Source: Berkelbacteria bacterium GW2011_GWE1_39_12 | Lineage (GTDB): Bacteria; Patescibacteriota; UBA1384; UBA12157 | NCBI GenBank assembly: GCA_001029735.1 | Contig: CP011213.1 | Span: 591,929 to 655,928, forward strand | Length of the DNA: 64,000 bases | Direction: 5' to 3' | In this document: one piece after another, positions 1-64,000 of the stretch | Layout of the letters: every line of letters starts with the position of its first letter | Numbering within the stretch: position 1 is the stretch's first letter | Program-made: the position numbers and the translations under genes | The notes under the pieces: model-generated | Databases searched by the model: none | What the model was told of the DNA's origin: nothing | The model's input: only the letters and a program-made list of their open reading frames with translations

Positions 1-1185
1 GATGGAATTTATTTGAGTAATATCGCTACCAGCTACGAAGATGTGCCTTACTTTCTCTATAATCTTATTTCTAAAATTACACTCGATTTGGTAAAAATAA
101 TGGATTGGTATCCAGACGTAATTCATTACCACGATAGTTTTGAAGCTCTAACTTCTAAGTGGTTAAACATAAAATATCAAAAACATTCAAGTTATCGCAA
201 AATCGCGACTGTTATGACAATACATAATTTAGCTACCCAACCAAAATTCAGGCTTACTGCGGCAACAAAATTAGGTTTTAAAAGAAAAGATTTTTCAAGG
301 GTAAATAAAATATTAAAAACTAAAGTTATAAATTTGACGGCTGAGGCGATCGACAATGTTGATATGATGAATACAGTCAGTCCTACTTATGCCAAAGAAG
401 TTTTAAGTAAAAAATATGGTGCAGGTTTAAATAAGCTATTAAAAATGCACAAAAAACAATTTACGGGAATTGTAAATGGTATTGATTATACTGATTTCGA
501 CCCTAGGACAAATAAAGATACCCCGGTAAATTACGGTACGACTTCGCTTTATAAAAAAGTTGAAAATAAATTGTATTTACAGAAAAAATTAGGCCTAACA
601 CAATCAGCAGAGTTACCACTTATTTGTGCTGTAACTAGGATAGTTGGTCAAAAAGGCGTTGACTTAATGGAAGATGTTTTGAAAGATTTAGTCGATATGG
701 GCGCGCAATTTGTCATTTTAGGATCTGGCTATGGCCGAGAGTTAGAAAAAATATTTATTAAGGCTGAAAAAGAAAATCCAAAAGAAATAGCGGCCGAAAT
801 TGGTTTTGATGCAAATTTTGCTCAAACAATTTACGCTGGTGCAGATATGCTATTGATGCCATCACGTTATGAACCTTGCGGATTATCACAAATTATCGCC
901 ATGCGTTTCGGCACGGTTCCGATTGTTAGAAAAACTGGTGGGCTGGCCGACACAGTTAAAGACGGGAAAACTGGCTTCGTATTTAAGGAATATGATAAAA
1001 ATGCTTTTTTATGGTCAATCAGACGCGCAGTTGATCTTTACTACAATGACAAAGAAGCATGGCAAAAAATGCAAGTTAACTGTATGAAGGAAGACTTTTC
1101 TTGGGAAAAATCGGCTAAAAAATATATGTGGCTTTATAGAAAAGCCGTAAGTAACCATAAAAATTATTTAAATGGATTAAAATGA
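1..1185 (+). CDS. glycogen/starch synthase-like glycosyltransferase (GT1-type C-terminal domain); 5' end lies outside the window
   Basis: The reading frame is open from base 1. The C-terminal GT-B motifs 'EPCGLSQIIAMRFGTVPIVRKTGGLADTV' are typical of GlgA-like synthases, but the N-terminal KxGGL region is missing, so the gene is truncated by the window edge. Confidence 0.6.
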   Translation, partial: DGIYLSNIATSYEDVPYFLYNLISKITLDLVKIMDWYPDVIHYHDSFEALTSKWLNIKYQKHSSYRKIATVMTIHNLATQPKFRLTAATKLGFKRKDFSRVNKILKTKVINLTAEAIDNVDMMNTVSPTYAKEVLSKKYGAGLNKLLKMHKKQFTGIVNGIDYTDFDPRTNKDTPVNYGTTSLYKKVENKLYLQKKLGLTQSAELPLICAVTRIVGQKGVDLMEDVLKDLVDMGAQFVILGSGYGRELEKIFIKAEKENPKEIAAEIGFDANFAQTIYAGADMLLMPSRYEPCGLSQIIAMRFGTVPIVRKTGGLADTVKDGKTGFVFKEYDKNAFLWSIRRAVDLYYNDKEAWQKMQVNCMKEDFSWEKSAKKYMWLYRKAVSNHKNYLNGLK

Positions 1186-2132
1186 CAAACGATTCAAACG
1201 ATTTTTATTTATTAGATAAAGAAAATGCAGAGAAATTTTTCCAAGAATTCTGTAAGGAAATTTTTGGAAAACAGATTATCATCAGTGTCCTCGATCTAAA
1301 GAGATCTCATACTTATAATCCTGATAATTATAATATTTATTATTTATTGAAGACCGACGGCGAAAAAAAAGGTATTCGACTTTCAACTTCAAAAGTTTTA
1401 AGTAAAAAAGATGATTTTCTTGTAATGAATTTTTTTCACAAAAACGGTTTTCAGGATGGTATGTTTATAGCACCTAAACCATTGGCCTACTTGGAAAAAG
1501 ATAATATTTTCATATATGAAGATACTTTGGGTGATAGATTAAGTGATAGTTTATCAAAAATAGATAATTTAGATTCAGTGGTGGAAAAGATTGCCTTACT
1601 GTTAAAAAAAGTGCATAATCTTTCAAAACCAGAGTTTACAGCAAAAAAGAGTGATTTTATTTTTGAAAATTTTCAATTCCAACTCATTGAAAATAATTTT
1701 CCAAAATTAGAGGGAAAGTTAAAGCCATTAATAGATCAAATAAAAGAAAAAAATTTAGATGGTCATCTAGATTTTTGTCATGGTGATTTCAATCCGAACA
1801 ATATTCTTTTACAAGGTGAAAAAATTGTATTAATTGATTTTGGCTCGAGTTGTTTTTTAAAAAAAGAGCTCGACATGGCTTCGTTTTTAGTACATTTGGA
1901 AATTATGCTTTGCAAAACAGATAAAGCCATTTTATTTGATAAATTAGAAAAAACTTTTTTGAATAATTACGGCGAGTATGATAATACTAATTTAGTAAGT
2001 TTATCGATAGCAATTAACTTACGGTTACTGGAGATATCTTTAGTCTATCCTTGGGCTGATCGTAACCAGGAATTCCAGTCTTATATTTATAATTTACTGG
2101 AAAAAAATATTTCTAAATATAATGAACTATGA
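1182..2132 (+). CDS. aminoglycoside/choline-kinase-like phosphotransferase (APH family)
   Basis: Brenner-type kinase motifs 'FCHGDFNPNNILL' and 'LIDFG' are present. Its start overlaps the upstream stop by 4 nt. Confidence 0.55.
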   Translation: MTNDSNDFYLLDKENAEKFFQEFCKEIFGKQIIISVLDLKRSHTYNPDNYNIYYLLKTDGEKKGIRLSTSKVLSKKDDFLVMNFFHKNGFQDGMFIAPKPLAYLEKDNIFIYEDTLGDRLSDSLSKIDNLDSVVEKIALLLKKVHNLSKPEFTAKKSDFIFENFQFQLIENNFPKLEGKLKPLIDQIKEKNLDGHLDFCHGDFNPNNILLQGEKIVLIDFGSSCFLKKELDMASFLVHLEIMLCKTDKAILFDKLEKTFLNNYGEYDNTNLVSLSIAINLRLLEISLVYPWADRNQEFQSYIYNLLEKNISKYNEL

Positions 2133-4134
2133 TTTACCGATTTCAAATTTGTTAGGTGTCGGTCCTAAAATGGCCGAAAAATTAGAAAGGTTGGGGATAG
2201 AAACTATCCGCGATCTTCTTTTTTATTACCCTCGAACTTACGATGATTTTACAAATCCTGTGCCAATCAAAAGTTTAAGAATTGATGACGAAAAAATCAT
2301 TAAAGCCAAGATTATTAAAATAAGCGAGGCCCGAACGAACCGCCGGTGGATGAGCTTAATTAAAGCCAAATTGGCAGACGAAACTGGTGAAATTGAAGCC
2401 GTTTGGTTTAATCAATCCTTTTTATTAAATGTTTTAAAAGAAGGTAGTGAATTTTTGTTTTTAGGCAAAGTGCATTGGGATTTTAAAAATAAGAAGAAGA
2501 ATTTTACTGTTACTAGCTATGAAAAAGAAGCGAAAATACTACCGGTTTACGGTGAAACCGAAGGTTTAACCAGTAAATTTTTGCGTAAATTGATCGAACC
2601 TTTGCTCGAAAAATTTTCTATCGTTGACTATTTGCCTGACGAAATTAAAAAGGAGCAAAGCTTAATTGATTTAGCCAGCGCAGTTAAAAACATTCATTTC
2701 CCAGCTACGAATGATCAGATGCATGCGGCCAGACGGCGCATTGCTTTTGACGAATTGTTTTTCATTGCTTTAAAAATGCAAGAGGCTAAAAAAGAGCTGT
2801 CTGTTTCACGTGCGCCAAAAATAAAATTCGATGAAAATATTTTAAAAAATTTTGTGAATGACTTGCCGTATAAATTAACAAACGCACAAAGAAAAACGGC
2901 ATGGGAAATAGTCCAAGATTTAGAAAATAGTCGGCCGATGAATCGTTTATTGGAAGGCGATGTCGGTTCCGGCAAAACCGTAGTCGCTGCGATGGCGGTA
3001 TTAACTACGGTTAAGGCTGGCTTCCAAGCAGTTTGGTTGGCGCCAACAACGATTTTGGCTAATCAGCATTACCAAAATGTTTCAAAATTATTAAAAGATA
3101 TTAAAGTAGGTATTTGGACGGCCGGCAGTAAACTGGCAGATTTTAAAAACGATGATTTAATTATTGGTACCCACGCCTTGGTGCAAAAAGGTGTAAACTT
3201 TGATCGCTTAGCCTTGATTATTGTCGATGAGCAACATCGTTTTGGTGTAAAACAACGAGCCTTTTTGAAGGAGGGTGCCTTTAAAAAAAATGACACAGTC
3301 CCACACTTTCTTTCGATGACAGCCACGCCGATTCCGAGAACTTTAGCCCTAGCTTTTTATGGTGATTTAGATCTATCGATTATCAATGAAATGCCAGCGG
3401 GCCGCCAAAAAGTCATTACGAAAATTGTGCCTCCAAAAGAACGTAATCAAGCATATGATTTTATTAAAAACCAAGTTGAAGCTGGCCGACAAGTCTTTGT
3501 CATTTGTCCTTTAATCGACGAAAAGGTTTCATCAGATCGTTTATTGGACGTGGATAGAAAATCAGCGGTTAAGGAGTATGAAAAGCTTTCAAAAAAAATA
3601 TTTCCGCAGTTCAAGGTTGGTCTTTTACATGGCAAGATGAAGGTGTCGGAAAAAGACGAGGTGATGCAAAAATTCAAAAACAAAAAGATTGATATTTTAG
3701 TTTCCACAGCCGTAGTCGAAGTTGGCATCGATATTCCCAACGCTACTGTTATGATGATTGAAGATGCGGAGCGTTTCGGTTTAGCTCAACTTCATCAATT
3801 TAGAGGTCGTGTGGGTAGAGGCAAAGATCAGTCATATTGTTTAATTTTCTCCGAGAGCTGGTCGGATTCGACGAAAAAGCGCTTAAAAGCGATGATCACT
3901 TGCGACAATGGTTTTGACCTAGCAGAAATCGATTTGGATTTAAGGGGTCCAGGTGAATTCACGGGATTTTGTCAATCAGGTTTACCGGACTTGAAAATGG
4001 CCTCACTTTCAGATAGAATAATGATAGAAAAGGCCAAGGTGGCAGCAGAGAACGTGGTTAAAAAAGGCATCGAAAATTATCCAAAGCTATTGGAAAAATT
4101 TAAAGAATTTGCTATCACTAAGCATTTGGAATGA
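2122..4134 (+). CDS. recG: ATP-dependent DNA helicase RecG
   Basis: Walker A 'GDVGSGKT', the 'DEQHRFGV' motif, an N-terminal wedge/OB region and the 670 aa length all fit RecG. Confidence 0.85.
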   Translation: MNYDLPISNLLGVGPKMAEKLERLGIETIRDLLFYYPRTYDDFTNPVPIKSLRIDDEKIIKAKIIKISEARTNRRWMSLIKAKLADETGEIEAVWFNQSFLLNVLKEGSEFLFLGKVHWDFKNKKKNFTVTSYEKEAKILPVYGETEGLTSKFLRKLIEPLLEKFSIVDYLPDEIKKEQSLIDLASAVKNIHFPATNDQMHAARRRIAFDELFFIALKMQEAKKELSVSRAPKIKFDENILKNFVNDLPYKLTNAQRKTAWEIVQDLENSRPMNRLLEGDVGSGKTVVAAMAVLTTVKAGFQAVWLAPTTILANQHYQNVSKLLKDIKVGIWTAGSKLADFKNDDLIIGTHALVQKGVNFDRLALIIVDEQHRFGVKQRAFLKEGAFKKNDTVPHFLSMTATPIPRTLALAFYGDLDLSIINEMPAGRQKVITKIVPPKERNQAYDFIKNQVEAGRQVFVICPLIDEKVSSDRLLDVDRKSAVKEYEKLSKKIFPQFKVGLLHGKMKVSEKDEVMQKFKNKKIDILVSTAVVEVGIDIPNATVMMIEDAERFGLAQLHQFRGRVGRGKDQSYCLIFSESWSDSTKKRLKAMITCDNGFDLAEIDLDLRGPGEFTGFCQSGLPDLKMASLSDRIMIEKAKVAAENVVKKGIENYPKLLEKFKEFAITKHLE

Positions 4135-4565
4135 ATGAATTTGATAAGCTAATTTATCAATACAGATTTATTGTCGGTGGCGTTCTAATCGCCGTCATTT
4201 TGACCGGTTCCGGTCTTCTAGTCTGGGAAAAGATTGTTCAATCTCGTCAATCAAAAAACGAGGCGATGGAGTTGCTAGAAAAAGAAAATGAAGCTCTGCG
4301 CCAAGAGTTGAGTGGTCAAGCGAAAGTTGTGGCTGGATCCGAAGCTTCCGTTGTACAGGGTGAAAGCGACAAAATCAACATTAATACTGCGGCTTTGACT
4401 GATTTAGATAAAATTCCCAGTGTTGGTCCGGTAATTGCGCAAAGAATAATCGATTACAGAAATGAAAACGGCGCTTTTAAAACGATCGAAGATTTAAAAA
4501 AGGTCAAAGGCATTGGGGAAAAAACATTCGAAAAAATTTCAGGCTCAATAACAGCAGGAGAATAG
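4131..4565 (+). CDS. comEA: ComEA-like helix-hairpin-helix DNA-binding (competence) protein
   Basis: N-terminal TM helix followed by tandem HhH motifs at the C-terminus ('INTAALTDLDKIPSVGPVIAQRIIDYRNENGAFKTIEDLKKVKGIGEKTFEKI'). Confidence 0.75.
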   Translation: MNEFDKLIYQYRFIVGGVLIAVILTGSGLLVWEKIVQSRQSKNEAMELLEKENEALRQELSGQAKVVAGSEASVVQGESDKININTAALTDLDKIPSVGPVIAQRIIDYRNENGAFKTIEDLKKVKGIGEKTFEKISGSITAGE

Positions 4566-5162
4566 ATGGGTGAAATACTAAATGAATCAGTTGGCCAGAT
4601 TACCACAAAGACCCTTAGCGATGTTGAACCGACTGCTTTTTGTAGCTCAACGATAATATTAAATCCTGAACATTTAAGAGAAGTAGTCGAGGAACCATTA
4701 ATTCCCGCTTGCGAAATTTTATACCAAAAAAATATCGAGACGGCAGATAGCTCTGCTAATAATAAAGATATCAGATCCGGTGGGGATGCGAGAATTTGTA
4801 TCAATTGGGATTCTTTATCTGAGGAAAACAGAAAAATTGTCGAAGGCTTGGGTTTGGAGCCTGTACCCTTTAATAATTTCCAGGTAGTAATATTACAAGA
4901 ACCGATTGAAGAAAAAACGACAGTTCAGGAGCTTTCAAACAAGTTCACAGAAAAAGCAAACATGTTCTTATTGCAAGAGCCAAAATGGATTCCAAGCTTT
5001 ACAATGGATGACTTAAGAAAAGAATATGGATATAGTGAAAGTGATGAGAGCACGCCAGAAGATTTTGAACAAGATTATTATGATCAAGAGTCAAAGAGAT
5101 TTTATTTGAGTGAAGATCATTATCGTAAAGTAAAGGAATGGGAAGATAGTCAAGTTAAATAA
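4566..5162 (+). CDS. hypothetical protein with acidic C-terminus
   Basis: Long ORF translationally coupled to comEA. I recognise no motifs. Confidence 0.4.
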   Translation: MGEILNESVGQITTKTLSDVEPTAFCSSTIILNPEHLREVVEEPLIPACEILYQKNIETADSSANNKDIRSGGDARICINWDSLSEENRKIVEGLGLEPVPFNNFQVVILQEPIEEKTTVQELSNKFTEKANMFLLQEPKWIPSFTMDDLRKEYGYSESDESTPEDFEQDYYDQESKRFYLSEDHYRKVKEWEDSQVK

Positions 5163-5167
5163 TTTAT

Positions 5168-5251
5168 GCCCGGGTGGTGAAATGGTATACACGCCAGTTT
5201 TAGGAACTGGTGTCGAAAGACGTGGAGGTTCGAGTCCTCTCCCGGGCACCA
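5168..5251 (+). tRNA. tRNA-Leu (anticodon TAG), class II with long variable arm, CCA encoded
   Basis: Hand-folded. Acceptor GCCCGGG pairs with CCCGGGC; anticodon stem CCAGT/ACTGG; loop TTTAGGA; variable arm GGTGTCGAAAGACGTG; T-arm GGTTCGAGTCC. Confidence 0.85.
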
Positions 5252-5286
5252 ATGCAATAATAATCCAATGATATTTTATGACCGAT

Positions 5287-5329
5287 GGTGTCGAAAGACG
5301 TGGAGCTAGTTGTCTAAAGGCGGGCACCA
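5287..5329 (+). pseudogene. degenerate copy of the tRNA-Leu(TAG) 3' portion (variable arm plus acceptor end, T-arm replaced)
   Basis: A 19-nt exact repeat GGTGTCGAAAGACGTGGAG and the terminal CGGGCACCA recur 36 nt downstream of the intact tRNA. Confidence 0.6.
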
Positions 5330-5349
5330 AAAAATACAAGGAATAACCA

Positions 5350-5676
5350 ATGATTAATTACGATGATTTCTCAAAAATTGAAGTTAAGATCGGCAAAGTT
5401 ATAAATGCTGAAAAGGTGCCGGAAACTGATAAGCTATTAAAATTAGAAGTCGATTTTGGCGAAGAAACCAATCGCACGATCGTATCAGGCATTGCCCATG
5501 CCATTAATACAGAAGATATTATCGGTAAAGAGGTCCCATTTGTTGTTAATCTTGAACCAAGAACTATTCGCGGCATCGAAAGCCGAGGCATGATTATGGT
5601 GGCAATTGATGCAGAAGAAAATCCAGTTCTGCTAAATCCATCAAAAGAAGTGCCGCCGGGTTCACTTGTAAGATAA
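5350..5676 (+). CDS. tRNA-binding domain protein (CsaA/Trbp111-like; EMAP/MetRS C-terminal OB fold)
   Basis: The N-terminal segment 'DFSKIEVKIGKVINAEKVPETDKLLKLEVDFGEE' is the characteristic tRNA-binding OB motif. Confidence 0.75.
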   Translation: MINYDDFSKIEVKIGKVINAEKVPETDKLLKLEVDFGEETNRTIVSGIAHAINTEDIIGKEVPFVVNLEPRTIRGIESRGMIMVAIDAEENPVLLNPSKEVPPGSLVR

Positions 5677-5691
5677 ATTAATCGGAGGGGA

Positions 5692-6090
5692 ATGAAAAAA
5701 ATAGCCAAGGTTAGTACCTTTTGGAAAATTGTTCTCTGTTTTAATATTGCCGAGATATTGATTTTTGTGTTTTCTAGAATTTCTTCGTTTATCGAGCCTC
5801 ATCTTTCTTTTCAAAATCAATTAAATTTGGATTCTATTGTTGGTACCTATTATTTTAGATTGAGTTTGGATGTTTTAATTTTAAATTTTATTTTTTTCTT
5901 TCTTTCAGTTTTGGGTATTTTTCTTACTTTTCAAAATAAGACCGCTGGTAAAATATTACTCGTAGTTTCTGGACTATTTTTTCTGATCAATAGCTTGCCG
6001 GATTTTTTAGGGTTAAATAATTTTCTGTTTTGTTTAATTTTAATTTTAATAACTTGTCTGATTATAAATAAATTTTCAAACGAGGTTTAA
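5692..6090 (+). CDS. hypothetical polytopic membrane protein
   Basis: The translation is dominated by hydrophobic helices, and an RBS-like GGAGGGG lies upstream. Confidence 0.4.
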   Translation: MKKIAKVSTFWKIVLCFNIAEILIFVFSRISSFIEPHLSFQNQLNLDSIVGTYYFRLSLDVLILNFIFFFLSVLGIFLTFQNKTAGKILLVVSGLFFLINSLPDFLGLNNFLFCLILILITCLIINKFSNEV

Positions 6091-6276
6091 ATGGACGAAA
6101 TGAATGATTTTGATACATTTGAAAAAGAGATAAGAGAAAAAGAGGCAGAGAAAAACAAATCGAAACACAGAGTTTCTGGCAGGTCAGTTTTTAAGTTGCA
6201 AGAAATCATTCAAGAAAAAGCGAAAGAGGAGGAAAGTGGAGATTCCAAAAAACCCATGGCAGGGAACAAGCGATGA
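6091..6276 (+). CDS. small highly charged protein (61 aa), overlaps the start of the P-type ATPase gene
   Basis: ATG with a GAGGT RBS. Lys/Glu-rich sequence with no TM segment. Its 3' end overlaps the GTG start of the next gene in a different frame. Confidence 0.3.
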   Translation: MDEMNDFDTFEKEIREKEAEKNKSKHRVSGRSVFKLQEIIQEKAKEEESGDSKKPMAGNKR

Positions 6277-8776
6277 CCTGCTAAAAAAACTAGCAACGAA
6301 TCGAGGTGGATTAACTGATCTTGAAGCGCAAAAACGCTTGCTTGAGAATGGACCAAATTCCATTTCGAGGCAAACTCCCATCCCGTTGCTTAAAATATTT
6401 TTAGATCAATTTCTTGATCTGTTGGTTTTAATGTTAATTTTTGCATGTGTTTTATCTTTTATGCTGGGTGACCTAAGAAATGGTGTTGTCATCGGTTTGA
6501 TTGTTGTCTTAAATGCCATTATAGGATTTGTACAAGAATATAAAGCTGAAAAAATTTTGAAGGCCTTGGTTAAATTATTGCCTGAAAAAGTTAAGGTCAA
6601 GCGTAATGGCGAAGAAAAAGAAATTTCCGCTGAATATTTAGCATTAGGCGATATTGTGGTTATTAATGAAGGCGACAAAATACCGGCCGATATCCGCGTG
6701 ATCGAAAGCTATGAATTGAGAATAAATGAGCAGATATTAACTGGAGAAGTTAATCCGCAAAATAAAGAGGCAAAGGATTATAAGGACGGGAATCTTTTAA
6801 TAACAGAAAGGCTAAATCTTTTATTTGCCGGCACAAATGCGGCTGACGGAGAAGCAATAGGTGTTGTTGTGGCTACTGGCCGCGCAACGGAATTTGGTAA
6901 AATCGCTCAAAAGACGATGCAAATCAATAAAGAGCACTCACCTTTGCAAGAAAAGACTCGTCAAGTCGCAAAAAAAATAGCTATCTTCGCCGCTATTTGG
7001 ATGATTGTTTTAATTTTTTACCATTTTTACTTTGTTAGCTCTAAAATTGTTGACGCTTTAATTTTCGCCGTGGTTGTTGCGGCAGCCTTGGTTCCAGAAG
7101 GGCTACCGGCAACTGTCTCAGTGGCTCTTTCATTCGGTGCTCGTAACTTGGCAAGAAATAAGGCATTGATTAAAAATTTGGTTTCTGTCGAAACATTAGG
7201 TTCAACGACGGTTATTTGTACTGATAAGACTGGGACTTTAACGACTGGTAAAATGACCGTTAGAGAAGTTTGGGAATTTGCCAATCCTGAAATTAATCCT
7301 GCGGAAAAAAAACAACTTATTCGTCAAGTTGCGATTTTATGTAATGACGCTGAGGTTGAGACGGATAATGCCGTTGGGGATCCGACTGAAATCGCTTTGC
7401 TCGAATGGGCTAAAAAGGAAGGCGTTGATGTTGCAGAATATCGAAAAAAATATTTGAAGATTGATGAATTGCCTTTTAATTCAAGACGTCGATTTATGAG
7501 TACAACGTACAATTTAAATGGCAATAAGTTTAATTGCGTTAAGGGTGCGCCAGAAATAATTGCCGAAAAATGCCATCTTAACGATGAAGAAAAATCGCAA
7601 ATAAATAAAAAAATGGAAGAATACGCTTCGGAAGGATATCGTGTTTTAGCTTTAGCCTATAACCATATTTTCTTGGGGTTAGTATCAATTTTTGATCCAC
7701 CAAGACCCGAAGTAAAAGAAGCAATCGAAAATTGCAAAAAGGGCGGTATTAGAGTTATTATGGTCACTGGTGACAATCCCTTAACAGCTGCATCAATTGG
7801 AAAAATAACAGGGATCACATATGACTCTTTTCCAGAAGTGATTGACGGAAAAAGTTTATCGAAAATGTCTGATCTGGAATTACGTCAAAAACTCCACCAT
7901 GTAAATATATTTGCCCGCATTCTACCAGAGCAAAAGTTTCGAATTGTCGATAATTTAATGAGTATGGGCGAAATAGTAGCGGCTACTGGTGATGGTGTAA
8001 ACGACGCTCCAGCTTTAAAAAAGGCTGATATCGGGATCGCGATGGGAATAACGGGGACCGATGTTTCCAAGCAAGCCGCTGATCTGATCTTGTTAGATGA
8101 TAACTTTGCAACTATTGTTAAAGCAGTAGTTGAAGGTAGAGTTATTTTTGATAATGTAAAGAGATTTCTTTTTTACATTTTTACTCATAATTTCGGAGAG
8201 TTAATGATTGTCGCCTTGGGTATCTTTTTCGGATTACCTTTGACTATGTTGCCGGTACAAATTCTAGCAGTCGATCTAGGTACTGATATCTTGCCATCGA
8301 TGTCTTTTATTGCGGAAAAAGAAGAAAATGTAATGTCTTCCAAACCCCGTTCCAAATCAGTTCAGTTGCTAAATTTAGAATCTTTTATACATCTTTCTCT
8401 TTTAGGAACCGTAGTTGGTTTTGGCGCAATCTGGAACTTTACCTCGGTTCTAAATACGACTGGAAATTATGCAGCTGCCACAACTGTTTCACTTAGTACT
8501 TTGGCGGTAGCCCAGGCGTTCAATGCCTTTTTAGCTCGGTGCCCTCATGTTTCAATTTTTAAGTATTCTTTTTGGTCGAATAAATATTTAATTGGTTCTG
8601 TTTTGATTTCATTGATTATATTATTGCTTATAGTTTATACTGAACCATTAAATAACTTTATCTTAACCAGCCCATTTCCTGCGGTATATTGGTTGAGAAT
8701 ATTGCTGGTAGGAATTGTATTTTTAATAGTCGAAGAACTTTATAAATTAATTAAGAAAAAACATGCAAGAGTATAA
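6236..8776 (+). CDS. P-type cation-transporting ATPase (type II, Ca2+/Mg2+-like)
   Basis: Phosphorylation motif 'DKTGTLT', 'TGDGVNDAPALKKADIGIAMG' and 'TGES'-like actuator motifs, with about 10 TM helices. GTG start with a strong upstream RBS GAGGAGGAAA. Confidence 0.85.
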   Translation: MEIPKNPWQGTSDDLLKKLATNRGGLTDLEAQKRLLENGPNSISRQTPIPLLKIFLDQFLDLLVLMLIFACVLSFMLGDLRNGVVIGLIVVLNAIIGFVQEYKAEKILKALVKLLPEKVKVKRNGEEKEISAEYLALGDIVVINEGDKIPADIRVIESYELRINEQILTGEVNPQNKEAKDYKDGNLLITERLNLLFAGTNAADGEAIGVVVATGRATEFGKIAQKTMQINKEHSPLQEKTRQVAKKIAIFAAIWMIVLIFYHFYFVSSKIVDALIFAVVVAAALVPEGLPATVSVALSFGARNLARNKALIKNLVSVETLGSTTVICTDKTGTLTTGKMTVREVWEFANPEINPAEKKQLIRQVAILCNDAEVETDNAVGDPTEIALLEWAKKEGVDVAEYRKKYLKIDELPFNSRRRFMSTTYNLNGNKFNCVKGAPEIIAEKCHLNDEEKSQINKKMEEYASEGYRVLALAYNHIFLGLVSIFDPPRPEVKEAIENCKKGGIRVIMVTGDNPLTAASIGKITGITYDSFPEVIDGKSLSKMSDLELRQKLHHVNIFARILPEQKFRIVDNLMSMGEIVAATGDGVNDAPALKKADIGIAMGITGTDVSKQAADLILLDDNFATIVKAVVEGRVIFDNVKRFLFYIFTHNFGELMIVALGIFFGLPLTMLPVQILAVDLGTDILPSMSFIAEKEENVMSSKPRSKSVQLLNLESFIHLSLLGTVVGFGAIWNFTSVLNTTGNYAAATTVSLSTLAVAQAFNAFLARCPHVSIFKYSFWSNKYLIGSVLISLIILLLIVYTEPLNNFILTSPFPAVYWLRILLVGIVFLIVEELYKLIKKKHARV

Positions 8777-9743
8777 GAATAAATTAAAAAAAGTCATAGC
8801 AATCATTGGCCCTACCGGATCAGGCAAGACATCTTGGGCGAAAGCTTTGGCTAAGAAATTTAATGGCAAGGTTATTTCTGTTGATTCGCGACAAATTTAT
8901 AAAGGCATGGATATTGGTACAGCTAAAGATAAAACTTTTCCGCAGGATCTAATTGATATTGTAAATCCCGACGAATCTTATACCGTATCCGACTATCAAA
9001 AGGCTGCGACAGAGCTAATTAATGGCTATTTGAAGGTTAAAAGCTTGCCGATTTTGGTTGGCGGTACGGGTTTGTATATGGAATCTGTTTTATATGGTTT
9101 TGTTTTACCTGAACTTAAAGAGCAAAGCGAAAAACTTAGAGAAGATTTAGGAAAATTAACCGATGTAGAACTCTATAAAAAATTACAGGAAATTGATTTT
9201 GAAGCTTCAAAAAAAATCGACCCTCGAAACAAGAGACGGGTTATCCGCGCTTTGGAAGTAACTATTCTTTCAGGAAAACCGTTTTCAGCTCAGCAAAAAA
9301 AATTAAAGCCAAAATTCGACAGTCTGATAATCGGTATAAAAACCGATCGCGAGACACTTTATTCCAAGATCGATGCTCGTGTTGATCAGATGATTAAAGA
9401 AGGTTTGGTGGAAGAAGTTCGTAAACTTGCCGATAAATACAGAAAAGACTTGCCGGCATTTAATACTATTGGATACAAAGAAATTTTCGAATATATTTCG
9501 GCAAACGAAATTCCGCGACAATCGCAGCTTGGCCATATTTCGGCTACCGAAATTCCGCGCCAAGATAATCTTGGCTATTTAAGTGGTAAGCAAACACTTA
9601 AAGAAGCAATCGAAAAAATAAAAAATAACACTCATGCCTATGTTCGCAGACAAGATACTTGGTTTAATCGAGATAAAAATATTCATTGGGTCGATGATTT
9701 AAGCCAAGCAGAAAAACTAATTGAGAAGTTTCTAAAAAAATAG
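8763..9743 (+). CDS. miaA: tRNA dimethylallyltransferase
   Basis: P-loop 'GPTGSGKT' and the 'DSRQIYKGMDIGTAK' motif. It contains an in-frame 39-nt tandem duplication at 9496-9573. Confidence 0.85.
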   Translation: MQEYKNKLKKVIAIIGPTGSGKTSWAKALAKKFNGKVISVDSRQIYKGMDIGTAKDKTFPQDLIDIVNPDESYTVSDYQKAATELINGYLKVKSLPILVGGTGLYMESVLYGFVLPELKEQSEKLREDLGKLTDVELYKKLQEIDFEASKKIDPRNKRRVIRALEVTILSGKPFSAQQKKLKPKFDSLIIGIKTDRETLYSKIDARVDQMIKEGLVEEVRKLADKYRKDLPAFNTIGYKEIFEYISANEIPRQSQLGHISATEIPRQDNLGYLSGKQTLKEAIEKIKNNTHAYVRRQDTWFNRDKNIHWVDDLSQAEKLIEKFLKK

Positions 9744-9783
9744 CTAATTGATGAGCTTTGTTTTATAATGTACTCGAGGGGAA

Positions 9784-12555
9784 ATGAAATTATCTTTTCT
9801 CAAAAAAAACACAAGAAAAAAGAATGCTATCATTGCTGCTGGCTTTGTTTTGCTTGTTGCTGTAATTGCCATTTTTTTAATCTGGCTTGTCAAGAATAAA
9901 CCTCAAGCTTCGGATATAGTAGGTGATGTAGAAATTGCTGATTTTGTTAAAGCCCCTAAATATCCAAGCCACCTTTTGTACTCTGAGGATCAATCAAGAC
10001 TTTACACCTCGGATCAATTTGGGGTCCGAATTTTTGATATCGCCGATGAAGAAAATCCAATTGAAATTGGAGAGTATAGCAGTGCATCAGTGGTTCAGGA
10101 TATGCTGCTTGATCAGAACATGCTTTATGTCTTACTGACAAACAGAATCAAGGTTATAAACGTAGCTAATCCAGCAAGCCTTGTTCTTGTAAAGGAATTT
10201 ACATTTAGGCCATCGAGTAATATATACATGTCCACAAGCATGGATCTCTATCAAGGGAAGCTTTACATCGGTGATGATAACCCTGAGATTTGGGAAATAA
10301 ACGTTAATGATCCTTCCAATCCTATAGTTGAAAGATTAATTAATATTAAAACAGCTTTAAGTCGATATTCTAGGGATTTAGTTGTTAAAAAGTTTAATGG
10401 TAAGCCGTATATCTTTGTAGCAAATGATGCTGATGGTTTGAAAATCGTTGATTTAGAAACTGGCGAGCTAGTCATAGCTTTACCGGTTACAAGAATAGAC
10501 GGCGAAGCCGATTCAGCAAGGGCAATAAACTTTAATGGCAACTATTTATATTTAGGCGCAAGTAACAGCAATCTTCAGGTTATAGGTGGGTTCGAAAATC
10601 TTGGCACTCCGGAATTTAATCCTCAGGTTGTTGATCGCGCATTTCCCGAAAAGGCTTGGGGATTTTTGTCTCGAACAGTTTTGGTTAATAACCATTTGTA
10701 TGCCGTTAATTCCGATATTATTCCAACTGCTGGAGCATATGTGTTTGACGTGTCAAACCCCGCCGACCTTGTTTGGTTACCTGGGCCCGAATCAACTGGT
10801 AGTGGTTTTATTCCAAATCCAAACTTCCCAACTCAAGGCGTCTCAAGAGATTTGGTTTATACAAAAAATGGTTATCTAATTGTGAGTGATGACACAAACT
10901 TATTTGATGTTTTTAAACCCAATGAAAATCCTGGGAGTATCAGAACGAATAATTTTATTAAGCGAGCGCCAACTCTTCATGGTACTTATGATGTTTCGTT
11001 CTTGGAAAATAGAGGCATGGTTGCGGTTTCCCATACCGGTATCGACTTATTCGACGCTTCAAATCCTGAAAAACCTATCTATAAATCAAGTTATGGCCGA
11101 CAAAACGTTAATGTTTTACTTGTCCCGAATAGTGGAACAGGTGCGGCAACCACAAAAGGTAATTTGGTTTTCTTTTCAAAATCCGATCCAGACTCTCAAT
11201 TTGTCATTGCTGATGCAACCGATCTTAATCAACCTCAATATATTTCTAGTTTAGTCCTTGATCCGTCAGCAACTTTGAATAACGGATCTTGGAATGCGAA
11301 AGAATTATTAATTAAAGATAATTTATTGTTTCTTGCCGGAGGCTCTCAGGGGAATGTTGGTTTGTATACAATCGATATTACCGATATTGCAAATCCTGTT
11401 TTAAAAAGTTTTATTAAATTAGGACAATCACCTTGGCGAATTGCCGAATCAGGAGGATATGTTTATTATGGCGACTCTGGACAAGGCTTAATAACATTGG
11501 ATGTTAGCGATCCGGCCAATCCTAAAATAGTCACACCACAATATTTAGATGGTAATGGTCAGCCAATTGATACAAATAATCCGAATGTTTTAACCTACTC
11601 ACATTATTTAGTTTATACAAACTTTTATAATGGATTTTATATTTTTGATGTGGCTGATCATTTAAATCCGGTTTTTGTCACGCATTACCATGACGGTTAC
11701 ATGGGAGGCTGGGGTTATGATGTGGTTGGAAATTTGCTCTACTCTGGCGGTAACACCTCGGGTATGAATTTATGTGTTTATGACATCGAAAACCCTCTGA
11801 ACCCTAGAAGATTAACGTGTGGTGGGCGTACTGAGTTTTCTGAAGCAGAAACCAAATTAAAGGTATACAACGGTTTAGCATTTGCAACGGGTACTTTCCC
11901 TTATACTGCGTATCATGTGCGAATTATGCGTGTCCCGGTTTTGTTAAATTACGATTACACGATTAATATGACAGTATCTGACGATGATGAGAAGGATCAG
12001 ATCAAAACCACTTCGAATAAAGGTGAAATATTAGAATACAAAATAAATTATTCCAACACGGGTAATGCTCCTTTGACCAATATTACTATTTCAAGTAATG
12101 TGCCAACTTTGACTAATTACGATAGTGGGGGAGTGTTAGATCCTGAAAATAAAGTGGTAAATTTCTCGATCGATTCTCTTGCCCCGGGAATTTCAGGCAC
12201 AGTTTTCTTTAAAGTTAAAGCAAATTCGGATCTTGCAGATGGTAATTATGAAATAACAAATAGCAGTTCAATTTTGGCCAACGAGCTTTCTGAACTTCAG
12301 AGCAACGAAGTTATTTCTAATATTTTTATTAATACGCCAATCCCTCCGGTTATCCCTCCAGTTGCCCCTCCGGTTATCCCTCCAATTCCGCCGTCAAGTC
12401 CGACGCCAGACGAACCTTTATCACCCATTACGCCGATTATTGAGTTGATTGAGTCTGGAACAGGTATCACAGTCATAATTATTGGATCTCTCGCTATTGC
12501 CTCTCTGATTACTTTTTTATGGGTGAAAAGAAAGAAGCGAAATGTCATTAGCTAA
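9784..12555 (+). CDS. large cell-surface protein: N-terminal signal/TM anchor, multiple LVIVD-type beta-propeller repeats, DUF11-like repeat domain, proline-rich stalk, C-terminal TM anchor
   Basis: At least 7 repeats of the form '...Y(V/L)xx(G/D)xxGLxIxDVSNPxxP' (e.g. 'GGYVYYGDSGQGLITLDVSDPANPKIV'). The C-terminus carries 'PIPPVIPPVAPPVIPPIPPSSPTPDEP' followed by a hydrophobic helix and 'KRKKRNVIS'. Confidence 0.65.
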   Translation: MKLSFLKKNTRKKNAIIAAGFVLLVAVIAIFLIWLVKNKPQASDIVGDVEIADFVKAPKYPSHLLYSEDQSRLYTSDQFGVRIFDIADEENPIEIGEYSSASVVQDMLLDQNMLYVLLTNRIKVINVANPASLVLVKEFTFRPSSNIYMSTSMDLYQGKLYIGDDNPEIWEINVNDPSNPIVERLINIKTALSRYSRDLVVKKFNGKPYIFVANDADGLKIVDLETGELVIALPVTRIDGEADSARAINFNGNYLYLGASNSNLQVIGGFENLGTPEFNPQVVDRAFPEKAWGFLSRTVLVNNHLYAVNSDIIPTAGAYVFDVSNPADLVWLPGPESTGSGFIPNPNFPTQGVSRDLVYTKNGYLIVSDDTNLFDVFKPNENPGSIRTNNFIKRAPTLHGTYDVSFLENRGMVAVSHTGIDLFDASNPEKPIYKSSYGRQNVNVLLVPNSGTGAATTKGNLVFFSKSDPDSQFVIADATDLNQPQYISSLVLDPSATLNNGSWNAKELLIKDNLLFLAGGSQGNVGLYTIDITDIANPVLKSFIKLGQSPWRIAESGGYVYYGDSGQGLITLDVSDPANPKIVTPQYLDGNGQPIDTNNPNVLTYSHYLVYTNFYNGFYIFDVADHLNPVFVTHYHDGYMGGWGYDVVGNLLYSGGNTSGMNLCVYDIENPLNPRRLTCGGRTEFSEAETKLKVYNGLAFATGTFPYTAYHVRIMRVPVLLNYDYTINMTVSDDDEKDQIKTTSNKGEILEYKINYSNTGNAPLTNITISSNVPTLTNYDSGGVLDPENKVVNFSIDSLAPGISGTVFFKVKANSDLADGNYEITNSSSILANELSELQSNEVISNIFINTPIPPVIPPVAPPVIPPIPPSSPTPDEPLSPITPIIELIESGTGITVIIIGSLAIASLITFLWVKRKKRNVIS

Positions 12556-14053
12556 AGTTTATTCAACCTCCGTATTGGGGCTCGATGCGATGCCGATTGA
12601 AGTTGAAGTTGATATTTCAAATGGCCTACCGTCATTAACGATTGTTGGACTTCCCGATAAAGCAATTGAAGAATCAAAAGAAAGAGTACGGTCAGCTATT
12701 AAAAATTCTGGTGCAAACTTTCCGGTTAAAAAACTAACGATCAATTTAGCGCCGGCAGATTTAAAAAAAGAAGGTCCGGCATATGATTTGCCGATTGCTA
12801 TCGGTATTCTTACTGCCGATGAGCAAATCCCAAAAATTAGTGAAAAAGTTTTATTTGTTGGTGAATTGGCATTAGATGGAAATCTACGCCATATCAATGG
12901 AATTTTGCCAACCGTTTTAATGGCTAAGGAAAAAGGATATCAAAAGGTCTATTTACCGGATGTGAACAAAGATGAAGCGATCATGGTCAAAGGAATCGAA
13001 ATCATTCCGGTAAAAAATTTAAAAGAATTAATATATCATTTAAAAAATGAAAAAGCTATACCAAGTTTTTTTAAGAAATTCCAAATAATAACTGATAGAA
13101 AATACGAAAATGACATGACCTTTGTTAAGGGTCAGGAAAATGCTAAACGGGCATTGGAAATAGCGGCGGCCGGGGGACACAATATTTTGATGTCTGGCCC
13201 CCCAGGATCGGGAAAAACATTACTAGCCAAAACTATTCCATCGATTTTACCTGAACTCAATGAAGACGAAATTTTAGAAGTCACAAAAATTTATTCCGTT
13301 GCAGGGTTATTGCCTCATGACGAACCTTTAATATCGATCCGACCTTTCAGGTCACCGCATCACACTACTTCGAATGTTGCCTTAGTCGGTGGCGGCACTT
13401 TTCCGCGACCGGGTGAAATTACTTTATCGCATCGCGGCGTGTTATTTTTAGATGAATTTGCTGAATTTCCGCGAAGTGTTTTAGAAGCACTACGCCAACC
13501 TTTGGAAGATGGAGTTATAACCGTTTCTAGGGCGCAGGGTTCAATAACATATCCAGCCAAGTTTATTTTAGTTGCCGCACAAAATCCTTGTCCCTGCGGT
13601 TATTTAGGTGATGAATCTAAAAATTGTATATGCACCCCGACGCAAATTATTCGTTATCAAAAAAGAGTTTCAGGTCCGTTATTAGATCGCATCGATTTGC
13701 ACGTGGAAGTGCCGCGAATTAAATACGAAAAGCTGGCTTCTGAAAGTGTCGCGGAAAAATCCATAGAAATAAGAAAACGCGTCGAAATAGCGCGAAAAGT
13801 ACAAAATAAGAGAGCTAAAAAAACTAATTCCGAATTTAGTCCAAGAGATATTAAAGCTTATTGCGGCTTAGACGAAGAGGGGAAAAATTTATTGAAGCAT
13901 GCAGTCAATAACTTAAATCTTTCAGCCCGTCAATATTCGAGAATTTTAAAAGTTTCTCGAACAATTGCCGATCTATCTGTAAGTGATGATATTAAAAAAG
14001 AACATATTGCTGAGAGCTTGCAATATAGACCTAAAGAGCAAAATATATATTAA
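12542..14053 (+). CDS. comM: YifB/ComM-family Mg-chelatase-like AAA+ ATPase
   Basis: N-terminal Lon-like domain 'VLGLDAMPIEVEVDISNGLPSLTIVGLPDKAIEESKERVRSAI', Walker A 'GPPGSGKT', a Cys-rich insertion, and about 500 aa length. Confidence 0.8.
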   Translation: MSLAKVYSTSVLGLDAMPIEVEVDISNGLPSLTIVGLPDKAIEESKERVRSAIKNSGANFPVKKLTINLAPADLKKEGPAYDLPIAIGILTADEQIPKISEKVLFVGELALDGNLRHINGILPTVLMAKEKGYQKVYLPDVNKDEAIMVKGIEIIPVKNLKELIYHLKNEKAIPSFFKKFQIITDRKYENDMTFVKGQENAKRALEIAAAGGHNILMSGPPGSGKTLLAKTIPSILPELNEDEILEVTKIYSVAGLLPHDEPLISIRPFRSPHHTTSNVALVGGGTFPRPGEITLSHRGVLFLDEFAEFPRSVLEALRQPLEDGVITVSRAQGSITYPAKFILVAAQNPCPCGYLGDESKNCICTPTQIIRYQKRVSGPLLDRIDLHVEVPRIKYEKLASESVAEKSIEIRKRVEIARKVQNKRAKKTNSEFSPRDIKAYCGLDEEGKNLLKHAVNNLNLSARQYSRILKVSRTIADLSVSDDIKKEHIAESLQYRPKEQNIY

Positions 14054-14074
14054 TTTAATCAGATCAAGCTCTGA

Positions 14075-14437
14075 TTAATGAATGTTTAAATAATTAAATA
14101 ACCAATTGCCGAAATTCATTAGGATTCCGTATTTTAGGTCTAAATAATACAAAGCAACTATTATTGCTGTCAAAAACAAAACGACAATGGCGGTTTTTTT
14201 AAGATCATATCTAATTTGCGGTAAGTTGAATTCACTATCCGCTAAGGCCGTTGCCGATGTCTTTTGAGTTATGTTCTTATCTACTATGCCATTCCCAACG
14301 GCCACATTTTCTGGTGCAATCTCCTTCGCTTTTTGAGGCGATTGAATTGATTGTATTTGAGCTGACGCTTGAGAGACTTCTTGTAATAATTGCGCTTTAA
14401 TCTGTTTTTTGAATTTTGATTTATCTTTTTTAGACAT
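14075..14437 (-). CDS. hypothetical small membrane protein (Lys-rich N-terminus, C-terminal TM helix)
   Basis: It is the only convincing minus-strand ORF in this neighbourhood. No motif recognised. Confidence 0.35.
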   Translation of the reverse strand: MSKKDKSKFKKQIKAQLLQEVSQASAQIQSIQSPQKAKEIAPENVAVGNGIVDKNITQKTSATALADSEFNLPQIRYDLKKTAIVVLFLTAIIVALYYLDLKYGILMNFGNWLFNYLNIH

Positions 14438-14619
14438 TTATTCACTCCTGTTATGACTTCATTGTACATCAGCATTGTATCTGAAACAATATTATTTTCA
14501 AGAGGCTGAAAGCCTAATTGGAAACAAACTTGATTTATTTCAATAGATTGATTACCATGCGGATTGCCGTCTTGGACGAAACCTTGTTGGAAACAGAATT
14601 ATCTATTAAGAAGTTTATC

Positions 14620-14648
14620 TTTACAAGGTCTATTCTTTTTGCTATCAT
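14620..14648 (+). promoter_or_regulatory. candidate sigma70-type promoter for the tRNA-Gly/tRNA-Cys cluster
   Basis: TTTACA, a 17-nt spacer, then TATCAT, about 10 nt upstream of the first tRNA-like hairpin. Confidence 0.3.
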
Positions 14649-14668
14649 ATAAGGGAACTTCTTAATTA

Positions 14669-14757
14669 GTGAGAGTAGTTCAGCTTATCTGAACTACCTG
14701 CAAAGAATACGCGAGAGTAGTTTCAGCTGTTCCTGAACTATCTCGCAAAAACAATTA
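14669..14757 (+). repeat. two tandem hairpin-forming partial copies of the 5' end of tRNA-Gly(GCC)
   Basis: GTGAGAGTAGTTCAG..CTGAACTAC and GCGAGAGTAGTTTCAG..CTGAACTATCTCGC both share the GCGAGAGTAGTTCA 5' end of the adjacent tRNA. Confidence 0.6.
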
Positions 14758-14832
14758 GCGAGAGTAGTTCATCGGTAGAACGTCTCCTTGCCAAGGAGAA
14801 GGTAGCGGGTTCAATTCCCGTCTCTCGCTCCA
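14758..14832 (+). tRNA. tRNA-Gly (anticodon GCC), CCA encoded
   Basis: Acceptor GCGAGAG pairs with CTCTCGC; D-stem GTTC/GAAC; anticodon stem TCTCC/GGAGA with loop TTGCCAA; T-arm GCGGGTTCAATTCCCGT. Confidence 0.85.
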
Positions 14833-14884
14833 ATGTCTTTCCGGTAATAATAATAACAGGTCAGCGTTATATAAGTTTCAGTAC

Positions 14885-14958
14885 GGCTTGATGACCGAGC
14901 GGCCAGGTAGCGGTCTGCAAAACCGCGCACGCCGGTTCGACTCCGGCTCAAGCCTCCA
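14885..14958 (+). tRNA. tRNA-Cys (anticodon GCA), CCA encoded
   Basis: Acceptor GGCTTGA pairs with TCAAGCC; anticodon stem GCGGT/ACCGC with loop CTGCAAA; T-arm GCCGGTTCGACTCCGGC. Confidence 0.75.
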
Positions 14959-15077
14959 ATAATAAGATTTGTTTTCTAAAAAAAAGAATAAAAAAGCAAA
15001 TCATTAAGATCTGCACAAAACTTCTGGTGAAAAATATAGCAAATTGCAAATTTTCGCAGAAATTTTTGAGGAAAATT

Positions 15078-15299
15078 ATGACAACAACGTTTAATTATAT
15101 ACAAATTGGGATCGCCTTACTTTTATTGGTTAGTATCTTGATGCAGCATCGTGGTACTGGCTTAGGTGGGGCTTTCGGTGGTGAAGGTAATGTTTACAGA
15201 TCTCGTCGTGGCGCTGAGAAGTTTCTTTTCTATGCTACGATCGTTTTGGCCGTCGCTTTTGTTGCTTTGGCTGTTGTCAATATTCTGCTTCAAAAATAA
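15078..15299 (+). CDS. secG: preprotein translocase subunit SecG
   Basis: 'LLLLVSILMQHRGTGLGGAFGG' is the SecG signature. The ATG at 15078 has a GAGGAAAAT RBS; the longer ORF starting at 15027 has none. Confidence 0.75.
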   Translation: MTTTFNYIQIGIALLLLVSILMQHRGTGLGGAFGGEGNVYRSRRGAEKFLFYATIVLAVAFVALAVVNILLQK

Positions 15300-15325
15300 G
15301 CCAGACAGTTTACTAGAAAAATAAA

Positions 15326-16690
15326 ATGATCAAAAACAAAATTAAATATTTTTTTAATAATTTAAAAGTCTTAACTAAAAAAAGCTTGAAATGCCTTAAG
15401 TTCATTCCTCGTTTTTTGAAAACAACGGAAAAGGTAGTTTTAGGTGTACTATTTGTGGCTATCGCCATTGCAGCTTTTTTTATTTGGCAAAATCATTGGA
15501 TCAAAACAACTCATGAGGCCCCGGCTTTTGGTGGAACTTTAGTTGAAGGCATTGTTGGGGAAGCGAAAGATCTAGATAAGCATACAGCTCGTTTAACTGG
15601 TGCCGGTTTAACTCGTTTAGAAGAAAACGGTGATGTCAAAGGTGATTTGGCAGAAGGCTGGGAAATAAAAGATGATGGCAAAACTTATCAATTTAAAATC
15701 CGATCAGGTTATTCAGCCAATGACTTGCTTAGCCAAATTCAAAATAAAAATACTTGGTCATCAATCGACATGTCTGCACCAGACGATCAAACCTTGGTTT
15801 TTAAATTTAAGTCGCCATTCAGTCCGTTTCTCTATGTTTCTACTGAGCCCCTCTTTAATTACGGACCGTATCAGATAACCAAAGAACAAAAGGATCAAGT
15901 TACTTTAACTGCCAATAAAAACTATTGGCAAGGTTCGCCTTACATTCAAAATATTCAGATTAATCTTTATGAGAATAAAGATCTATTAACCAAGGCGGCT
16001 AAGCGCGGTGAAATTATGGGTTACCTAGAAAATAGCACGAACAATGTTCAAATGAGTAATTCGCAAACTTTTGGTTACAATCTTCCAAGAGAATTAAATT
16101 TATTTTTTAACTTATCCAAAGCCGATTTGCAAGACATCAATATTCGTCGCGCTTTGCGTGACGGAAAAACACCAGGCAAAACTTTGAACTTAGTTTTGGC
16201 AACTTCTGATAGCGATAAAAATGAAGCCGAGGCCCAAAGATTGAAGGACACTTGGGCAACTCTCGGTGTTAATTTGGAAATTAAAACCTACGACAATGTT
16301 GCTTTGCAAAAGGATATTATTCCTAATAGAACCTATGATTTACTGCTTTACGGACAAGATTATGGTCCTGATCCAGATCCGTATCCATTTTGGCACTCTT
16401 CTCAAATTGGTACCGCTGGGGCAAATCTAGCGAACTTTTCGAACAAACCGGCAGACAAACTATTGGAAGATGCGCGACAAACTTTTGATTTCACTGTTCG
16501 TGATCAAAAATACAAAGCTTTTCGCGATATCCTAGCCGATCAAGTGCCATATATTAATTTAGAAAAAACTTCAGTTAATTATATTGTTTCAAATAAAGTA
16601 AAAGACATTAATAAAGTCTTCGGTTTTTCTGAAGCCGATCGGTTCTTAAATGTTAATCAGTGGTATATTAAAAGTAAACGAGTGAAGTAG
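15326..16690 (+). CDS. membrane-anchored solute-binding-protein family 5-like protein
   Basis: N-terminal TM helix, then 'AGLTRLEENGDVKGDLAEGWEIKDDGKTYQFKIRSG', which resembles the SBP_bac_5 N-terminal motif. The protein is shorter than canonical OppA/DppA. Confidence 0.45.
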   Translation: MIKNKIKYFFNNLKVLTKKSLKCLKFIPRFLKTTEKVVLGVLFVAIAIAAFFIWQNHWIKTTHEAPAFGGTLVEGIVGEAKDLDKHTARLTGAGLTRLEENGDVKGDLAEGWEIKDDGKTYQFKIRSGYSANDLLSQIQNKNTWSSIDMSAPDDQTLVFKFKSPFSPFLYVSTEPLFNYGPYQITKEQKDQVTLTANKNYWQGSPYIQNIQINLYENKDLLTKAAKRGEIMGYLENSTNNVQMSNSQTFGYNLPRELNLFFNLSKADLQDINIRRALRDGKTPGKTLNLVLATSDSDKNEAEAQRLKDTWATLGVNLEIKTYDNVALQKDIIPNRTYDLLLYGQDYGPDPDPYPFWHSSQIGTAGANLANFSNKPADKLLEDARQTFDFTVRDQKYKAFRDILADQVPYINLEKTSVNYIVSNKVKDINKVFGFSEADRFLNVNQWYIKSKRVK

Positions 16691-16697
16691 AAGTAGT

Positions 16698-16783
16698 GCC
16701 CGGATGGCGGAATGGTAGACGCGCTGGCTTCAGGTGCCAGTGATCGCAAGATCGTGGAGGTTCGACTCCTCTTTCGGGCACCA
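16698..16783 (+). tRNA. tRNA-Leu (anticodon CAG), class II, CCA encoded
   Basis: Acceptor GCCCGGA pairs with TTCGGGC (one G-U pair); anticodon stem CTGGC/GCCAG with loop TTCAGGT; long variable arm; T-arm GGAGGTTCGACTCCTCT. Confidence 0.85.
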
Positions 16784-16833
16784 AAAATTTGATTAATTTG
16801 TAATTGTTAGTTAATATGGCCCTAGAATAAAAA

Positions 16834-16855
16834 GTCAAGCAATGCTTGGCTTTTT
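16834..16855 (+). terminator. putative intrinsic terminator downstream of tRNA-Leu(CAG)
   Basis: GTCAAGC-AAT-GCTTGGC hairpin followed by TTTTT. It overlaps the first ATG (16842) of the purH ORF, which argues for a downstream start. Confidence 0.4.
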
Positions 16856-16886
16856 ACGTATCTCAAAACTTGAGGAGGAATGGGTG

Positions 16887-18581
16887 ATGATTGCGGTAAG
16901 AGCAAAGAAAAAGAGAGATCCGTACAACATGTCTCTGCAGAGTCTACTGAAGTTCAAAAAGATCGCTCTTGTCTCGGTTTACGACAAGACTAATCTGGCC
17001 GAACGAGTCAGACGTCTGACCAAACAAGGCTACGGCATCCTTAGTTCTGGCGGAACAGCCAAGATGCTACGGGAAAACAAGATTCGCGTCTGTGATGTGG
17101 CAACACTTGTCGGTGGCGGCGCGATTTTAGGCCACAAGGTGGTAACCCTGTCGCGTGAAGTCCATGCGGGTCTATTGGCTGCCGATTGTGAAATCGAGGT
17201 ACTAGAACAGCTTGGCATTCCGCGTATTGATCTGGTAGCGGTTGATCTATATCCTCTTGAGGAAGAAATCGCCAAACCTGATTGCACCCGTAAGAGCGTC
17301 ATCGAGAAAACAGACATCGGCGGACCAACTATGCTTTCTTCGGCAGCCAAAGGTGGACGGATCGTTATTAGTATTCCCGAAGACTGGGAGCCGACGTTGA
17401 CTTGGATCGAATCGGGTTGCCCGGATTTCGACGAAACTGTCAATGCTCAGCGAGCCAAAGCCGACTATGTTGTCGCCAAGTATCGATTGCTTTCGGCGAA
17501 TTATCATAGCGGCGGCATCTACGCCGGCGTGATTGGGCGCAAGGTCAGAGACTTAGCCTACGGCGAAAATCGTGACCAGTCTCCGTCAGCGCTCTACGAA
17601 GAAGATCCGACTGATTCCCTTGGTATGGGTAAATTTGATGTCTTAACAGGTGATCCCAGTCACATTTCTGTCGCCGACGGAGACCGTGCGCTCGGAGTGA
17701 TGTGCGCGGCGGCCGATGCCTTCCGTCTCAACTGCAATGCCGTGCCTTTCATCGCCGTTGCCTGTAAGCACGGCGCTCCATGTGGCATCGGCGTGTCCTT
17801 TGAAACAAGGAACACCGCTCTCGAGAGAGCGCTGATGGGAGATTCGATCGCAGTAATGGGAGCGGAGGTAATGACCAACTTCGCGATCGATGAAGATCTC
17901 GGGAGACTGCTTTACGAAGTGCCAGAGTCACTTCGTGCTCAAGTTGGCTGTAAGTACTGGGGTATCGATGTACTTTACGCTCCTGCAGTTGACGATGCTA
18001 CCATTGATCTCCTCGGCAAAAAAGAGCGTCGACGCATCTTGGTCAATCCGGCGCTTATCTATCCATTCAGCTCCAAGCAGGAGCTGATGGGAAGACCGGT
18101 CCGTGGAGGGTTCCTCAGTCAGAAAGCATACCACTTCATCCTCGATCTTCACGATCTTCATTTACCGCTAACGGCGGGAATGAATGACGATCAAAAGATT
18201 GACGCCATTATCGCTTGGGCTGCATGTTGGCGATCTGTCTCCAATACCGTTGCTTTGGCAAATGATGGCACGCTTATCGGTCTTGGTTGCGGCCAGCAAG
18301 ATCGCATTGCCTGCGTTGAGCTATGCCTGAATCGGGCTAAACGCTCTGGTCATAACACCAATGGCTCGATGTTTGCCTCCGACGCTTTCTTCCCGTTTGC
18401 CAAGAGGAAACGTGAAGAAGATCCGTTAGAAGGACCGGAAATTCTTATCCAGGCTGGCTGCGCCGGCGGCATAGTACCCCATGATGGTAAGAACATAGAA
18501 GAGGTAAGTGCGCTTTTTGATGAGCATAAACTGCTAGTAGGATATCTTCCGTCGATTCACCGTGGCTTCTTCGGCCACTAA
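16887..18581 (+). CDS. purH: bifunctional AICAR transformylase / IMP cyclohydrolase (PurH), GC-rich
   Basis: MGS-like domain 'ALVSVYDKTNLAERVRRLTKQGYGILSSGGTAKMLRENKIRVCDVATLVGG...DLVAVDLYPL'. AICARFT motifs 'LAYGENRDQ', 'ASDAFFPF' and C-terminal 'HRGFFGH'. Start chosen at the ATG preceded by GAGGAGG; 16842 and 16929 are alternatives. Confidence 0.8.
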   Translation: MIAVRAKKKRDPYNMSLQSLLKFKKIALVSVYDKTNLAERVRRLTKQGYGILSSGGTAKMLRENKIRVCDVATLVGGGAILGHKVVTLSREVHAGLLAADCEIEVLEQLGIPRIDLVAVDLYPLEEEIAKPDCTRKSVIEKTDIGGPTMLSSAAKGGRIVISIPEDWEPTLTWIESGCPDFDETVNAQRAKADYVVAKYRLLSANYHSGGIYAGVIGRKVRDLAYGENRDQSPSALYEEDPTDSLGMGKFDVLTGDPSHISVADGDRALGVMCAAADAFRLNCNAVPFIAVACKHGAPCGIGVSFETRNTALERALMGDSIAVMGAEVMTNFAIDEDLGRLLYEVPESLRAQVGCKYWGIDVLYAPAVDDATIDLLGKKERRRILVNPALIYPFSSKQELMGRPVRGGFLSQKAYHFILDLHDLHLPLTAGMNDDQKIDAIIAWAACWRSVSNTVALANDGTLIGLGCGQQDRIACVELCLNRAKRSGHNTNGSMFASDAFFPFAKRKREEDPLEGPEILIQAGCAGGIVPHDGKNIEEVSALFDEHKLLVGYLPSIHRGFFGH

Positions 18582-18606
18582 GATCGAAGATCTCAAACTT
18601 ATTGTC

Positions 18607-18632
18607 AGGCTGGATTTTTTCCAGCCTTTTTA
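18607..18632 (+). terminator. rho-independent terminator after purH
   Basis: GGCTGGA-TTTTTT-CCAGCC hairpin followed by TTTTT. Confidence 0.65.
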
Positions 18633-18651
18633 AATACAAAGACATAAAGCC

Positions 18652-18680
18652 TTGAAGTAATACCTGTTAAATGTTACAAT
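18652..18680 (+). promoter_or_regulatory. sigma70-like promoter upstream of purB
   Basis: TTGAAG, a 17-nt spacer, then TACAAT. A GGGGAGG RBS lies before the ATG at 18729. Confidence 0.45.
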
Positions 18681-18728
18681 CCAAGCGTCTGAAATAGGGG
18701 ACAATATGTTTGGGGAGGTTCGTTAACA

Positions 18729-20096
18729 ATGTTAAGTAGGTATTCATCAAAACAAATGCAAGCCCTTTGGGGCGAGCGTTCAAAGTGGTCGCTGATGCTC
18801 CTGGTTGAGTTAGCCTACATAAAGGCGAAAGCTCAACTTGCGTATCTGCCAATGAGTCTCTATGAGCAGTTTCGCAAACACTCAAAGTTCACGCTGAAAC
18901 GGATCGATGAAATTGAAAACGGTCCGGAAGGTACCGGACATGATGTCTTGGCGTTTGTGAAAACGGTCCAAGAATCGCTGAGGAAAGCGGGGGTTGAACG
19001 TGATGGCGAGTTCCATAAGGGCCTGTCTTCATACAATGCGCAAGACCCCGCGAATATGCTCCGTCTGCGAAAAGCTAATGGGTTAATAATCGAAGCGTTG
19101 TACAAGCTGTACAACAGTTTGAAGAGCATGTCTTTGAAACATAAATGGACTCTGATGCTGGCCTATACTCATGTCCAGGACGCAGAACCGACGACTTTCG
19201 GGCACTTGCTGGCAAACTATGCTTTTCAAATCCGACAGAGGATTCACAAGCTTGAGCGAATCATGGAGGAAGATCTCTGTTGGGGCAATATGGGAGGTAC
19301 AGTTGGCACCTATGCCGGAATTGATATAAAGGTTGCCGAGTTGGCGCTGAGTGAGCTTGGTCTTAAGCCTCGTATTGACACTCAAATCATTTCTCGTGAT
19401 AATCATGCGGAGTTCATGTGTGAATTGGCGATCATCGCCGGTGTCATTGAAGAGATGGCGCGGACTTTCCACATCAGGATGCACAGTGCTATCCATGAAT
19501 TGGAAGAGCCGAAGAAGAAAGGTTATCGTGGCTCCTCGGCAATGTCACATAAGAGAAATCCGAACCTGACCGAACAATTGTTTGGCCTAGCTCGACTGAT
19601 TCGTGCCGCAGCTATGGCAGCTCTGGAGAATATTGAAACGCTGGATTATAGGGACATTGCACAGTCGATCGTCGAGCGTCACATTTTCCCAGATGCTACA
19701 TCTTTGGTTCATCATGCGGTGACGAAGATGACCAAGCTGGTCGAAGGTTTGGTCGTATGTACAGACAGAATGAAGGAACGCGTCGAAGTGGATTCACTCG
19801 GCGTTTGGGCTACGCAGCAGGTAAGAATAGCACTGATGGATGCTGGCGTCTCGTATGACGAAGCATATCTTTACACACAAGCCTGTGCATTTCAGGCTGT
19901 GTCTGAGAAGCGCCACATACTGGACGTCATGTGTGTCAAAGAAGTCTCGGAGACCAACAAAAACACCGCCGATGGTGTCTTGGGTGTAGATAAGTTAAAG
20001 AGCTGTTTCGACGCCAAGAGTTATATCGAATCCGGCATTGAATACAGTTTCACCAAGGCGTTTCCTGAGCTAACAGAAATAAGCGCAGCGGTGTAG
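18729..20096 (+). CDS. purB: adenylosuccinate lyase (PurB), GC-rich
   Basis: Fumarate-lyase signature 'GSSAMSHKRNPNLTEQLFGLARL' and an N-terminus 'YSSKQMQALWGERSKWSLMLLVELAYIKA' typical of PurB, at 455 aa. Confidence 0.8.
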   Translation: MLSRYSSKQMQALWGERSKWSLMLLVELAYIKAKAQLAYLPMSLYEQFRKHSKFTLKRIDEIENGPEGTGHDVLAFVKTVQESLRKAGVERDGEFHKGLSSYNAQDPANMLRLRKANGLIIEALYKLYNSLKSMSLKHKWTLMLAYTHVQDAEPTTFGHLLANYAFQIRQRIHKLERIMEEDLCWGNMGGTVGTYAGIDIKVAELALSELGLKPRIDTQIISRDNHAEFMCELAIIAGVIEEMARTFHIRMHSAIHELEEPKKKGYRGSSAMSHKRNPNLTEQLFGLARLIRAAAMAALENIETLDYRDIAQSIVERHIFPDATSLVHHAVTKMTKLVEGLVVCTDRMKERVEVDSLGVWATQQVRIALMDAGVSYDEAYLYTQACAFQAVSEKRHILDVMCVKEVSETNKNTADGVLGVDKLKSCFDAKSYIESGIEYSFTKAFPELTEISAAV

Positions 20097-20129
20097 AACA
20101 AAGGCGAACAAAATACGAAAGAAAAAGGA

Positions 20130-21470
20130 GTGGAAACGGAAATGATCAAATACGAAAAGGGCGAAATGATCAGCGAAGGGAAGACCAAACAGGTCTTCAA
20201 GGTGGTGGGACATCCCGGTTTGGTAATCATAAGGGCTAAGGACGACATCACTGCTTTCGATCAGGCAAAGTACACGAAGCAATTTCCTGGCAAAGGCATC
20301 TGCTCTACTACGATTACCTGCCGTGTTTTTGAACTGCTAAAGGCAGCCGGAATACCGGTGGGGTATCGTGAACAGCTTTCGGAGCGGGAATTCCTGGCCG
20401 AGGAAGGCACGATGATTCCGCTTGAAGTAATTGGGCGGCGCTGTGTTGCACCGGAAAGCAGTTGCCTGAAGCGGACACCTCAGATCGATCCGAAATCTAT
20501 TGACCCCGTGATCCGTCTGCCGAGGCTTTCTGTGGAGTTCGACCTCAAGACGACGGGAGGCGGCTTCATAGATCGATTCGGTGATCGGGTGGAGCTTGGA
20601 TTGAACGCTGAGCGCAAAGAGGAAGATCCACTGATCGAAGATCCTTATTCTCAAGAATGGCAGTTGCTGCACAGCAAAAAGCCCGCTTGGGAGGATGGGG
20701 CTCGGCTTGGATCCGTTCAGCGTGACCAGGTCATTTCGGACATAGCATTGATCGACAAAATGGATGATCTGACACGCCGGCTGTTCCTGGTTCTCGAAGG
20801 TATGTGGAAAATGCTCGGCTACCACATCCTCGACATCAAAGTCGAATACGGCTTCAACGCTCGTGGCGAATTGATGTTGTTTGATGTTATCGATGCCGAC
20901 TCCTGGAGACTGCGCGACCGGAAATGGGAAGACTTCAGCAAGCAGTCTTTCCGAGACGGTCAGGACCTGGATCGAGTTGCCCGCAAGTTCTGGATTGTCG
21001 CTGACAAGATCCAGCAGTTTGCCATTCCGGATCAGACTCTTGTGGTTTGGCGCGGTTCCGATAAGGATAGCTGGCCTTTGGCGCCAGAATCATATGAGGA
21101 CGTGCCGAATCTTAAGATCGAAATGGTCACGCTTTCAGGGCACAAGCAGACTGGGATGTGCCTCGACAAGCTCAACGATCTGCAGCGCGACTATCCTTCA
21201 GGGGTAATTCTTGCGGCAGTTGGCATGAGTAACGGGCTTGGCCCTGTCTTGGCCGCCCACTCTGTCTGGCCGGTGATTGGAATGCCAGCAACGGCGAAGG
21301 AATTTCCTGAAGACGTCTGGAGCAGTCTTCGGACACCGTCGCAGACCCCAATGCTTGTTTGTCTAGAGAAAAACGCTGTTAATGCAGCACGGAATCTCTT
21401 GGCACTCCAAAACCCCGTACTGTATATGAAACAGCAGCGAGCGGTCGAAGAACTTGATCGCTGTGCATAG
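20130..21470 (+). CDS. fused SAICAR synthetase (PurC, N-terminal) and AIR carboxylase/PurE-like (C-terminal) protein; PAICS-like domain order
   Basis: N-terminus 'EGKTKQVFKVVGHPGLVIIRAKDDITAFDQAKYTKQFPGKGICSTTITCRVFELLKAAGIP' is a PurC signature. C-terminus 'LVVWRGSDKDSW...SGHK...GVILAAVGMSNGLGPVLAAHSVWPVIGMP...NAVNAARNLLAL' is a PurE fold. Confidence 0.7.
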   Translation: METEMIKYEKGEMISEGKTKQVFKVVGHPGLVIIRAKDDITAFDQAKYTKQFPGKGICSTTITCRVFELLKAAGIPVGYREQLSEREFLAEEGTMIPLEVIGRRCVAPESSCLKRTPQIDPKSIDPVIRLPRLSVEFDLKTTGGGFIDRFGDRVELGLNAERKEEDPLIEDPYSQEWQLLHSKKPAWEDGARLGSVQRDQVISDIALIDKMDDLTRRLFLVLEGMWKMLGYHILDIKVEYGFNARGELMLFDVIDADSWRLRDRKWEDFSKQSFRDGQDLDRVARKFWIVADKIQQFAIPDQTLVVWRGSDKDSWPLAPESYEDVPNLKIEMVTLSGHKQTGMCLDKLNDLQRDYPSGVILAAVGMSNGLGPVLAAHSVWPVIGMPATAKEFPEDVWSSLRTPSQTPMLVCLEKNAVNAARNLLALQNPVLYMKQQRAVEELDRCA

Positions 21471-21486
21471 AGTATGTTTCACGTAG

Positions 21487-21520
21487 GAGTCAGCCTTTTA
21501 GGCCGGCTCCTTTTTAATTA
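21487..21520 (+). terminator. putative terminator after the purC-purE fusion gene
   Basis: GC-rich imperfect hairpin GGAGTCAGCC..GGCCGGCTCC followed by TTTTT. Confidence 0.4.
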
Positions 21521-21631
21521 CTTTACATTTCTAATAGATCGGCTTATCCACAGCCTTTTGCTGTATTTTTTTTTAATTTATGTGTTACTTTGAGGTGGGA
21601 GTACTTTTTATAAACTAATAGGGACCGGAGG

Positions 21632-23092
21632 TTGGAAATGAGTGGAGAACTACATGAAGAATGCGGAGTATTTGGGATTAGCGCTGAAGGCGAAGACGTT
21701 GCTAGATTAACCCATGCAGCCATACTTTGGTTGCAACATCGAGGGCAGGAATCGGCCGGTATTGCTACATCAGATGGTCAAGAAATTAGGTTGCAGAAAC
21801 AAGATGGTAGAGTTGACCATTTTACAGAAGAACAAATGGTTATGCTAACCGGTAAGAATCCGTTGGCCATGATGGCTATTGGTCATAATAGATACTCTAA
21901 CACTGGTGGAAATATCTATGAAAACTTTCAACCATTTGTGGTTCAAACTTCATTAACTCCACTAGCTTTGGCTCACAATGGGAATTTGGTTAACCCTGAT
22001 GCTATTGCAAAAAAGTTGAAAGATCTAGGTGTTACGCCTCAGGGCTCATCTGATAGCGAATTGATTGCTTTGTTAATTGCAGCGGAAAGTCAGAATGCAT
22101 CGAGTATTGAAAAAGCAATCGAGCTTACCATAAAACAATTGGTTGGTGCTTATTCATTAGTGATAATGACTAAGGATCAATTGATTGGCGTTCGTGATCC
22201 GTGGGGCATCAGACCGCTTAGCTTGGGTCGACTTAATGATCATCATTATCTTTTGGCTTCAGAAACCTGTGCAATAGAGGCTGTAGGTGGTAGTTTATTC
22301 AGAGATCTGGAACCCGGAGAAATGGTTGTAATTGACAAAGGCGCTGAGCCAAGATTTTCTCAAATATTGCCAAAACAATGCAAAAAACTCTGTATTTTCG
22401 AGTTTATATATTTTGCTTCTCCAGGAAGCATTATGTATAATCGTTTGTTGCAAACTGCCAGACGTCATATGGGAGAAATGCTCTGGAAAGAATTTCCTCT
22501 CAAAATAGATAATCCTGACGAATGGGTAGTTGGCGGCGTGCCAAACACAGGTCTTCCAGCAGCTCAAGGATTTGCCGAAGCCTCTGGACTTGAGTTTCGT
22601 AATATTATAGTCAAAAATCCCTATGTTTTTCGAACGTTCATCCAACCAGATCAACGACTCCGAAAACTTGGAGTTAAGGCCAAGCTATTGCCTCTTCCTC
22701 GCGAAGTCATGAAGAAAAAAGTGATTTTGGTTGAGGATTCGATTGTTCGAGGTAATACCTCGGGTGAGATTATTGAAATGCTTCGTAAAGCTGGTGCCAA
22801 AGAAGTGCACATGATGATTTCTTCGCCGCCATATATACACCGCTGTTACATGGGTGTAGATACTCAATATAGTAGCGAGTTGATTGCTGCCCAAAAGTCG
22901 ATCGAAGAGATCCGACAGTTTATCAAGGCTGATTCATTAAGCTACCTCTCGTTGCCTGGACTCATTGCTGCAATCAATAAGGAAAAATACGAGGAACCAA
23001 TCCCGCCAGGATCTTTCTGCGACGCCTGTTTCACAGGTAAGTATCCTTTCCCCATCCCTCAGGAAGAGGGAAGATTCGAGCTGAGCGCTTGA
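21632..23092 (+). CDS. purF: amidophosphoribosyltransferase (glutamine-PRPP amidotransferase, PurF)
   Basis: A propeptide precedes the catalytic Cys ('EECGVFGI'); 'IGHNRYSNTGG'; PRTase motif 'VILVEDSIVRGNTS'; C-terminal Cys pattern. Its composition is closer to the host than the three genes upstream. Confidence 0.85.
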   Translation: MEMSGELHEECGVFGISAEGEDVARLTHAAILWLQHRGQESAGIATSDGQEIRLQKQDGRVDHFTEEQMVMLTGKNPLAMMAIGHNRYSNTGGNIYENFQPFVVQTSLTPLALAHNGNLVNPDAIAKKLKDLGVTPQGSSDSELIALLIAAESQNASSIEKAIELTIKQLVGAYSLVIMTKDQLIGVRDPWGIRPLSLGRLNDHHYLLASETCAIEAVGGSLFRDLEPGEMVVIDKGAEPRFSQILPKQCKKLCIFEFIYFASPGSIMYNRLLQTARRHMGEMLWKEFPLKIDNPDEWVVGGVPNTGLPAAQGFAEASGLEFRNIIVKNPYVFRTFIQPDQRLRKLGVKAKLLPLPREVMKKKVILVEDSIVRGNTSGEIIEMLRKAGAKEVHMMISSPPYIHRCYMGVDTQYSSELIAAQKSIEEIRQFIKADSLSYLSLPGLIAAINKEKYEEPIPPGSFCDACFTGKYPFPIPQEEGRFELSA

Positions 23093-23100
23093 GTTCAATT

Positions 23101-23125
23101 CCCCGTGAGCAATCACGGGGTTTTT
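23101..23125 (+). terminator. rho-independent terminator after purF, in the convergent gap
   Basis: CCCCGTGA-GCAA-TCACGGGG hairpin followed by TTTTT. Confidence 0.7.
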
Positions 23126-23129
23126 GTAT

Positions 23130-23705
23130 TTAAAGTTCTTCCCACTCGATTGGTTTTTCGGGGAATGCGGCCATGTAGGCATAGCCGCGAAAGTTTCGAT
23201 ATATCTTTCCGACATTTAGAGTTCTTAAAAAGTCGACCATTTCAGAGGTGACATCTTTGGGTTTTTTGTCAGTTTCGCCCGCAAATTCGATTTCCACAAA
23301 GTCACCCAGACCTTTAACCTTGTCGATGCTTATTTCATATTTTTTATATTTATAAATGATTCGGGTTTTATCGACTTGGCAAATCTTTTTATGTTCTAAT
23401 GCCTCAAAAATTCTTTCTAAGTTTTTATAATTTTCAATTTTAGTTTCATATTCATCACAATGATGGCTACGTCCGGTTTCGTCATATTTCCAATTCTTAT
23501 AGTTAATGGAATCTCCCTTTTCTGAACTACGAAGTCTGAGCCATTCGTTCACTTTTTTCTTCGCCAAAAAATTCCTATGTTTAGGTGTAAAATATTTATC
23601 GATTTGTCTTTGTGTGCCAGTCAGTTTTGCATTTTCTTTCAAAAAATCGATCAATGGTTTGGTTTTTTGTAATTTAACTTGAATTTCGATTTCAATATTT
23701 TTCAT
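23130..23705 (-). CDS. CYTH-domain protein (CyaB/thiamine-triphosphatase-like)
   Basis: The N-terminal 'EIEIQVKL' ExExK-type motif and acidic/basic strand motifs fit the CYTH triphosphate-tunnel fold, at 191 aa. Confidence 0.55.
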   Translation of the reverse strand: MKNIEIEIQVKLQKTKPLIDFLKENAKLTGTQRQIDKYFTPKHRNFLAKKKVNEWLRLRSSEKGDSINYKNWKYDETGRSHHCDEYETKIENYKNLERIFEALEHKKICQVDKTRIIYKYKKYEISIDKVKGLGDFVEIEFAGETDKKPKDVTSEMVDFLRTLNVGKIYRNFRGYAYMAAFPEKPIEWEEL

Positions 23706-23772
23706 AATGATTAATAAAATCTTACACCCATGGTTGATTTTTTGCCACTTTTAAGGTAGAATATAGGTGTTG

Positions 23773-23858
23773 GCCCGAGTGCTGGAATGGTAGACAGGCT
23801 ACCTTGAGGTGGTAGTGTCCGCAAGGGCGTGGAGGTTCGACTCCTCTCTCGGGCACCA
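23773..23858 (+). tRNA. tRNA-Leu (anticodon GAG), class II, CCA encoded
   Basis: Acceptor GCCCGAG pairs with CTCGGGC; anticodon stem CTACC/GGTAG with loop TTGAGGT; long variable arm; T-arm GGAGGTTCGACTCCTCT. Confidence 0.85.
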
Positions 23859-23896
23859 ACAAATGACAAAATTAGGCGGTTTGAATTTATATCTGA

Positions 23897-23971
23897 GGGT
23901 GGCTAGCTCAATGGTAGAGCATCTCGTTTACATCGAGGAGGTTACAGGTTCGAATCCTGTGCTACCCACCA
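23897..23971 (+). tRNA. tRNA-Val (anticodon TAC), CCA encoded
   Basis: Acceptor GGGTGGC pairs with GCTACCC (one G-U pair); D-arm GCTCAATGGTAGAGC; anticodon loop TTTACAT; T-arm CAGGTTCGAATCCTG. Confidence 0.8.
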
Positions 23972-23983
23972 ATAAGGAATTAT

Positions 23984-24511
23984 ATGTTAGAACTCGTAGC
24001 TCCATCAAAAAAATATAAAAAATCTTTTCTAGAAGCTAGTGAAGAATATAAGAATACGGACTCCGGTCAGGGGATTGACCAGTCAATGAAAGAAATCTGT
24101 TCGGAAATTGATTTTAATAAATTTGTTGAAGAAAAAATTGACCATTCTAAAGGAATTAATATAGCTAATGGTTATGTTCCTGCAAGCGAATTTTGGTTAA
24201 TTGAGGGAGATGAATTTATTGGGCGAACAAGTATTCGGCATTCTCTTAATGAAAATTTAAAAAAAATTGGTGGTCACATTGGATATACAATTAGACCAAG
24301 TAGGAGGAAAATGGGATATGGTACAAAAATACTTCAACTTTCATTACCTAAAGCAAAAGAACTTGGTATTGATAAAGCACTATTAACTTGTGACAAAGAT
24401 AACATTGGTTCGGCAAAAATAATCGAAAAAAATGGCGGTGTTTTGGAGAACGAATTAGAGCAAAGCGAAGGAAAGCCACCCAAGCTTCGGTATTGGATAA
24501 ATTTTAATTGA
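23984..24511 (+). CDS. GNAT-family N-acetyltransferase
   Basis: Acetyl-CoA-binding motif 'RRKMGYGTKILQ' (R/Q-x-x-G-x-G/A) and a 'LTCDKDNIGSAKIIEKNGG' core. Confidence 0.7.
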   Translation: MLELVAPSKKYKKSFLEASEEYKNTDSGQGIDQSMKEICSEIDFNKFVEEKIDHSKGINIANGYVPASEFWLIEGDEFIGRTSIRHSLNENLKKIGGHIGYTIRPSRRKMGYGTKILQLSLPKAKELGIDKALLTCDKDNIGSAKIIEKNGGVLENELEQSEGKPPKLRYWINFN

Positions 24512-24655
24512 TAACCTATTGGATTATCAAATTCGTTTTTTTCTTCTGACGGATGTTTTATTTGGTGAATGCTCGGAATTTCTTTTGCCTGTTTGAGCCG
24601 AATGGATTTTCTACTTGATTAAAAACCCATATTTTGGTAAGATGTAAAAGTAATT

Positions 24656-24730
24656 GCCTGGGTAGCTCAGTGGTAGAGCACATGACTGAAAATCATGGTG
24701 TCGGCAGTCCGATCCTGCCCCCAGGCACCA
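24656..24730 (+). tRNA. tRNA-Phe (anticodon GAA), CCA encoded
   Basis: Acceptor GCCTGGG pairs with CCCAGGC; D-arm AGCTCAGTGGTAGAGC; anticodon stem CATGA/TCATG with loop CTGAAAA; T-arm GGCAGTCCGATCCTGCC. Confidence 0.85.
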
Positions 24731-24793
24731 GTTTCTTATGAGTAGCAATAGATGATTTTCGTTGGCTGGTTGAATTTGGTCTGTCTTTCGACA

Positions 24794-24835
24794 GACCCTG
24801 CCCGCGTGCTGCTGCAGGCACCAGTTTCTATCTTG
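24794..24835 (+). pseudogene. degenerate copy of the tRNA-Phe 3' end plus 6 nt of its 3' flank
   Basis: CCCTGCCCGCGTGCTGCTGCAGGCACCAGTTTCT matches CCTGCCCCCAGGCACCAGTTTCT at the tRNA 3' end. It is preceded by a perfect 8-bp hairpin at 24778-24797. Confidence 0.55.
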
Positions 24836-24939
24836 TACCGCGTTCAGATAAATATTAATTACTGACGAGATTTTTTGCATAGCAAAGATTACCCAACGCG
24901 GAAAGAAAAATATAGCCAAGCTTTCCTTGTCGCGAAAAT

Positions 24940-25395
24940 TTGCGAACAATTATGAAAACATTTTCCAACATTGCTATGGGCAAACTATTTCGTCCAGATT
25001 ACATCTTTTCGGCCACACCGCCGGCAAATGGTTTGTATATTTATCTGCTGATTGTTTTTGGTTTGATGATTGTAATTGCAATTTTGCTGGCGTTTTTCAA
25101 ATCAAAGTTAGAAAAAATATATCTAAAACTGCAAAACAGAATCTTTAATCTACTGCTGACACTTGGAATTATTGGTTTATTCTTTGTACTTTTCCGCTAT
25201 GAACAAATTCCATATTTCGGCAGTCGACTAATGATCCTGCTTCTACTTTTAACTTTTCTTTTTTGGGGCGGCTGGATCGCATTTTATTGGATCTTTGAAA
25301 TCCCGCAAGAAAAATTAGAAGCACGTAAGAAGCAAAAATTTATCAAATATTTGCCGCAAGCCGCGAAGCGGAAAATTCGCGGGTCAACCCGGTAA
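24940..25395 (+). CDS. hypothetical membrane protein (3-4 TM helices)
   Basis: Hydrophobic translation. The real start may be the second ATG, at about 24952. Confidence 0.4.
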   Translation: MRTIMKTFSNIAMGKLFRPDYIFSATPPANGLYIYLLIVFGLMIVIAILLAFFKSKLEKIYLKLQNRIFNLLLTLGIIGLFFVLFRYEQIPYFGSRLMILLLLLTFLFWGGWIAFYWIFEIPQEKLEARKKQKFIKYLPQAAKRKIRGSTR

Positions 25396-25437
25396 CCGGG
25401 TAGATCTGTCCTGAAAGACAGCGAAAGGAAATATATC

Positions 25438-26574
25438 ATGGCAAAAGAAGGTAGCGACAAGATTCAAGAGATTACGACAATGAAGGATCTAGCGGAAAGT
25501 TTTTCTAACCGTTTGGTCCCGTTTAAGAATGGGGAAATTATTGAGGTTAAGGTTCAAGAAATCCTCAAGAGCAAAATTGTGGTCGATGTGGCCGGATTTT
25601 GTGTAGGAATCATTCCTGAGAGAGAATTTTCACCGGATATGAGCGAAGTAAAAGTCGATGAAAAGATTTTGGCTTACGTTTTGACTTTAGAAAATTCAGA
25701 AGGAAACTGTATTTTGTCTTTACGACGCGCAGACAAAGAAAAAGTTTCCAAAATTTTGGACGAGAAATTTACCGCTGGTGGTGTACTGACGGTTAAGTGC
25801 AGCGATGCTAACCGTGGTGGACTTCTTTGTTCCTTTGGTGATTACGAAGGTTTCTTACCAGTTTCTCAGTTATCTTCATCTCACTATCCAAAAGTTTCTT
25901 CGGGCGACAAAGAAGAAATTTTGGGTAAGCTTCGCCAATTTGTTGGACAAAATTTTCAAGTTAAAATCTTGTCTTTTGAGCCAGCCAATAATAAATTAAT
26001 CTTTTCTGAAAAAGCAGCTGGTGATATTGTTCAACAAGAAAAAATAAAAAAATATAAAGTTGGGGACGAGTTAGACGGGGAAATCACTGGTATTGTTGAT
26101 TTCGGCTTATTTATTAATTTAGGTGAGATCGAAGGCTTGGTCCACATTAGTGAAGCCGCTTGGGAGCATGTCGAAAGTTTGAAAGATTTATTCAAAGTTG
26201 GCGAAAAAGTTAAAGTGGTTATCATCTCAATCGAAAATAATCGTATTTCGCTTTCAATTAAACGATTAACCCCAGATCCTTGGATTAAATCAGTTGAAAA
26301 ATATAAAATTGGAGCCGATGTCAAAGGCGAAGTAACGCGTATTACTCCTTATGGCGCTTTTGTTTCTTTGGGTGAAGTTGGTGGCTTAGTTCACGTTTCC
26401 GAAATGGGTGAAAAAGTAACCAACCCGTCTGAAGTATTGGAAGTTGGAAAATCGTATAACTTTAAAATCATTTCAGTTGAACCGGAAATTCATAAACTAA
26501 GTCTTTCGATGAAAGACTCGGGCGCGCCTAAAGAAAAAAAGTCTGCCAAAAAAAGCACCAAAGAGGAGAAATAA
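25438..26574 (+). CDS. rpsA: 30S ribosomal protein S1 (four S1 domains)
   Basis: Repeated S1 OB motifs 'GDELDGEITGIVDFGLFINLGEIEGLVHISE' and 'GADVKGEVTRITPYGAFVSLGEVGGLVHVSE'. Confidence 0.8.
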   Translation: MAKEGSDKIQEITTMKDLAESFSNRLVPFKNGEIIEVKVQEILKSKIVVDVAGFCVGIIPEREFSPDMSEVKVDEKILAYVLTLENSEGNCILSLRRADKEKVSKILDEKFTAGGVLTVKCSDANRGGLLCSFGDYEGFLPVSQLSSSHYPKVSSGDKEEILGKLRQFVGQNFQVKILSFEPANNKLIFSEKAAGDIVQQEKIKKYKVGDELDGEITGIVDFGLFINLGEIEGLVHISEAAWEHVESLKDLFKVGEKVKVVIISIENNRISLSIKRLTPDPWIKSVEKYKIGADVKGEVTRITPYGAFVSLGEVGGLVHVSEMGEKVTNPSEVLEVGKSYNFKIISVEPEIHKLSLSMKDSGAPKEKKSAKKSTKEEK

Positions 26575-26603
26575 ATAATGAGACTGCATAGAGCGGAGGC
26601 GAG

Positions 26604-27080
26604 ATGATTATTCATTGGGAGGGGGGCAAAGACTTTTCAATTAAGACTAAAACCATCACCGCTAAAATCGGAGAAAAAACACAGCTAGGTGATTTGCAAA
26701 TTTCCGGCCCTGGCGAATACGAAGTTGGCGGCGTGCAAATCGAAGTGGTCGATGGAATTGTTGAAGTCTATGCCGAAGGAATCTGCATCGGTCATATTCA
26801 GAAAGCAAAAATTCTTTCGGAAACTGAATTGGAAAAATTAAACGGCATCGATATTTTGCTTGTTGGTGTTGGTGGCGGTGATTTTACTGAAACCAAGACA
26901 GCTTTACAGTCAATCGCTCAGATTGATCCATCAGTTGTTGTGCCGATGTATGAAAGTAATTTAGAGGAATTTGCCAAAGAAGAAGGAATTACCACAGAGG
27001 GGAAAGACGAATTAAAAATCTCCAAAGCCGATCTTCCTGTTGAAGGAAGACAAGTGGTGGTTCTCAATGCTTGTCGATAA
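26604..27080 (+). CDS. hypothetical protein
   Basis: 158-aa ORF with no recognisable motif. It overlaps the nrnA start. Confidence 0.35.
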   Translation: MIIHWEGGKDFSIKTKTITAKIGEKTQLGDLQISGPGEYEVGGVQIEVVDGIVEVYAEGICIGHIQKAKILSETELEKLNGIDILLVGVGGGDFTETKTALQSIAQIDPSVVVPMYESNLEEFAKEEGITTEGKDELKISKADLPVEGRQVVVLNACR

Positions 27081-28041
27081 AGTTATCTCGAAAATTCTTC
27101 GAAGCGAAAAGATACTTCTCATTGTTCACGAAAACCCTGATGGTGACACATTGGCATCTGCCTCTGTGGTTTATCAGGTGCTAAAAAGGCTTGGCAAGGA
27201 AGTTGCAATTGTTTGCAAGGACCCGGTGCCAAAGCCTTTTTTGTTTTTGCCGGAAATGGATAAAATCCAAAATGACATGCTGTTTGGAGATTACGAATTA
27301 ATTTTAGTGATTGATTGCGGCGATAGTCGTCGGACTGGTTTTGATCGAAGATTAAAAGACTTTGTTCGGAACAAAAAATCCTTAATTAACATAGACCATC
27401 ACCCGAAAAACGATTTGCATAAGATCGCAAATATTAATTATGTCGATCAGACTGCGTCATCAACAGCGGAAATAATTTGGGAACTTGTTGAAAGAATGCA
27501 GGTAGATATCGATAAAAACATCGCAACTGCTTTATTTGCTGGTCTATATACTGATACTGGTGGGTTTAAGCATTCCAATACGACGCCTAAAACTTTACAA
27601 ATTGCCGCAGAACTGATGCATCACGGTGCAAGAATAAAGTTAATTACTCAAAATGTGAGTTTAAATAAAACCATACCAGCGTTAAAACTTTGGGGCGTTG
27701 TTTTGTCAAGACTTTCAAAACACAAGGAATTGAAAATTGTCTCTTCTGTTGTTACTCGTAAAGATTTAATTACTTGCGGTGCAACCGATGATGATATTGC
27801 AGGTGTGGTAAATTTAATGAATACTATTCCCGATTCTAAAGCAGCTGTTTTATTTTATGAGACAGAAGATGATAAGATAAGGGCATCGGCCAGGACAGAA
27901 GATGATCATGTAGATGTCGCAAGATTAGCAGCAGTTTTTGGTGGCGGCGGGCACAAAAAGGCAGCTGGCTTTACTATTGATGGTAAAATTGAAATTACCC
28001 AAGACGGTTGGAAAATTGCCTTCAATAATACTTCCGCTTAA
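27067..28041 (+). CDS. nrnA: DHH/DHHA1 phosphoesterase (NrnA-like oligoribonuclease/pAp phosphatase)
   Basis: 'LLIVHENPDGDTLAS' and 'NIDHHP' DHH motifs plus DHHA1 'GGGGHKKAAGF'. The second in-frame ATG was chosen to match the usual NrnA N-terminus. Confidence 0.75.
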   Translation: MLVDKVISKILRSEKILLIVHENPDGDTLASASVVYQVLKRLGKEVAIVCKDPVPKPFLFLPEMDKIQNDMLFGDYELILVIDCGDSRRTGFDRRLKDFVRNKKSLINIDHHPKNDLHKIANINYVDQTASSTAEIIWELVERMQVDIDKNIATALFAGLYTDTGGFKHSNTTPKTLQIAAELMHHGARIKLITQNVSLNKTIPALKLWGVVLSRLSKHKELKIVSSVVTRKDLITCGATDDDIAGVVNLMNTIPDSKAAVLFYETEDDKIRASARTEDDHVDVARLAAVFGGGGHKKAAGFTIDGKIEITQDGWKIAFNNTSA

Positions 28042-28083
28042 GTCTTGTGATTTTGTCATTTTTAAGGTACAATTTAAATATGT

Positions 28084-28171
28084 GCCGGGGTGGTGGAACG
28101 GTAGACACGAAGGACTTAAAATCCTTTGAGGTTAACCCCTCATGCGGGTTCGATTCCCGCTCCCGGCACCA
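28084..28171 (+). tRNA. tRNA-Leu (anticodon TAA), class II, CCA encoded
   Basis: Acceptor GCCGGGG pairs with TCCCGGC; anticodon stem AAGGA/TCCTT with loop CTTAAAA; long variable arm; T-arm GCGGGTTCGATTCCCGC. Confidence 0.8.
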
Positions 28172-28198
28172 GTCATCACCAATTCTTAGGAGGAAAAT

Positions 28199-28825
28199 TT
28201 GAGAAAGATTACCAAAATACTGATATCTGTTTTTTTAACCATTGTATTCGTACTCGGCTTCTATTACTTTTTCCCTCAAGTCTGGGGAGATGCAGTTTAT
28301 CCATTGGACTATAAAGACTCAATCCAAAAGTATTCGTCACAATGGAATGTGAGGCCTAATTTTATTTGTGCCATGATTTACGCAGAAAGCCGCTTCCATG
28401 CAGATTCGGTTTCTGGCGCCGGCGCGGTTGGCATTATGCAAATCATGCCAAGCACTGGCGCTTCGATTGCATCCGAGCTTAGCGAGAGCGGCTATAGTGT
28501 TGATAAACTTTATGATCCTGAAACAAACATTCGTTACGGTACTTGGTATATAAAAGGATTGTTAGATAAATATGACGGGAATTCTGATCTTGCCGTAGCT
28601 GCATATAATGCCGGATCAGGAAGAGCCGATGCTTTTAAAGACGGTCGAGGAACCTTGCCGTTTGAAACAGTGGCCTATGTTCAAAAAGTAAAAGATATCG
28701 AAAAAATGTATGACAAAGTCTACGGCGATTGGGCGTCTGAACCTGAAGTTAAGAAGCCTAGTCCGTTTTATCAAGGCATGACTAATATCAAAGATTTTGT
28801 TAAAGGATTAATATTGGGCAAGTAG
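28199..28825 (+). CDS. membrane-anchored lytic transglycosylase (SLT domain)
   Basis: 'YAESRFHADSVSGAGAVGIMQIMPSTG' and 'AYNAG' SLT motifs, with an N-terminal TM helix. Confidence 0.75.
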   Translation: MRKITKILISVFLTIVFVLGFYYFFPQVWGDAVYPLDYKDSIQKYSSQWNVRPNFICAMIYAESRFHADSVSGAGAVGIMQIMPSTGASIASELSESGYSVDKLYDPETNIRYGTWYIKGLLDKYDGNSDLAVAAYNAGSGRADAFKDGRGTLPFETVAYVQKVKDIEKMYDKVYGDWASEPEVKKPSPFYQGMTNIKDFVKGLILGK

Positions 28826-28872
28826 TTACTTGCCACGGAAATTTTCTGAAGAAAAATTAAAGGAAGAGTTAT

Positions 28873-30663
28873 ATGACATCGAAAGAATTACGAAAAAAAT
28901 TTATTGAATTTTTTGAAGGAAATGGCCATAAAAAAATTGAATCAGCGAGTCTATTGCCAACTGATCAATCGGTCTTATTCACAACGGCTGGCATGCAGCC
29001 ATTGGTGCCGTATCTTTTAGGTGAAAAACACCCTGCTGGTGATAAATTAGTCAACATCCAAAGATGCATTCGTACAAATGATATTGACGAAGTAGGCGAC
29101 GATAGTCATGGAACTTTTTTTGAAATGCTTGGCTATTGGAGTCTGGGCGCTTATTGGAAAAAAGAAGCGATAAAATATACGTTTGAATTTTTTACACAAG
29201 AACTAAATGTGGCAATCGAAAATATTGCGGTAACTTGTTTTGAAGGCGATGAAACAAACAGTATTGCTAAAGATACGGAATCCGCTGAAATTTGGGAAAG
29301 TTTGGGTATTCCAAAAAATCGAATTGCTTTTTTGGGTTATGATGATAATTATTGGGGTCCGACCGGTATTGAAGGGCCATGTGGGCCTGATACGGAAATT
29401 TTTGTATGGACTGGTGATGGCGAAGCGCCATTTGATTTTGACCCAAACAATAAAGATTGGGTTGAAATCGGTAACGATGTATTCATGCAATACAATAAAA
29501 CGTTAACTGAAAAATCATGGGAAAACGCCTGCAAAGACGTAAATCCGTTTGGGCAAGAGGATTTTAAATTTGAATCATTGAATCAAAAAAATGTTGATTT
29601 CGGAACGGGTTTTGAGCGAGCTTTGATGGTACTAAATAACTATAGGAATATATATGAAACCGACCTTTATGAAAGTTTAATCTTAAAAATTGAAGATTTA
29701 TCTCTGAAGAGATACATGGAATTTCCAGTCGAGATGCGCATTATTGCTGATCATATTAAAGCGTCAGTTTTTGCCCTAAATGACGGTATTTTGCCATCAA
29801 ATAAAGATCAAGGTTATGTAATACGACGTTTGATTCGTCGTGCGATTGTGAAAGCATACCAGCTAGGGTTGAAAGAGAATTTTCTTATAGAGCTTTCAAA
29901 AGTAGTATATCCTATTTATGATGGCGTGTATGAATTTGATAAAGCTAAAATCGAAGTCGAATTAGAAAAAGAAGAAGTAAAATTTAGAGCGACTTTATCT
30001 TCTGGAATGAATAAAATTCAAGATGCTGAGAGTTTAAGCGGTAAAATGCTGTTTGATCTCCATCAATCCTTTGGCCTTCCGCTAGAAATAGCTCAAGAAA
30101 CGGCTAGATTTTACGGCGTAGAAATAGTCAACGGCGCGGTTGAAGAATATAAAGAGATGGTGAAAAAGCATCAAGAATTGTCTCGCACAGCATCTGTCGG
30201 AATGTTTAAGGGGGGATTGGCCAGCGGCGGGGAAATGGAAACCAAGTATCATACCGCAACTCATCTTTTACTGGCGGCGCTTAGAAAAACATTGGGCAAT
30301 GATGTTAATCAAAAAGGTGCGAATATCACGGCTGAAAGAATACGTTTCGATTTTAATTATCCCGATAAATTAACACCTGAACAAATTAAGCAAGTTGAAG
30401 ATGAGGTGAATAAAAATATCGTTGCCGACTTACCGGTGGATTTGGAAGAAATGCTTTATGAAGATGCAAAAAAATGCGGCGCTACCGGTAATTTTGAAAA
30501 TAAATACGGTACAACAGTAAAAGTTTATACCATCGCTGAAATTTCGAAAGAAATTTGCGGCGGGCCTCACGTTGCTCACACTGGTGAATTAGGACACTTT
30601 AAAATTTCCAAAGAAGAATCGTCTTCATCTGGTATACGCCGAATTAAAGCTATTTTAGAATAG
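28873..30663 (+). CDS. alaS: alanyl-tRNA synthetase, short form (catalytic plus editing domains, no C-Ala domain)
   Basis: Class II AlaRS N-terminus 'FFEGNGHKKIESASLLPTDQSVLFTTAGMQPL...TFFEMLGYWSLGAYWK'. Editing-domain motifs 'HTATHLL' and 'CGGPHV'. The protein is 596 aa against roughly 870 aa for canonical AlaRS. Confidence 0.75.
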   Translation: MTSKELRKKFIEFFEGNGHKKIESASLLPTDQSVLFTTAGMQPLVPYLLGEKHPAGDKLVNIQRCIRTNDIDEVGDDSHGTFFEMLGYWSLGAYWKKEAIKYTFEFFTQELNVAIENIAVTCFEGDETNSIAKDTESAEIWESLGIPKNRIAFLGYDDNYWGPTGIEGPCGPDTEIFVWTGDGEAPFDFDPNNKDWVEIGNDVFMQYNKTLTEKSWENACKDVNPFGQEDFKFESLNQKNVDFGTGFERALMVLNNYRNIYETDLYESLILKIEDLSLKRYMEFPVEMRIIADHIKASVFALNDGILPSNKDQGYVIRRLIRRAIVKAYQLGLKENFLIELSKVVYPIYDGVYEFDKAKIEVELEKEEVKFRATLSSGMNKIQDAESLSGKMLFDLHQSFGLPLEIAQETARFYGVEIVNGAVEEYKEMVKKHQELSRTASVGMFKGGLASGGEMETKYHTATHLLLAALRKTLGNDVNQKGANITAERIRFDFNYPDKLTPEQIKQVEDEVNKNIVADLPVDLEEMLYEDAKKCGATGNFENKYGTTVKVYTIAEISKEICGGPHVAHTGELGHFKISKEESSSSGIRRIKAILE

Positions 30664-30776
30664 TTTCTGCAGAAAAGTGGTCTGGTAATTTTACCTAAGT
30701 AATAACTGATGAATAACTAAATAGATAAACCAAAGAGAGTCTAAATAAGATCTTTGAGGATATTAAGGAGGGCCTA

Positions 30777-31472
30777 GTGCTCAAAAACAAACGAACCAGG
30801 GTTTTACTGTACATCTTAAGTGGGCTAGTTGTAGTCGCTGTCGGTATTCTGATTATTGGGAAAATAACTGGTAAATTCAGTATCCTTGCTGCTGATCGAG
30901 GCTCTTTTGTCCCGACTTCCAGCACCCTTACTGGTCAAATTAAAGACGAAGATGGAGCCGCTTATGTTGGCAAGGTAAATTTATTAAAATGGGCGGGCGA
31001 TCACCCGACTTCTATCATTTCGACAATTTCCAATGCTCAGGGTGTTTACACTTTTAAAACCTCGGATGGTTCTTACAAAGTAAACGTTTCTTCTCAAGGT
31101 GCTAGGTGTCTTGGTGGTATAACAAGTGAGCCATTCTCTGTTTCAGCGGGTAATACTACGACTAAAAATTTTACGCTTAAATATTATCAACCATATATTA
31201 AAGGCCAGATATCATATAATGATACGCCTCTTGCAGGTGCCAATGTCCTAATTAGGTATTGGAATGAGTCTCTTAAACGCAATTTTATTGTGGCTGATCT
31301 TAGAAGCACTTATAAAGGAAACTATGCTAAATACTGTCTTGATGCTGGCAAGGTTTACACTCTAGATGCTACTGCTACCTATCACGGGGTCTGGCCGATT
31401 GGAGCTTTAGGTATAACCAAGACTTTGCAATTGCCAGGAGAGACAATTAACCTGACCCTGAGGAGAGATTAG
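30777..31472 (+). CDS. hypothetical secreted/membrane-anchored protein
   Basis: N-terminal TM helix and a Ser/Thr/Gly-rich beta-type body. No motif recognised. Confidence 0.4.
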   Translation: MLKNKRTRVLLYILSGLVVVAVGILIIGKITGKFSILAADRGSFVPTSSTLTGQIKDEDGAAYVGKVNLLKWAGDHPTSIISTISNAQGVYTFKTSDGSYKVNVSSQGARCLGGITSEPFSVSAGNTTTKNFTLKYYQPYIKGQISYNDTPLAGANVLIRYWNESLKRNFIVADLRSTYKGNYAKYCLDAGKVYTLDATATYHGVWPIGALGITKTLQLPGETINLTLRRD

Positions 31473-31557
31473 GAATTAGAATAAGTTATCGGAGACCGCT
31501 AAAAAGGCGGTCTTTTGGTAGAAATAAGAATATTGCGGTATAATGTTATTGACATAG

Positions 31558-31619
31558 CATGCGGAAATTTCTGACGAAATTATACTGATATTCATGCGGA
31601 AATTTCTGACGAAATTATA
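31558..31619 (+). repeat. two 27-nt direct repeats (35-nt period), each with an internal dyad AATTTC-TGAC-GAAATT; operator-like
   Basis: CATGCGGAAATTTCTGACGAAATTATA occurs at 31558-31584 and at 31593-31619, upstream of the ftsA-like gene. TATAAT and TTGACA hexamers lie just upstream. Confidence 0.6.
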
Positions 31620-31674
31620 ATAAAATCATAAGGATAAGAATTTCCGAATTTTTGATGTATAAGGAAGGGAAAAA

Positions 31675-32931
31675 GTGGGATTATTTAACTTTCTAACTGG
31701 CAAAAAAATTGAAGATAATTACGCCATCGCACTCGATATTGGTACGGAATTTGCTAAATCTTTGATATTTAAGGTTGAAGATGGTAAAGGTATTGTGGTT
31801 GGCTCGGGTCGTCAACACCAGAAACTTTCAGATATGGCTGGTGGAGCTGTGACCGATATCGCTGGGGTCGTAAAAAACTGCCAAAAATCATTAGAGCGGG
31901 CAGCAACTCAAGCTCAAATTATGCCAACCCAAGTTATTATGGGTATCGCTGGCGAACTGGTCAAAGGCAATACTACAACCATTAAATATACAAGGCCAAA
32001 TCCCAAAACTAATATTACAATAGACGAACTCAAGGATATCGTCTCAAGAATTCAACGCCGTAGTTTTGATCGTGCCCGACAAATTTTATCTTGGGAAACC
32101 GGCCATGCCGAAGTTGATGTTAAACTTGTAAACGCCGCGGTTGTCGATGTAAAAATTGATGGACATAAAGTGACTAATCCGCTCGGTTTCCAGGGTCGTG
32201 AAGTTCAAGTCGGTGTTTTTAATGCATTTGCACCAATTGTTCATTTGGGAGCAATTCAAACTATTGCTGATGAGTTAGGTCTAGATCTTCTTGGCGTCGT
32301 TGCCGATCCATATGCTTTAGCTAAATCAATTGGTCCTAAAGAATCTACTGAATTTTCAGCTATATTTGTCGACATTGGCGGTGGCACAACCGACATTGCA
32401 GTTGTTCGCCAAGGCGGGGTGGAAGGAACGAAGATGTTTGCCTTGGGTGGCAGGAGCTTTACCAAAAGAATTGCTACAGCTTTGGGCTCAAGCTTTGAAG
32501 AAGCAGAGGAAATGAAGATCAAATATTCCCATGGTGAATTGGACGCTGAAGATCAACAATTTATTAAAAAAGCCTTAGAGACAGATTGCCAAGTCTGGCT
32601 TTCCGGCGTAGAATTAACCTTAGAGGAGTTTTCAAAACTCGATCTTCTACCTTCGAGAATCTTGATGTGCGGAGGAGGTTCAGGCCTTCCTGATGTTGCT
32701 GAAGTCCTTGAAAATGCTAAATGGAATCCAAAGTTACCATTTGCCAGAAAACCAGTCGTTCATTTTATCAAAGCCGATGATGTAGAAAATGTCGTGGATT
32801 CAACTGGAAATTTAAATAACCTTTGGGATATTACGCCAATGAGTTTGGCTAATATGGCCATTGACCTAGTCGGCGAAGAAAGAGTGATGGATTCTGTTTT
32901 AAATAAAATAGTTGGTGGATTAAACCAATAA
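31675..32931 (+). CDS. ftsA: actin-like ATPase, FtsA-like
   Basis: 'AIALDIGTEFAKS' phosphate-1 and 'FVDIGGGTTDIAVV' phosphate-2 motifs at 418 aa. GTG start with an AAGGAAGGG RBS. Confidence 0.6.
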   Translation: MGLFNFLTGKKIEDNYAIALDIGTEFAKSLIFKVEDGKGIVVGSGRQHQKLSDMAGGAVTDIAGVVKNCQKSLERAATQAQIMPTQVIMGIAGELVKGNTTTIKYTRPNPKTNITIDELKDIVSRIQRRSFDRARQILSWETGHAEVDVKLVNAAVVDVKIDGHKVTNPLGFQGREVQVGVFNAFAPIVHLGAIQTIADELGLDLLGVVADPYALAKSIGPKESTEFSAIFVDIGGGTTDIAVVRQGGVEGTKMFALGGRSFTKRIATALGSSFEEAEEMKIKYSHGELDAEDQQFIKKALETDCQVWLSGVELTLEEFSKLDLLPSRILMCGGGSGLPDVAEVLENAKWNPKLPFARKPVVHFIKADDVENVVDSTGNLNNLWDITPMSLANMAIDLVGEERVMDSVLNKIVGGLNQ

Positions 32932-32943
32932 GTAAAGGATAAT

Positions 32944-34662
32944 TTGGACGAGATAATTTATTTAGAGCCAGATGAAGAGATTACTTCTGTAATCGATAAA
33001 ATAAAAAACGCAACAAACGTCAATCTTGGCTTAGTTATTCCTCGTGATGCAACTTTGTTGCAAAGCGTAGTAAATCTAAGACTCCTTTCTCGCGAAGCCA
33101 ACACGCTTGGGAAAAAGATCAGTATTGTTACAGCTGATAAAATTGGCAGAAATTTAGCGTCGCAAATCGGCTTGCCAGTTTTTTCGTCGCTTGAAGAAAA
33201 AACACCTATTTACCAATCTCATGCTCCAGTAGCGCCAGAAGACGAAGTTCTTGAAGTTGAGCCAGAAGAAGCTAATCAAAAAAAAGGCTCTGCTTTTAAG
33301 GTCCAACACTATCAGACATTTCAAACAGGGGAAGCAAGTCAAATAGTAAACAATCGCCAGGCGCCTTTAAATAGCCCAGCCGTCCCAAGAGAAGAGTCTG
33401 GTTCTGTTGCCTGGAATCGAAATGAAAAACCAGTTTTCAAGAGTAGAAATAAAGACACCAAAAGTGTCGGCTCTATTTTAGAAAGAAAAGATAAAGAGTT
33501 TAAAAGCTTGCACAAAATTCTTTGGCCGGTTATTGGCGTTTTTGTGCTTTTGTGTTTTTTGGCGACTTATCTTCTTTTACCAAAAGTAACTGCAACTGTT
33601 TTTGTACCATCTGAAAGTTTGCAAAAAGATTTGACACTCTCTGTTTCTGGGCAAGTAAAAGTTCCGAGTATTGAAAACAGCGTTTTACCAGGTACATTGA
33701 TTGAATCGGAGAGTAGTAAAGATGGTAAATTTGCTACTACCGGCAAAAAAGACATTGGTCAAAAAGCTAAAGGTACGATTACTATATACAATAATTTAGA
33801 TTCCAATAGTCATTCGTTTGCGGCAGGAACGCAGGTTTCTTCGTCGAGTAAAACATTTTTAATTCAAAATGCTGTGACTATCCCCGGCGCGACTGTTCAG
33901 AATTTAAAAATAGTGCCAGGCTCTGCTTCGGTGGCTATTGAAGCACAAAATCCGGGCGCCGAATACAATGTTAAAGCCGGCCGTTTTACTATTCTTGGTA
34001 TTTCAGCTGTTCAGCAAGATGCTATTTATGGACAAACATCTGCAGATCTAACTGGTGGTCTAAGTAAGGTTGCTCAAGTTGTTTCACAGCAAGATTATGA
34101 TACTGCTAAAGATGGCTTAATTAAAGATATAACTGACACAATCAATAAAGATATACAGCAAAAAGCCGAAGGAAAAAGATTACTAGAAAAAGCGATTTTA
34201 TCCTCATCCCCGGAAATTACATCCACTGCTAAGGTTAACGATGAAGCATCCGATTTTCAAATGACTGTTAAGATAAAAGATCAAGCGGTTATTTTTTCTA
34301 ACGATGACTTGAGTGTTTACTTAAACGACGCATTGCAAAAGCAAGTTTCATCAGACAAAATGGTGACGATTCCAACAGACGCTGATTTAATTTTGTCTGT
34401 AACTGAAACCGCTTACGATAAAAGCCAGCTAGATTTGACTGCGAAAGTAAACGCCAAGGTTTCTGCCAAAGTCTCTGCGAATGATATTCAGCAACAGATT
34501 TTAGGCAAAAAAGTTTCCGAAGCTCAGAGTATTATTTTAAATCAAAAAGGTATTGATCATGTTGAAATCAATTTTAATCCTTCTTGGTGGCTTAAAATCA
34601 TCCCAAATCTTAAGAGAGGCGTCATAATAAAGACTGAGTATATTAGCAGAGAACAAGAATGA
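32944..34662 (+). CDS. hypothetical bitopic membrane protein (about 190-aa cytoplasmic N-domain, one TM helix, about 360-aa extracytoplasmic domain)
   Basis: TTG start with an AAGGA RBS. The TM helix is 'ILWPVIGVFVLLCFLATYLLL'. No motif recognised. Confidence 0.45.
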   Translation: MDEIIYLEPDEEITSVIDKIKNATNVNLGLVIPRDATLLQSVVNLRLLSREANTLGKKISIVTADKIGRNLASQIGLPVFSSLEEKTPIYQSHAPVAPEDEVLEVEPEEANQKKGSAFKVQHYQTFQTGEASQIVNNRQAPLNSPAVPREESGSVAWNRNEKPVFKSRNKDTKSVGSILERKDKEFKSLHKILWPVIGVFVLLCFLATYLLLPKVTATVFVPSESLQKDLTLSVSGQVKVPSIENSVLPGTLIESESSKDGKFATTGKKDIGQKAKGTITIYNNLDSNSHSFAAGTQVSSSSKTFLIQNAVTIPGATVQNLKIVPGSASVAIEAQNPGAEYNVKAGRFTILGISAVQQDAIYGQTSADLTGGLSKVAQVVSQQDYDTAKDGLIKDITDTINKDIQQKAEGKRLLEKAILSSSPEITSTAKVNDEASDFQMTVKIKDQAVIFSNDDLSVYLNDALQKQVSSDKMVTIPTDADLILSVTETAYDKSQLDLTAKVNAKVSAKVSANDIQQQILGKKVSEAQSIILNQKGIDHVEINFNPSWWLKIIPNLKRGVIIKTEYISREQE

Positions 34663-35060
34663 ATATTTTAGGACTTGATTTAGGCGATAGGCGAATTGGG
34701 GTCGCGATTTCTTTTGATGATTTAGTCAGCTCTCTTGATACAATTGTTTATTTTAATCGTGAAGAGGCAATTAAAGATATATTAGAAATCTGTCGCAGTC
34801 AAGAAATTGGAAAAATTGTTATTGGAATGCCAATTGGTAATGAGCAATCGGAGGATGTGGTCAGAAGTTTTGCCAATGAATTAAACAAAATTGCCGGAGT
34901 ACCGATTGATTATGAAGATGAGACATTAACTTCGAAGGAAGCGGAAAGAATTTTAAAAGATAAAAAACTTAATTATAAAAGTGAAAAATATAAACAAGAA
35001 ATAGATCGCATTTCAGCCAAAATAATTTTAGAACAGTATTTAAACCGAGGACTAAATTAG
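34659..35060 (+). CDS. ruvX: Holliday-junction resolvase-like RNase H-fold protein RuvX/YqgF
   Basis: 'MNILGLDLGDRRIGVAIS' N-terminus, at 133 aa. Confidence 0.8.
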   Translation: MNILGLDLGDRRIGVAISFDDLVSSLDTIVYFNREEAIKDILEICRSQEIGKIVIGMPIGNEQSEDVVRSFANELNKIAGVPIDYEDETLTSKEAERILKDKKLNYKSEKYKQEIDRISAKIILEQYLNRGLN

Positions 35061-35971
35061 TGAAAAAATACCTTCCCCTTGGAATAATTTTTATCATTTT
35101 AGTTGCCATATTAAGCCTTGTCTGGCTCTCTTTTTTTAAAAGCTCAGGCAGAACAGCGACTCTTGAAGTAAAACCCGGTGACGGCACAATGTCGATTGCC
35201 AAAGTGCTGAAAACAAAAAAGGTGATTTTTTCTCCTTTTATTTTTTATTCTTATGTACACGCTCGACATCTTATATTGCAACCGGGAATTTATGATTTGG
35301 GTTCAAGATTAAATTTAATTCAAATCGTCCAAAAGATAGCCTCAGGCGATTCGTCTGAGGTGGCGGTAACAATTCCAGAAGGCTATCGGCTAACGCAAAT
35401 CGATGCCTTACTTAAAGAAAAGAATTTAATAGAATCAGGTGATTTGATTAAAATCGCTTCTTCGGATGAAGGAAAATTATTTCCAGACACTTATCGCTTC
35501 AAAAAAGACGCTACAGCAGAAGATATCCGCAAGACGATGCTGGATAATTTTACAAAGCAAACAGAAAATCTCCATGATGGAAATGTTGATCGCGAGGTTT
35601 TAATTATTGCCTCCATTGTTGAGCGCGAGGCAAAATTTGATGATGACCGAGCTAGAATCGCCGGTGTTTATTTTTCTCGTTTGGATATTGGCATGAGATT
35701 GCAAGCTGATCCGACGATTCAGTATGCAAAAGGTTCTTGGCTACCGATCACTCTTAGTGATTATCAGAATGTTTCCTCTCCTTATAATACTTATCTTCAC
35801 GATGGTTTGCCGCCGACTCCTATTTGTAATCCTGGAATCAAGTCCGTTCAAGCGGCGTTAAGTCCGGTCAAGGACGGTTCGCTTTACTTCGTGAGTGATA
35901 GTGCTGGTAAAGCAATTTTTGCTAAAACCCTTCCGGAACACAATAGTAATGTAAGAAATTTAAGAAAATAA
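35060..35971 (+). CDS. mltG: endolytic murein transglycosylase MltG (YceG family)
   Basis: N-terminal TM helix, 'LIIASIVEREA' and C-terminal 'YFVSDSAGKAIFAKTLPEHNSNV' YceG motifs. The ruvX-mltG pairing is conserved. Confidence 0.75.
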   Translation: MKKYLPLGIIFIILVAILSLVWLSFFKSSGRTATLEVKPGDGTMSIAKVLKTKKVIFSPFIFYSYVHARHLILQPGIYDLGSRLNLIQIVQKIASGDSSEVAVTIPEGYRLTQIDALLKEKNLIESGDLIKIASSDEGKLFPDTYRFKKDATAEDIRKTMLDNFTKQTENLHDGNVDREVLIIASIVEREAKFDDDRARIAGVYFSRLDIGMRLQADPTIQYAKGSWLPITLSDYQNVSSPYNTYLHDGLPPTPICNPGIKSVQAALSPVKDGSLYFVSDSAGKAIFAKTLPEHNSNVRNLRK

Positions 35972-36096
35972 GTTAATAACAATGTAAACTAGATCAAAAG
36001 TCTTCACTTATTCCAAGTTATAGCATAAACTAAATTAAGGAGGGCTAAATGTTAGCGCGCCTTTTTGATAGACTAAATTGAATTAGGAATAAAACA

Positions 36097-37146
36097 ATGC
36101 CATTAGTTGATAAATTTTGGGGAATGTTTTCCCACGACATCGGAATAGATTTGGGCACGGCCAATACATTGGTCTATGTTCGTGGTAAAGGCATTGTCAT
36201 AAACGAGCCATCGACAGTTGCTATAAATCAAAAAAATAAACAAGTATTAGCAATTGGTGAGGAAGCTCGTAAAATGGTTGGACGAACTCCAGCCCATATT
36301 GTAGCTGTTAGGCCTTTAGTCGATGGTGTTATTTCTGATTTTGAAGTTACTGAACAGATGCTTAAATATTTTATTGATAAAGTTCATAGGGAAAAATTTA
36401 GTATTTTTCCTAGACCTCGTGTTGTTATTGGGATACCTTACGGTGTTACTGAAGTAGAAAAGCGTGCTGTCGAAGAAGCAGCGTTGAACGCAGGTGCAAG
36501 ACAAGTTTTTCTCATCGAAGAGCCATTGGCTGCAGCAATAGGTGCTCGACTTCCCGTTCAAGAGGCGGCTGGTAATATGATTGTTGATATTGGCGGTGGT
36601 ACAACCGAAGTAGCGGTTATTTCATTAGGTGGGATTGTGGCGTCGAGATCTTTACGCATAGCCGGAGATGAATTAAATCAAGATATTATCGATTTTGCGC
36701 GGGAACAATTTAATTTAATGTTGGGTGAGCGCACAGCAGAGGAACTTAAAATAAAATTAGGCTCAGCAAGGGAACTTTCTGAAAAAGCAACTTGTCCGAT
36801 GCGGGGTCGAGATCTTGTTTCTGGCTTGCCTAAAGAAATCATTGTTAATGACGAGCAGATTAGGACGGCGATGAATAAATCAATTCAGCAAATTGTAGAA
36901 GCCGTGAGACAGACAATTGAAGAAACACCGCCAGAATTAGTTGCCGATGTGATGGAAAAAGGGATCGTTATGGCTGGCGGTGGAGCTTTGCTCAGGGGAT
37001 TGGATAGATTAATCGCCCAGGCAACTCAGACAAAAGTTCATGTGGCAGATGATCCTTTAACATCAGTGGTTCGAGGTGCTGGATTAGTTCTGGAAGATTT
37101 AGAGACTTTAAAGCAAGTTTTGGTTCCAACACAGCCAAATATGTAG
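36097..37146 (+). CDS. mreB: rod-shape-determining protein MreB
   Basis: 'DIGIDLGTANTLVYV', 'MIVDIGGGTTEVAVISLGG' and 'GIVMAGGGALLRGLD'. Confidence 0.9.
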   Translation: MPLVDKFWGMFSHDIGIDLGTANTLVYVRGKGIVINEPSTVAINQKNKQVLAIGEEARKMVGRTPAHIVAVRPLVDGVISDFEVTEQMLKYFIDKVHREKFSIFPRPRVVIGIPYGVTEVEKRAVEEAALNAGARQVFLIEEPLAAAIGARLPVQEAAGNMIVDIGGGTTEVAVISLGGIVASRSLRIAGDELNQDIIDFAREQFNLMLGERTAEELKIKLGSARELSEKATCPMRGRDLVSGLPKEIIVNDEQIRTAMNKSIQQIVEAVRQTIEETPPELVADVMEKGIVMAGGGALLRGLDRLIAQATQTKVHVADDPLTSVVRGAGLVLEDLETLKQVLVPTQPNM

Positions 37147-37156
37147 ATGATAAATT

Positions 37157-37960
37157 ATGCATAAACGAAAAATGATCAACAAGTGGAAAGGGGCGATTGT
37201 CGTTTTTTTGATTATACTCACTGGGCTTATTCTCTCTCCGACAAAGTATATGAAAAATATTCGAAACTCTTTTTGGGTTATGGCCAAGCCAGTTGGGCTA
37301 GGATTTCGGCATAGCGTTGGCCAAGCTTTTCCTTTTGTTAGGCAGATCCTTCAGATAGGTTATGTTGTGAGACAAAACTCTAACTTAATTTCTGAAAACC
37401 TGGGTCTTCAAAGCCAAGTAGCAAAAATGACAGAAGTTCAATACGAAAATGAAATCTTGAAAAAGGAATTAGGTTTTTTAAAAAATACCAATTCGACTAA
37501 AATCGTTCCGGCTGCTATTATCGGCCAATCAAGCGGCTATTTAAGATCTGTTGTGATTGATAAAGGTAAAAAAAATGGTTTAACAAACGGTGATGCTGTG
37601 ATTTCACAGGGGGTTTTGGTTGGCACTGTTTCCGATGCTAGAGATAATAATTCTGAAGTTACACTGGTTACAGACTTTAACTCTTTAATACCTGTAGTTT
37701 TGCAAGATTCTCGCGGAACAGGGCTTCTTCGCGGTGGTTTGCAAGGCATGATGGTAGATGAAGTTCCCCTCAATATTTCAATTAAAAAGGGTGAAAATGT
37801 TGTCACCTCCGGATTGGGTGGTCAGATCCCCGCTGGTATTTTGGTTGGTAAGACGACAGAGATTATATCTAAAGAAGGAGAAATTTTTCAAAAAGTGGCT
37901 GTTTCTTCACCAGTTGATTTTTCTAGGTTAGAAGTCCTTTTTGTAACAAAGAATGAATAA
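37157..37960 (+). CDS. mreC: rod-shape-determining protein MreC
   Basis: Sits after mreB. N-terminal TM helix plus coiled-coil, and a beta-rich C-terminal domain ('GDAVISQGVLVGTV', 'GENVVTSGLGGQIPAGILVG'). Confidence 0.75.
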   Translation: MHKRKMINKWKGAIVVFLIILTGLILSPTKYMKNIRNSFWVMAKPVGLGFRHSVGQAFPFVRQILQIGYVVRQNSNLISENLGLQSQVAKMTEVQYENEILKKELGFLKNTNSTKIVPAAIIGQSSGYLRSVVIDKGKKNGLTNGDAVISQGVLVGTVSDARDNNSEVTLVTDFNSLIPVVLQDSRGTGLLRGGLQGMMVDEVPLNISIKKGENVVTSGLGGQIPAGILVGKTTEIISKEGEIFQKVAVSSPVDFSRLEVLFVTKNE

Positions 37961-38426
37961 AATTTTAAAGATTATAATTTTCATTTTGATAGGCATTTTA
38001 CAACTCACCTTGATGCCGTTGTTGCAAATAAAGGGAATGATCCCGGATCTCGTTTTAATTGGCTGTGTGGTTTTTGCAATCGTTGATCTTCAAGACGATG
38101 CCTTGCTATTAGCCATTGCAGGTGGGCTCATTTTAGATTGGGCCGGTCCTTTATTTTTCGGTTTTCACACGATTGTCTTTGTTGGATTTGTGTTAATTAT
38201 TCGGTTTCTTTTGCAAAAAATTTTGCCAGATATGAATTCAATTTTAATATTTATAATTACATTTTTTTTCGCACTAGTTTATTCATGTTTTCAAAATTTG
38301 TTATATAACCGCTGGCCTTCATTGAATTTATTTTCCTACGGCTTGTATTCAGCCGTGCTATCAATTGTTTTTTTCTTTTTATTGCAACGGTTACACAACA
38401 ATAGAAATTTGGCGGTGAAGCTATGA
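37953..38426 (+). CDS. mreD: rod-shape-determining protein MreD (polytopic membrane)
   Basis: Position after mreC, about 5 TM helices, 157 aa. Confidence 0.55.
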   Translation: MNKILKIIIFILIGILQLTLMPLLQIKGMIPDLVLIGCVVFAIVDLQDDALLLAIAGGLILDWAGPLFFGFHTIVFVGFVLIIRFLLQKILPDMNSILIFIITFFFALVYSCFQNLLYNRWPSLNLFSYGLYSAVLSIVFFFLLQRLHNNRNLAVKL

Positions 38427-40318
38427 GTATATTTAGCCAGTATGATAAATATTTGCCGGGTGATAAAAAATACAGAAAAATAAAATTTAAATATTCAGAA
38501 TATCAATATTTTTCTGAAGAAGAGACTGAACTCAACGAAAAATCCCGAAATGTTTTTTGGCCTTTTTACTTAGTGAGTGCAATAGTCTTTACCGTATTGG
38601 TTTCCCAGCTTGTTAATTTACAAATTACCCAAGGTAGTTGGAATAGAGTTTTAGCCGAAGGTAATCGTATACAACAACAATATATTTCAGCGCCTCGTGG
38701 CATTATTTATGACCGTAAAGGGAAGAGCTTAGTCTTAAACGATGCTTTGTACCGTTTAAGTATTTATCCACTTAATTTGCCTAAAACCGAACAAGAGAGA
38801 AATGATGCGTTGGAAAAAATTAGCATTGCCACCAGTATTCCATCTTCGGAAATAAACGATAAAGTAAGAACAAAAGGCTATAGCAAGGCGGACCCAGTAA
38901 TTTTACGAGAAAATCTTGATCGCGATACTGCACTGCTTTTAGAAGTAAAAACAATGAACTTATCATCGGTTGTAATTGAAAAAAAACCGTCGCGTAATTA
39001 TTTGCAGGTTAGTGGGCTTTCACATGTTTTAGGTTATGTGGGAAAAGTGACAGAAAATGAATTAAAAAGTAATAGCAATTTTCAAGCCAACGAATTAGTC
39101 GGAAAAGATGGATTAGAAAAAACATTTCAAAGTTTTTTGAAGGGTCATGACGGTATAAAAGAAATTGAGGTTGATTCTCGTGGCAGAGTTCAGCGAGTCT
39201 TGTCAAATCTTGCCCCCCAGCCGGGCGATAGTCTGACTTTAGCGCTTGATAGTGGGCTTGAAAATAAGATGTCGCAAATTTTGCAAATAGAACTCGATAA
39301 AACAAATTCCAAGGCTGGGTCTGTCGTGGCAATCGATCCAAGAACTGGTGGGATTTTAGGAATGGTATCATTACCGAGTTATGATAACAACCTCTTTGCC
39401 AAAGGCATTTCTTTGAGCAATTATCAAAAACTTATCGATGATCCACTAAATCCTCTTTTCAATCGCTCAATTTCCGGTACTTATCCATCCGGTTCGACTC
39501 TTAAGCCTTTGGTAGCAGCTGCTGGTTTGGAAGACGGAACGATAACCGGCAATACCACACTAGACACCTCCATTGGGGCAATTAAAATTGGCAGCTGGAC
39601 TTTTCCGGACTGGAAAGTCCATGGATTGGCCGATGTTCGCAAAGCAATCGCAGAATCAAACGATATTTTTTTCTACGCTGTTGGCGGCGGCTGGGACAAG
39701 GTTAAGGGTTTAGGCGTGGAAAAATTACATGATTATCTAGTAAAATTTGGACTCAGTAAGCCATTGGGTATTGATCTTCCCGGTGAAGCAGGTGGATTAG
39801 TACCAACGCCAGAATGGAAACAGCGAGTTAAAAAAGAATCTTGGTACTTGGGTGATACTTACCACATGGCTATTGGCCAGGGCGACGTTTTAGCCACGCC
39901 CTTGCAGATTACCAACGCTATTGCCGCAATTGCAAACGGTGGTCAACTTCTTAAACCTTATCTTGTTCAAACGATTAAAGATAGTAATGGCCAAGTTATC
40001 AAAGAAACTCAAAAAACAGTTTTAAATAAGGATTTTATTTCTGGTGACAACATCCAGATTGTTAGAGAAGGTATGCGTCAAGCCGTCACCTCTGGAACTG
40101 CTCAACAGTTTAAAGACTTACCAGTCGAGGTGGCGGCTAAAACAGGGACAGCTCAGTTTGGCGACCAAGATAAAACCCATGCTTGGATGGTTGCTTTTGC
40201 TCCTTATGATGACCCGCAAATTGCCATCGCTGTTATCGTTGAGGGGGCAGGTGAAGGTTATGCGGCAGCTGGGCCTGTAGTTAAAGAAAGCTTGAATTAT
40301 TTTTTTAGTAATCCTTAG
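38423..40318 (+). CDS. mrdA: penicillin-binding protein 2 (class B transpeptidase)
   Basis: N-terminal TM helix, 'SGSTLKP' (SxxK), 'SND' and 'KTGTA' motifs. Sits in the mreBCD-PBP2 cluster. Confidence 0.8.
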   Translation: MSIFSQYDKYLPGDKKYRKIKFKYSEYQYFSEEETELNEKSRNVFWPFYLVSAIVFTVLVSQLVNLQITQGSWNRVLAEGNRIQQQYISAPRGIIYDRKGKSLVLNDALYRLSIYPLNLPKTEQERNDALEKISIATSIPSSEINDKVRTKGYSKADPVILRENLDRDTALLLEVKTMNLSSVVIEKKPSRNYLQVSGLSHVLGYVGKVTENELKSNSNFQANELVGKDGLEKTFQSFLKGHDGIKEIEVDSRGRVQRVLSNLAPQPGDSLTLALDSGLENKMSQILQIELDKTNSKAGSVVAIDPRTGGILGMVSLPSYDNNLFAKGISLSNYQKLIDDPLNPLFNRSISGTYPSGSTLKPLVAAAGLEDGTITGNTTLDTSIGAIKIGSWTFPDWKVHGLADVRKAIAESNDIFFYAVGGGWDKVKGLGVEKLHDYLVKFGLSKPLGIDLPGEAGGLVPTPEWKQRVKKESWYLGDTYHMAIGQGDVLATPLQITNAIAAIANGGQLLKPYLVQTIKDSNGQVIKETQKTVLNKDFISGDNIQIVREGMRQAVTSGTAQQFKDLPVEVAAKTGTAQFGDQDKTHAWMVAFAPYDDPQIAIAVIVEGAGEGYAAAGPVVKESLNYFFSNP

Positions 40319-40423
40319 TAATAACACATTGACTTTTAATTCAGGATATAATAAAATAACATTTGTAAGTGTATTTTGTGGGGGATTTTTATTTTTACAG
40401 CCCCCATTAATTGAGGATTTATA

Positions 40424-40867
40424 ATGTTTTTAACACAAAGCGGCTTGCAAAAGCTAAAAGAAGAATTGGCAGCCCTTAAAGGAAGACGAAAAGAAATTGC
40501 TGAGCGGATTAAAACGGCACGTGAATTTGGCGATTTATCTGAAAACAGCGAATATGAAGATGCTCGAAATGAGCAATCTTTTGTTGAAGGCAGAATTCAA
40601 GAGTTAGATGAAATGATTAAAACCGCTAAAGTGGTAGTGAAAAATGGTGGTGACAAAGCAGAGCTTGGTTCTATTGTTACGATAGATATGTCAAATGATA
40701 AAGTAACTTATGAGTTAGTCGGCGCTAACGAGTCCGATCCTTCAAAAGGAAAGATTTCCATTGAATCGCCAATTGGCCATTCGCTTCTGGGCCATATAAA
40801 AGGCGAGAAGATTCAAATTCATTTGCCGTCTGGCATTCTTGATTGTAAGATTTTAGACTTAAAGTAA
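40424..40867 (+). CDS. greA: transcription elongation factor GreA
   Basis: 'GDLSENSEYEDARNEQSFVEGRIQELDEMI' coiled-coil with the conserved acidic tip, plus an FKBP-like C-terminal domain. Confidence 0.85.
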   Translation: MFLTQSGLQKLKEELAALKGRRKEIAERIKTAREFGDLSENSEYEDARNEQSFVEGRIQELDEMIKTAKVVVKNGGDKAELGSIVTIDMSNDKVTYELVGANESDPSKGKISIESPIGHSLLGHIKGEKIQIHLPSGILDCKILDLK

Positions 40868-40966
40868 AACACAATATCAAAATTAGCGGTATGGGAGATT
40901 TAACAATTGCTTCTGGGCCGCTTTTTTGGTAAAATCAGGTTAAGTTAACGTTACAATGGAGGCCAT

Positions 40967-42526
40967 ATGTTTTGGGTTGACGAAATAATTGAAGACATTC
41001 TAAAAAAAACCAAAAAGGATTCATATTTAGTGACCGACTGGAAAACTCCATCGGGTCATATTCACGTGGGCGCGTTACGAGGGGTAATCGTTCACGATCT
41101 GATTCGTCGCGGGCTTTCTGATAGCAATAAAACCGCTTCCTTTCAATGGGGCTATGATGACTTTGACCCGATGGATGGTATGCCAATATATATCGACGAA
41201 TCATTTGATCAGTACATGGGAAAGCCTCTTTGTGACGTCCCAGCTCCTGATGCGAAATCTAAAAATTTTGCCGAACAATACGCAAATGAATTTACTCAAG
41301 TTTTTGAGGGAATTGGAATCAAGCCCAAAATTGTATGGACTTCTGAACTCTACAAAGAAGGAAAATTTAACGATTCAATAAGAATTATTCTCGATCATGC
41401 TGATCAAATTAAAGATATATATAAAATAATTTCTGGCTCCGAAAAGCCAAAAGATTGGTTTCCATTGCAAGTAATTTGTCCACAGTGTGGCAAAGTTGGA
41501 ACTACTAAAGTAATAAGTTGGGATGGCGAAGAAGTCGAGTTTAGCTGCGAAGAAAATTTAGTTGAATGGGCAAAGGGCTGCGGATATAAAGGAAAGATTT
41601 CTCCGTTTGACGGTAATGCGAAATTACCATGGAAAGTCGAATGGCCATCAAAATGGTTTTTGACTGGAACCGATATTGAAGGCGAAGGCAAAGACCATTC
41701 GGCAGCTAGCGGTTCAAGACAAGTAGCTGACGAAATTTATCGTAAAGTTTTCGATAAAATACCACCGTATGATATTCCTTACGAATTTATATTACTTGGC
41801 GGTGCAAAAATGAGCTCATCGAAAGGTCTTGGTGTTACGGCTAAGGATATTTCAGATCTTTTGCCCATGAATATTTTAAGATTTTTATTTACCAGAACTC
41901 GAGCAAAAAGAACAATCGATTTTGATCCGGAAGGCGACACTATTCCAAATCTTTACGATGAATACGATCGATGCTCATCGGCTTTCTTAGAAGATAAGAA
42001 TTCAGATTTAGGACGAGCTTTTTATTATGCAGAGGTTGATCTTGATAAAGAGCAACCAAAATATTTGTTACGTTTCTCTAAGATCGCCTACATGTTACAA
42101 ATGCCCCGAGTTGATATCTTTGAATATGCAAAAAATGAAAAAGGCTCAGCCCTTAATGAAATTGAAAAGCAAGAAATTGAAAATCGTATAATCATTGCAA
42201 AAAATTGGTTAGAAAAATTTGCTCCGGAAAGTTTCAAGTTTAATATTTCTGAATCGCTACCAGAAGAAGCGAAATATTTATCAAGTGAGCAAAAAGAATT
42301 TTTAGCCAAAGTATTGGAAGAAATAAAATCAAAAGAATGGACAGGTGAAGATTTACATAAAAGAATTCATGAAATTAAAACAGAAATTCAGATAAATCCA
42401 CGTGATGCTTTTTCAGCCATCTACCTATCTTTTATCGGTAAAGAATCTGGCCCGCAGGCCGGTTGGCTATTAGCAAGTTTAGATAATAAATTCGTTATCA
42501 ATAGACTAGAAGAGGCTTCAAGATGA
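40967..42526 (+). CDS. lysS: lysyl-tRNA synthetase, class I type
   Basis: 'PSGHIHVGALRGVIVHDL' (HIGH-type) and 'KMSSSKG' (KMSKS) motifs at 519 aa. The architecture matches class I LysRS (LysK). Confidence 0.75.
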   Translation: MFWVDEIIEDILKKTKKDSYLVTDWKTPSGHIHVGALRGVIVHDLIRRGLSDSNKTASFQWGYDDFDPMDGMPIYIDESFDQYMGKPLCDVPAPDAKSKNFAEQYANEFTQVFEGIGIKPKIVWTSELYKEGKFNDSIRIILDHADQIKDIYKIISGSEKPKDWFPLQVICPQCGKVGTTKVISWDGEEVEFSCEENLVEWAKGCGYKGKISPFDGNAKLPWKVEWPSKWFLTGTDIEGEGKDHSAASGSRQVADEIYRKVFDKIPPYDIPYEFILLGGAKMSSSKGLGVTAKDISDLLPMNILRFLFTRTRAKRTIDFDPEGDTIPNLYDEYDRCSSAFLEDKNSDLGRAFYYAEVDLDKEQPKYLLRFSKIAYMLQMPRVDIFEYAKNEKGSALNEIEKQEIENRIIIAKNWLEKFAPESFKFNISESLPEEAKYLSSEQKEFLAKVLEEIKSKEWTGEDLHKRIHEIKTEIQINPRDAFSAIYLSFIGKESGPQAGWLLASLDNKFVINRLEEASR

Positions 42527-43752
42527 TCGACATTAAATATGCACGGGAAAACCTAGCCGAAGTAAAAAAGGCGGTTGCCAAAAGACACAAAGATATTGAT
42601 TGGGATACTCTGTTAAAACTAGACGATGAAAGAAAAGAGCTTCAGAAAAGTCTAGAAACATTACGAGCGAAACAAAATGAGCTTTCTAAATCAAAAGAGC
42701 GATCAGATGAAGCGGTAGAAGTAAAAAGAATGATTAAAGATTTAGAGCCAAAGTTAGCTGAAGTTGAAGAAAAGTTTAAGCTTGCCATTATCGAAGTGCC
42801 AAATATTCCGCTAGATGATGTGCCAGACGGTGCCGATGAATCAAAAAATGTTGTAATCAAAACCGTCGGTGAAATCAAACGAAAAAATGGTAAAGACCAT
42901 TATGAATTAGCCAAGGCTTTGGATATTATTGATATAGAACGCGCTGCAAAAGTTTCCGGCAATCGTTTTTACTACTTAAAAAATCAAGCGGTTGAATTAG
43001 AATTCGCTCTTGTCCGATATGTTTTGGACATTGTTCAAAAAGAAAATTTTCAGCCGATAATTCCGCCAATTTTAATTAAAGAAGATATGGCTTGGGGCTC
43101 AGGTCATTTCGAAGCTATCAATGATGATGCATACCACACTACTCAGGATTCAATGGTGGCAGTGGGAACATCTGAGCAATCGATTTTACCATATTATGCC
43201 GGAGAAACTTTGACAGAAATGCCAAAGCGCTTTGTTGGTTTTTCCACTTGTCTGCGTCGTGAGGCTGGTAGCTATGGCAAAGATGTCGCCGGAATCTTAC
43301 GCGTCCACCAATTTGATAAATTAGAAATGTTTTCTTTTTGCAAACCAGAAGATTCCAAAAAAGAGCATGAGTTAATTATTTCTTTGGAAGAGAAAATCAT
43401 GCAAGGCTTAGAGCTACCTTATCAAATGTTGGCCTTGTGCGGTGGCGATATGGGTTTGCCTTCAGCTAAAACAGTCGATATCGAAACGTGGATGCCAAGT
43501 CAAGAAAAATACCGCGAAACTCACTCATCTTCAAACTGTACTGATTTCCAAGCGCGCAGATTAAAGATCCGTTACAAATTGCCTGTAGACGGAGAAAAGT
43601 CAATCTTAGTTCATACATTGAATGGAACTGCTTTAGCAATTGGTCGTGCCTTAATCGCTATTATAGAAAATTATCAAAATGACGATGGTTCGATTGATGT
43701 GCCAAAAGCTTTGCATCCTTATTTAAGCTTTACCAAAATCGAAAGGAAATAG
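42523..43752 (+). CDS. serS: seryl-tRNA synthetase
   Basis: N-terminal coiled-coil arm and class II motifs ('FRREAGSYGKDVAGILRVHQFDKLE'; 'GTALAIGRALIAIIENYQ'). Confidence 0.85.
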   Translation: MIDIKYARENLAEVKKAVAKRHKDIDWDTLLKLDDERKELQKSLETLRAKQNELSKSKERSDEAVEVKRMIKDLEPKLAEVEEKFKLAIIEVPNIPLDDVPDGADESKNVVIKTVGEIKRKNGKDHYELAKALDIIDIERAAKVSGNRFYYLKNQAVELEFALVRYVLDIVQKENFQPIIPPILIKEDMAWGSGHFEAINDDAYHTTQDSMVAVGTSEQSILPYYAGETLTEMPKRFVGFSTCLRREAGSYGKDVAGILRVHQFDKLEMFSFCKPEDSKKEHELIISLEEKIMQGLELPYQMLALCGGDMGLPSAKTVDIETWMPSQEKYRETHSSSNCTDFQARRLKIRYKLPVDGEKSILVHTLNGTALAIGRALIAIIENYQNDDGSIDVPKALHPYLSFTKIERK

Positions 43753-43755
43753 AAA

Positions 43756-44094
43756 ATGCGAGTTATTATTAAAACCAAAGGTGGGGATTTGCCACAAAAT
43801 GTTCGAGATTATGCAATGGAAAAATTCTCTAATTTAGAAAAGTTAGTAGAAGAGCCGGCAGTATGCGAAGCAATGCTCTTCGATGACTTTGGTCCGCAAG
43901 GCGGAGTTGATAAAACTGTTGAATTGGTGCTAACGATGGCAAATGAAAAGAATCCGATTCACGTCGAGTCTAAAGCAGTTGAATATTTGGCGGCGATTGA
44001 CATGGCGCATGATTGTCTTGAGTCTCAGCTAATTAAACATAAAGAAATGAAAAAAATTGGTGATCGTTATCCAAAAAAATATTTCGACAAATAA
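43756..44094 (+). CDS. hpf: ribosome hibernation-promoting factor / RaiA family
   Basis: 'MRVIIKTKGGDLPQNVRDYAMEKFSNLEKL' is a YfiA/HPF N-terminus, at 112 aa. Confidence 0.65.
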   Translation: MRVIIKTKGGDLPQNVRDYAMEKFSNLEKLVEEPAVCEAMLFDDFGPQGGVDKTVELVLTMANEKNPIHVESKAVEYLAAIDMAHDCLESQLIKHKEMKKIGDRYPKKYFDK

Positions 44095-44106
44095 TAAAGG
44101 AATTTA

Positions 44107-46692
44107 ATGCCGAACTTTTTTAGTAAGTTATTTGGTTCAAATGAAGGTGTGGTTAAAAGAATGCAGCCATTGGTTGATAAGATTAATAGTTATGAGGTAG
44201 ACTACGAAAAACTATCAGACGATGAATTAAAAAATAAAACTAAAGAATTCAAAGAAAGATTGGCGAAAAATGAAACGCTTGATGATTTAATGCCAGAAGC
44301 ATTTGCGTCAGTTCGAGAAGCCGCTAAGAGAACAATCGGACAAAGACATTTCGATGTCCAGCTTATTGGTGGTATTGTTCTTCATCAAGGTAAAATCGCA
44401 GAAATGAAAACCGGTGAAGGTAAAACTCTGGTAGCTACATTACCACTATATCTTAATGCATTAGAGGGCAAAGGTGCGCATTTAATTACAGTTAATGATT
44501 ATTTAGCTCGCTTTCACTGTGCCTGGATGGGCCAAGTCTACTATAAGCTAGGATTATCAACTGCTGTTATTAACCATGAAAAATCTTTTTTATATGTACC
44601 TGAGAAAAAAGACGCAGCTGTAGACTCTGATCAGGATCCAGTATCTATTGAATACGCTAATCTAAAAGAAATCTCGCGCAAAGCGGCTTATGCCGCCGAT
44701 ATTACATACGGCACAAATAATGAATTTGGATTCGATTTTCTGCGCGATAACATGGTCCAGACTTTAGAGCATATGGTTCAAAGAGATCTAAACTTTGCGA
44801 TCGTCGACGAAGTTGACTCGATTTTAATTGATGAAGCTAGAACTCCATTAATTATTTCTGCTCCAGCCGAAGAATCGGCTTCTTTGTATCGCAAATTTGC
44901 ATTGTTAGTTAAAAATTTAAAAGACAAAGAAGATTTTGCTATTGATGAAAAAATGCATTCGGTTACTTTAACTGATGCAGGTATTGATAAAGTTGAAAAG
45001 TCGTTGGGCATTTCTGAAATTTATTCGTCCGAAACTATTCATCTTGTTCATCATTTAGAAGAAGCTTTAATTGCGGAAAACTTGTACAAGCGCAATAAAG
45101 ACTACGTTGTTAAAGACGGCGAAGTAATCATCGTTGATGAATTTACCGGTCGCATGATGCCAGGCCGACGTTATAGTGAAGGTCTTCATCAAGCGATTGA
45201 AGCCAAAGAAAATGTGGAAGTACAAAGAGAGTCTGATACATTGGCGACCATTTCTTTTCAGAATTTATTTAGAATGTATAACAAGCTTGCCGGTATGACT
45301 GGAACCGCATCAACGGAAGCTGAAGAATTTTGGAAAATCTATAAATTGGATGTAGTTGAAATTCCGACAAATAAAGAAAATATTCGAAAAGATTCTCAAG
45401 ACCAAATCTATAAATCTGAGGATGCTAAATTTCATGCTGTAGCGCGCGAAGTAATTGAACGCAGTAAAAAAGGCCAGCCGGTTTTAATCGGTACTATTTC
45501 AATCGAAAAGTCAGAAAAGTTATCAAAAATGTTGAAGCGAGATGGTGTGAAACACGAAGTGTTGAATGCAAAACACCATGAACGTGAAGCGAAAATAATC
45601 GAACAAGCGGGCCGCGTGGGTGCTGTCACTGTTGCTACCAACATGGCCGGACGTGGTGTGGATATTATTTTGGGCGGCGTACCTTTGGATAAAGAAAAAA
45701 GAGAAGCAGTCGCAAAATTAGGCGGTTTACATATTATCGGTACCGAGAGGCATGAATCTCGACGTATTGATAATCAGCTTCGAGGTCGTGCCGGGCGTCA
45801 AGGCGATCCTGGTTCATCATTATTTTATGTTTCAATGGAAGATGATTTGATGCGTATTTTCGGTGGAGAAAAAATGAAGAATCTAATGGACCGTTTAAAT
45901 TTGCCAGATGATATGCCAATTGAACACGGTCTGATTTCTCGCTCTATTGAATCAGCTCAAAGAAAAGTTGAAGGACATAACTTTGATATCCGTAAACATT
46001 TAGTCGACTACGATGACGTCGCCAATAAACATCGCCAAGCGATTTATACAAAACGTCGCGCTATTTTACAAGGTGCCAATATTCATCAAGAAATAATTGA
46101 TCTGATGGATGATCAAGCAAAAGAAGAATATTTAACCAAATACAATAAAATCGGCGAAGAAGTGATGAGCCAAATTGAGAGAATGGTATATCTTCGCAGC
46201 ATTGATACAATGTGGATCGAACATTTAAACGCTATGGACATGCTGAGAGAGGGAATTGGGCTGCAAGGATATGGTCAAAGAGATCCGTTAGTAGAATATA
46301 AATCTCGGGCTTATGGTCTCTTTCAAAGACTCAATGAAGAGATAAATGGGCAAGTTGTTGATGTTTTGTTAAAAGCTGACATTCGTCCAGTTGAAAAAGA
46401 ATTGACAATCGAACAAGCGCCAATTAACCGTTCGATGCAATTGCAAGTCGCAAGTGAAGAAGAAGCGGCAGGGACTTTTGACAACGTTGCTTCATCGATG
46501 GGCGAGGAGCCAATAACTGTTGAATCGGACGCTACACCGGCCCCGATGACAAATAATGGCGTAGAAGTAACGGTTCGAAAAACCGGATCAGTCAATAATT
46601 CAACCACGCCATCTGCTTTCGGCGAAGTCGGCCGCAATGATCCATGCCCTTGTGGCAGTGGAAAAAAATATAAAAAATGTCACGGCAAATAA
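44107..46692 (+). CDS. secA: preprotein translocase ATPase SecA
   Basis: '[14 protein letters not shown]' Walker A, DEAD-like '[21 protein letters not shown]', and the C-terminal Zn finger '[14 protein letters not shown]'. Confidence 0.9.
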
Positions 46693-46718
46693 ATTTGTGC
46701 GGAGGTTTGAATTAAATT

Positions 46719-47165
46719 ATGGAAAGTAAAACATTAGATTTTTTAATTAAATCTAGACAAAGCACTTACGCATCCGGGATCAAGCCGAAAATTATTGACG
46801 GAGCTAATGTTTATACTATCAAAGATGGAGACTTGGAATATCGAGATGTGTACTACGATCAGCATTTATTTTTTCAAGGTCAAGAAGTTCTTATAAAAAA
46901 CGGAGCGCCAATTTGGTCAATGAGTTATCGTGGGGCGGCTATTGAAGATTTTGATCCTGGCGAAGTTTTTACGGTTTTGCAGAAACTTATTAAAGAAAAT
47001 GCGGACAAAGTTAGATTTGGCGATTTTTTTGAAAAATCCGAAGGTGGCTACAACTACGTGAGTAAAGGCGAGGGCAATTCAGATGAATTTAAAGGCAGAG
47101 AAGAAATGTACCAAAATAAAAAATTGGCTCACTGGATGGAATATTTTGCCGGAACTATTAAATGA
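46719..47165 (+). CDS. hypothetical protein
   Basis: 148-aa ORF with no recognisable motif. Confidence 0.35.
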   Translation: MESKTLDFLIKSRQSTYASGIKPKIIDGANVYTIKDGDLEYRDVYYDQHLFFQGQEVLIKNGAPIWSMSYRGAAIEDFDPGEVFTVLQKLIKENADKVRFGDFFEKSEGGYNYVSKGEGNSDEFKGREEMYQNKKLAHWMEYFAGTIK

Positions 47166-47386
47166 AGTTAGGCAAGTACAAACATTACAAAGGCGATCTG
47201 GTAGAAGTCATTGGCAAATCTTTACATAGCGAAACATTGGAAGAGTTTGTTACCTATAAACATATTTCTGGCAAAAGAAAAGATGAAGAATATTTTTGGG
47301 TAAGGCCGATTAAGATGTTTAAAGAAAATGTTATAATCGAAGGCAAAGAAACGCCAAGATTTGAATTTATTGAGGGAAAACAATGA
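47162..47386 (+). CDS. small DUF1653-like protein
   Basis: The 'YKHYKGDLVEV...EEF' pattern resembles the DUF1653 family, at 74 aa. Confidence 0.35.
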   Translation: MKLGKYKHYKGDLVEVIGKSLHSETLEEFVTYKHISGKRKDEEYFWVRPIKMFKENVIIEGKETPRFEFIEGKQ

Positions 47387-48321
47387 AGAAAAAAGTTGCA
47401 GTCTTATTTGGTGGGGTTTCACCTGAACATGAAGTCTCTTTGATTTCCGGTCAAGCTGTGATCGATAATTTGAACAAAGATCTTTTTGATGTTAGTCCTG
47501 TAATAATCTCGAAAAAAGGGGAGTTTGACGAAGAAAAGGTAAAATCAGCAGATTTTATTTTCCCCGTGCTTCACGGCATCGGTGGGGAAGACGGTACGAT
47601 GCAACTCTATTTAGAAGAATTGGGAAAGCCATATGCTGGTTGCGGTTCTAAGTCATCCGCGGTTGCACTTGATAAAATACTTTCGAAAGGAATTTGGCAA
47701 AATCATAATTTACCAATCCCCTCTTTTACTTATTTTAATAAGGATGAATGGGTTAAAAACAAAGAAGAAATAATCAAGAAAATTTCATTGCCAGGTTTTA
47801 TTAAACCTTTTAACACGGGCTCAAGTTTAGGAATTTCCAAAGTAAAAACTAAAGAAGAAATAATTTCTGCAGTTAACGAAGCCTTTAAAATTTGCGACAA
47901 AATAATCGCCGAAGAATCCATTGAAAATATCCGTGAGATCGAAGTGGGAATCGTTGGTAATAATGAATTAATTATTTCTAAGCCTGGCGAAGTTGTTCCA
48001 TGTGAAGAATTTTATACCTTCGATGCTAAATATAAGGGCAACTCAAAAATAATTATTCCGGCTGAAATTTCAAGTGTCAAAGTTACCGAAATTAGAGAAT
48101 TGGCCGAAAAAGCGTATAATGCTTTGGAGTGCCGCGGCTTTGCCCGCGTTGATTTATTTATGCAGAAGCCAGAAGGTAAAATATTTTTAAATGAAATTAA
48201 CACAATCCCCGGCTTCACTCAATTTTCAATGTTTCCAAAATTAATGGAAAATTCAGGGATAAATTTTGAAAGACTATTAAATAAAATAATCGAGCTAGGA
48301 TTAGAAAATGCAAAAATTTGA
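47383..48321 (+). CDS. ddl: D-alanine--D-alanine ligase
   Basis: 'KVAVLFGGVSPEHEVSLISG' N-terminus, an ATP-grasp fold, and the C-terminal 'FARVDLFM...NEINTIPGFT' motif. Confidence 0.85.
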   Translation: MKKKVAVLFGGVSPEHEVSLISGQAVIDNLNKDLFDVSPVIISKKGEFDEEKVKSADFIFPVLHGIGGEDGTMQLYLEELGKPYAGCGSKSSAVALDKILSKGIWQNHNLPIPSFTYFNKDEWVKNKEEIIKKISLPGFIKPFNTGSSLGISKVKTKEEIISAVNEAFKICDKIIAEESIENIREIEVGIVGNNELIISKPGEVVPCEEFYTFDAKYKGNSKIIIPAEISSVKVTEIRELAEKAYNALECRGFARVDLFMQKPEGKIFLNEINTIPGFTQFSMFPKLMENSGINFERLLNKIIELGLENAKI

Positions 48322-48850
48322 TACTTTTCTATTAAAAAACGGACGTGAAGTTGATATTGTATTTCCATCTATGGAGTATTTAAAAGCAGTTACTGATTTT
48401 GTAAATAAATTATCGAAAGAAGATACTTATCTTTCATTCGCCGGTGAAGAATATAGTCTAGAACATGAAAGGGCTTGGCTAGAAAATATTTTAAATGAAA
48501 TTAAATTCAAAAAAAATTATATTATTTGGGCGGTAGTCGATGGACGGATTATTGGCGGCTGTGATATAAAAGTGGGGCGAAAAAGAGAAGAACATGTTGG
48601 TACGATCGGCTTGATGGTAGATTCAAATTTTCGCGGTCAGGGTCTTGGCGAATATTTAATCAGAAAAATTTTAAAGATCGCAAAAGAAGCGGGCTTACAA
48701 ATTGCAAAACTTGATGTTTTTTCTGACAATGTGCCAGCCGTTAGTTTGTATAAAAAAGTTGGATTTGTTGAATACGGTAGATTGCCAGATGGATTTTTTA
48801 GAAAAGAAAAATTCAGCGATAAAGTCGAGATGTATAAAAATCTAAAATGA
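48308..48850 (+). CDS. GNAT-family N-acetyltransferase
   Basis: 'RGQGLGEYLIRKIL' acetyl-CoA-binding motif. Confidence 0.65.
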   Translation: MQKFDTFLLKNGREVDIVFPSMEYLKAVTDFVNKLSKEDTYLSFAGEEYSLEHERAWLENILNEIKFKKNYIIWAVVDGRIIGGCDIKVGRKREEHVGTIGLMVDSNFRGQGLGEYLIRKILKIAKEAGLQIAKLDVFSDNVPAVSLYKKVGFVEYGRLPDGFFRKEKFSDKVEMYKNLK

Positions 48851-50571
48851 CAAATAAAGAAATCGCCAAAATTTTATTTCAAATTGCTGAAATATTGGAA
48901 CTAAAAAATAGCTCTGATCGATTTCGAATTGTTGCATATGAAAAAGCGGCTCAAATAGTTGAAAATTATCCGATAGAAATGAAGGAGCTCTATGTCAGAG
49001 AAGGAGTAAAAAGTTTGGTCGAAGTGCCGGGAATTGGTCAATCAATCGCTGAAAAAATAGAGGAGCTATTAAAAACTGGAAAGTTAAAATATTTAACGGA
49101 AATTGAAAAAGATGTTCCTGCATCACAAATGAAATTTATTAAAGTCCCAGGCATCGGCCCGAAGATGGCTATAAAAATTGCCACAGAATTAAAAGCTAAA
49201 GATATAGAAGATTTGGAAGTAAAAATTAAAAGCGGTGAGGCAGACGAAATATTCAAAGAAAAGACAAGAAATAATATTTTAAGAGGCATTGAGATCTCGC
49301 GAAAATTGACTGGCAGGATGTTGATTACCGATGCTTTACCAGTAGCCGAAGATTTTGTTAAAAGAATAAAAGAGATTGACGGCGTTAAAGATGCTAACTT
49401 TGTTGGCTCGCTTCGCAGAATGAAAGAAACGATTGGTGACATTGATATTGTCGCCGCTAGCTCTGAGCCTAAAAAAATCATAAACGAATACATAGCTTTT
49501 CCTGGAATAATTCATATTGTTACGCAAGGCGAAGCCAAATCGACTATTATTCATCGTCAAGGCTGTCAGCTCGATTTGGAAATTGTCTCTGAGGCAGAAT
49601 ACGGTTCTCTCCTGCAGCACTTTACTGGTTCTAAAGAACACAATGTAGCTCTAAGAACTTATGCTCAAACTAAAGGCATGAGTGTTTCGGAACACGGTGT
49701 AAAAATCGGCGAAAAGCTACATACATTTAAAACAGAAAAAGAATTATACAACTTTTTAGGAATGGATTTTATTCCACCGGAGCTCCGTGAAAACCGCGGT
49801 GAAATTGCAGCGGCTTTAAATCACAGATTACCGGTTTTGGTAGAAGTATCTGATATATTAGGCGATTTACATGTCCATTCGGATTGGTCAGATGGAAACA
49901 TGAGTATTTCTGAAATTGCCTTGGCCGCGGAAAAACTTAACTATGAATATATCGTTATCTCTGATCATACTGTCGGTTTGGGTATTGCTAATGGTTTGGA
50001 TGAAAAACGTTTAGAGGAACGACAGAAGGAAATTGAAATTGTCCAAAAAGATCATCCTAGAATTAAAATTTTATCATCTGTCGAAGTAAACATTAAGGCT
50101 GATGGGAGTTTGGATATTCAGGACTGGATGTTGGAAAAGTTGGATATAGTTACGGCTTCTGTCCACACCAGTTTTTTCCAAGAAAAAGAAGTCATGACAG
50201 ATCGGCTTATAAAAGCAATTTCTAATTCCCATGTGGATATTATCGGTCATCCTTCAGGAAGAGTCATCGGCCAACGTGAACCATATTTGGTTAATTGGGA
50301 ACGGGTCTTTAAAGCTTGTAGTGAATATAAAACCGTCTTAGAAATTTCTTCTTTTCCGAATCGACTCGATTTACAGGATTACCTTTGTCAACAAGCAAAA
50401 AACCTTGGTGTCAAATTTGCAATCAATACTGACGCTCATCAGGCTGCGCATTTACAGTTAATGCGCTATGGGGTCTCTGTTGCAAGACGCGGTTGGCTTG
50501 AAAAAAAAGACATAATTAACACTTTTAAATTAGAAGATCTCTTAAGATGGGTTGAACTAAGAGAAAATTGA
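48847..50571 (+). CDS. polX: DNA polymerase/3'-5' exonuclease PolX (Pol beta-like domain plus PHP domain)
   Basis: HhH motifs ('VPGIGQSIAEKI', 'VPGIGPKMAIKI'), nucleotidyltransferase 'GSLRRMKETIGDIDIV', and PHP 'DLHVHSDWSDG'. Confidence 0.8.
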   Translation: MTNKEIAKILFQIAEILELKNSSDRFRIVAYEKAAQIVENYPIEMKELYVREGVKSLVEVPGIGQSIAEKIEELLKTGKLKYLTEIEKDVPASQMKFIKVPGIGPKMAIKIATELKAKDIEDLEVKIKSGEADEIFKEKTRNNILRGIEISRKLTGRMLITDALPVAEDFVKRIKEIDGVKDANFVGSLRRMKETIGDIDIVAASSEPKKIINEYIAFPGIIHIVTQGEAKSTIIHRQGCQLDLEIVSEAEYGSLLQHFTGSKEHNVALRTYAQTKGMSVSEHGVKIGEKLHTFKTEKELYNFLGMDFIPPELRENRGEIAAALNHRLPVLVEVSDILGDLHVHSDWSDGNMSISEIALAAEKLNYEYIVISDHTVGLGIANGLDEKRLEERQKEIEIVQKDHPRIKILSSVEVNIKADGSLDIQDWMLEKLDIVTASVHTSFFQEKEVMTDRLIKAISNSHVDIIGHPSGRVIGQREPYLVNWERVFKACSEYKTVLEISSFPNRLDLQDYLCQQAKNLGVKFAINTDAHQAAHLQLMRYGVSVARRGWLEKKDIINTFKLEDLLRWVELREN

Positions 50572-50640
50572 TAAAGTTGCTCTAACTTACTTCTTGCTGT
50601 AACATAAGATAGAAGGGGTATTTTAATTGTAAGGAGCCAA

Positions 50641-51318
50641 TTGATTGAAATCGCTGGCGCAACCAAACAATATAATACAGTGAAGGCTTTAGATAATATT
50701 AATCTAAAGATTGCTCGTGGTGAATTCGTTTCTATCGTCGGCCCTTCTGGTGCCGGCAAATCTACTTTAATTAAAATGTTAACCTGTGAAGAAAAGCCAA
50801 CGACTGGTAAAATTTTGATTGCTGATCGTAACATTGCCAAATTAAAGTCTGAAGAGCTGCCTTATTACCGCAGAAAAGTCGGCGTGGTTTTTCAGGACTT
50901 TAAATTGCTGCCACAGAAAACTGTCTATGAAAATGTTGCTTTTGCATTGGAGGTTTGTGACGCAACGGACGAAGAAATCAAAGATCGAGTGCCGAAAATC
51001 CTTGATCTAGTGGGTATGCTTAAAAAGAAAGATAATTTACCGACGGAACTTTCTGGCGGGGAACGTCAGCGTGTTAGCATTGCTCGTGCCTTAGTGCATA
51101 GTCCTAAAATATTGATTGCCGATGAACCAACTGGTAATCTTGATCCGATTAACTCATGGGAAATTATTGATTTATTACTACGAATTAATCGTCAGGGAAC
51201 CGTTGTAATTTTAGCTACTCATAATAAAGAAATTGTCGATCGGATAAAGAAACGAGTGCTGTTGATGAAAGGCGGCAAATTAATTTCGGATCGAATAAAA
51301 GCCGGATATTGCATTTAA
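50641..51318 (+). CDS. ftsE: cell-division ABC transporter ATP-binding protein FtsE
   Basis: Walker A 'GPSGAGKST' and ABC signature 'LSGGERQRVSIARAL'. TTG start with an AAGGAG RBS. Confidence 0.85.
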   Translation: MIEIAGATKQYNTVKALDNINLKIARGEFVSIVGPSGAGKSTLIKMLTCEEKPTTGKILIADRNIAKLKSEELPYYRRKVGVVFQDFKLLPQKTVYENVAFALEVCDATDEEIKDRVPKILDLVGMLKKKDNLPTELSGGERQRVSIARALVHSPKILIADEPTGNLDPINSWEIIDLLLRINRQGTVVILATHNKEIVDRIKKRVLLMKGGKLISDRIKAGYCI

Positions 51319-51330
51319 ATTGGAGAAAAA

Positions 51331-52245
51331 TTGAGCTGGAAAACATTTACAAGAATATTTAAATTGGGCATAACTAATTTTTGGCGAAACCGCTGGCTTT
51401 CTTTGGCAGCAACTTTAGTTATGACATTAACTCTTCTTATTATTAGTATTTTTGCCATGATGACATTGGTAATCAGTAAAACTACTGATTCGATTCGCGA
51501 CAAAATGGATATAACGGTTTATTTTAATGATTCTGCAACAGTCGATCAGATCGTCAGTTTTCAGCACCAAATTGCAGCGCGTACCGATGTTAAAGAAGTA
51601 AGGTATATTTCAAAAGAAGAAGCTTTAGTTAGCTTTAAAAATCAACAAGCGGGCAAGAAAGTGGCTGATTTAATTGACCCGAACGAAAATCCGCTTCCTC
51701 GCAGTTTGGAAGTTAAAGCTAATCAAGCCGAAAGTCTTGATCAAATTGCCACTTTTTTAGGGCAAGAAACCTTTACTCCAATGGTCCATGTTATCAGTTA
51801 TCAGGAAAATAGAGTTGTGATAAATCGATTAATCGGTTTTACAACTTTTCTAAAAAAGGTTGGCTGGCTTTTCTCTGGTGTCTTTGTGCTTATTTCAATA
51901 TTGGTTATTTTGAACACAATTCGGCTAACAATTCTAACTAGGAAAAATGAAATCGAAATTATGCGCTTGGTTGGCGCTAATGATAATTTTATTAAAGTGC
52001 CTTTCATTATCGAGGGTTTATTGTATGGTATTATTGCCACGATTATCTCAACTATGTTCCTTAAAATTGGCATGCAGATAATTACACCAATGATGAATCA
52101 GTATTTGGGGATGGATTTTAGCAACCAAATGACTAATTTCTTTTCCGGTAATTTTTTATCGATTTTCGGTATGGAAATATTAGTCGGTATTGCGATTGGA
52201 ATTGGCTGTAGTTTAATTAGTATCAGAAAATACTTAAAGGTTTAG
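51331..52245 (+). CDS. ftsX: cell-division ABC transporter permease FtsX
   Basis: Sits after ftsE. Four TM helices with a large first extracytoplasmic loop. TTG start with a GGAG RBS. Confidence 0.75.
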   Translation: MSWKTFTRIFKLGITNFWRNRWLSLAATLVMTLTLLIISIFAMMTLVISKTTDSIRDKMDITVYFNDSATVDQIVSFQHQIAARTDVKEVRYISKEEALVSFKNQQAGKKVADLIDPNENPLPRSLEVKANQAESLDQIATFLGQETFTPMVHVISYQENRVVINRLIGFTTFLKKVGWLFSGVFVLISILVILNTIRLTILTRKNEIEIMRLVGANDNFIKVPFIIEGLLYGIIATIISTMFLKIGMQIITPMMNQYLGMDFSNQMTNFFSGNFLSIFGMEILVGIAIGIGCSLISIRKYLKV

Positions 52246-52247
52246 GC

Positions 52248-53402
52248 ATGAATAGCATAAAGATTTTTAAAAAAGCTTCAAGAATTTTCTTTTTCGCGGT
52301 TTCCTTTTTGGCCATCGCTAATTTCGCGGTGCCAGTTAATGCTGAATCGATTGAGGAGCTTCAGCGTCGTCAAATAGATATTGACGCGCAAATTCAAAAA
52401 AATAAGGATGCCATTAACGCAACGCAAAAAAATATCAATACCATTGAAGGTTTGATAGATAGTTTGCAAAGTCAGATTGCGACTGCTGAAAACGATGTTA
52501 ATTTATCCGTTCAAAAAATTAATCTGACAACTTCCCAGATTAATCAAACACAGATCGATATTGATACAAAATTGAAAGAACTTCAGGCAGAAAAAATAAA
52601 ACTTTACGAAACCGTAAAAGTCTATTATGAAAATTCCCAGAGCGATACTTTAGTAGTGGTGGTCGGTTCTAACTCTCTGAGTGAAGCGATCGATCGTACA
52701 CAATATCTTGAAGCAATCTCTACGCAATTAAACGAGCAAGTTGCCAAAATCAATCAAGCCAAGGCTGACCTAGAGACAAGAAAAAAACAATTAGAAAACG
52801 AAAAGACAAGTCTAGAAGATCAGAAGAACGCTTTGGTAAGTAAACGAAATAGTTTAAATGCGCAGAAAAGTCAAAAGGATAAACTTCTTAATCAGTCTGT
52901 AGCCGAAAAAAGTAATTACATGGACAAACTTGAAGATTTGAAGAAAGAACATAGCAATATTTCGGATGCTATTTATGCTCAAAGGCGAGCGAGCGGGGGA
53001 ATTTCATATGGTTCGTCTGATTATCCATTTTATAGTATCGATATACCTGATCCATGGGGATTTTTAACCAGGGAATGTACTTCCTATGCGGCTTGGTATT
53101 TAAATGAAAAAGAGGGGAAGAACTGGTATAATACACAGCCGGGAAGGGGTAGTGCAAAATACTGGGATGAGATTGCTAACACCTTAGGCTGGACTGTTAG
53201 TAGCTCACCGAAGGTCGGCGCCGCTATTTCTTGGAAGGGTCCATTGTATTCAGGCGATCAATGGGGCCATGTAGCAATTGTTGAAGCTGTTAATTCCAAC
53301 GGTACAATTGATATTTCTGAATACAACTGGGTAAAATATTCTTACTCTTACCGCTCAAATGTAAATCCTGGTATCTACGGTTCGTATGTCTACATTTATT
53401 AA
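52248..53402 (+). CDS. PcsB-like peptidoglycan hydrolase: signal/TM, long coiled-coil, C-terminal CHAP domain
   Basis: Gln/Asn-rich coiled-coil region, then the CHAP catalytic motifs 'CTSYAAWYLN' (Cys) and 'GHVAIVEAV' (His). It lies immediately downstream of ftsEX. Confidence 0.7.
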   Translation: MNSIKIFKKASRIFFFAVSFLAIANFAVPVNAESIEELQRRQIDIDAQIQKNKDAINATQKNINTIEGLIDSLQSQIATAENDVNLSVQKINLTTSQINQTQIDIDTKLKELQAEKIKLYETVKVYYENSQSDTLVVVVGSNSLSEAIDRTQYLEAISTQLNEQVAKINQAKADLETRKKQLENEKTSLEDQKNALVSKRNSLNAQKSQKDKLLNQSVAEKSNYMDKLEDLKKEHSNISDAIYAQRRASGGISYGSSDYPFYSIDIPDPWGFLTRECTSYAAWYLNEKEGKNWYNTQPGRGSAKYWDEIANTLGWTVSSSPKVGAAISWKGPLYSGDQWGHVAIVEAVNSNGTIDISEYNWVKYSYSYRSNVNPGIYGSYVYIY

Positions 53403-53424
53403 ACAAACTTAATATATTTTTAAA

Positions 53425-53649
53425 ATGTCTATACTACTAATTATTTATGTTTTATTCATCGTTGTCTATTTGGTTTTTAATGCCTATATTCTTTTTCGTG
53501 TGAACGCTATGCGTGTTAAGAACGATCTGACGAGCCGTGGCATGATTATTTATGTGATAGCGATCGCGATTGTTTTTGGTGTTAGTTTTGTAATTATTGG
53601 CTCTCTTAATTGGGACAAAAGCCTAATTGGAGGTAATTTTGCCATTTAA
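53425..53649 (+). CDS. small membrane protein (two TM helices)
   Basis: Hydrophobic 74-aa ORF. Confidence 0.3.
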   Translation: MSILLIIYVLFIVVYLVFNAYILFRVNAMRVKNDLTSRGMIIYVIAIAIVFGVSFVIIGSLNWDKSLIGGNFAI

Positions 53650-54388
53650 TCTTGAAGAATATTTCTGCTCAACCCCGAGTTCAAAGAAGCAAAAGAATAT
53701 TGTTATTTTCGCGCGTCGCCATTGGATGTCTTTTTTAGGCGACATTCTTGTTTCAGCGATGTTAATTATAGTGCCATTAATTATCCTGTTTTTCTTACAT
53801 TCTAAGTGGCCAAACCTCATTCAGGGACGTTTTGTAAATGTGTTAGCGGTTTTTGGCAGCGCATATTATTTATTACTTATCAGCTCAATTTTTAATGCAT
53901 GGATTTCTTATTACTATGATCTTTATATTTTAACCAATGATTCGATTGTGGATATTGTCCAAAATGGTTTTTTTAATCGCAAGATTTCACAGCTTTCTTT
54001 AACTCGAGTTCAGGATGTTTCATCTAAAATAGACGGCATTTTTCCTACCATGTTCTCTTACGGGGATGTTTTAGTTGAGACAGCAGGTGAACGCGTCGAA
54101 AACTTTTTACTTCACGCCGTACCAAATCCACAGGTATTTTCAGCGAAAGTTTTGGAATTGCACGACCAATTAATTGAACGTGATGGTCGTCGGCAAGATC
54201 TGATGGACGGAGAAGGTGTTTTGCGGCGAGGAAAAAATCCTGAAAATATGAATAATTCATCGGTTTTAACGAAACAAAGTTTTGAAGAGGCAAGTCAGAA
54301 TGTGGAATCGGTAAATCACTGCCAGATAAAAGAATCAGGTGAAATTAAAAAAGACGATCTCAACCTAGGTGGTGAAGTTATACTTTAA
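53627..54388 (+). CDS. membrane protein with a bacterial-PH-like (YdbS/YdbT-type) domain
   Basis: Two N-terminal TM helices followed by about 90 aa of soluble domain. Resemblance to bPH_2-type proteins is by layout only. Confidence 0.3.
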   Translation: MEVILPFNLEEYFCSTPSSKKQKNIVIFARRHWMSFLGDILVSAMLIIVPLIILFFLHSKWPNLIQGRFVNVLAVFGSAYYLLLISSIFNAWISYYYDLYILTNDSIVDIVQNGFFNRKISQLSLTRVQDVSSKIDGIFPTMFSYGDVLVETAGERVENFLLHAVPNPQVFSAKVLELHDQLIERDGRRQDLMDGEGVLRRGKNPENMNNSSVLTKQSFEEASQNVESVNHCQIKESGEIKKDDLNLGGEVIL

Positions 54389-54418
54389 ATTACCAATGCG
54401 TAGATTGTAAATAACGAT

Positions 54419-56191
54419 TTGAGAATTAGAAAAGTGAAAAAGTTATTTTGGATTATTTTGGGGATAATTCTGTTAGGGTATAGTTTTTTATTACCGCAGA
54501 AAGCTCAGGCAGAAGAAATATCTCCGCAGCTTGTTATCAATGAAGTGATGGCTAATCCTCAAGGTGCAGATATTGGCAAGGAATGGATCGAACTTCTTTG
54601 TCTATCAGATATTGATCTCAAAGATTGGAAGATAAAAATCTTCAATGATCCGGATAGCGTTTCGCCAACAAAAACAATTACTTTAGTTTCAGAGCTGATG
54701 AAGAATGGAGATTATTTAATCATTTCGAATAATACTTCAGTTGCAGTCACTAATGCCAAAGGAAAAATAGTTTTATCCGATCCAAGTGGTGATTACGAAA
54801 ACACTATCAGCTGGACAACTGATATGGGGGACGGTTACTCAATGGAAGTTATTGGTCCGCCTAACGAGCTAGATTATAAAAAGTGGTTAAAAAGTATAGA
54901 ATTAGGTGGTACTCCCGGGATCGAAAATTCGGTAACAAAAATTGAGCCTGTTATAGCGCCGGAATATGTATTACCGCTTGATAATCAAACCTTCTTACCA
55001 ACACAGACAATCGATTTTTCTTGGGTTGAAGAAGAGGGGATAAAATACGTTTGTCAAATATCTAGCGATGAAAGTTTTAGCATTTTGATCGATGCCTCCG
55101 AACTAGAAATTGGTAAATATTTTTGGAGAGTAAAAGCCGAAAATAGTCTCAATTATGTTTATACAATTCCTCGCAGTTTTGAAATTATTGAACCCGTCTA
55201 TTCAAAAGAAATTAGCATTAGCGAAATTTTACCTAACCCAACAGGTGATGATACTATAGGCGAATGGATAGAGCTTTTTAATAAATCTGGTTTAGATGTT
55301 GATTTGAGTGGTTGGCGGATTGTTGACGGCTCTGGAAAATTTTTTTTGATTCCAAAAAGCACTATTATTAAGGCTTACGAATTTATTTCATTTCCAAGAA
55401 CCGAAAGTGACTTAACTTTAAATAATGATGGCGATGAAGTTAAATTGTATCAACCAAATAATAACTTGATCTCAAGTATAATCTATACGGATAACGGCGA
55501 TGAGGGTTTGTCTTGGGTAATTGGGCCTGATGGCGCATGGTCATGGACGACAACGCCTACCAAAGGTAGTGACAATATTATCACTGTGATTTTAGAAATC
55601 GAAGAGGTTCAAGAAATAGAACCCATTATTAATACAACACCAATTGAAATGGCAACGGGTGATTTTGAAAATTATCTCGATAAGTTGGTCAAAATTACTG
55701 GTAAAGTTGTGTCTACGTCTGGTGATACTTTTTATTTGGATGACGGCTCTGGATTAGTAAAAGTGTATATCCAAAAAAAGACTGGAATCAATAAACCAGA
55801 AATGAATAAAGGTGATATTTTCGAAATCGTCGGAGTGGTTGATCTTTATGGCCAGACTTGGCGAGTCTTGCCTCGTAGTCAAAATGATATATTGTTGGTT
55901 GAACATGCGGCTAAGATAGTGTCAACAAAAAAAGCCGTAAAGAAAGTTGCGACAGAAACAGTAAAAGCGATAAATAGTCCGCCGGTTTCTAAGGCAGTTG
56001 CCGCAGCTTCAAATACAGTTTCGGAAAATAAAAAGGAAGAAATTAAAAATTTATCTTTAGGCCAAGCAATAAAAACGATTATTGGTCTGTCGATTATTTT
56101 ATTTGTTTTTTTTATTATCACAATTCGCAAACTCAGTAAACAAAAAACAGGTCGACAGATTGGTGGTCATTTTGGTGATGACGAAACCTAA
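54419..56191 (+). CDS. extracellular protein with two lamin-tail-domain (LTD) repeats, an OB-fold-like domain and a C-terminal TM anchor
   Basis: LTD signatures 'LVINEVMANPQGADIGKEWIELLC' and 'ISISEILPNPTGDDTIGEWIELFNKSGLDVDLSGWRI'. N-terminal signal peptide. C-terminal TM helix 'IIGLSIILFVFFIITI' then RKLSKQK. Confidence 0.65.
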   Translation: MRIRKVKKLFWIILGIILLGYSFLLPQKAQAEEISPQLVINEVMANPQGADIGKEWIELLCLSDIDLKDWKIKIFNDPDSVSPTKTITLVSELMKNGDYLIISNNTSVAVTNAKGKIVLSDPSGDYENTISWTTDMGDGYSMEVIGPPNELDYKKWLKSIELGGTPGIENSVTKIEPVIAPEYVLPLDNQTFLPTQTIDFSWVEEEGIKYVCQISSDESFSILIDASELEIGKYFWRVKAENSLNYVYTIPRSFEIIEPVYSKEISISEILPNPTGDDTIGEWIELFNKSGLDVDLSGWRIVDGSGKFFLIPKSTIIKAYEFISFPRTESDLTLNNDGDEVKLYQPNNNLISSIIYTDNGDEGLSWVIGPDGAWSWTTTPTKGSDNIITVILEIEEVQEIEPIINTTPIEMATGDFENYLDKLVKITGKVVSTSGDTFYLDDGSGLVKVYIQKKTGINKPEMNKGDIFEIVGVVDLYGQTWRVLPRSQNDILLVEHAAKIVSTKKAVKKVATETVKAINSPPVSKAVAAASNTVSENKKEEIKNLSLGQAIKTIIGLSIILFVFFIITIRKLSKQKTGRQIGGHFGDDET

Positions 56192-56229
56192 TCTTTATAT
56201 TAAGCATTATTTTTGTTATAATAACAGGG

Positions 56230-56691
56230 ATGATTACAAAAAGTTCAGAAGAAACAATTGAAATTGCGCTCAAATTAGCCGCCGATTTAAAGGGCGGAGA
56301 AATTTTGGCGTTGCATGGAGATTTGGGTGGAGGCAAGACTACTTTTACAAAGGGTTTGGCAGAAGGCCTAAAGGTAAACGATACCGTGACCTCGCCAACC
56401 TTTGTTTTGTTAAAAGTATATTCGGGAAAAATCGACGATAAAAAGATCGAGCTGGTGCATGTTGATGCTTATCGAGTCGAATCAATTGATGACATTAAAT
56501 CGGTAGGAATAGAAGATTATTTAGATCGTCAGGACATAATATTAGTTGTTGAATGGGCTGAAAAAATTAAAGAAATCTTACCTAAAAATGTTATCAATAT
56601 TTATTTTGAGCGAATTGAAAAACAAGGTTCTGCGAAAGCAGGTTCTTTAGATGAAAACGAAAGGAAGATAAAAATTGATTTTGCAAATTGA
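56230..56691 (+). CDS. tsaE: tRNA t6A37 biosynthesis ATPase TsaE
   Basis: 'LALHGDLGGGKTTFTKG' P-loop, typical of YjeE/TsaE. Confidence 0.8.
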   Translation: MITKSSEETIEIALKLAADLKGGEILALHGDLGGGKTTFTKGLAEGLKVNDTVTSPTFVLLKVYSGKIDDKKIELVHVDAYRVESIDDIKSVGIEDYLDRQDIILVVEWAEKIKEILPKNVINIYFERIEKQGSAKAGSLDENERKIKIDFAN

Positions 56692-57040
56692 TTCAACAAA
56701 TCGTCAAGAAATCACCCTGGGTCTTATCGGTGTTACGGCAAGTTCTGAGACTATAAAAACGGAAAAACAATCTGAAAATTTGTTGCCGGCCTTAAATAAG
56801 TTTCTATCGAAAAATAATATTCAATTAGCGGATTTAAAGGCTGTTTTAGTTAACATTGGTTCGGGCTCCTATACTGGAGTTCGCATCGGCGTTACCGTCG
56901 CTAATACATTAGGCTGGAGCCTGGATCTTCCTGTTTTTGGTTATAATCTAACTAATTTAAATGAAAATATTGCTCTCGCCAATAAAGCGCCCCAGAAATT
57001 CAACCAGCCAGTTCTGCCCACTTATTTAGACAAAAAATAA
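56675..57040 (+). CDS. tsaB: TsaB/YeaZ-like protein (short)
   Basis: 'ILQIDSTNRQEITLGLI' and 'GSGSYTGVRIGVTVANTLGW' match the TsaB N-domain. It is only 121 aa. Confidence 0.6.
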   Translation: MILQIDSTNRQEITLGLIGVTASSETIKTEKQSENLLPALNKFLSKNNIQLADLKAVLVNIGSGSYTGVRIGVTVANTLGWSLDLPVFGYNLTNLNENIALANKAPQKFNQPVLPTYLDKK

Positions 57041-57114
57041 TTTGTTTTGACGCTTTTGTTTGCTATAATTTATATAGAGGGATTTTTTTTATTTATTATC
57101 TATTAAAGGAGATT

Positions 57115-58431
57115 ATGGTTATTCGACACAACGTTGGTCAAATAGTAAAACCGAAAAGAAAAGTATTAAAAGTAGTATTGTTTTCGCTTTTAGCGATAGT
57201 TTTAGGTGTGGGTATTTGGATTAGTGTTTCTGCCTACCGCGCTTTAAATAAAGTTACTGCTCTTTCAGACGGAAAAGGTAGCCTATTTTCTTTTTTAAGT
57301 ACCAGCCAACCAACGTTAAAAGGACAAAGCGAAGGCCGAACTAATCTTTTGATCCTTGGTATGGGCGGCGTGGGTCACCCTGGCGGGACTCTGTCAGACA
57401 CAATGATTGTTCTCTCGATTGAGTGGAAGACTAAGAAAGTGGCGATGATTTCCGTGCCAAGAGATTTGTGGGTTAATGTTCCTGGTTATGGAAGCGCAAA
57501 ACTAAATGAAGCTTATTATTATGGAGAAAAAAATTCAAAAACAACTGGCGGTGGCGGCAAGGTTTCTTCAGACTTAATCGGCAATATTTTAGGTGTACCG
57601 ATTCATTATTTTGTGACTGTTGATTTTAACGGTTTTAAAAAAATGATCGACACTGTCGGAGGAATAGACGTGGTAGTGGATAAAGATTTATATGATCCGC
57701 TATATCCTGCGGACAATATGATAGATTATTCTCCGTTTAAAATCACGGCTGGCCAACATCATCTTGATGGTGCAACAGCCTTAAAATACTCCCGTTCAAG
57801 AGAAACCACCTCAGATTTTGATCGTTCAAAAAGACAACAAAAAGTTATAGCGGCCTTAAAGCAAAAAATGTTGACCGCTAATACGTTAGCTAATCCGAAA
57901 AAGGTTACTGATTTGTTAGGAATCCTGGGGAATCATGTTACGACAAATATGTCAGTGAATGATATAAAAGGCTTTTGGGATTCCGTCAAGGATTTAGACC
58001 TATCTAATATAATTAATAAGGTTCTTGATACTTCTGCTGGCAGCCCATTAGTTTCGGGTACAAGCTCTGGTGGCTCGTATATAATCTTACCGAAAAAGGG
58101 AGCCAATAATTATTCGGATTTACAATTGATCGCTAAAAATATTTTTAATGAAGTTGCGGCTTCGTTAAAAGTTGAAGTCTTGAATGGAAGCGGTAAGGTA
58201 GGGGAGGGAACAGCAGTTTCCGATAACTTAGAAAAAAACGGTTATAATGTGACAAATGTTAGTAATACGACTAAAACTACTGTAACATCGGTCTATAACT
58301 GCTCAGGCGCAAGCGCAACCGATACGGCCGCAAAGATAGCTACCTTAGTTAGTGGAACTGTTCAGACCAAGACTTCCTGTAATAATGTTGACATTCAGGT
58401 CATTGTCGGTCAAGATGCACTTACAAGGTAG
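57115..58431 (+). CDS. LytR-CpsA-Psr (LCP) family cell-envelope phosphotransferase with C-terminal LytR_C domain
   Basis: N-terminal TM helix and the LCP core 'NLLILGMGGVGHPGGTLSDTMIVLSIEWKTKKVAMISVPRDLWVNVPGYGSAKLNEAYYYG'. Confidence 0.8.
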   Translation: MVIRHNVGQIVKPKRKVLKVVLFSLLAIVLGVGIWISVSAYRALNKVTALSDGKGSLFSFLSTSQPTLKGQSEGRTNLLILGMGGVGHPGGTLSDTMIVLSIEWKTKKVAMISVPRDLWVNVPGYGSAKLNEAYYYGEKNSKTTGGGGKVSSDLIGNILGVPIHYFVTVDFNGFKKMIDTVGGIDVVVDKDLYDPLYPADNMIDYSPFKITAGQHHLDGATALKYSRSRETTSDFDRSKRQQKVIAALKQKMLTANTLANPKKVTDLLGILGNHVTTNMSVNDIKGFWDSVKDLDLSNIINKVLDTSAGSPLVSGTSSGGSYIILPKKGANNYSDLQLIAKNIFNEVAASLKVEVLNGSGKVGEGTAVSDNLEKNGYNVTNVSNTTKTTVTSVYNCSGASATDTAAKIATLVSGTVQTKTSCNNVDIQVIVGQDALTR

Positions 58432-58439
58432 TGCAGTAA

Positions 58440-59039
58440 ATGTTTAACAAAAAACATATATTTGAAAAAATAATTTATTTGATAGTTCTATTGGGGTCAT
58501 TTTCTAGTTTTTTGTTTTTTGAAGAAAATGTAACTCTAAAAATCTTGGCAATTATTTTGGTTCTGATTGGTGTATTGCTTACATTTAAAGAAAGGCCAAG
58601 CGGTACAAGCTCTCGTTTTGAGTTAATAAATCTCACCATTTTATATTTAGGTTTTTTTTCTATTTATAACTTACTATACGGCGTAAATCTGCCTCTCTAT
58701 ATAGCGATGATTTTGGTCATTGTTCTCATTGGCCTTGTTTTCTACCCAAGCTTAGTCATCGATGAGATCGGAAAATCGTTGTCAAAAGAAATTATTAATG
58801 TCTATGTAGTTTTAACCGGTTTTGCGATAATTGAGCTATTTTTAAGTTTGTACTTCTGGCCAATTGATCCAGGCGTAAAGAGTTTGGTGTTGGTTGTTGC
58901 ATATTATCAAATTTCGAGCCTTGTTTACTTCTCCTCTCGGTCTATGTTACGATTAAACAAGATAGGGGGCTATCTATTAGTGAATTTTCTTATTTTGGTG
59001 ATTGTTTTTGTAACAGTTTGGTTAAAGACTTCAAGATAA
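58440..59039 (+). CDS. hypothetical polytopic membrane protein
   Basis: About 6 TM helices. No motif recognised. Confidence 0.4.
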   Translation: MFNKKHIFEKIIYLIVLLGSFSSFLFFEENVTLKILAIILVLIGVLLTFKERPSGTSSRFELINLTILYLGFFSIYNLLYGVNLPLYIAMILVIVLIGLVFYPSLVIDEIGKSLSKEIINVYVVLTGFAIIELFLSLYFWPIDPGVKSLVLVVAYYQISSLVYFSSRSMLRLNKIGGYLLVNFLILVIVFVTVWLKTSR

Positions 59040-59059
59040 ATTAACATAAGAAGGGCAAA

Positions 59060-60016
59060 ATGATTGTACTAAAATTTTTCAAACGGATCGGCCATGCTAT
59101 TCATAGGTTTATTAGACATTTACTTCCTCGTCTTAAGCCTCGTTTAAAAGTGGGCTGGATTGTCTCGGCCATCATATGGTTATTGGTTATTGTTTATCTA
59201 GTTTTTGGGATTCTAACCGCAGTCTGGGTTTATGCGGGAAAATCAGAATCAGGCTTAGTAAAAACAACTGTTAAATATTATCCTCTACCTGTTGCAACGA
59301 TAAATGGTCATTTTGTTTGGGCAAAAGATTATTATTGTCAGCTAGACTACATTAGACAGTTTTCCGTAAAGACAAAGCAACCTATCCCAAACGAGACTGC
59401 TTTAAGACAGCAAATTGTTGATCAACTAGTTGAAAATAAGACATTGGAGCTTCAGGCTACGCGCTACCACGTAAGAGTAAGTAGCAAAGATGTAAATGAT
59501 GCTTATCAGAAAATTGTTGATCAAGCCGGTGGTGTTTCAGAAGTTAAGAAAGTCCTAAGTGAGCTATATGGGATGAGTGAAAAGGACTTCAAGGAACTTG
59601 TAAGACAGCAAGTTCTAAAAGAGAAAATCCAAAATGAAGTTATTGCTCAAGTTCAGGTTTCCCATATTTTAATCAAAGATGAAGCTAGAGCAAATGATGT
59701 CGCAAATCAAGCCAAAAACAATGGTGATTTTGCTGCTTTGGCTAAGCAATATTCAGAAGATTCAAAGAGTAAAGATAACGGCGGCGAGCTTGGTTATTTG
59801 GCAAAAGGACAGCTTGTTGTTAATGATACGCCGATTCCCGAGTTTGATAACGCTGCTTTTTCCGCCAAAAAGGGTGATATTGTTGGTCCTGTAAAGACTT
59901 CGATTGGTTTTGAAATTATCAAGATCGAAGACAAAAAAGGTCAAATCTCAGACAGCTTTGATGCTTGGTTATCTGGAGTGAAAAAGACTTCAAAGATCTG
60001 GCGATTCATTAAATAA
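59060..60016 (+). CDS. parvulin-type peptidyl-prolyl cis-trans isomerase (PrsA/SurA-like), membrane-anchored
   Basis: N-terminal TM helix, a chaperone domain, and PpiC motifs 'VSHILIK...GGELGYLAKGQL...GPVKTSIGFEIIKIE'. Confidence 0.75.
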   Translation: MIVLKFFKRIGHAIHRFIRHLLPRLKPRLKVGWIVSAIIWLLVIVYLVFGILTAVWVYAGKSESGLVKTTVKYYPLPVATINGHFVWAKDYYCQLDYIRQFSVKTKQPIPNETALRQQIVDQLVENKTLELQATRYHVRVSSKDVNDAYQKIVDQAGGVSEVKKVLSELYGMSEKDFKELVRQQVLKEKIQNEVIAQVQVSHILIKDEARANDVANQAKNNGDFAALAKQYSEDSKSKDNGGELGYLAKGQLVVNDTPIPEFDNAAFSAKKGDIVGPVKTSIGFEIIKIEDKKGQISDSFDAWLSGVKKTSKIWRFIK

Positions 60017-60030
60017 TAAATATACAAAAA

Positions 60031-60052
60031 AGGCCCGAAAGGGTCTTTTTTG
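60031..60052 (+). terminator. intrinsic terminator, possibly bidirectional
   Basis: AGGCCC-GAAA-GGGTCT hairpin flanked by an A-tract upstream and TTTTTT downstream. It lies between convergent genes. Confidence 0.6.
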
Positions 60053-60112
60053 ATGTGACTCATACGTTATCAGTCTAATGTTTGATTAAATGTCTTGTAT
60101 ACCCTAATGCAA

Positions 60113-60733
60113 CTAATTTTTCGTAAGCATCCCAGACCTTATTAGGGATTTCCTGGTAATTTGAAAACCTTTATTTGGATACTCTTTTATTCTTTGTAAA
60201 TCACCAACCATAATATTTATCGTCTGTTCTTTAGGAATTTTTGATTTTATCATATAATCTTCATAAGTTACCGGTGAAGATGTTACGATAAATTCTTTTT
60301 CAGGCCATTGTTTTTTAAATGTTGCGTAAGCTCTTCGTTCCATATATGGCTTTTGTACTAAAATGAATGAGCTTATATCCAATTGTCTTTCAGCCAAAAG
60401 CTTTTTAACAAAATTAATATTCTCGCTAGTATTGGATGCATTTGTTTCAAGAATTATTTTTTCTTTAGGAACACCTTTTTCTATGGCAATTTCAGATAGA
60501 ACTTCAGCTTCTGATTTGTTCCAACCTGTACTTAACAGATCATTATTATGGGCCATACCTCCAGAAAATATCATCAACGGAGCATATCCTTTCAAAAATA
60601 ATTCTGCAGCATATTCACCCACAGTTTTGTCGATGCTACCCAGTACAAAAATAGCACCAGCTTTTACTAGTGGTTGATTTAAATGATGATATTCCCAAAT
60701 AATCTTTCCTAACCTATCTATTTTTTCATGCAT
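60113..60733 (-). CDS. DUF218 / YdcF (ElyC/SanA-like) family protein
   Basis: 'AIFVLGSIDKTVGEYAAELFLKGYAPLMIFSGG' and '...ETNASNTSENINFVKKLL' fit the YdcF-family pattern. Confidence 0.6.
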   Translation of the reverse strand: MHEKIDRLGKIIWEYHHLNQPLVKAGAIFVLGSIDKTVGEYAAELFLKGYAPLMIFSGGMAHNNDLLSTGWNKSEAEVLSEIAIEKGVPKEKIILETNASNTSENINFVKKLLAERQLDISSFILVQKPYMERRAYATFKKQWPEKEFIVTSSPVTYEDYMIKSKIPKEQTINIMVGDLQRIKEYPNKGFQITRKSLIRSGMLTKN

Positions 60734-60792
60734 ACTGTGATTATATCAAAAAATAACCTCAAGTGTTATCTTCTTTGTTGGCGGTCATATGC

Positions 60793-60892
60793 CTAAGGGC
60801 GACCGGATTATATCGGAAAAGCAGAGGCGGTATTGGCCGAAGGACACAAAATACGAAAAAACACTCCTGAGTATTGAATTTCCAAGTGGCGG
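60793..60892 (+). repeat. direct repeat copy 1 (about 100 bp, about 88% identical to 61980-62082), ends with TGGCGG
   Basis: CTAAGGGCGACCGGATTATATCGGAAAAGCAGAGGCGGTATTGGCCGAAGG...GAATTTCCAAGTGGCGG aligns with the copy next to tRNA-Asp. Confidence 0.8.
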
Positions 60893-60973
60893 CTAATTGT
60901 AAATGATGTTTGAATTATTATGAGGAGAAATAATCATTCCCAAATTAGTTCCTACGGGAAATTATGTGACCGA

Positions 60974-61831
60974 TTAGGGCTGAATTAAAACCAGAGTTCT
61001 TTCTTTTCCATATTTTTCATAATCACCTTGAGCCATTTTCCCGTCTAATTCAAGGAGCTTTTCTCTGTTGGTTGAAACCAGTGAGTTTCTAAAATGAAGG
61101 TCTCCCAAAGCTTGGGCAAAGCCGTCACTATAAAAGAGTATGAAATCACTCGGATCTAAATTTTTAAAACCAGATTTAATAAATGGTTCAGCATTTTTTT
61201 CACCAGTTAAAGCTCCATAAGAAACAAGCTTACCATCAATAACTTTATTAGGATTGTTTCGATATTGTCTACGAATTTCCTTGCGTCTTTTAGGGTCAGA
61301 CCATTTCTCTTTGTGACTTTGTGTATAATGCAGAAAGTCTTCCAATCCATTAGGAGATTCAAATTTAATTTTACCAGTTTTATCTATAATCATTACTTGG
61401 CAATCACCAATCGATGCCCAGAATAATTTACCATCATAAATAAGTCCGCCCGAGGCCACGCAGGCGTAAAAATCATTTACCAAATAGTCGGGGTTAGGGT
61501 TATATTTTTTATTAAGTTCTGCAATTTTTTCATTAGCTGAACTGAAAGCACTTTTAACCGTGTTTTTATCTATAACTTTATTGTTTGTAAAGTCTAAAAA
61601 GCTTTTACAAAAGCAATCAGCTGCCATTTTAGCGGGGCTTGGGCTTGGATAATTTTTTAATAGTTGAATTATTGGTAAATCATTAAAATCACTTGGGCTT
61701 TTAGGATCCCGTGTAATTCCATCGGCAATACAAAAAATATTATCTCTTGTTCCGTAAGAATCTTCTTGTGGCTTTAGATTGCCGTACTTAACGTCATGTA
61801 AATATAATATTTCAATTTGTGGATTATTCAT
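60974..61831 (-). CDS. PP2C/SpoIIE-like serine phosphatase family protein (tentative)
   Basis: 'NIFCIADGITRD' and 'ILFYSDGFAQALGD' resemble PPM motifs. It sits between the two direct repeats. Confidence 0.4.
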   Translation of the reverse strand: MNNPQIEILYLHDVKYGNLKPQEDSYGTRDNIFCIADGITRDPKSPSDFNDLPIIQLLKNYPSPSPAKMAADCFCKSFLDFTNNKVIDKNTVKSAFSSANEKIAELNKKYNPNPDYLVNDFYACVASGGLIYDGKLFWASIGDCQVMIIDKTGKIKFESPNGLEDFLHYTQSHKEKWSDPKRRKEIRRQYRNNPNKVIDGKLVSYGALTGEKNAEPFIKSGFKNLDPSDFILFYSDGFAQALGDLHFRNSLVSTNREKLLELDGKMAQGDYEKYGKERTLVLIQP

Positions 61832-61979
61832 TGTATTTATTATATCATATAAGTTTTTTATTAATTTTAAGCATCTTAGGCCTAAAAAAGCCTAAATATT
61901 AAGTATAAAATTACTATCTCAAGCTTGTTTTTTTTGTGTTTAAAACCAACAAAAAATTGGGGACTATGGCGTCTACATA

Positions 61980-62082
61980 CTAAAGGCGACCGGATTCATT
62001 TCGGAAAAGCAGAGGCGGTATTGGCCGAAGGCCACCAAATACGAAAAAACACTACCTTAAGTAGTGAATTTCCAAATGGCGG
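61980..62082 (+). repeat. direct repeat copy 2, overlapping the last 6 nt of tRNA-Asp
   Basis: CTAAAGGCGACCGGATTCATTTCGGAAAAGCAGAGGCGGTATTGGCCGAAGG...GAATTTCCAAATGGCGG. Confidence 0.8.
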
Positions 62083-62154
62083 GCTCGACCGGATTCGAAC
62101 CGGCGATCTCCTCCGTGACAGGGAGGCGCTTTGAACCGGCTAAGCTACGAGCCC
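62077..62154 (-). tRNA. tRNA-Asp (anticodon GTC), CCA encoded
   Basis: Reverse complement reads GGGCTCG-TA-GCTT..AAGC-G-CCTCC-CTGTCAC-GGAGG-AGATC-GCCGGTTCGAATCCGGT-CGAGCCC-G-CCA. Confidence 0.8.
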
Positions 62155-62185
62155 GTACACAAATACAATCTATTCAATTTTACTT

Positions 62186-62272
62186 CGGGCTCTTGTTCTT
62201 TGCTGGTTCAAAGCAAGCTTTGAAACCGGTAGATCCTTCGGAATTCGTCAAAACCGAAAAAGCTACGAGCCC
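62186..62272 (-). pseudogene. degenerate tRNA-Asp-like copy adjacent to, and upstream in tRNA sense of, the intact tRNA-Asp
   Basis: It shares CGGGCTC, CTTTGAA(A)CCGG and AAGCTACGAGCCC with the tRNA, but the middle is replaced and expanded. Confidence 0.5.
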
Positions 62273-62373
62273 ATAATTTTCTCAGTTCAAGATAGATCAT
62301 ATCACAAAAAGACTATTATTTCAACTCTTATTCTTCCATTTTAAGGTTAAATTTGCTACAATCATGATATAAA

Positions 62374-62453
62374 GCGGGTATGGTTTAGTTCAGAACGTGA
62401 CCTTCCCAAATTTTGCGCAGGTATAGTTTAGTGGCAAAATGCGTCCTTCCCGG
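62374..62453 (+). pseudogene. two tandem degenerate 5' halves of tRNA-Gly(CCC) (acceptor-D arm-anticodon loop TTCCCAA/TTCCCGG)
   Basis: GCGGGTATGGTTTAGTTCAGAACGTGACCTTCCCAAA and GCGCAGGTATAGTTTAGTGGCAAAATGCGTCCTTCCCGGA. Compare the tRNA 5' half GCGGGATTAGTATAGTGGTAATATGTATCCTTCCCAAGG. Confidence 0.6.
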
Positions 62454-62463
62454 ATTTATTGGA

Positions 62464-62537
62464 GCGGGATTAGTATAGTGGTAATATGTATCCTTCCCAA
62501 GGATAAGATGCCAGTTCGATTCTGGTATCCCGCTCCA
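62464..62537 (+). tRNA. tRNA-Gly (anticodon CCC), CCA encoded
   Basis: Acceptor GCGGGAT pairs with ATCCCGC; anticodon stem TATCC/GGATA with loop TTCCCAA; T-arm GCCAGTTCGATTCTGGT. Confidence 0.8.
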
Positions 62538-62588
62538 ATAAATCTGCATGTAGGATGGTATGGCTTACCTGCTCCAGTAAAAATTTTC

Positions 62589-62663
62589 GCCCGGATAGCT
62601 CAGTGGTAGAGCAGTTCCTTCGTAAGGAAAAGGTCGGAGGTTCAAATCCTCTTCCGGGCTCCA
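62589..62663 (+). tRNA. tRNA-Thr (anticodon CGT), CCA encoded
   Basis: Acceptor GCCCGGA pairs with TCCGGGC; D-arm GCTCAGTGGTAGAGC; anticodon loop TTCGTAA; T-arm GGAGGTTCAAATCCTCT. Confidence 0.8.
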
Positions 62664-62681
62664 GCGAAAATTTAAAAGAAG

Positions 62682-62715
62682 AGGTCGGCAGTTCAAATCT
62701 GCCCATCGGCTCCCA
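62682..62715 (+). pseudogene. degenerate copy of the tRNA-Thr 3' portion (variable region, T-arm, acceptor)
   Basis: AGGTCGGCAGTTCAAATCTGCCCATCGGCTCCCA matches AGGTCGGAGGTTCAAATCCTCTTCCGGGCTCCA at the tRNA 3' end. Confidence 0.55.
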
Positions 62716-62780
62716 AACAATAAAAGAAAGTTAGGTTCCGTCTTTAGGCATTCATTCGACTCTCGGAAGCTCCGTAAATT

Positions 62781-63107
62781 ATGAAAATATTAAATTATTT
62801 TTTAAGACAAATTAAATATTTCTTTTTTAACCCATTTTGGTTAAATTGGTTTGTGTTGTTAGAGTTTGTTTTGATCCTTCTTTTGAATTTCATTATTTGG
62901 TATCTCTACTTAGATAAATACAAAGATTTTCTTAATTTAACACCGATTGTTTTTTCATCAGCTGTGGCAATAATTAATCTTTTTATGGCTGTTATTATTT
63001 ATCCGAAAGAAAAAAATATTAGCATCATACTTCTTACCATCGGTTTGATGGTTCAATTTTTGATTTTATTTTTTATTAAAATGACAGTGATTTCCGGATC
63101 TTTTTAA
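62781..63107 (+). CDS. small hypothetical membrane protein (3 TM helices)
   Basis: Hydrophobic 108-aa ORF upstream of the GT2 gene. Confidence 0.35.
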   Translation: MKILNYFLRQIKYFFFNPFWLNWFVLLEFVLILLLNFIIWYLYLDKYKDFLNLTPIVFSSAVAIINLFMAVIIYPKEKNISIILLTIGLMVQFLILFFIKMTVISGSF

Positions 63108-63115
63108 GGAGAAAA

Positions 63116-64000
63116 TTGAAAAAAACTAAAATTATTCGTTTTCTTGAAATTGTTCCTGGAGCTATTATTTGGATTGCATTTATTTTGCCAGTTTTCTTAT
63201 CTTTCATCATTCCGGCCGCTGTGGCGACTTACGTTATTATTTTTGATCTCTATTGGCTCTACAAATCAATTGTAATGGGCTACCATCTTATTACTGGGTA
63301 TAGATTAATGAAACATGATATAAAAATTGATTGGATCGAAAAATGTCGAAATCTTGAGTCTGATCCGATCAATTTAAAATGGACCGGTATTTATCATGCA
63401 GTCATGTTTGCTGTTTCCAAAGAAAACGTGGAAACCGTTTTGTCTTCCGTTGAAGCCTTGGCCCGATCAGATTATCCACTTAAGAAAATTATTTTAGTAT
63501 TAGCGACTGAAGCGCGTTATCCGGTTCAGGGTCAAGAAGTTGTTGACCAGGTGACAAAAAAATTCGATGGCAAATTTTTCAAAATTATTTCTTCGTCACA
63601 TCCAGATATCGTTGGTGAAGTAAAAGCTAAGGGAGCTAACGCGCGTTGGGCAGCTAAGCAGCTTCAAAAATATATAGAGCTAGAAAAAATTCTTTTTGAA
63701 GATGTTATCGTTACTACCGCAGATTGTGATACTCGTTTTCATCCAAAGTATCTTGCTTCTTTAACTTACAAATACATCACCGACCCAAATCGTGATCATA
63801 GAAGTTTTCAGCCAATCCCATTGTATTCAAATAATATTTGGTATGCCCCAGCAATTTCTCGGGTAATCGCTTTTGGCAATTCGTTTTGGCAACTGATTGA
63901 GGTAACCAGGCCATGGCGATTAATGAATTTTTCCACTCATGCGATGAGTTTGAAAATGCTAGTCGAAATTGATTTTTGGGACGTTTCAGTTGTTAATGAA
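63116..64000 (+). CDS. family-2 glycosyltransferase (cellulose-synthase/PNAG-synthase-like), membrane-anchored; 3' end outside the window
   Basis: TTG start with an AAGGAG RBS. The frame is open to the window end. Two N-terminal TM helices, then a GT-A fold with 'VTTADCDTRFHPKYL' (DxD region). Confidence 0.55.
   Translation, partial: MKKTKIIRFLEIVPGAIIWIAFILPVFLSFIIPAAVATYVIIFDLYWLYKSIVMGYHLITGYRLMKHDIKIDWIEKCRNLESDPINLKWTGIYHAVMFAVSKENVETVLSSVEALARSDYPLKKIILVLATEARYPVQGQEVVDQVTKKFDGKFFKIISSSHPDIVGEVKAKGANARWAAKQLQKYIELEKILFEDVIVTTADCDTRFHPKYLASLTYKYITDPNRDHRSFQPIPLYSNNIWYAPAISRVIAFGNSFWQLIEVTRPWRLMNFSTHAMSLKMLVEIDFWDVSVVNE

Follow-up and report, generated by a model that had tools for sequence, protein, structure and literature searches.

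Repeats that stem from one end of a tRNA gene, and tRNA gene fragments lying next to a functional gene, are the described systems with which the array from Candidatus Berkelbacteria reported here belongs. The distal repeats of the tyrT-tyrV locus of Escherichia coli (rttR/tpr) resemble this array in that a terminal tRNA piece together with adjacent transcribed spacer is repeated in tandem beside an intact gene and is co-transcribed with it. Tandem units of 178 bp are present there in about three copies, and the unit abutting tyrV overlaps its last 19 nt, as was checked here. The E. coli units derive from the 3' end, are located downstream of the gene, measure 178 bp and carry the annotated sRNA rttR and the small ORF tpr, whereas the Berkelbacteria array derives from the 5' end, lies upstream in the leader and consists of 42-47-nt hairpin units; the two have no sequence relationship. 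By analogy, the tyrT-tyrV precedent shows that tRNA-end repeats can persist beside a working gene. In animal mitochondrial genomes, pseudo-tRNAs arise through tandem duplication and random loss. Here, too, duplicated copies decay beside a retained functional copy, but the mitochondrial pseudo-tRNAs are whole-gene duplicates in organelles, while the Berkelbacteria copies comprise the first 15-30 nt of a gene and reside in a transcribed leader on a bacterial chromosome. Slipped-strand duplication and quasi-palindrome or template-switch mutagenesis produce head-to-tail copies at sites of microhomology and perfect or extend imperfect inverted repeats. These are mechanisms and not an element family; they would fit the natural D arm of the tRNA with its GAGA/TCTC extension described below, and we infer their action from the end product.

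Partial tRNA copies are also the classical footprint of tRNA-targeting integrases, and the tRNA gene fragments found at integrated elements are non-functional pieces beside the functional gene that can be mistaken for tRNA features (bioRxiv 10.1101/2022.07.05.498093; 10.1101/2020.12.28.424599). The Berkelbacteria units share with such att-type fragments that they are non-functional pieces of a tRNA gene next to a functional one. The att-type fragments normally represent the 3' part, with kilobases of element DNA in between and an integrase present, whereas the Berkelbacteria units are 5' parts, lie tens of nt apart, form tandem arrays and are associated with no element. Neither leaders with repeats of a tRNA 5' end nor nested tRNA genes of CPR bacteria were found described in the open-access papers searched, which does not establish novelty.

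The source organism is a member of Candidatus Berkelbacteria (CPR/Patescibacteria) from Rifle groundwater, and the stretch of its DNA analyzed here, termed the window, comprises 64 kb. It contains a functional tRNA-Gly(GCC) gene with encoded CCA (14758..14832, + strand; ARAGORN and Rfam, 68.6 bits) followed by a tRNA-Cys(GCA) gene (14885..14958, + strand; ARAGORN and Rfam) that is probably co-transcribed with it. ComM, a 120-aa ORF, SecG, an SBP_bac_5 protein and purine genes are found in the neighborhood, and the order ComM, small minus-strand ORF, promoter, tRNA-Gly, tRNA-Cys, SecG and SBP is kept in relatives. The spacer between the two tRNA genes measures 52 nt in the window vs. 1 nt in the related loci L088 and L093. 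A promoter had been regarded as plausible in the original prediction, and this assumption is supported: the candidate sigma-70-type promoter (14620..14648, + strand) consists of TTTACA, a 17-nt spacer and TATCAT with an upstream TG, yields 10/12 sigma-70 matches, and occurs as the same block (TTTACAAG...TATCAT) at the orthologous position in L088, L093, L119 and L121. It is predicted to drive the tRNA-Gly/tRNA-Cys transcript, and since the array is situated downstream of this promoter that is conserved in relatives, it most probably constitutes a transcribed 5' leader.

Two tRNA-Gly-like elements had been proposed to lie between promoter and gene, and their coordinates and sequences were fully reproduced. 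Repeat unit 1 (14664..14705, + strand) reads AATTA-GTGAGAGTAGTTCAG, followed by the loop CTTAT, the 3' arm CTGAACTAC and the tail CTGCAAAG. Its copy GTGAGAGTAGTTCAG (14669-14683) corresponds to tRNA nt 1-15 with C2>T, and its hairpin (core 14675-14697) consists of a perfect 9-bp stem with arms at 14675-14683 and 14689-14697. Repeat unit 2 (14706..14757, + strand) reads AATAC-GCGAGAGTAGTTTCAG, followed by the loop CTGTTC, the 3' arm CTGAACTATCTCGC and AAAAACAATTA, the latter being the immediate leader of the real tRNA-Gly gene. Its copy GCGAGAGTAGTTTCAG (14711-14726) again corresponds to tRNA nt 1-15, with one T inserted after 12 exact nt, and its hairpin (14711-14746) comprises 14 bp with two bulges. 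The predicted range of 9-16 bp thus applies to unit 1 at its lower end, while a clean 16-bp stem is not formed by unit 2. The tRNA-Gly(GCC) gene itself (GCGAGAGTAGTTCATCGG...), preceded by AATTA, is the third, complete member of the repeat. The three members are spaced 42 and 47 nt from start to start, in line with the approximately 45 nt stated originally. Likewise, the claim that each element begins with the first 12-14 nt of the tRNA is borne out in that copy 1 matches 13 of the first 14 tRNA nt and copy 2 matches 12 exactly, but it does not capture the full repeat, which also takes in 5 leader nt. Because this pentamer before each G+1 (AATTA/AATAC/AATTA) is included, what is repeated in tandem at the DNA level is leader together with the start of the gene, which goes beyond mimicry of the mature tRNA.

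In each unit, 5 nt of leader precede tRNA nt 1-16, after which come a D-loop that has been altered and, folding back onto the 5' part, the 3' arm (CTGAAC..TCTCGC). The 3' arms (CTGAAC-TA-TCTCGC) align with the 3' strand of the tRNA D-stem plus nt 26-30 (GAACGTCTC; GAAC-G-TCTCC), and each unit approximates a diverged copy of the first ~30 nt of the gene together with the last 5 nt of its leader. With a repeat finder, a 19-mer that begins 5 nt ahead of G+1 was detected three times in register, and Tandem Repeats Finder reported 14664-14757 with a period of 47, 2.4 copies, 78% matches and a score of 120, the highest among the 40 rows obtained for the 64-kb window. For a 12-mer with at most one mismatch, about 5e-4 occurrences are expected per 250 nt and two were observed; perfect 9-bp hairpins with small loops occur three times in 64 kb. 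Six independent assemblies, made with different pipelines, agree at 100% identity over the region of the array, which rules out an assembly artefact, and 2 units are the fixed state in the population to which the window belongs. All repeats run head-to-tail in one orientation and combine gene- with flank-derived bases (G[C/T]GAGAGTAGTT), and copy number as well as unit length differ among close relatives, as is typical of VNTR-like sequences or minisatellites.

The shape of unit 1, a perfect 9-N5-9 palindrome that starts with GTAG, together with a perfect 11-bp inverted repeat that brackets the promoter (14605..14666, no strand assigned; ATTAAGAAGTT at 14605-14615 and AACTTCTTAAT at 14656-14666, the right arm being the start of the leader) and with a Y1_Tnp gene adjoining ComM in L119, could be taken to indicate DNA palindromes bound by protein, namely by a dimeric regulator for which they form an operator or by a Y1 (RAYT/IS200-type) transposase that recognizes REP-like hairpins. 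We consider this extremely unlikely. The GTAG merely reproduces tRNA nt 7-10, the promoter lies upstream of the sites, orthologous loci lack the palindrome, and the arms appear nowhere else in 64 kb except once by chance: within the window, GTAGTTCAG is present once and CTGAACTA three times, two of them at this locus. By inspection, the 11-bp inverted repeat around the promoter was not found in L088 and L093.

The check by secondary-structure prediction that had been proposed with the original prediction came out in favor of the hairpins. That of unit 1 is predicted at -13.1 kcal/mol (z -3.5 vs. shuffles) and that of unit 2 at -14.6 kcal/mol (z -3.8), or at -16.3 kcal/mol when its tail is included (z -4.9), while the fold of the whole leader reaches a z of -4.7. 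The tRNA nt 1-31 alone fold at -6 kcal/mol by combining the D stem GTTC/GAAC with GAGA/TCTC, the latter joining the 5' strands of the acceptor and anticodon stems. Because tRNA nt 1-31 self-fold and the 3' arms of the units align there, the models point to the fold-back as an intrinsic property of the 5' third of this tRNA-Gly allele. The window hairpins extend 4-5 bp beyond the natural stems of the tRNA, and their D-loop is changed. Between unit 1 and unit 2, an uncompensated inserted T, the loss of the C opposite G7 and a degraded outer stem are evident, and these differences reflect drift, not covariation. Units from L106, L118, L094 and L091 are no stabler than shuffles (z above -1). The common denominator across lineages is the 5'-end copy and not a stable hairpin.

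The stability of both hairpins in the window nevertheless calls for an assessment of the possibility that they are selected RNA elements acting as anti-misfolding clamps, as entry or decoy sites for RNase P/RNase E, as protection of the 5' end or as a conformational switch. In the switch version, the unit 2 3' arm, which is antisense to tRNA nt 1-14, would alternate between its own 5' arm and the real tRNA 5' strand and would thereby set the yield of mature tRNA-Gly and tRNA-Cys. Such pairing is in fact seen in the predicted minimum-energy structure of leader plus tRNA: in the full transcript, the minimum of -60 kcal/mol has the unit 2 3' arm paired with the real tRNA 5' strand, and the two hairpins plus cloverleaf sum to about -56 kcal/mol, ~4 kcal/mol away. 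Local sequestration of the pseudo-5' strands may therefore matter for folding according to the models, but hairpin-less arrays are tolerated in other lineages, and the uncompensated bulges by which the two units differ as well as the unremarkable stability of the units in L106, L118, L094 and L091 argue against selection on structure. An attenuator was rejected: a U-tract is lacking, hairpin 1 being followed by CTGCAAAG and hairpin 2 by AAAAAC, although alternative pairing does exist, and no terminator-like site was detected on the + strand of 14400-15100. A gathering scan with Rfam 15 for a known RNA family, riboswitch or T-box returned only tRNAs, the best non-tRNA matches having E >=0.2 and overlapping the tRNA. 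At E<=10, Rfam found just the two real tRNAs on 14400-15100, with no match of the units to RF00005 as tRNA or tRNA pseudogene, and ARAGORN called no tRNA in unit 2; the units span only approximately tRNA nt 1-30. On balance we regard a selected structured leader as unlikely, and the comparison with other genomes given below bears further on this point.

Relatives of the locus were graded by the identity of ComM to that of the window. In L093 (78%), the tRNA follows directly after the promoter without any copy, and no copy is present in L121 (82%) or in L001 and L002 (65%). L088 and L119 (84%) each feature one 15-nt copy abutting the gene (tGAGAGTAGTTtat and GCGAGAGTAGTTTCC) that forms no hairpin and has the GTAGTTT variant in common with unit 2. 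In L091 (82%) the locus is inverted, and 4 nt separate an old-type 5' relic (GCGAGAGTAGTTC...TAGAACGTC) from the tRNA-Gly that follows it, whose acceptor stem is different. Hairpins of the type seen in the window were found at none of the orthologous loci L088, L119, L121, L093, L001 and L002 and are therefore specific to the lineage of the window. The original prediction had named absence of the elements and of covariation at orthologous loci, or structures not more stable than shuffled controls, as findings that would speak against it. The first holds in that the hairpins are lacking across 65-84% ComM identity and no covariation exists between the units, while the second does not. Of the structured leader or attenuator suggested at the time, the hairpins are real and stabler than shuffles, but U-tract, Rfam family, retention in orthologues and compensatory substitutions between units, as would be expected for a conserved functional RNA hairpin, are all missing.

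To cover the allele beyond the immediate relatives, metagenomes were scanned without bias, using as probe tRNA nt 1-27, to which the truncated copies do not correspond. The scan returned 25 stretches, which together with other loci gave 29 distinct CPR loci with this allele; the first 27 nt are exact in the other 28, and the rest of the gene is near-identical. An exact GAGAGTAGTT occurs within 250 nt upstream on the same strand at 9/29 loci, and at 10 when one mismatch is allowed, compared with ~0.007 loci expected by chance. The same core was found downstream or as reverse complement at 0/29 loci. Unit lengths of 15, 16, 36, 42-47, 52, 56, 59 and 79 nt and copy numbers of 0, 1, 2 or at least 3 are represented. 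L102 carries an exact 16-nt duplication, L096 two units of 36 nt, L106 two of 56 nt and L118 at least three of 52 nt, while L094 and L103 have single copies followed by unrelated hairpins. L113 has no copy and L118 at least 3, yet their shared downstream sequence of 448 nt is 96.4% identical, so that turnover of the 5' copies is fast. The contigs L083, L116 and L118 end at such arrays.

The relics have further features in common. Most of them stop at tRNA nt 24-30, i.e., at the end of the intrinsic hairpin, and those in L106, L118, L091, L094 and L096 end at tRNA nt 24-35. All relics have kept the 10-nt core GAGAGTAGTT unchanged, among them those of three Berkelbacteria lineages that are 16% divergent in ComM, whereas all relics extending to nt 25-30 show a modified D-loop. 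In a survey of 102-113 non-redundant tRNAs at the CPR loci compared, same-strand copies upstream were 5' parts (15 with a Smith-Waterman score >=24) and downstream copies were 3' parts (5 with a score >=24), the corresponding reverse-complement controls yielding 1 and 0. This polarity, 5' parts upstream and 3' parts downstream, is as expected for boundary-spanning duplications by survivorship. A selected leader would be compatible with the recurrence of 5' copies at 9/29 loci, with the intact core and ever-altered D-loop, with the antisense pieces of the 5' copy (ACTCTC, TGAAC) that the units of L096 contain, and with an analogous fold-back upstream of tRNA-Asp; the difference of 0 vs. at least 3 copies in contigs with 96% identity downstream stands against it.

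Remnants of repeated integration had been offered as one explanation in the original prediction. In the form considered here, the units would be scars of att repeats for a tyrosine recombinase, left behind after loss of an integrative element, and 3'-part relics do indeed occur downstream of tRNA-Leu(TAG), tRNA-Phe and tRNA-Thr in this genome. The copies at the locus itself represent the 5' end of the gene (nt 1-16, to ~30), are merely 42-47 nt apart and enclose no cargo; no recombined 3' part exists, no integrase is encoded between or beside the repeats among the flanking housekeeping genes, and the identical multi-copy arrays in L096, L106 and L118 are unlike the outcome of serial integration. 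A phage origin of the tRNA allele or of the flank of nested cassettes was also rejected, neither having an exact match in viral contigs (in the case of the tRNA, its 27-mer was compared). Integration thus has not stood up as an explanation, and we consider it very improbable.

Replication slippage, the other origin named at the time, is favored by the head-to-tail arrangement, the leader bases within the unit, the 16-nt (L102) and 15-nt (L088, L119) duplications and the variable copy number. We therefore interpret the elements, with a probability of roughly 0.58, as hypervariable duplication scars, i.e., truncated pseudo-copies of the 5' third of tRNA-Gly(GCC) plus a few leader bases that arose by tandem duplication at the DNA level across the boundary of leader and gene and then diverged, with no dedicated function required. 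The head-to-tail array with its leader bases lies between a conserved promoter and an intact gene. Comparison of sequences indicates that simpler 15-16-nt versions as well as larger arrays (40-57-nt units in 2 to at least 3 copies) exist at the same place elsewhere in CPR, and that presence and absence shift over very short evolutionary distances. We infer the slippage and template-switch steps. In these small genomes the tRNA-Gly gene is presumably single-copy and essential; a duplication inside the gene would destroy it, whereas duplications spanning its 5' boundary would survive, since the downstream copy remains intact. The allele would be prone to duplication through its intrinsic nt 3-30 hairpin (GAGA/TCTC plus D stem), and in a highly transcribed gene the hairpin-prone 5' third could cause nascent-strand slippage or template switching and thus lead to a first copy, the 15-16-nt forms looking like the simplest products of slippage. 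In the lineage of the window, templated mutations of the quasi-palindrome type or ordinary ones may then have lengthened the hairpin to 9-14 bp, and the lengthened unit may have been duplicated once more by unequal exchange. Transcribed as a 5' leader of ~100 nt, the two local hairpins would fold first, co-transcriptionally, and would keep the pseudo-5' strands off the 3' acceptor strand of the tRNA, and the cut by RNase P before G14758 would discard everything upstream.

Several observations are not readily accommodated by duplication scars. About one third of the loci are affected, with at least five differently built versions, which could mean recurrent selection and not just a mutational hot spot. 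Neutral decay does not obviously explain why the relics combine an intact 10-nt core with an ever-altered D-loop, nor why the hairpins of the window outgrow the natural tRNA stems by 4-5 bp. Fold-backs recur, tRNA-Asp in the window also having an upstream hairpin of 5' copy and inverted copy, and a switch is conceivable in view of the minimum-energy structure. The best reading nonetheless is that the units are tolerated by-products with fast turnover.

Another source of partial copies would be gene replacement, in which an older tRNA-Gly underwent truncation or internal deletion as a new copy came to lie beside or inside it, and each unit would be its remnant. The new copy could have come from incoming DNA through homology-facilitated illegitimate recombination, or as an inserted tRNA "cassette." Replacement of this kind is evident for other tRNAs in these genomes and also in L091, where the old-type relic precedes a tRNA-Gly with another acceptor stem. 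The tRNA-Cys of L112, L117 and L091, the tRNA-Phe of L118 and L101, the tRNA-Leu of L093 and also the tRNA-Gly(CCC) of the window are nested in disrupted genes of the same isotype. At the locus itself, unit 2 holds both acceptor strands (GCGAGA..TCTCGC). Inspection of the sequence shows CGTCTC twice in the tRNA (nt 25-30 and 61-66), and a deletion between these two repeats would yield a very similar 37-nt mini-gene. On the other hand, the copies are of the same allele and have the same leader pentamer as the live gene, the plain 15-16-nt tandem duplications in relatives cannot be relics of whole genes, and tRNA-Gly(GCC) has neither a 3' relic downstream nor inverted-repeat flanks, its leader/trailer helix being <=5 bp. 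When the 52-nt spacer between tRNA-Gly and tRNA-Cys was searched for a 3' relic of an older tRNA-Gly, the alignment was no better than for shuffles (p 0.56 local, 0.095 global). For the leader units of tRNA-Gly(GCC), we consequently deem gene replacement improbable.

The nested genes constitute an interesting group in their own right. In the window, tRNA-Gly(CCC) (62464-62537) has the features of a nested cassette: its leader and CCA-trailer form a 10-bp helix (ATTTATTGGA/TCCAATAAAT), an older tRNA-Gly(CCC) flanks it with its 5' half on one side and its 3' end on the other, and a still older 5' half is found further upstream. Relics also accompany tRNA-Asp, tRNA-Thr, tRNA-Leu(TAG) and tRNA-Phe of this genome. 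Relatives contain a tRNA-Cys gene that is split between nt 34 and 35 by a second, complete tRNA-Cys whose flanks are GC-rich inverted repeats (CCTGCCCGCC...GGCAGGCGGG); in three lineages, joining the outer halves gives a sequence called as an intact tRNA-Cys. Flanks of a related GC-rich type are found around genes for tRNA-Leu and tRNA-Val, with ~8-fold enrichment of the motif near tRNAs. Complementarity of leader and trailer is not a general trait of tRNA genes in these genomes, most of them having <=5 bp with a shuffled mean of 4.1, and marks nested genes only. The intron mode of ARAGORN mostly produced chimeras of neighboring tRNAs and was useful only for tRNA-Cys of L117 and tRNA-Leu of L093.

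Group I introns at position 35/36 of Patescibacteria tRNAs as well as split and intron-containing archaeal tRNA genes have been described (bioRxiv 10.1101/2025.07.03.662931). The nested CPR tRNAs are similar to these in that an insert whose ends are GC-rich and complementary interrupts the anticodon loop (at 34/35 in tRNA-Cys), and differ in that the insert of ~110 nt contains a complete tRNA gene and shows neither a group I ribozyme nor bulge-helix-bulge geometry. This comparison concerns the nested genes and does not apply to the Gly(GCC) leader units.

A broader reading, which we put forward as doubtful, would unite both phenomena: the leader hairpins would be one footprint of an undescribed process targeting tRNA genes in Berkelbacteria-like CPR, in which a specific agent causes breaks in D- or anticodon loops that are rescued by a new copy. 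The rescuing copy would be either a boundary-spanning duplicate or a small "tRNA cassette" with inverted-repeat flanks inside the old gene, and arrays of 5' relics, 3' relics and tRNA genes nested like Russian dolls would result. As agent, the GC-rich hairpin element CCTGCCCGCC...GGCAGGCGGG could be envisaged, or else a recombinase or homing-type nuclease that recognizes DNA of tRNA shape, and relics might be retained as processing scaffolds or decoys.

For the locus itself the message is modest. The hairpins are most likely tolerated scars and should accordingly be annotated neither as a regulatory leader nor as tRNA genes. The wider pattern, i.e., arrays at about one third of the CPR loci with this allele and nested tRNAs, is of more interest. 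The arrays break metagenome assemblies and can confuse counts of tRNA genes in CPR. If the hot spot is true, it shows how presumably single-copy essential genes in streamlined genomes outlive local rearrangement, with only "self-rescuing" events being visible, and it provides in addition a natural test of how much pseudo-acceptor load a pre-tRNA tolerates before processing by RNase P fails.

Across the CPR loci fetched for comparison with the window, the tRNA-Gly(GCC) gene was found to be identical or nearly identical (about 72 nt) in at least 29 loci that differ in gene context and promoter, the 29 distinct loci with this allele being the window, L088 and L093-L121. The allele could be this uniform because it is extremely conserved or because it has spread horizontally. 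One locus, L107, combines the body of this allele with a CCC anticodon. Several metagenome contigs have their edges exactly at or within the 5' repeat region of tRNA-Gly, as is the case for the start of L083 and for the ends of L116, L118 and L107, and short-read assemblies have probably been broken by these repeat arrays. In L119, a relative of the window with 84% identity, a Y1 transposase gene (IS200/IS605-type, PF01797; 920-1591) is located immediately upstream of ComM, the gene neighboring the tRNA-Gly(GCC) locus. None was seen at the matching position in the window.

In the window, the tRNA-Gly(GCC) promoter is flanked on both sides by a perfect 11-bp inverted repeat (14605-14615 and 14656-14666), for which the chance expectation in this region is about 0.02. 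No such repeat was seen at the promoter in the relatives L088 and L093. Among the tandem repeats of the window, the one that ranks second is intergenic (9493-9575; 42-nt unit, 2 copies, score 110), and inspection by eye indicated a diverged inverted copy of its unit at about 24913-24950, upstream of an ORF starting near 24953. The two occurrences may represent a shared operator or promoter motif.

Nesting, i.e., the presence of a complete tRNA gene inside a disrupted older gene of the same isotype, was found for tRNA-Cys. In the related loci L112 (2132-2315), L117 (1864-2047) and L091 (about 7900-8090), all on the minus strand, a complete tRNA-Cys is inserted in another tRNA-Cys between nucleotides 34 and 35 of the latter. 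The insert comprises ~110 nt and its ends form the imperfect inverted repeat CCTGCCCGCCATGGC...GCGATGGCAGGCGGG. In each of the three lineages the outer halves, once joined, were recognized by ARAGORN as an intact tRNA-Cys; in L093 the outer-type gene is uninterrupted. A Russian-doll arrangement was also found for tRNA-Phe on the minus strands of L118 (about 2850-3100) and L101 (about 3700-4100). In the former, one allele resides within the anticodon loop of the window-type allele; its flanks are AT-rich and complementary, and the D and T loops of the outer copy contain small palindromic inserts as well. In the latter, a window-type allele lies inside the other allele, which is itself enclosed by a window-type copy, and the flanks are perfectly complementary over 9 nt (ccaacaaat/atttgttgg).

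Within the window, tRNA-Gly(CCC) (62464-62537, plus strand) looks to be nested within 62374-62576. It is preceded on the same strand by two diverged 5' halves (62374-62410 and 62415-62454), both extending to the anticodon loop, its leader ATTTATTGGA (62454-62463) pairs perfectly with TCCAATAAAT (62534-62543), and on its 3' side lies CTTACCTGCTCCA (62564-62576), a match to the acceptor strand found in the second of these halves. Folding of the entire region yielded a z of -4.1.

Decayed partial copies, termed relics, accompany further tRNA genes of the window. Upstream of tRNA-Asp (62077-62154, minus strand), a relic of ~86 nt (62187-62272, minus strand) begins with the first 13 nt of the gene, includes a D-arm piece and, after it, the inverted copy of this piece (CCGGTTTCAAAGC/GCTTTGAACCAGC), and ends in GAGCCCG. 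It folds into a long hairpin (z -2.7) and is, besides the tRNA-Gly(GCC) leader, the second 5' copy with fold-back in this genome. The leader and trailer of tRNA-Thr (62589-62663, plus strand; region 62580-62715) are complementary over 8 bp (AAATTTTC/GAAAATTT). Behind this gene, positions 62682-62715 hold the 3' part of another tRNA allele, AGGTCGGCAGTTCAAATCTGCCCATCGGCTCCCA, the T stem of which is altered on both strands. For tRNA-Leu(TAG) (5168-5251, plus strand), the downstream region 5286-5329 holds an exact 20-nt copy of the variable arm (5286-5305) and, after it, ctagttgtCTAAAGGC and a 3'-end copy, GGGCACCA (5322-5329). In L100 and L118, the CTAAAGGC/GCCTTTAG motif recurs within the D or T loops of relics, where it forms a small insert. 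Downstream of tRNA-Phe (24656-24730), three plus-strand elements occupy 24778-24829, namely a hairpin (GGTCTGTC-TTTC-GACAGACC), then the GC-rich flank motif with one mismatch (CCTGCCCGCG), and CAGGCACCAGTTTCT (24815-24829), in which the 3' end of the tRNA and its trailer are present a second time.

The GC-rich inverted-repeat motif of the nested tRNA-Cys is also found, as such or in closely similar form, on the flanks of tRNA-Leu(CAG) and tRNA-Val genes. Sites are located in L093 (9788-9873), L091 (13248-13321), L118 (3343-3416; opposite orientation) and L099 (upstream of 234-305), where the motif is 'empty', i.e., without a tRNA in its loop, and lies within a relic D-loop. Overall, the motif is enriched about 8-fold within 150 nt of tRNAs, a space that makes up 3% of the bases and contains 14 of the 56 hits.

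Follow-up and report, generated by a model that had tools for sequence, protein, structure and literature searches.

A GC-rich purine biosynthesis block beside tRNA-Leu(CAG) in a Berkelbacteria genome as a probable xenologous occupant of a variable slot

We analysed a stretch of 64 kb, called the window, from the groundwater organism Berkelbacteria bacterium GW2011_GWE1_39_12 (Candidatus Berkelbacteria), which is a CPR bacterium, as an earlier note on this DNA had conjectured, with a tiny, closed genome of 915 kb and 37% GC. All features described here lie on the plus strand. The tRNA-Leu(CAG) at 16698..16783 (ARAGORN; Rfam tRNA model, 52 bits) forms the left anchor of a variable slot and is almost identical to its counterpart in the related genome L096. 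Directly 3' of the tRNA lies a promoter-like element, TTGATT-N17-TAATAT (16789..16817), which agrees with the consensus at 8 of 12 positions and is thereby under the threshold of the promoter scan. It aligns with TTGATA-N17-TAAAAT in L002 and with TTGATT-N17-TAAAAT in L131; together with the window these are the three genomes with pur cargo at this place, and all of them carry the putative promoter, which is absent from L096 and L097 (alignment A6). A 13-bp leader hairpin, AAAAAGTCAAGCA-ATG-CTTGGCTTTTT (16828..16856), follows between an A-run and a T-run and is either a terminator of the tRNA or an attenuator of the operon. The RNA fold of 16784-16890 reached -28.1 kcal/mol (z = -3.6). Among 129 loci the leader 19-mer GCTTGGCTTTTTACGTATC was found only in the window (in L001, its copy) and in L002, where it lies inside a run of about 25 nt identical in both (alignment A1).

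The block itself spans 4.7 kb (about 16867-21548) and consists of purH, purB and a purC-purE fusion; the three enzymes named in the earlier note are all supported by Pfam domains. The first gene, purH (16887..18581; GC 0.51, GC3 0.52), encodes the AICAR transformylase / IMP cyclohydrolase with the domains AICARFT_IMPCHas and MGS (PF01808 and PF02142) and matched PurH proteins in the PDB at 1e-45. Its longest ORF covers 16842-18581, and the likely true start is the ATG at 16887, preceded by GGAGGA at 16874-16879; this gives a PurH of 564 aa, as in NCBI AKM82466. An intrinsic terminator (18607..18632) with a hairpin at 18607-18627, whose 8-bp stem holds 5 G-C pairs, and a subsequent T-run comes after purH. 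It precedes a promoter-like site, TTGAAG-17-TACAAT (18652..18680; 9 of 12 matches and an upstream TG), a candidate at the level of a consensus match only. Both of these signals are present as claimed before. However, the claim that each gene has signals of its own is untrue, because purB and purCE are separated by a gap of only 33 nt without a terminator. The purB gene (18729..20096; GC 0.48, GC3 0.53; Lyase_1 and ADSL_C) encodes an adenylosuccinate lyase of the Thermotoga/Bacillus type which matched PDB 1c3u at 2e-73, and the purC-purE fusion follows at 20130..21470 (GC 0.53, GC3 0.59).

The right end of the block is marked by an intrinsic terminator after purCE (21485..21511; hairpin GGAGUCAGCC...GGCCGGCUCC, then UUUUU), and L002 has an equivalent hairpin with compensatory changes. 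At the conserved host motif CCACAGCCTTTTGCTGTA (21548..21566; alignment A2, L096 sequence) homology to the purF upstream regions of L002 and L096 resumes, which places the right breakpoint. The next gene, purF (21638..23092, in an ORF from 21632 with the probable start at 21638), encodes the amidophosphoribosyltransferase (B. subtilis PurF in the PDB, 7e-108). It is native, forms the right anchor of the slot and has the host-like composition described before (GC3 0.351, codon-bias z = 0.8). Its identity follows the host phylogeny (69% to L002, 68% to L096, 49% to L097), and it also occurs in genomes without the pur cassette. A tRNA-Leu(GAG) at 23773..23858, whose 3' end differs from that of tRNA-Leu(CAG) in 1 of 25 nt, forms the far boundary of the variable region, and its position is kept in L002, L096, L097 and L131.

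The fusion is of the PAICS type and joins a SAICAR synthetase (SAICAR_synt, PF01259) to a class II AIR carboxylase (AIRC, PF00731). As in animal PAICS (PDB 2h31, 6yb8, 4ja0), the SAICAR synthetase is N-terminal and PurE C-terminal, and the protein has the class II PurE motifs SxHK and SNGLGP, here as SGHK and GMSNGLGP. PAICS is also the best match in sequence and fold: the best PDB sequence matches were insect and human PAICS, and the AlphaFold model (pLDDT 84) fitted human PAICS 6yb8 best (TM 0.60/0.63). Unlike the animal enzyme, the fusion in the window is bacterial, 24-28% identical to it, and belongs to a large CPR-wide family with 1205 homologues, of which the named ones are all CPR. In the KEGG annotation, too, this genome has the PAICS orthologue K01587 (PMC12455805). 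Fusions of the same type also occur in the GC-rich Xanthobacteraceae, Verrucomicrobiota and Tepidisphaerales, with only 37-40% identity. Judged from the gene content, the cargo would convert AIR to IMP (steps 6-10) without PurK, and together with purF it would cover steps 1 and 6-10 of the purine pathway. The genes for steps 2-5 (purD, purN, purL, purM) are absent from the 64-kb window, and the cargo may bring a metabolic benefit.

By composition the block is foreign DNA at every level tested, with the 64-kb window as host reference, and the GC-rich island claimed before was recovered as an outlier in GC, GC3, codon bias, dinucleotides and tetranucleotides. In 1-kb windows GC amounted to 0.48-0.53 in the block and to 0.28-0.42 elsewhere; in 200-nt windows the elevated stretch extended from ~16900 to ~21400. 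The left edge is sharp and lies at the 3' end of tRNA-Leu(CAG), and the claimed adjacency to this tRNA holds as well. GC3 reached 0.519 in purH, 0.533 in purB and 0.588 in purC-purE (z = 5.5, 5.8 and 7.3) compared to a host mean of 0.306 (sd 0.039, maximum 0.378, n=52 other ORFs in the window), and SecA, MreB, S1 and AlaRS stayed at ~0.29-0.33. The Karlin codon bias relative to the host was 0.46-0.57 for the island genes and 0.20 +/- 0.04 for host genes (z = 6.5-9.2). The dinucleotide delta* was 127 in the island vs 41 +/- 15 (maximum 83) in 51 equal-sized host windows, and tetranucleotide usage correlated with the host at 0.63, compared to 0.75-0.91 for equal-sized host segments. Moreover, GC1+2 of purCE was 0.494, whereas 0.427 would be predicted if the gene were native to this host (z = 2.6). 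Judged by these non-synonymous positions, the former host had a GC3 of ~0.62; this matches the GC3 of purCE itself (0.59) and argues against codon-level selection alone. Across loci, purCE GC3 was above the contig background in 60 of 65 cases; the offset exceeded 0.15 in 11 of 23 AT-rich hosts and never fell more than 0.07 under background. A small positive offset was near-universal, even in Alphaproteobacteria, which points to a gene-specific component other than horizontal transfer.

The frame ChlI-SecG-SBP5-tRNA-Leu(CAG)...tRNA-Leu(GAG) is common to the window and four genomes (L002, L096, L097 and L131), and the slot shows five different states in these five genomes. The host tree is ((L002, L096), window), and L097 and L131 branch outside this group; the trees used here are quick neighbour-joining trees, which carry no support values. 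The slot of L002 is GC-rich and holds purM-NTPtransferase-purH'-purB'-purCE-purF, a larger cassette than that of the window. Its close sister L096 (ChlI 95% identical) has a small ORF and purF without pur cargo, the outgroup L097 has an HI0933-like gene and purF, and in L131 the slot holds only purB. Relatives in which tRNA-Leu(CAG) is followed by purF, which the earlier note had proposed to look for, thus exist in L096 and L097, with one unrelated gene each and none of purH, purB or purCE in between. The note had also named a relative with the same synteny and composition as evidence against acquisition. L002 formally is such a relative, but its cargo is non-orthologous to that of the window: identity was 37-39% for PurH, 28% for PurB and 59% for PurCE vs 67-85% for the flanks, and in trees of the same type the two genomes' copies of PurB, and likewise of PurH, belong to separate deep clades, each widespread in CPR. 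The implied one-off insertion does not fit these observations; the contents of the slot have probably been replaced repeatedly, and each of the relatives examined shows them exchanged, cut down or missing. The L131 PurB is of the window type (64% identical; flanks 48-70%). L131 also carries a decayed purD. The promoter-like element is shared by the window, L002 and L131 and the leader hairpin by the window and L002; PurCE (59%) and the PurB pair of the window and L131 (64%, flanks 48-70%) would agree with a long residence of some components in the slot.

Similar rearrangements were found at further loci. The cassette of L005 corresponds to that of L002 minus purH-purB at 77% nucleotide identity, and L132 combines the L005 purCE backbone (87% nucleotide identity) with an inserted window-type purB; L132 and L005 also share a 41-nt element with 97.6% identity. 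Between L132 and L002, purCE has 76% protein identity and 0.60 identical 4-fold sites, whereas iPGM is 52% identical with 0.36 at 4-fold sites vs 0.30 by chance. This contrast is direct evidence of transfer.

For PurCE, PurH and PurB alike, the homologues with a name and at least ~42% identity all belong to Patescibacteria, and non-CPR homologues appear only at 40% identity or less. The closest relatives of PurH are all CPR and at most 65% identical; the two nearest (65% and 55% identity) lie on CPR contigs with 48-49% GC, in which the pur genes are near background composition. A donor from a GC-richer CPR lineage with ~48-50% GC and a GC3 of ~0.6 is therefore suggested. The claim of horizontal acquisition is supported, with a probable source within Patescibacteria rather than in another phylum, where the best matches had been expected. 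Most horizontal transfer in Patescibacteria is reported to be intra-phylum (PMC12455944). No sampled relative exceeds 65% identity to the window cargo, whose 4-fold sites are 0.33-0.39 identical to relatives compared to 0.26-0.29 by chance. As these sites are nearly saturated and no close donor is sampled, the transfer is not datable, and its recency is argued solely from amelioration: the flanking genes of the window and L002 are saturated at 4-fold sites (0.31 identical, 0.28 expected by chance), so that an inherited island would be expected at host GC3 by now.

We consider it likely that the block is a xenologous in-situ occupant, derived from a GC-richer CPR, of a recombination-prone Berkelbacteria slot. 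The slot between tRNA-Leu(CAG) and the native purF would be the site of an old pur operon. The three genes would have had their recent evolutionary history in the GC-richer lineage and would have entered the 37% GC host horizontally, presumably long after its split from the sampled relatives. Since mobility genes are absent between 14 and 25 kb of the window, we infer recombination as the mechanism, and entry was most probably by DNA uptake and homologous or illegitimate recombination, with the tRNA and the operon promoter as left anchors and the purF upstream region as right anchor. The window also encodes ComEA-like and ComM-like proteins and RecG. In situ replacement would have been repeated by a modular pur cassette circulating within CPR, whose modules (purH, purCE, either of two types of purB, and purM together with the gene of a MobA-like NTP transferase) are reshuffled, trimmed or deleted from genome to genome.

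The assumption that the pur operon is ancestral and vertical, with its high GC due to selection or to GC-biased gene conversion at a recombination hotspot and the relatives differing through loss and fast evolution, is in our view unlikely. It agrees with the order of the genes, the promoter-like element and the hairpin in the leader, all common to the window and L002, with the window-type purB in the same slot of the distant L131 (64% vs 48-70% in the flanks), with pathway erosion as seen in the decayed purD, and with the small positive purCE offset in nearly all genomes. However, PurB (28%) and PurH (39%) of the window and L002 belong to different deep clades, which indicates displacement and not fast evolution, and high GC3 is not a general constraint, as purCE lies at host GC3 (0.21-0.35) in many AT-rich CPR. 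Furthermore, the boundaries are sharp with purF and SBP5 unaffected, unlike a gene-conversion gradient, the GC at the amino acid level is likewise foreign, and SecA, MreB, S1 and AlaRS keep their low GC3. An integrase-mediated island targeting the 3' end of tRNA-Leu(CAG), with integrase and att later lost from the window copy, is quite improbable. The tRNA adjacency would suit it, as would the left boundary, which is sharp and coincides with the tRNA 3' end. So would L002, whose tRNA-Leu(CAG) is a divergent, replaced copy; 157 bp downstream of it, 23 nt of the tRNA 3' end recur exactly, a remnant of the old tRNA that resembles an att scar. This remnant, however, is situated upstream of the cassette instead of bracketing it. 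No ORF from 9.8 to 31 kb has an integrase, recombinase or transposase domain, and the window holds no att duplicate, as the matches to the tRNA end are three genuine tRNA-Leu genes without an extra repeat. Besides, no vector was found in viral contigs, and the cargo varies by module on a shared backbone, a pattern more in line with recombination than with a unit element. Xenologous displacement in situ is thus most probably the process, rather than an integrase-driven island.

An acquisition across phyla from a GC-rich non-CPR bacterium is very improbable. PAICS-type fusions do exist in GC-rich Xanthobacteraceae, Verrucomicrobiota and Tepidisphaerales, and the tetranucleotide usage of the island correlates fairly well (0.77) with an alphaproteobacterial locus, but these fusions are 37-40% identical vs 45-57% for hundreds of CPR proteins. 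The named PurH and PurB matches above ~42% are all Patescibacteria, and the island GC of 0.48-0.53 suits CPR genomes of 48-50% and not genomes of 60-67% GC. The abrupt change of composition inside a metagenome-derived sequence could suggest an assembly chimera or binning contamination by a GC-rich stretch from another organism, for which we see hardly any chance. The island proteins recur unchanged in the closed, curated genome of 915 kb, in a TPA assembly that is independent of it, and in an ENA contig of 341 kb which stems from another run and spans both junctions. The same architecture is found in L002 from an unrelated study, and the junctions are intergenic and lie among a promoter, a leader and terminators that are conserved. 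An assembly artefact is thus not the source of the block.

The locus is a good example of a known process. In mosaic operons, xenologous gene displacement in situ replaces single genes horizontally within a conserved operon frame. Likewise, the frame of tRNA-Leu(CAG), promoter-like element and native purF is kept here, the inner genes have given way to distant homologues with unchanged function (28% identity for PurB and 39% for PurH between genomes of sister clades), and the slot is free of mobility genes. Unlike in mosaic operons, the composition of the displaced genes is still strongly foreign, the slot has been emptied partly or completely in some genomes, and exchange is apparently confined to CPR, in the direction from GC-rich to AT-rich. 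Like tRNA-associated genomic (metabolic) islands and the genomic islands of Patescibacteria (PMC12455944), the block is atypical in GC and codon usage, lies next to a tRNA, carries metabolic genes and is present in some close relatives but absent from others. It differs from them in lacking an integrase and flanking direct repeats in the window, in its small size (4.7 kb, three genes) and in a cargo that is core biosynthetic and not accessory; purine cassettes are not described in that study. Capsule and O-antigen loci switch through homologous recombination in flanking conserved genes. The cargo of the pur slot is a central biosynthetic segment and not a surface-antigen pathway, and there is no evidence of diversifying selection on it. 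As in capsule and O-antigen switching, however, the slot is fixed and bounded by conserved genes, and the alternative cassettes are non-homologous or highly divergent, atypical in GC and exchanged among lineages.

The purine block lies directly behind tRNA-Leu(CAG) (16698-16783, ARAGORN) and consists of purH (ORF 16842-18581), purB (18729-20096) and the SAICAR-synthetase/AIR-carboxylase fusion purCE (20130-21470). The probable true start of purH is the ATG at 16887 behind a GGAGGA motif, which matches the 564-aa protein at NCBI. A terminator follows purH (18607-18627), a promoter-like site that is a consensus match only lies upstream of purB (18652-18680), and a second terminator follows purCE (21485-21511). 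The earlier note had read these elements as separate signals for each gene. The terminator behind purH and the site upstream of purB stand, but the general claim is slightly overstated since purB and purCE are only 33 nt apart and probably co-transcribed. Exact-sequence look-ups of flanking and island proteins led to a closed 915-kb genome of a groundwater CPR bacterium, and the guess that the host belongs to the CPR was right, as it is Candidatus Berkelbacteria bacterium GW2011_GWE1_39_12. Moreover, an independent TPA assembly and a 341-kb ENA contig spanning both junctions carry identical flanking and island proteins. Therefore, an assembly chimera is very unlikely.

The jump in GC content that had been noticed by eye at 16784-21530 is real and sharp. 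In 1-kb windows of the 64 kb the GC content reaches 0.48-0.53 at 17-21 kb versus 0.28-0.42 across the remaining window, and 200-nt windows place the rise about 100 nt past tRNA-Leu(CAG) (~16900) and its end at the purCE terminator. GC3 amounts to 0.52 for purH, 0.53 for purB and 0.59 for purCE (z = 5.5-7.3) when compared with 52 other credible ORFs of the window (mean 0.306, sd 0.039, maximum 0.378). The Karlin codon bias of the island genes relative to the host deviates likewise (z = 6.5-9.2). The dinucleotide delta* of the island is 127 while host windows of the same size reach 83 at most, and the composition-normalised tetranucleotide signature correlates with the host at r = 0.63 versus 0.75-0.91 for host segments of the same size; in all these comparisons the host is represented by the 64-kb window only. 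The neighbouring purF was host-like by every composition measure, as had been proposed. Furthermore, GC1+2 of purCE is 0.494, whereas a regression over loci with a native-looking gene predicts 0.427 (z = 2.6). This implies that GC3 in a former host was ~0.62, equal to that of purCE itself. The anomaly of purCE is thus more than codon choice because its non-synonymous composition is foreign too. CTG makes up 28% of the leucine codons in the island versus 5% in host genes, and the island directly follows tRNA-Leu(CAG), the decoder of CTG. A functional link between the CTG-rich cargo and this tRNA is a possibility.

The earlier note expected the best matches of the three proteins in another phylum, which was not borne out. 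At E < 1e-10 the fusion has 1205 homologues, the best of which apart from itself is 57% identical, and all named ones are Patescibacteria. The same holds for the named homologues of PurH (top homologue 65% identical). For PurB (top homologue 64%) they are Patescibacteria down to 42%, and non-CPR bacteria appear only from 39% down. In a scan of species-representative genomes, many CPR classes carry a fusion that is 45-51% identical, while non-CPR fusions from Xanthobacteraceae (Pseudolabrys, Rhodoplanes), Verrucomicrobiota, Tepidisphaerales, Dependentiae and others (among loci L050-L087) are just 37-40% identical. Some MAGs labelled Gammaproteobacteria or Bdellovibrionales carry a 45-48% identical fusion in an AT-rich context and look like mislabelled CPR. 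The nearest relatives of PurH are encoded on two CPR contigs (L088 and L092) with 48-49% GC, which equals the GC content of the island, and there the pur genes differ little in composition from their surroundings. No close donor is present among the sampled genomes. The tetranucleotide signature of the island was tried for naming a donor and gave r = 0.79 for the island of the related locus L002, 0.82 and 0.78 for the Parcubacteria loci L048 and L060, and 0.77 for an alphaproteobacterial locus. As this last value is nearly as high and the loci were unmasked for their own pur genes, the comparison is non-discriminating. A phage vector found no support either, with a scan of IMG/VR using the PurCE alignment yielding two loci only (L094 and L095) at 40% identity. 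Genomic islands have been described as common in Patescibacteria, with transfers that are mostly intra-phylum (PMC12455944).

The fusion combines a SAICAR synthetase domain (PF01259, residues 14-277) with a PurE domain (PF00731, residues 309-435), and its best sequence matches in the PDB are insect and human PAICS. The loops SGHK and GMSNGLGP of the PurE domain align with SAHK and GRSNGLGP of PAICS. We take SxHK and SNGLGP to be the loops of class II PurE, and SAHR and AAHLxG those of class I. The PurE domain reached a score of 47 bits with PAICS, and no class I PurE gave more than 24 bits. An AlphaFold2 model of the fusion (pLDDT 84, pTM 0.87) had human octameric PAICS as its top Foldseek match (6yb8_A, E = 1e-30, TM 0.60/0.63). 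By sequence and modelled structure, the protein is a PAICS-type fusion of an N-terminal SAICAR synthetase domain and a C-terminal class II PurE domain, and a Pfam search found no purK-like ATP-grasp gene adjacent to the island. A passing mention in the literature lists the PAICS orthologue of KEGG among bacteria only for a Rhodoplanes and for GW2011_GWE1_39_12 (PMC12455805), and this assignment agrees with the distribution of the fusion in our scan of species-representative genomes. The PAICS-type fusion, known mainly from animals, proves to be the usual form in much of the CPR. PurF, PurE, PurC, PurB and PurH, which stand for step 1 and steps 6-10 of the IMP pathway, are all present according to Pfam and PDB matches. 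The cargo is predicted to lead from AIR via CAIR, SAICAR, AICAR and FAICAR to IMP without PurK, with purF supplying step 1. No gene for steps 2-5 (purD, purN, purT, purL, purM) was found within the 64-kb window; purM is carried by the cassette of L002.

The surrounding genes are shared by four other contigs, L002, L096, L097 and L131, in the order ChlI(ComM-like)-tRNA-Gly-tRNA-Cys-SecG-SBP_bac_5-tRNA-Leu(CAG)...tRNA-Leu(GAG). Judged from pairwise identities, the hosts branch as ((L002, L096), window), and L097 and L131 lie outside this group. Identities of ChlI, SBP5 and purF are 95/90/87% between L002 and L096, 84-85/67-70/68-69% between the window and either of them, and 71-73/54-57/49-50% for L097; L131, which is without purF, shares 70% (ChlI) and 48% (SBP5) with the window. 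The slot between the two tRNA-Leu genes holds different contents in all five. The window carries purH-purB-purCE-purF-CYTH, and L002 carries purM, a MobA-like NTP transferase gene, divergent versions of purH and purB (purH' and purB'), purCE and purF, with a GC3 of 0.57-0.62 versus 0.27-0.33 in its flanks. L096 has a small ORF of host composition followed by purF, L097 a HI0933-like flavoprotein gene on the other strand followed by purF, and L131 only a purB of the window's type. Hence L096 and L097 keep the frame and lead from tRNA-Leu(CAG) to purF without purH, purB and purCE, a presence/absence polymorphism at the same site that the earlier note had asked to look for in sister genomes. Conserved synteny and composition in relatives, which the earlier note had taken to speak against acquisition, do occur in L002, but the cargo there is strongly diverged from that of the window. 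The CYTH-domain gene (triphosphate tunnel metalloenzyme family, 23130-23705, minus strand) between purF and tRNA-Leu(GAG) has a host-like composition and is missing from the same position in L002 and L096, so that it adds another variable piece to this region. In L097, a weak LAGLIDADG-like ORF (14481-15146, E = 2.6e-4) directly follows purF and overlaps the start of tRNA-Leu(GAG) (15111-15197). The MobA-like NTP transferase gene (PF12804) of L002 (5789-6541) has an 82% identical counterpart in the related cassette of L005 (7045-7797), and in both it is tightly linked to purM.

At first sight, the shared position and the similar composition of both cassettes suggest a single island inherited vertically by the window and L002. 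The divergence of the cargo argues against it, as flank proteins are 67-85% identical between the two and PurH, PurB and PurCE only 39%, 28% and 59%. In neighbour-joining trees (no support values) the two PurB proteins fall into the two deepest CPR PurB clades and the PurH proteins into different clades. PurH and PurB of the window cluster with other CPR lineages (L088, L092, L003) apart from those of L002, and both types of either protein are widespread in other CPR, so that the gene phylogeny is incongruent with that of the hosts. Moreover, divergence at four-fold sites of the flanking genes has reached saturation between the two genomes (identity 0.31 versus 0.28 expected from composition). 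Any gene that their common ancestor possessed has thus had its third positions completely turned over, and under the host mutational bias it should be near a GC3 of 0.30. There is no general constraint for a GC-rich purCE, because the gene has a GC3 of 0.21-0.35, equal to background, in several AT-rich CPR. Together, this means that the cargo in the window and L002 came well after their split or has been replaced since. Some components, namely the promoter and possibly purCE or purB, may have been in the slot for longer than the others. The island thus shows the general marks of horizontal acquisition, namely deviating composition, polymorphism and an incongruent phylogeny, and it is inserted adjacent to a tRNA gene, behind tRNA-Leu(CAG) that ends at 16783.

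At the left junction, tRNA-Leu(CAG) of the window is nearly identical to that of L096 and similarity ends at the 3' end of the tRNA. The next 30 nt contain a promoter-like TTGATT-N17-TAATAT with aligned equivalents in L002 and L131 and none in L096 and L097, followed by a conserved hairpin of 13 bp with a T-run, which the window has in common with L002. On the right, homology to the purF upstream regions of L002 and L096 restarts at CCACAGCC (21548), just past the purCE terminator. The leader shared by the window and L002 was considered as the end of a mobile element. This was rejected, as the leader is found only in these two genomes and its promoter-like part also occurs in L131; an old operon promoter fits at least as well. 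A 17-nt stretch at 21586-21602 resembling a tRNA-Leu anticodon arm (family D9) proved to be chance-level, without an Rfam tRNA signal at E < 1, and an Rfam E-value scan for riboswitches and leader RNAs in 14-25 kb found only tRNAs. A Pfam search of the ORFs from 9.8 to 31 kb revealed no integrase, recombinase or transposase, and a search of the window for repeats of the tRNA 3' end (up to three mismatches) matched only the three genuine tRNA-Leu genes. In L002, 23 nt that exactly match a tRNA 3' end (within 4261-4526) lie 157 bp downstream of tRNA-Leu(CAG) and are a remnant of the former tRNA gene. This remnant is upstream of the cassette and hence not bracketing. The window and L096, the close sister of L002, have near-identical copies of tRNA-Leu(CAG), from which the L002 copy departs in its D-stem, anticodon stem and variable arm. 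This shows that the tRNA gene of L002 was replaced by incoming DNA and that foreign DNA enters at the tRNA.

The adjacency to a tRNA gene is shared with tRNA islands of the integrase type, whereas their recombinase and bracketing repeats are without counterpart here. Since integrase, transposase and att duplicate are missing and the remnant in L002 does not bracket the cassette, we infer that DNA taken up by the cell would have replaced the cargo by recombination, with the conserved ends of an old pur operon serving as anchors. The window also encodes RecG, a ComEA-like HHH_3 protein and a ComM-like Mg-chelatase-family ATPase (2122-4565 and 12542-14053). These genes, of types linked to DNA uptake and recombination, are consistent with natural transformation and are not evidence for it.

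Other homologous loci indicate that the cassette is not a fixed unit. L005 is collinear with the L002 cassette at 77% nucleotide identity with purH-purB cleanly missing. In L132, a purCE backbone 87% identical to that of L005 and a 41-nt upstream element (97.6% identical) enclose an inserted purB of the window's type. The ORF of 113 aa at 17831-18172 of L131 corresponds to a complete PurD N-domain (PF02844, E = 4e-41) that is followed by neither ATP-grasp nor C-terminal domain; it is a decayed purD and reflects erosion of the purine pathway in a relative among the Berkelbacteria. The patterns in L005, L132 and L131 imply that modules have been added, deleted and recombined. Between L132 and L002, PurCE is 76% identical (four-fold sites 0.60), while iPGM is 52% identical with four-fold sites near saturation (0.36 vs 0.30 by chance); by these divergences purCE is far younger than iPGM, which directly attests to exchange. 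One idea is that L005, which stems from the same metagenome as the cassette-free L096, belongs to the same organism with the cassette relocated. The flank of L005 has no protein match in the window or eight related loci (tblastn, E <= 1e-5). The L005 cassette adjoins tRNA-Leu(CAA) and the purD remnant of L131 lies ~670 bp after tRNA-Leu(TAA). That pur genes lie beside tRNA-Leu genes may be due to chance, to a preference during integration or to a link in function.

Across loci, GC3 of purCE is above the contig background in 60 of 65 cases (sign test p = 5e-13). In AT-rich hosts an excess of more than 0.15 was found in 11 of 23, and in none of the 23 was the gene more than 0.07 below background. 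In addition to a small offset that is specific to the gene, these values suggest that genes flow mainly from GC-richer to AT-richer CPR, a direction that is testable at scale. We tentatively propose, as one possible reading to which we would give somewhat less than even chances, that the pur modules (purM with the NTP transferase gene, purH, two purB types and PAICS-type purCE) form a mobile accessory cassette of the CPR. It would move predominantly from GC-richer, metabolically fuller to AT-rich, reduced genomes and repeatedly overwrite fixed slots of the chromosome next to tRNA-Leu genes. If true, nucleotide auxotrophy would be reversible at the population level rather than a fixed outcome of genome reduction.

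Among known concepts, the locus comes closest to mosaic operons, in which genes are displaced in situ by xenologues, and to genomic islands linked to tRNA genes. The phenomenon is of a known kind, and new is the particular case, a modular, CPR-confined purine cassette with five resolved slot states. The locus is undescribed in the literature that we found on nucleotide auxotrophy of CPR and on horizontal gene transfer within the CPR. In the usual description, CPR bacteria cannot make nucleotides, and the view of them as obligate symbionts builds on this dependence. Here, one CPR lineage has gained, swapped and lost the second half of the purine pathway, with genes drawn from a pool inside the radiation. 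The example is well resolved, as the slot is known in five allelic states and the breakpoints are placed nearly to the base, and the locus therefore suits the study of core-gene exchange in tiny genomes without obvious mobile elements.

Besides the island, two features of the window were noted. For 60 kb the window has a positive GC skew and almost exclusively plus-strand genes, and the skew turns negative at 60-62 kb, where two genes (60113-60733 and 60974-61831) and tRNA-Asp (62077-62154) are on the minus strand; 60000-62200 may be a replication strand-switch point such as the terminus. The 923-aa protein encoded at 9784-12555 shows signatures of LVIVD repeats, DUF11 and a beta-propeller; it is probably a large protein of the cell surface, as is typical of CPR episymbionts.

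What the first reader, a model, noticed from the sequence alone, without database searches (positions are those of the whole stretch)
20130..21470. PAICS-like PurC-PurE fusion protein with a possible class II PurE signature
A single 446-aa ORF joins an N-terminal SAICAR synthetase (PurC) domain to a C-terminal PurE-fold domain. The domain order is the same as in animal bifunctional PAICS. In the PurE domain the conserved 'SAHR' position reads 'SGHK'. As I recall it, Lys at this position is characteristic of class II PurE (direct AIR carboxylase, no PurK or N5-CAIR needed); class I PurE has 'SAHR'. I recognise no purK in the window, which would fit. A PAICS-like fusion in a bacterium is uncommon and may point to the donor of the island.
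Basis: inference. Interest (0 to 1): 0.6.

Follow-up and report, generated by a model that had tools for sequence, protein, structure and literature searches.

The report
Bacterial PAICS-type PurC–PurE fusion gene
This is a real single gene in a tiny groundwater bacterium (Candidatus Berkelbacteria) that joins two consecutive purine-synthesis enzymes in the same way as animal PAICS, but the fusion is common in bacteria, so it is an ordinary member of a known enzyme type that sits in a horizontally acquired gene block.

Summary
One uninterrupted gene encodes an N-terminal SAICAR synthetase (PurC) and a C-terminal PurE domain. The likely start is ATG 20142 (442 aa), not GTG 20130. Its best solved relatives are animal PAICS, by sequence and by predicted fold.

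The PurE domain carries three class II (direct AIR carboxylase) motifs: SGHK, GMSNGLGP and SSLRxPS. Catalytic residues of both active sites are conserved. No purK lies in the 64 kb window.

The claim that the fusion is uncommon in bacteria is wrong. At least 586 GTDB species genomes encode a full-length relative, and there are 208 clusters (50% identity) at E<=1e-30. Most named close relatives are Patescibacteria (CPR). A second clade occurs in Xanthobacteraceae, Verrucomicrobiota, Planctomycetota and others, and is the one closer to eukaryotic PAICS.

The island is real. purH-purB-purCE have GC3 0.52-0.59 against about 0.30 in flanking genes. They sit between tRNA-Leu(CAG) and a resident purF, in a slot that is empty or holds only purF in syntenic relatives. 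The nearest relatives of the purCE and purH genes are other CPR bacteria, not eukaryotes.

Verdict: a new member of a known kind, of modest interest.

The parts
20142..21470 (+). purCE gene: PAICS-type bifunctional SAICAR synthetase / class II PurE, 442 aa. The mechanical ORF begins at GTG 20130.
20169..20960 (+). SAICAR synthetase (PurC) domain, Pfam PF01259
   Evidence: Catalytic residues GKTK, T37, E95, K136, D162, K233, K267 and R271 are conserved.
20178..20189 (+). ATP-binding GKTK loop of the PurC domain (human G16-K19)
   Evidence: active-site residue list from PMC9376930
20556..20684 (+). Approximate position of about 40 extra residues in the PurC domain relative to animal PAICS (residues about 139-181). 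Present throughout the CPR clade.
   Evidence: 89 residues against 47 in human between human positions 115 and 162. The region is modelled as extra beta-strands at high confidence.
21054..21434 (+). PurE-fold (AIRC) domain, Pfam PF00731
21051..21068 (+). PurE phosphate-binding loop RGSDKD (human MGSTSD). G, S and the final D are conserved.
21135..21146 (+). 40s loop SGHK: catalytic His334 followed by Lys335 (class II; class I has SAHR)
21222..21245 (+). 70s loop GMSNGLGP (human GRSNGLGP; T. denticola GRSNALSG; class I GGAAHLPG)
21312..21341 (+). DVWSSLRTPS motif, shared with PAICS and T. denticola class II PurE. Class I enzymes have LLSxVQMPxG here.
16698..16783 (+). tRNA-Leu(CAG), left edge of the variable slot
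16842..21470 (+). GC-rich block purH-purB-purCE. GC3 is 0.52-0.59 against 0.28-0.33 in flanking genes.
16887..18581 (+). purH (AICAR formyltransferase / IMP cyclohydrolase). The database start gives 564 aa; the mechanical ORF starts at 16842.
18729..20096 (+). purB (adenylosuccinate lyase), 45 nt upstream of purCE
21638..23092 (+). purF (amidophosphoribosyltransferase). Native-like composition (GC3 0.35); resident gene of the slot.
23130..23705 (-). CYTH-domain gene, low GC, inside the slot. Absent from the slot of relatives.
23773..23858 (+). tRNA-Leu(GAG), right edge of the variable slot

Best explanation
The gene encodes a bifunctional enzyme of de novo purine synthesis, of the same type as animal PAICS. 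The C-terminal class II PurE domain adds CO2 directly to C4 of aminoimidazole ribonucleotide (AIR) to give CAIR. It does this without ATP, without the N5-CAIR intermediate and without PurK. The N-terminal SAICAR synthetase domain then ligates CAIR to aspartate, using ATP, to give SAICAR. The adjacent genes continue the pathway: PurB (SAICAR to AICAR) and PurH (AICAR to IMP). PurF makes the first intermediate.

The gene belongs to a large clade of such fusions dominated by CPR bacteria. In this genome it lies in a 4.6 kb GC-rich purH-purB-purCE block. That block was acquired horizontally, most likely from another CPR bacterium. It was inserted just downstream of tRNA-Leu(CAG) and upstream of a resident purF.

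Shown here: domain architecture, fold, motif and active-site conservation, gene context, family distribution, and compositional and comparative evidence for the insertion. Inferred: the catalytic activities, the use of CO2, and any oligomer or substrate channelling.
For: - Pfam gives SAICAR_synt plus AIRC on one ORF.
- The best solved relatives are Bombyx PAICS 4ja0 (E 1.8e-44) and human PAICS 2h31 (E 1.8e-39). The second aligned stretch runs across the domain junction.
- The AlphaFold model has pLDDT 92 and pTM 0.92. Its best Foldseek matches are human PAICS 6yb8 (E 3.6e-30, TM 0.60/0.63) and Bombyx PAICS. Single-domain PurC and then PurE structures follow.
- A profile of the family's PurE domains ranks the three experimentally established class II enzymes first. 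These are Bombyx PAICS (91.8 bits), human PAICS (82.9) and T. denticola PurE (56.0). The best other PurE, M. jannaschii 2ywx, follows at 52.0, T. maritima at 51.7 and A. aceti at 49.8.
- The motifs SxHK and GxSNG(L/A)GP are present in nearly all of the 78 bacterial fusions tabulated, with one or two single-residue exceptions. SSLRxPS is conserved in the 120 CPR homologues and in the PurE-domain alignment.
- The residues listed as the active sites of human PAICS in PMC9376930 map to identical residues in the window protein. In the PurC domain these are GKTK, T37, E95, K136, D162, K233, K267 and R271. In the PurE domain they are G305, S306, D309, S332, H334, K335, G361, S363, N364 and G365.
- Context supports the pathway role. 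The cluster is purH-purB-purCE-purF. In 23 CPR loci of the same clade, the families most often found within 4.5 kb are PurB (14), PurL/PurM domains (9/6/4) and PurH (2).
- The island is supported by GC3 values and by the slot being empty or holding only purF in syntenic relatives.
- The closest PurCE and PurH relatives that carry a name are Patescibacteria.
Against: - No biochemistry exists for any member of this clade.
- Human Arg331, which contacts the substrate phosphate, is Met362 here. It is Met in 18 of 36 clade members and Arg in 10. Ala302 is Gly.
- With the single sequence, T. denticola class II PurE scores lower (17.7 bits) than some class I enzymes (24 bits). With the profile, its margin over the next-ranked non-class II PurE is small (56 against 52 bits).
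- Steps 2-5 of the pathway (PurD, PurN/T, PurL, PurM) are not in the window. A search seeded with the relative's PurM found no copy on this genome's 915 kb contig among the best 120 hits (inconclusive). It is therefore unproven that the substrate AIR is made in this cell.
- No integrase or true direct repeats mark the island.
Confidence: 0.8

Rival explanations
1. The PurE domain acts as a class I N5-CAIR mutase. It would use N5-CAIR formed non-enzymatically at high CO2, or made by a PurK encoded elsewhere in the genome.
For: The PurE fold is shared by both classes. With the single sequence, some class I structures score above T. denticola class II PurE. Archaea without PurK that carry class I-like PurE are documented (PMC3261824). 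The whole genome could not be searched for purK.
Against: All three class-discriminating motifs match class II and not class I: SGHK not SAHR, SNGLGP not AAHLPG, SSLRxPS not LLSxVQMPG. No purK lies in the window. No ATP-grasp or PurK family is among the 25 families most often found next to the gene in 23 CPR loci.
Confidence: 0.07
2. Only the PurC half is catalytic. The PurE domain would be a degenerate scaffold kept for oligomerisation.
For: Arg331 of PAICS is replaced by Met. Standalone PurC proteins of about 300 aa of the same subtype exist, so the PurC half can function alone.
Against: The catalytic His334, Ser332, Lys335, the GS..D loop and the SNG residues are invariant or nearly so across 78 diverged bacterial fusions. 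That argues for selection on catalysis.
Confidence: 0.04
3. The cluster is the remnant of a partial pathway. The cell would import or salvage an intermediate (AIR or AICAR riboside, or host-derived nucleotides) rather than run the full de novo route. The enzyme works as described, but on salvaged substrate.
For: PurD, PurN/T, PurL and PurM are absent from the 64 kb window. The syntenic relative L004 has purM in the slot but this genome does not. Some relatives keep only purF in the slot. The nearest PurH relative sits in a PurC-PurB-PurH cluster without PurE. Only 32% of 399 CPR genomes had a complete de novo route to IMP (PMC11608272).
Against: PurF, the committed first step, is retained next to the block. 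Related CPR loci carry PurL and PurM near purCE. The rest of the 915 kb genome was not examined.
Confidence: 0.25
4. The fusion came from a eukaryote (an animal-like PAICS transferred into a bacterium), so the gene marks a eukaryotic donor of the island.
For: The best solved structures are animal PAICS.
Against: This is an effect of which proteins have solved structures. Identity to human PAICS is 29%, against 45-57% to hundreds of CPR proteins. Eukaryotic PAICS representatives rank at the bottom of the best 150 clusters. In a rough tree, eukaryotic PAICS groups with the other bacterial clade, not with this one. The neighbouring purH is also CPR-type.
Confidence: 0.02

Closest known systems
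Animal PAICS (human 2H31/6YB8, Bombyx mori 4JA0): bifunctional SAICAR synthetase / AIR carboxylase
   Same: Same domain order (PurC N-terminal, class II PurE C-terminal). The alignment runs across the junction. The SAICAR-synthetase catalytic residues are the same. The class II motifs SxHK, SNGLGP and SSLRxPS are the same. It is the best match by sequence and by predicted fold.
   Different: Only 29% identity to human PAICS. About 40 extra residues in the PurC domain. Arg331 to Met, Ala302 to Gly, and P-loop RGSDKD against MGSTSD. The gene is bacterial and sits in a pur cluster. The octameric state is unknown.
Treponema denticola PurE (3RG8), the biochemically characterised bacterial class II PurE
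   Same: A bacterial class II PurE with SAHK, GRSN and SSLRMPS motifs. It is the third-best solved match to the family's PurE-domain profile.
   Different: It is a standalone 159 aa protein, not fused to PurC. Its 70s loop is GRSNALSG rather than GMSNGLGP. Similarity to the window protein alone is weak (17.7 bits).
Class I PurE plus PurK (E. coli, A. aceti, S. aureus, Coxiella): N5-CAIR mutase with N5-CAIR synthetase
   Same: Same PurE fold, and the catalytic His and Ser of the 40s loop.
   Different: Class I has SAHR, GGAAHLPG and LLSxVQMPG where this protein has SGHK, GMSNGLGP and WSSLRTPS. Class I needs PurK and ATP. No purK is in the window.
Other bacterial PurC-PurE fusions ('clade B': Xanthobacteraceae such as Rhodoplanes and Pseudolabrys, Verrucomicrobiota such as Chthoniobacter flavus, Tepidisphaerales, Polyangiaceae, Dependentiae, some CPR)
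   Same: Full-length collinear homologues at 37-40% identity, with SxHK and GRSNGAGP.
   Different: They are closer to eukaryotic PAICS (33-37% identity, 186-226 bits, against 140 bits for the window protein). Their insertion is shorter. They mostly keep the Arg331 equivalent. In the high-GC genomes they are not next to purine genes.
Fungal and plant ADE2 (PurK-PurE class I fusion)
   Same: A PurE domain fused to another enzyme of the same pathway step (established knowledge).
   Different: The partner is different (PurK, not PurC), and the PurE domain is class I.

Membership tests
PAICS-type bifunctional enzyme (EC 6.3.2.6 + 4.1.1.21) | SAICAR synthetase and PurE domains on one polypeptide, with PurC N-terminal | tested here: met
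   Pfam domains at 14-277 and 309-435 on one ORF. The identical protein occurs on 6 contigs. The model has pTM 0.92. PAICS is the top match by sequence and fold.
PAICS-type bifunctional enzyme (EC 6.3.2.6 + 4.1.1.21) | Conserved SAICAR synthetase ATP and substrate residues (human G16-K19, T40, E97, K131, D137, K191, K228, R232) | tested here: met
   All are identical in the window protein and invariant in 78 bacterial fusions. The residue list is from PMC9376930.
PAICS-type bifunctional enzyme (EC 6.3.2.6 + 4.1.1.21) | Octamer built on a PurE core, with possible CAIR channelling | not testable with these tools
   Only a monomer was modelled.
Class II PurE (AIR carboxylase) | 40s loop S-x-H-K (Lys after the catalytic His; class I has Arg) | tested here: met
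   SGHK at nt 21135-21146. K is invariant in 78 fusions. The Arg/Lys difference is stated in PMC10484210.
Class II PurE (AIR carboxylase) | 70s loop G-x-S-N-x-(L/A), in place of class I G-G-A-A-H-L-P-G | tested here: met
   GMSNGLGP, compared with PAICS, T. denticola and class I sequences. The Arg of GRSN is Met here.
Class II PurE (AIR carboxylase) | SSLR-x-PS motif shared by PAICS and T. denticola PurE | tested here: met
   DVWSSLRTPS.
Class II PurE (AIR carboxylase) | The six class-distinguishing residues of Mathews et al. 1999 (cited in PMC3261824) | not tested
   The original list could not be retrieved; the Tranchimand 2011 paper is not held. The motif comparison above is a substitute.
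Class II PurE (AIR carboxylase) | Genome lacks purK | tested here: inconclusive
   None in the 64 kb window, and none among the common neighbours in 23 CPR loci.
Class II PurE (AIR carboxylase) | Direct, ATP-independent carboxylation of AIR with CO2 | not testable with these tools
   Needs an enzyme assay or complementation.
Class I PurE (N5-CAIR mutase) | SAHR and GGAAHLPG motifs | tested here: not met
   NCBIfam TIGR01162 scores 45.9 bits against a cut-off of 149.6.
Horizontally acquired genomic island | Composition differs from the host genome | tested here: met
   GC3 is 0.52, 0.53 and 0.59 for purH, purB and purCE, against 0.22-0.35 in 11 flanking genes.
Horizontally acquired genomic island | Site is empty or differently filled in syntenic relatives | tested here: met
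   tRNA-Leu(CAG) and tRNA-Leu(GAG) are about 130 nt apart in L095 and L099. L091, L097 and L100 hold purF but no purH, purB or purCE. L004 holds a different cassette.
Horizontally acquired genomic island | Integrase or other mobility genes, and flanking direct repeats | tested here: not met
   No integrase lies in the slot. The only flanking repeat is the similarity between the two complete tRNA-Leu genes.

The most novel reading that the evidence does not exclude
The PurC-class II PurE fusion arose in bacteria. Eukaryotic PAICS would then be a branch of this bacterial family that entered eukaryotes by gene transfer. Bacterial fusions are far more diverse than the eukaryotic ones. In a rough midpoint-rooted tree, the eukaryotic sequences nest beside the non-CPR bacterial clade.

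In CPR bacteria the purine genes may in addition circulate as exchangeable cassettes. One landing site is the tRNA-Leu slot seen here.
Probability: 0.3. Interest if true: 0.55.

Novelty: new member of a known kind. Interest (0 to 1): 0.3.

Why it matters
The result corrects the common view that the PAICS fusion and direct AIR carboxylation are animal traits with only rare bacterial exceptions. The architecture is present in hundreds of bacterial species.

It gives ultrasmall CPR bacteria an ATP-saving, PurK-free route through the AIR to SAICAR steps, which fits life in CO2-rich anoxic groundwater.

The locus is a clear example of purine genes being gained, lost and swapped in a fixed slot next to tRNA genes in CPR genomes. 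That bears on how host-dependent these organisms are.

For drug-target arguments that treat class I PurE/PurK as 'the microbial route', it is a reminder that many bacteria use the human-type chemistry.

Tried and rejected
- A frameshift or two separate genes is rejected. The reading frame is uninterrupted, the identical 442 aa protein is on 6 contigs, and more than 100 collinear homologues exist.
- GTG 20130 as the start is rejected in favour of ATG 20142, because the GTG abuts the ribosome-binding site.
- I looked for a riboswitch or other known RNA in 13-26 kb. Rfam at E<=0.1 found only tRNAs.
- I looked for island direct repeats or an integrase. The only repeat is the similarity between the two tRNA-Leu genes, and there is no integrase.
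- Promoter and terminator scans were not above chance. A terminator-like hairpin follows purH and a strong one follows purF.
- I tested for purM in this genome by searching with the relative's PurM and looking for a hit on the 915 kb contig. The best 120 hits were all 72-81% identical and none was on that contig. This is inconclusive, because thousands of hits lay below the list.
- A literature search for 'PurCE' and similar terms with word-start matching returned only noise. No paper describing CPR PAICS-like fusions was found. Tranchimand 2011 is not held.
- I tested whether high GC is a general property of this gene in CPR genomes. This holds only in part. The mean GC3 excess is 0.08. It exceeds 0.1 in 18 of 61 loci and 0.2 in 5 of 61. 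The window's excess of 0.29 is therefore unusual and not a family trait.
- The NJ tree is rough: no outgroup, no bootstrap, long branches. I use it only to say which bacterial clade is nearer to eukaryotic PAICS, which agrees with the pairwise scores.
Its aligned parts and its residue numbering agree with the PDB alignments and with the residue numbers in PMC9376930.
Full report
**1. The observation**

The ORF at 20130..21470 (+) is real and uninterrupted. It is 446 aa from a GTG start. Public databases hold the identical protein as 442 aa (P0001). NCBI names it 'hypothetical protein DD449_05270 [Candidatus Berkelbacteria bacterium]', and its longest contig is 915 kb.

That shorter version starts at ATG 20142, which lies 12 nt downstream of an AAGGAG at 20124-20129. 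The GTG abuts that site, so 20142 is the more likely start. The same protein is called on six independently assembled contigs. A frameshift or chimeric assembly is therefore excluded.

Pfam finds SAICAR_synt at residues 14-277 (E 1.6e-34) and AIRC at residues 309-435 (E 4.3e-13). Both halves fall well below the NCBIfam equivalog cut-offs for bacterial purC and purE, so the protein is divergent from the textbook bacterial enzymes.

**2. What the protein is**

Against all solved structures, the best sequence matches are the two animal PAICS enzymes. These are Bombyx 4ja0 (E 1.8e-44) and human 2h31 (E 1.8e-39). One aligned stretch runs from the C-terminal half of PurC, through the linker, into PurE.

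An AlphaFold model built on 54 family members is confident (pLDDT 92, pTM 0.92). Its best Foldseek matches are human PAICS 6yb8 (E 3.6e-30, TM 0.60/0.63) and Bombyx PAICS. Single-domain PurC structures and then class I PurE structures follow.

I mapped the residues that PMC9376930 lists as the two active sites of human PAICS onto the window protein.
- The SAICAR-synthetase residues are identical: GKTK, T37, E95, K136, D162, K233, K267 and R271.
- The PurE-site residues are also identical: G305, S306, D309, S332, H334, K335, G361, S363, N364 and G365.
- All are invariant or nearly so in 78 bacterial fusions.

The differences from PAICS are as follows.
- There are about 40 extra residues in the PurC domain.
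- Ala302 is Gly, so the loop reads SGHK.
- The P-loop reads RGSDKD.
- Arg331 is Met362. This position is Met in 18 and Arg in 10 of 36 members of this clade.

**3. Class I or class II**

It is met here.

Two further loops discriminate the classes in the alignments.
- The 70s loop is GMSNGLGP here. It is GRSNGLGP in PAICS and GRSNALSG in T. denticola PurE, but GGAAHLPG in class I.
- The window has WSSLRTPS. PAICS has WSSLR/SxPS and T. denticola has YSSLRMPS, but class I has LLSxVQMPG.

With the single sequence, PAICS scores 47 and 41 bits, class I enzymes about 24, and T. denticola PurE only 17.7. With a profile of 25 PurE domains from the family, the three experimentally established class II enzymes rank first at 91.8, 82.9 and 56.0 bits. 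The best other PurE follows at 52.0.

The class II assignment is therefore well supported by motifs. It is supported only narrowly by overall similarity to the one characterised bacterial class II enzyme. The 'six distinguishing residues' of Mathews et al., cited in PMC3261824, could not be checked directly.

**4. purK and the rest of the pathway**

The window holds purH (16887-18581), purB (18729-20096), purCE and purF (21638-23092). It holds no other pur gene. The only ATP-grasp protein is D-Ala-D-Ala ligase.

Steps 2-5 of the pathway (PurD, PurN/T, PurL, PurM) are not in the window. Whether they, or purK, lie elsewhere on the 915 kb genome could not be tested. A search with a relative's PurM was inconclusive.

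In 23 CPR loci of the same clade, the families most often found within 4.5 kb of purCE are these:
- adenylosuccinate lyase (14 members);
- PurL/PurM domains (9, 6 and 4 members);
- PurH (2 members).

No ATP-grasp or PurK family is among the 25 most frequent. This context places the clade firmly in purine synthesis.

**5. How common the fusion is**

- The word-indexed search found 1211 proteins at E<=1e-5. The best 120 were all fused, at 45-57% identity. Every one of them that carries a taxon-specific name is from Patescibacteria, Parcubacteria, Minisyncoccia or Pacebacteria; one is labelled only 'bacterium'.
- The exhaustive search of 1.84 billion cluster representatives found 208 clusters (50% identity) at E<=1e-30 and 702 at E<=1e-10. 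These include standalone PurC proteins of about 300 aa of the same subtype.

Besides many CPR lineages, full-length fusions at 37-40% identity sit on long, high-GC contigs from non-CPR bacteria. These include Xanthobacteraceae (Rhodoplanes, Pseudolabrys), Verrucomicrobiota (Chthoniobacter flavus, Terrimicrobiaceae), Tepidisphaerales, Polyangiaceae and Dependentiae. Their gene GC equals the locus GC.

This second clade is closer to human PAICS (33-37% identity, 186-226 bits) than the window protein is (29%, 140 bits). Eukaryotic PAICS representatives (P0509 at 78% and P0507 at 56% identity to human) group beside it in a rough NJ tree.

JGI already annotates members as 'phosphoribosylaminoimidazole carboxylase / SAICAR synthase'. 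One survey scored the de novo route to IMP as complete in 32% of 399 CPR genomes (PMC11608272). I found no paper that discusses the CPR fusion itself.

**6. The island**

purH, purB and purCE have GC3 of 0.52, 0.53 and 0.59. Eleven flanking genes have 0.22-0.35, and purF is native-like at 0.35. The block starts about 60 nt after tRNA-Leu(CAG) (16698-16783). The slot ends at tRNA-Leu(GAG) (23773-23858).

A related Berkelbacteria contig (L004) has the same backbone and also carries a GC-rich cassette between the same two tRNAs, with purM and an NTP-transferase gene in addition. Identities between the two genomes are as follows:

| Protein | Identity (%) |
|---|---|
| ChlI | 85 |
| PurF | 69 |
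| SBP | 67 |
| PurCE | 57 |
| PurH | 37 |
| PurB | 26 |

The cassette is therefore mosaic, not simply inherited.

Ten further syntenic relatives settle the matter.
- In L095 and L099 the two tRNA-Leu genes are about 130 nt apart, so the site is empty.
- In L092 they are about 800 nt apart.
- L100 and L097 hold only a purF homologue (63% and 27% identity).
- L091 holds purF (46% identity) and a flavoprotein.

The slot between the two tRNA-Leu genes is thus a variable site. purF is its older resident. The purH-purB-purCE block is a later gain.

The nearest relatives of PurH (best 65%) and of PurCE are CPR proteins, so the donor was most likely another CPR bacterium with higher GC. No integrase or true flanking repeat was found. 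The mechanism of insertion is unknown. Recombination at the conserved tRNA genes is a guess.

**7. Mechanism proposed**

Shown here:
- a two-domain PAICS-type protein with both active sites intact;
- class II motifs in the PurE domain;
- placement in a pur cluster.

Inferred:
- The PurE domain carboxylates AIR directly with CO2, without ATP and without PurK.
- The PurC domain converts CAIR plus aspartate plus ATP to SAICAR.
- PurB and PurH complete the route to IMP.
- purB and purCE, 45 nt apart with no terminator between them, are probably co-transcribed (which is not above chance).

An ATP-saving, CO2-dependent step would suit an anaerobic groundwater organism. That point is inference from the argument made for archaea in PMC3261824.

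**8. Verdict**

The finding is real and the enzyme assignment is sound. It is a new member of a known, already auto-annotated enzyme type, and not a rarity.

The more interesting points are secondary.
- The fusion has a wide bacterial distribution and a possible bacterial origin for PAICS.
- A tRNA-flanked slot exists in which purine genes come and go in Berkelbacteria.

Interest 0.3.

Noticed in passing
window 16698-23858; loci L004, L091, L092, L095, L097, L099, L100: The interval between tRNA-Leu(CAG) and tRNA-Leu(GAG) is a variable slot in this lineage. It is empty (about 130 nt) in L095 and L099. It holds a purF homologue in L100, L091 and L097, with an unannotated 242-aa ORF in L100 and a flavoprotein in L091. 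It holds different pur cassettes in L004 and in the window.
   Followed up: yes
L004:4587-5759 and proteins P0241-P0360: PurM of CPR bacteria is unusually uniform. The best 120 hits are all 72-81% identical. The named ones span Parcubacteria, Paceibacterota, Taylorbacteria, Spechtbacteria, Wildermuthbacteria and Nomurabacteria. PurCE is only about 45-57% identical across the same kind of set. This may mean strong constraint or recent spread of purM.
   Followed up: no
L008:10001-11353: In this CPR contig the purCE fusion stands alone, with no other pur gene within 10 kb. It lies between the EF-Tu/S10 ribosomal-protein cluster and the EF-G/S7/S12 genes.
   Followed up: no
L009:7223-11650 (also L010): The closest relative of the window's PurH (65% identity) lies in a cluster of standalone PurC (306 aa), PurB (577 aa) and PurH, with no PurE. 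The exhaustive search also found many PurC-only proteins of about 300 aa of the fusion's subtype.
   Followed up: partly
L053-L072 (Xanthobacteraceae, Verrucomicrobiota, Tepidisphaerales loci): In high-GC non-CPR genomes the fused gene has no purine-synthesis neighbours. Its neighbours include xanthine-dehydrogenase-like molybdenum enzymes (3 loci), 3-hydroxyacyl-CoA dehydrogenases and UbiD-type decarboxylases. Its role there is unclear, and so is whether these genomes also carry the classical purE, purK and purC.
   Followed up: partly
61 loci among L011-L090: purCE has higher GC3 than its neighbours in many low-GC CPR genomes. The excess is above 0.1 in 18 of 61 loci and above 0.2 in 5 (for example L028, L036, L047, L056). 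This suggests repeated transfer from GC-richer sources.
   Followed up: partly
window 23130-23705 (-): A low-GC CYTH-domain gene sits inside the slot between purF and tRNA-Leu(GAG). It has no counterpart at that position in the relatives examined.
   Followed up: no
window 20541-20543 and 20895-20897 (P0001 residues D134 and A252): The window protein has two substitutions that are unique within its clade, near the PurC active site. D134 is Phe in 35 of 36 members. A252 is Asn in 34 of 36.
   Followed up: no
protein P0509 (1012 aa): A cluster representative whose C-terminal 425 residues are 78% identical to human PAICS carries about 590 extra N-terminal residues. This is probably a merged eukaryotic gene model.
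   Followed up: no
window 16842-16886: The purH ORF can start 15 codons upstream of the start used in databases (579 against 564 aa). The upstream start would lie only 58 nt after the tRNA-Leu(CAG) gene.
   Followed up: no
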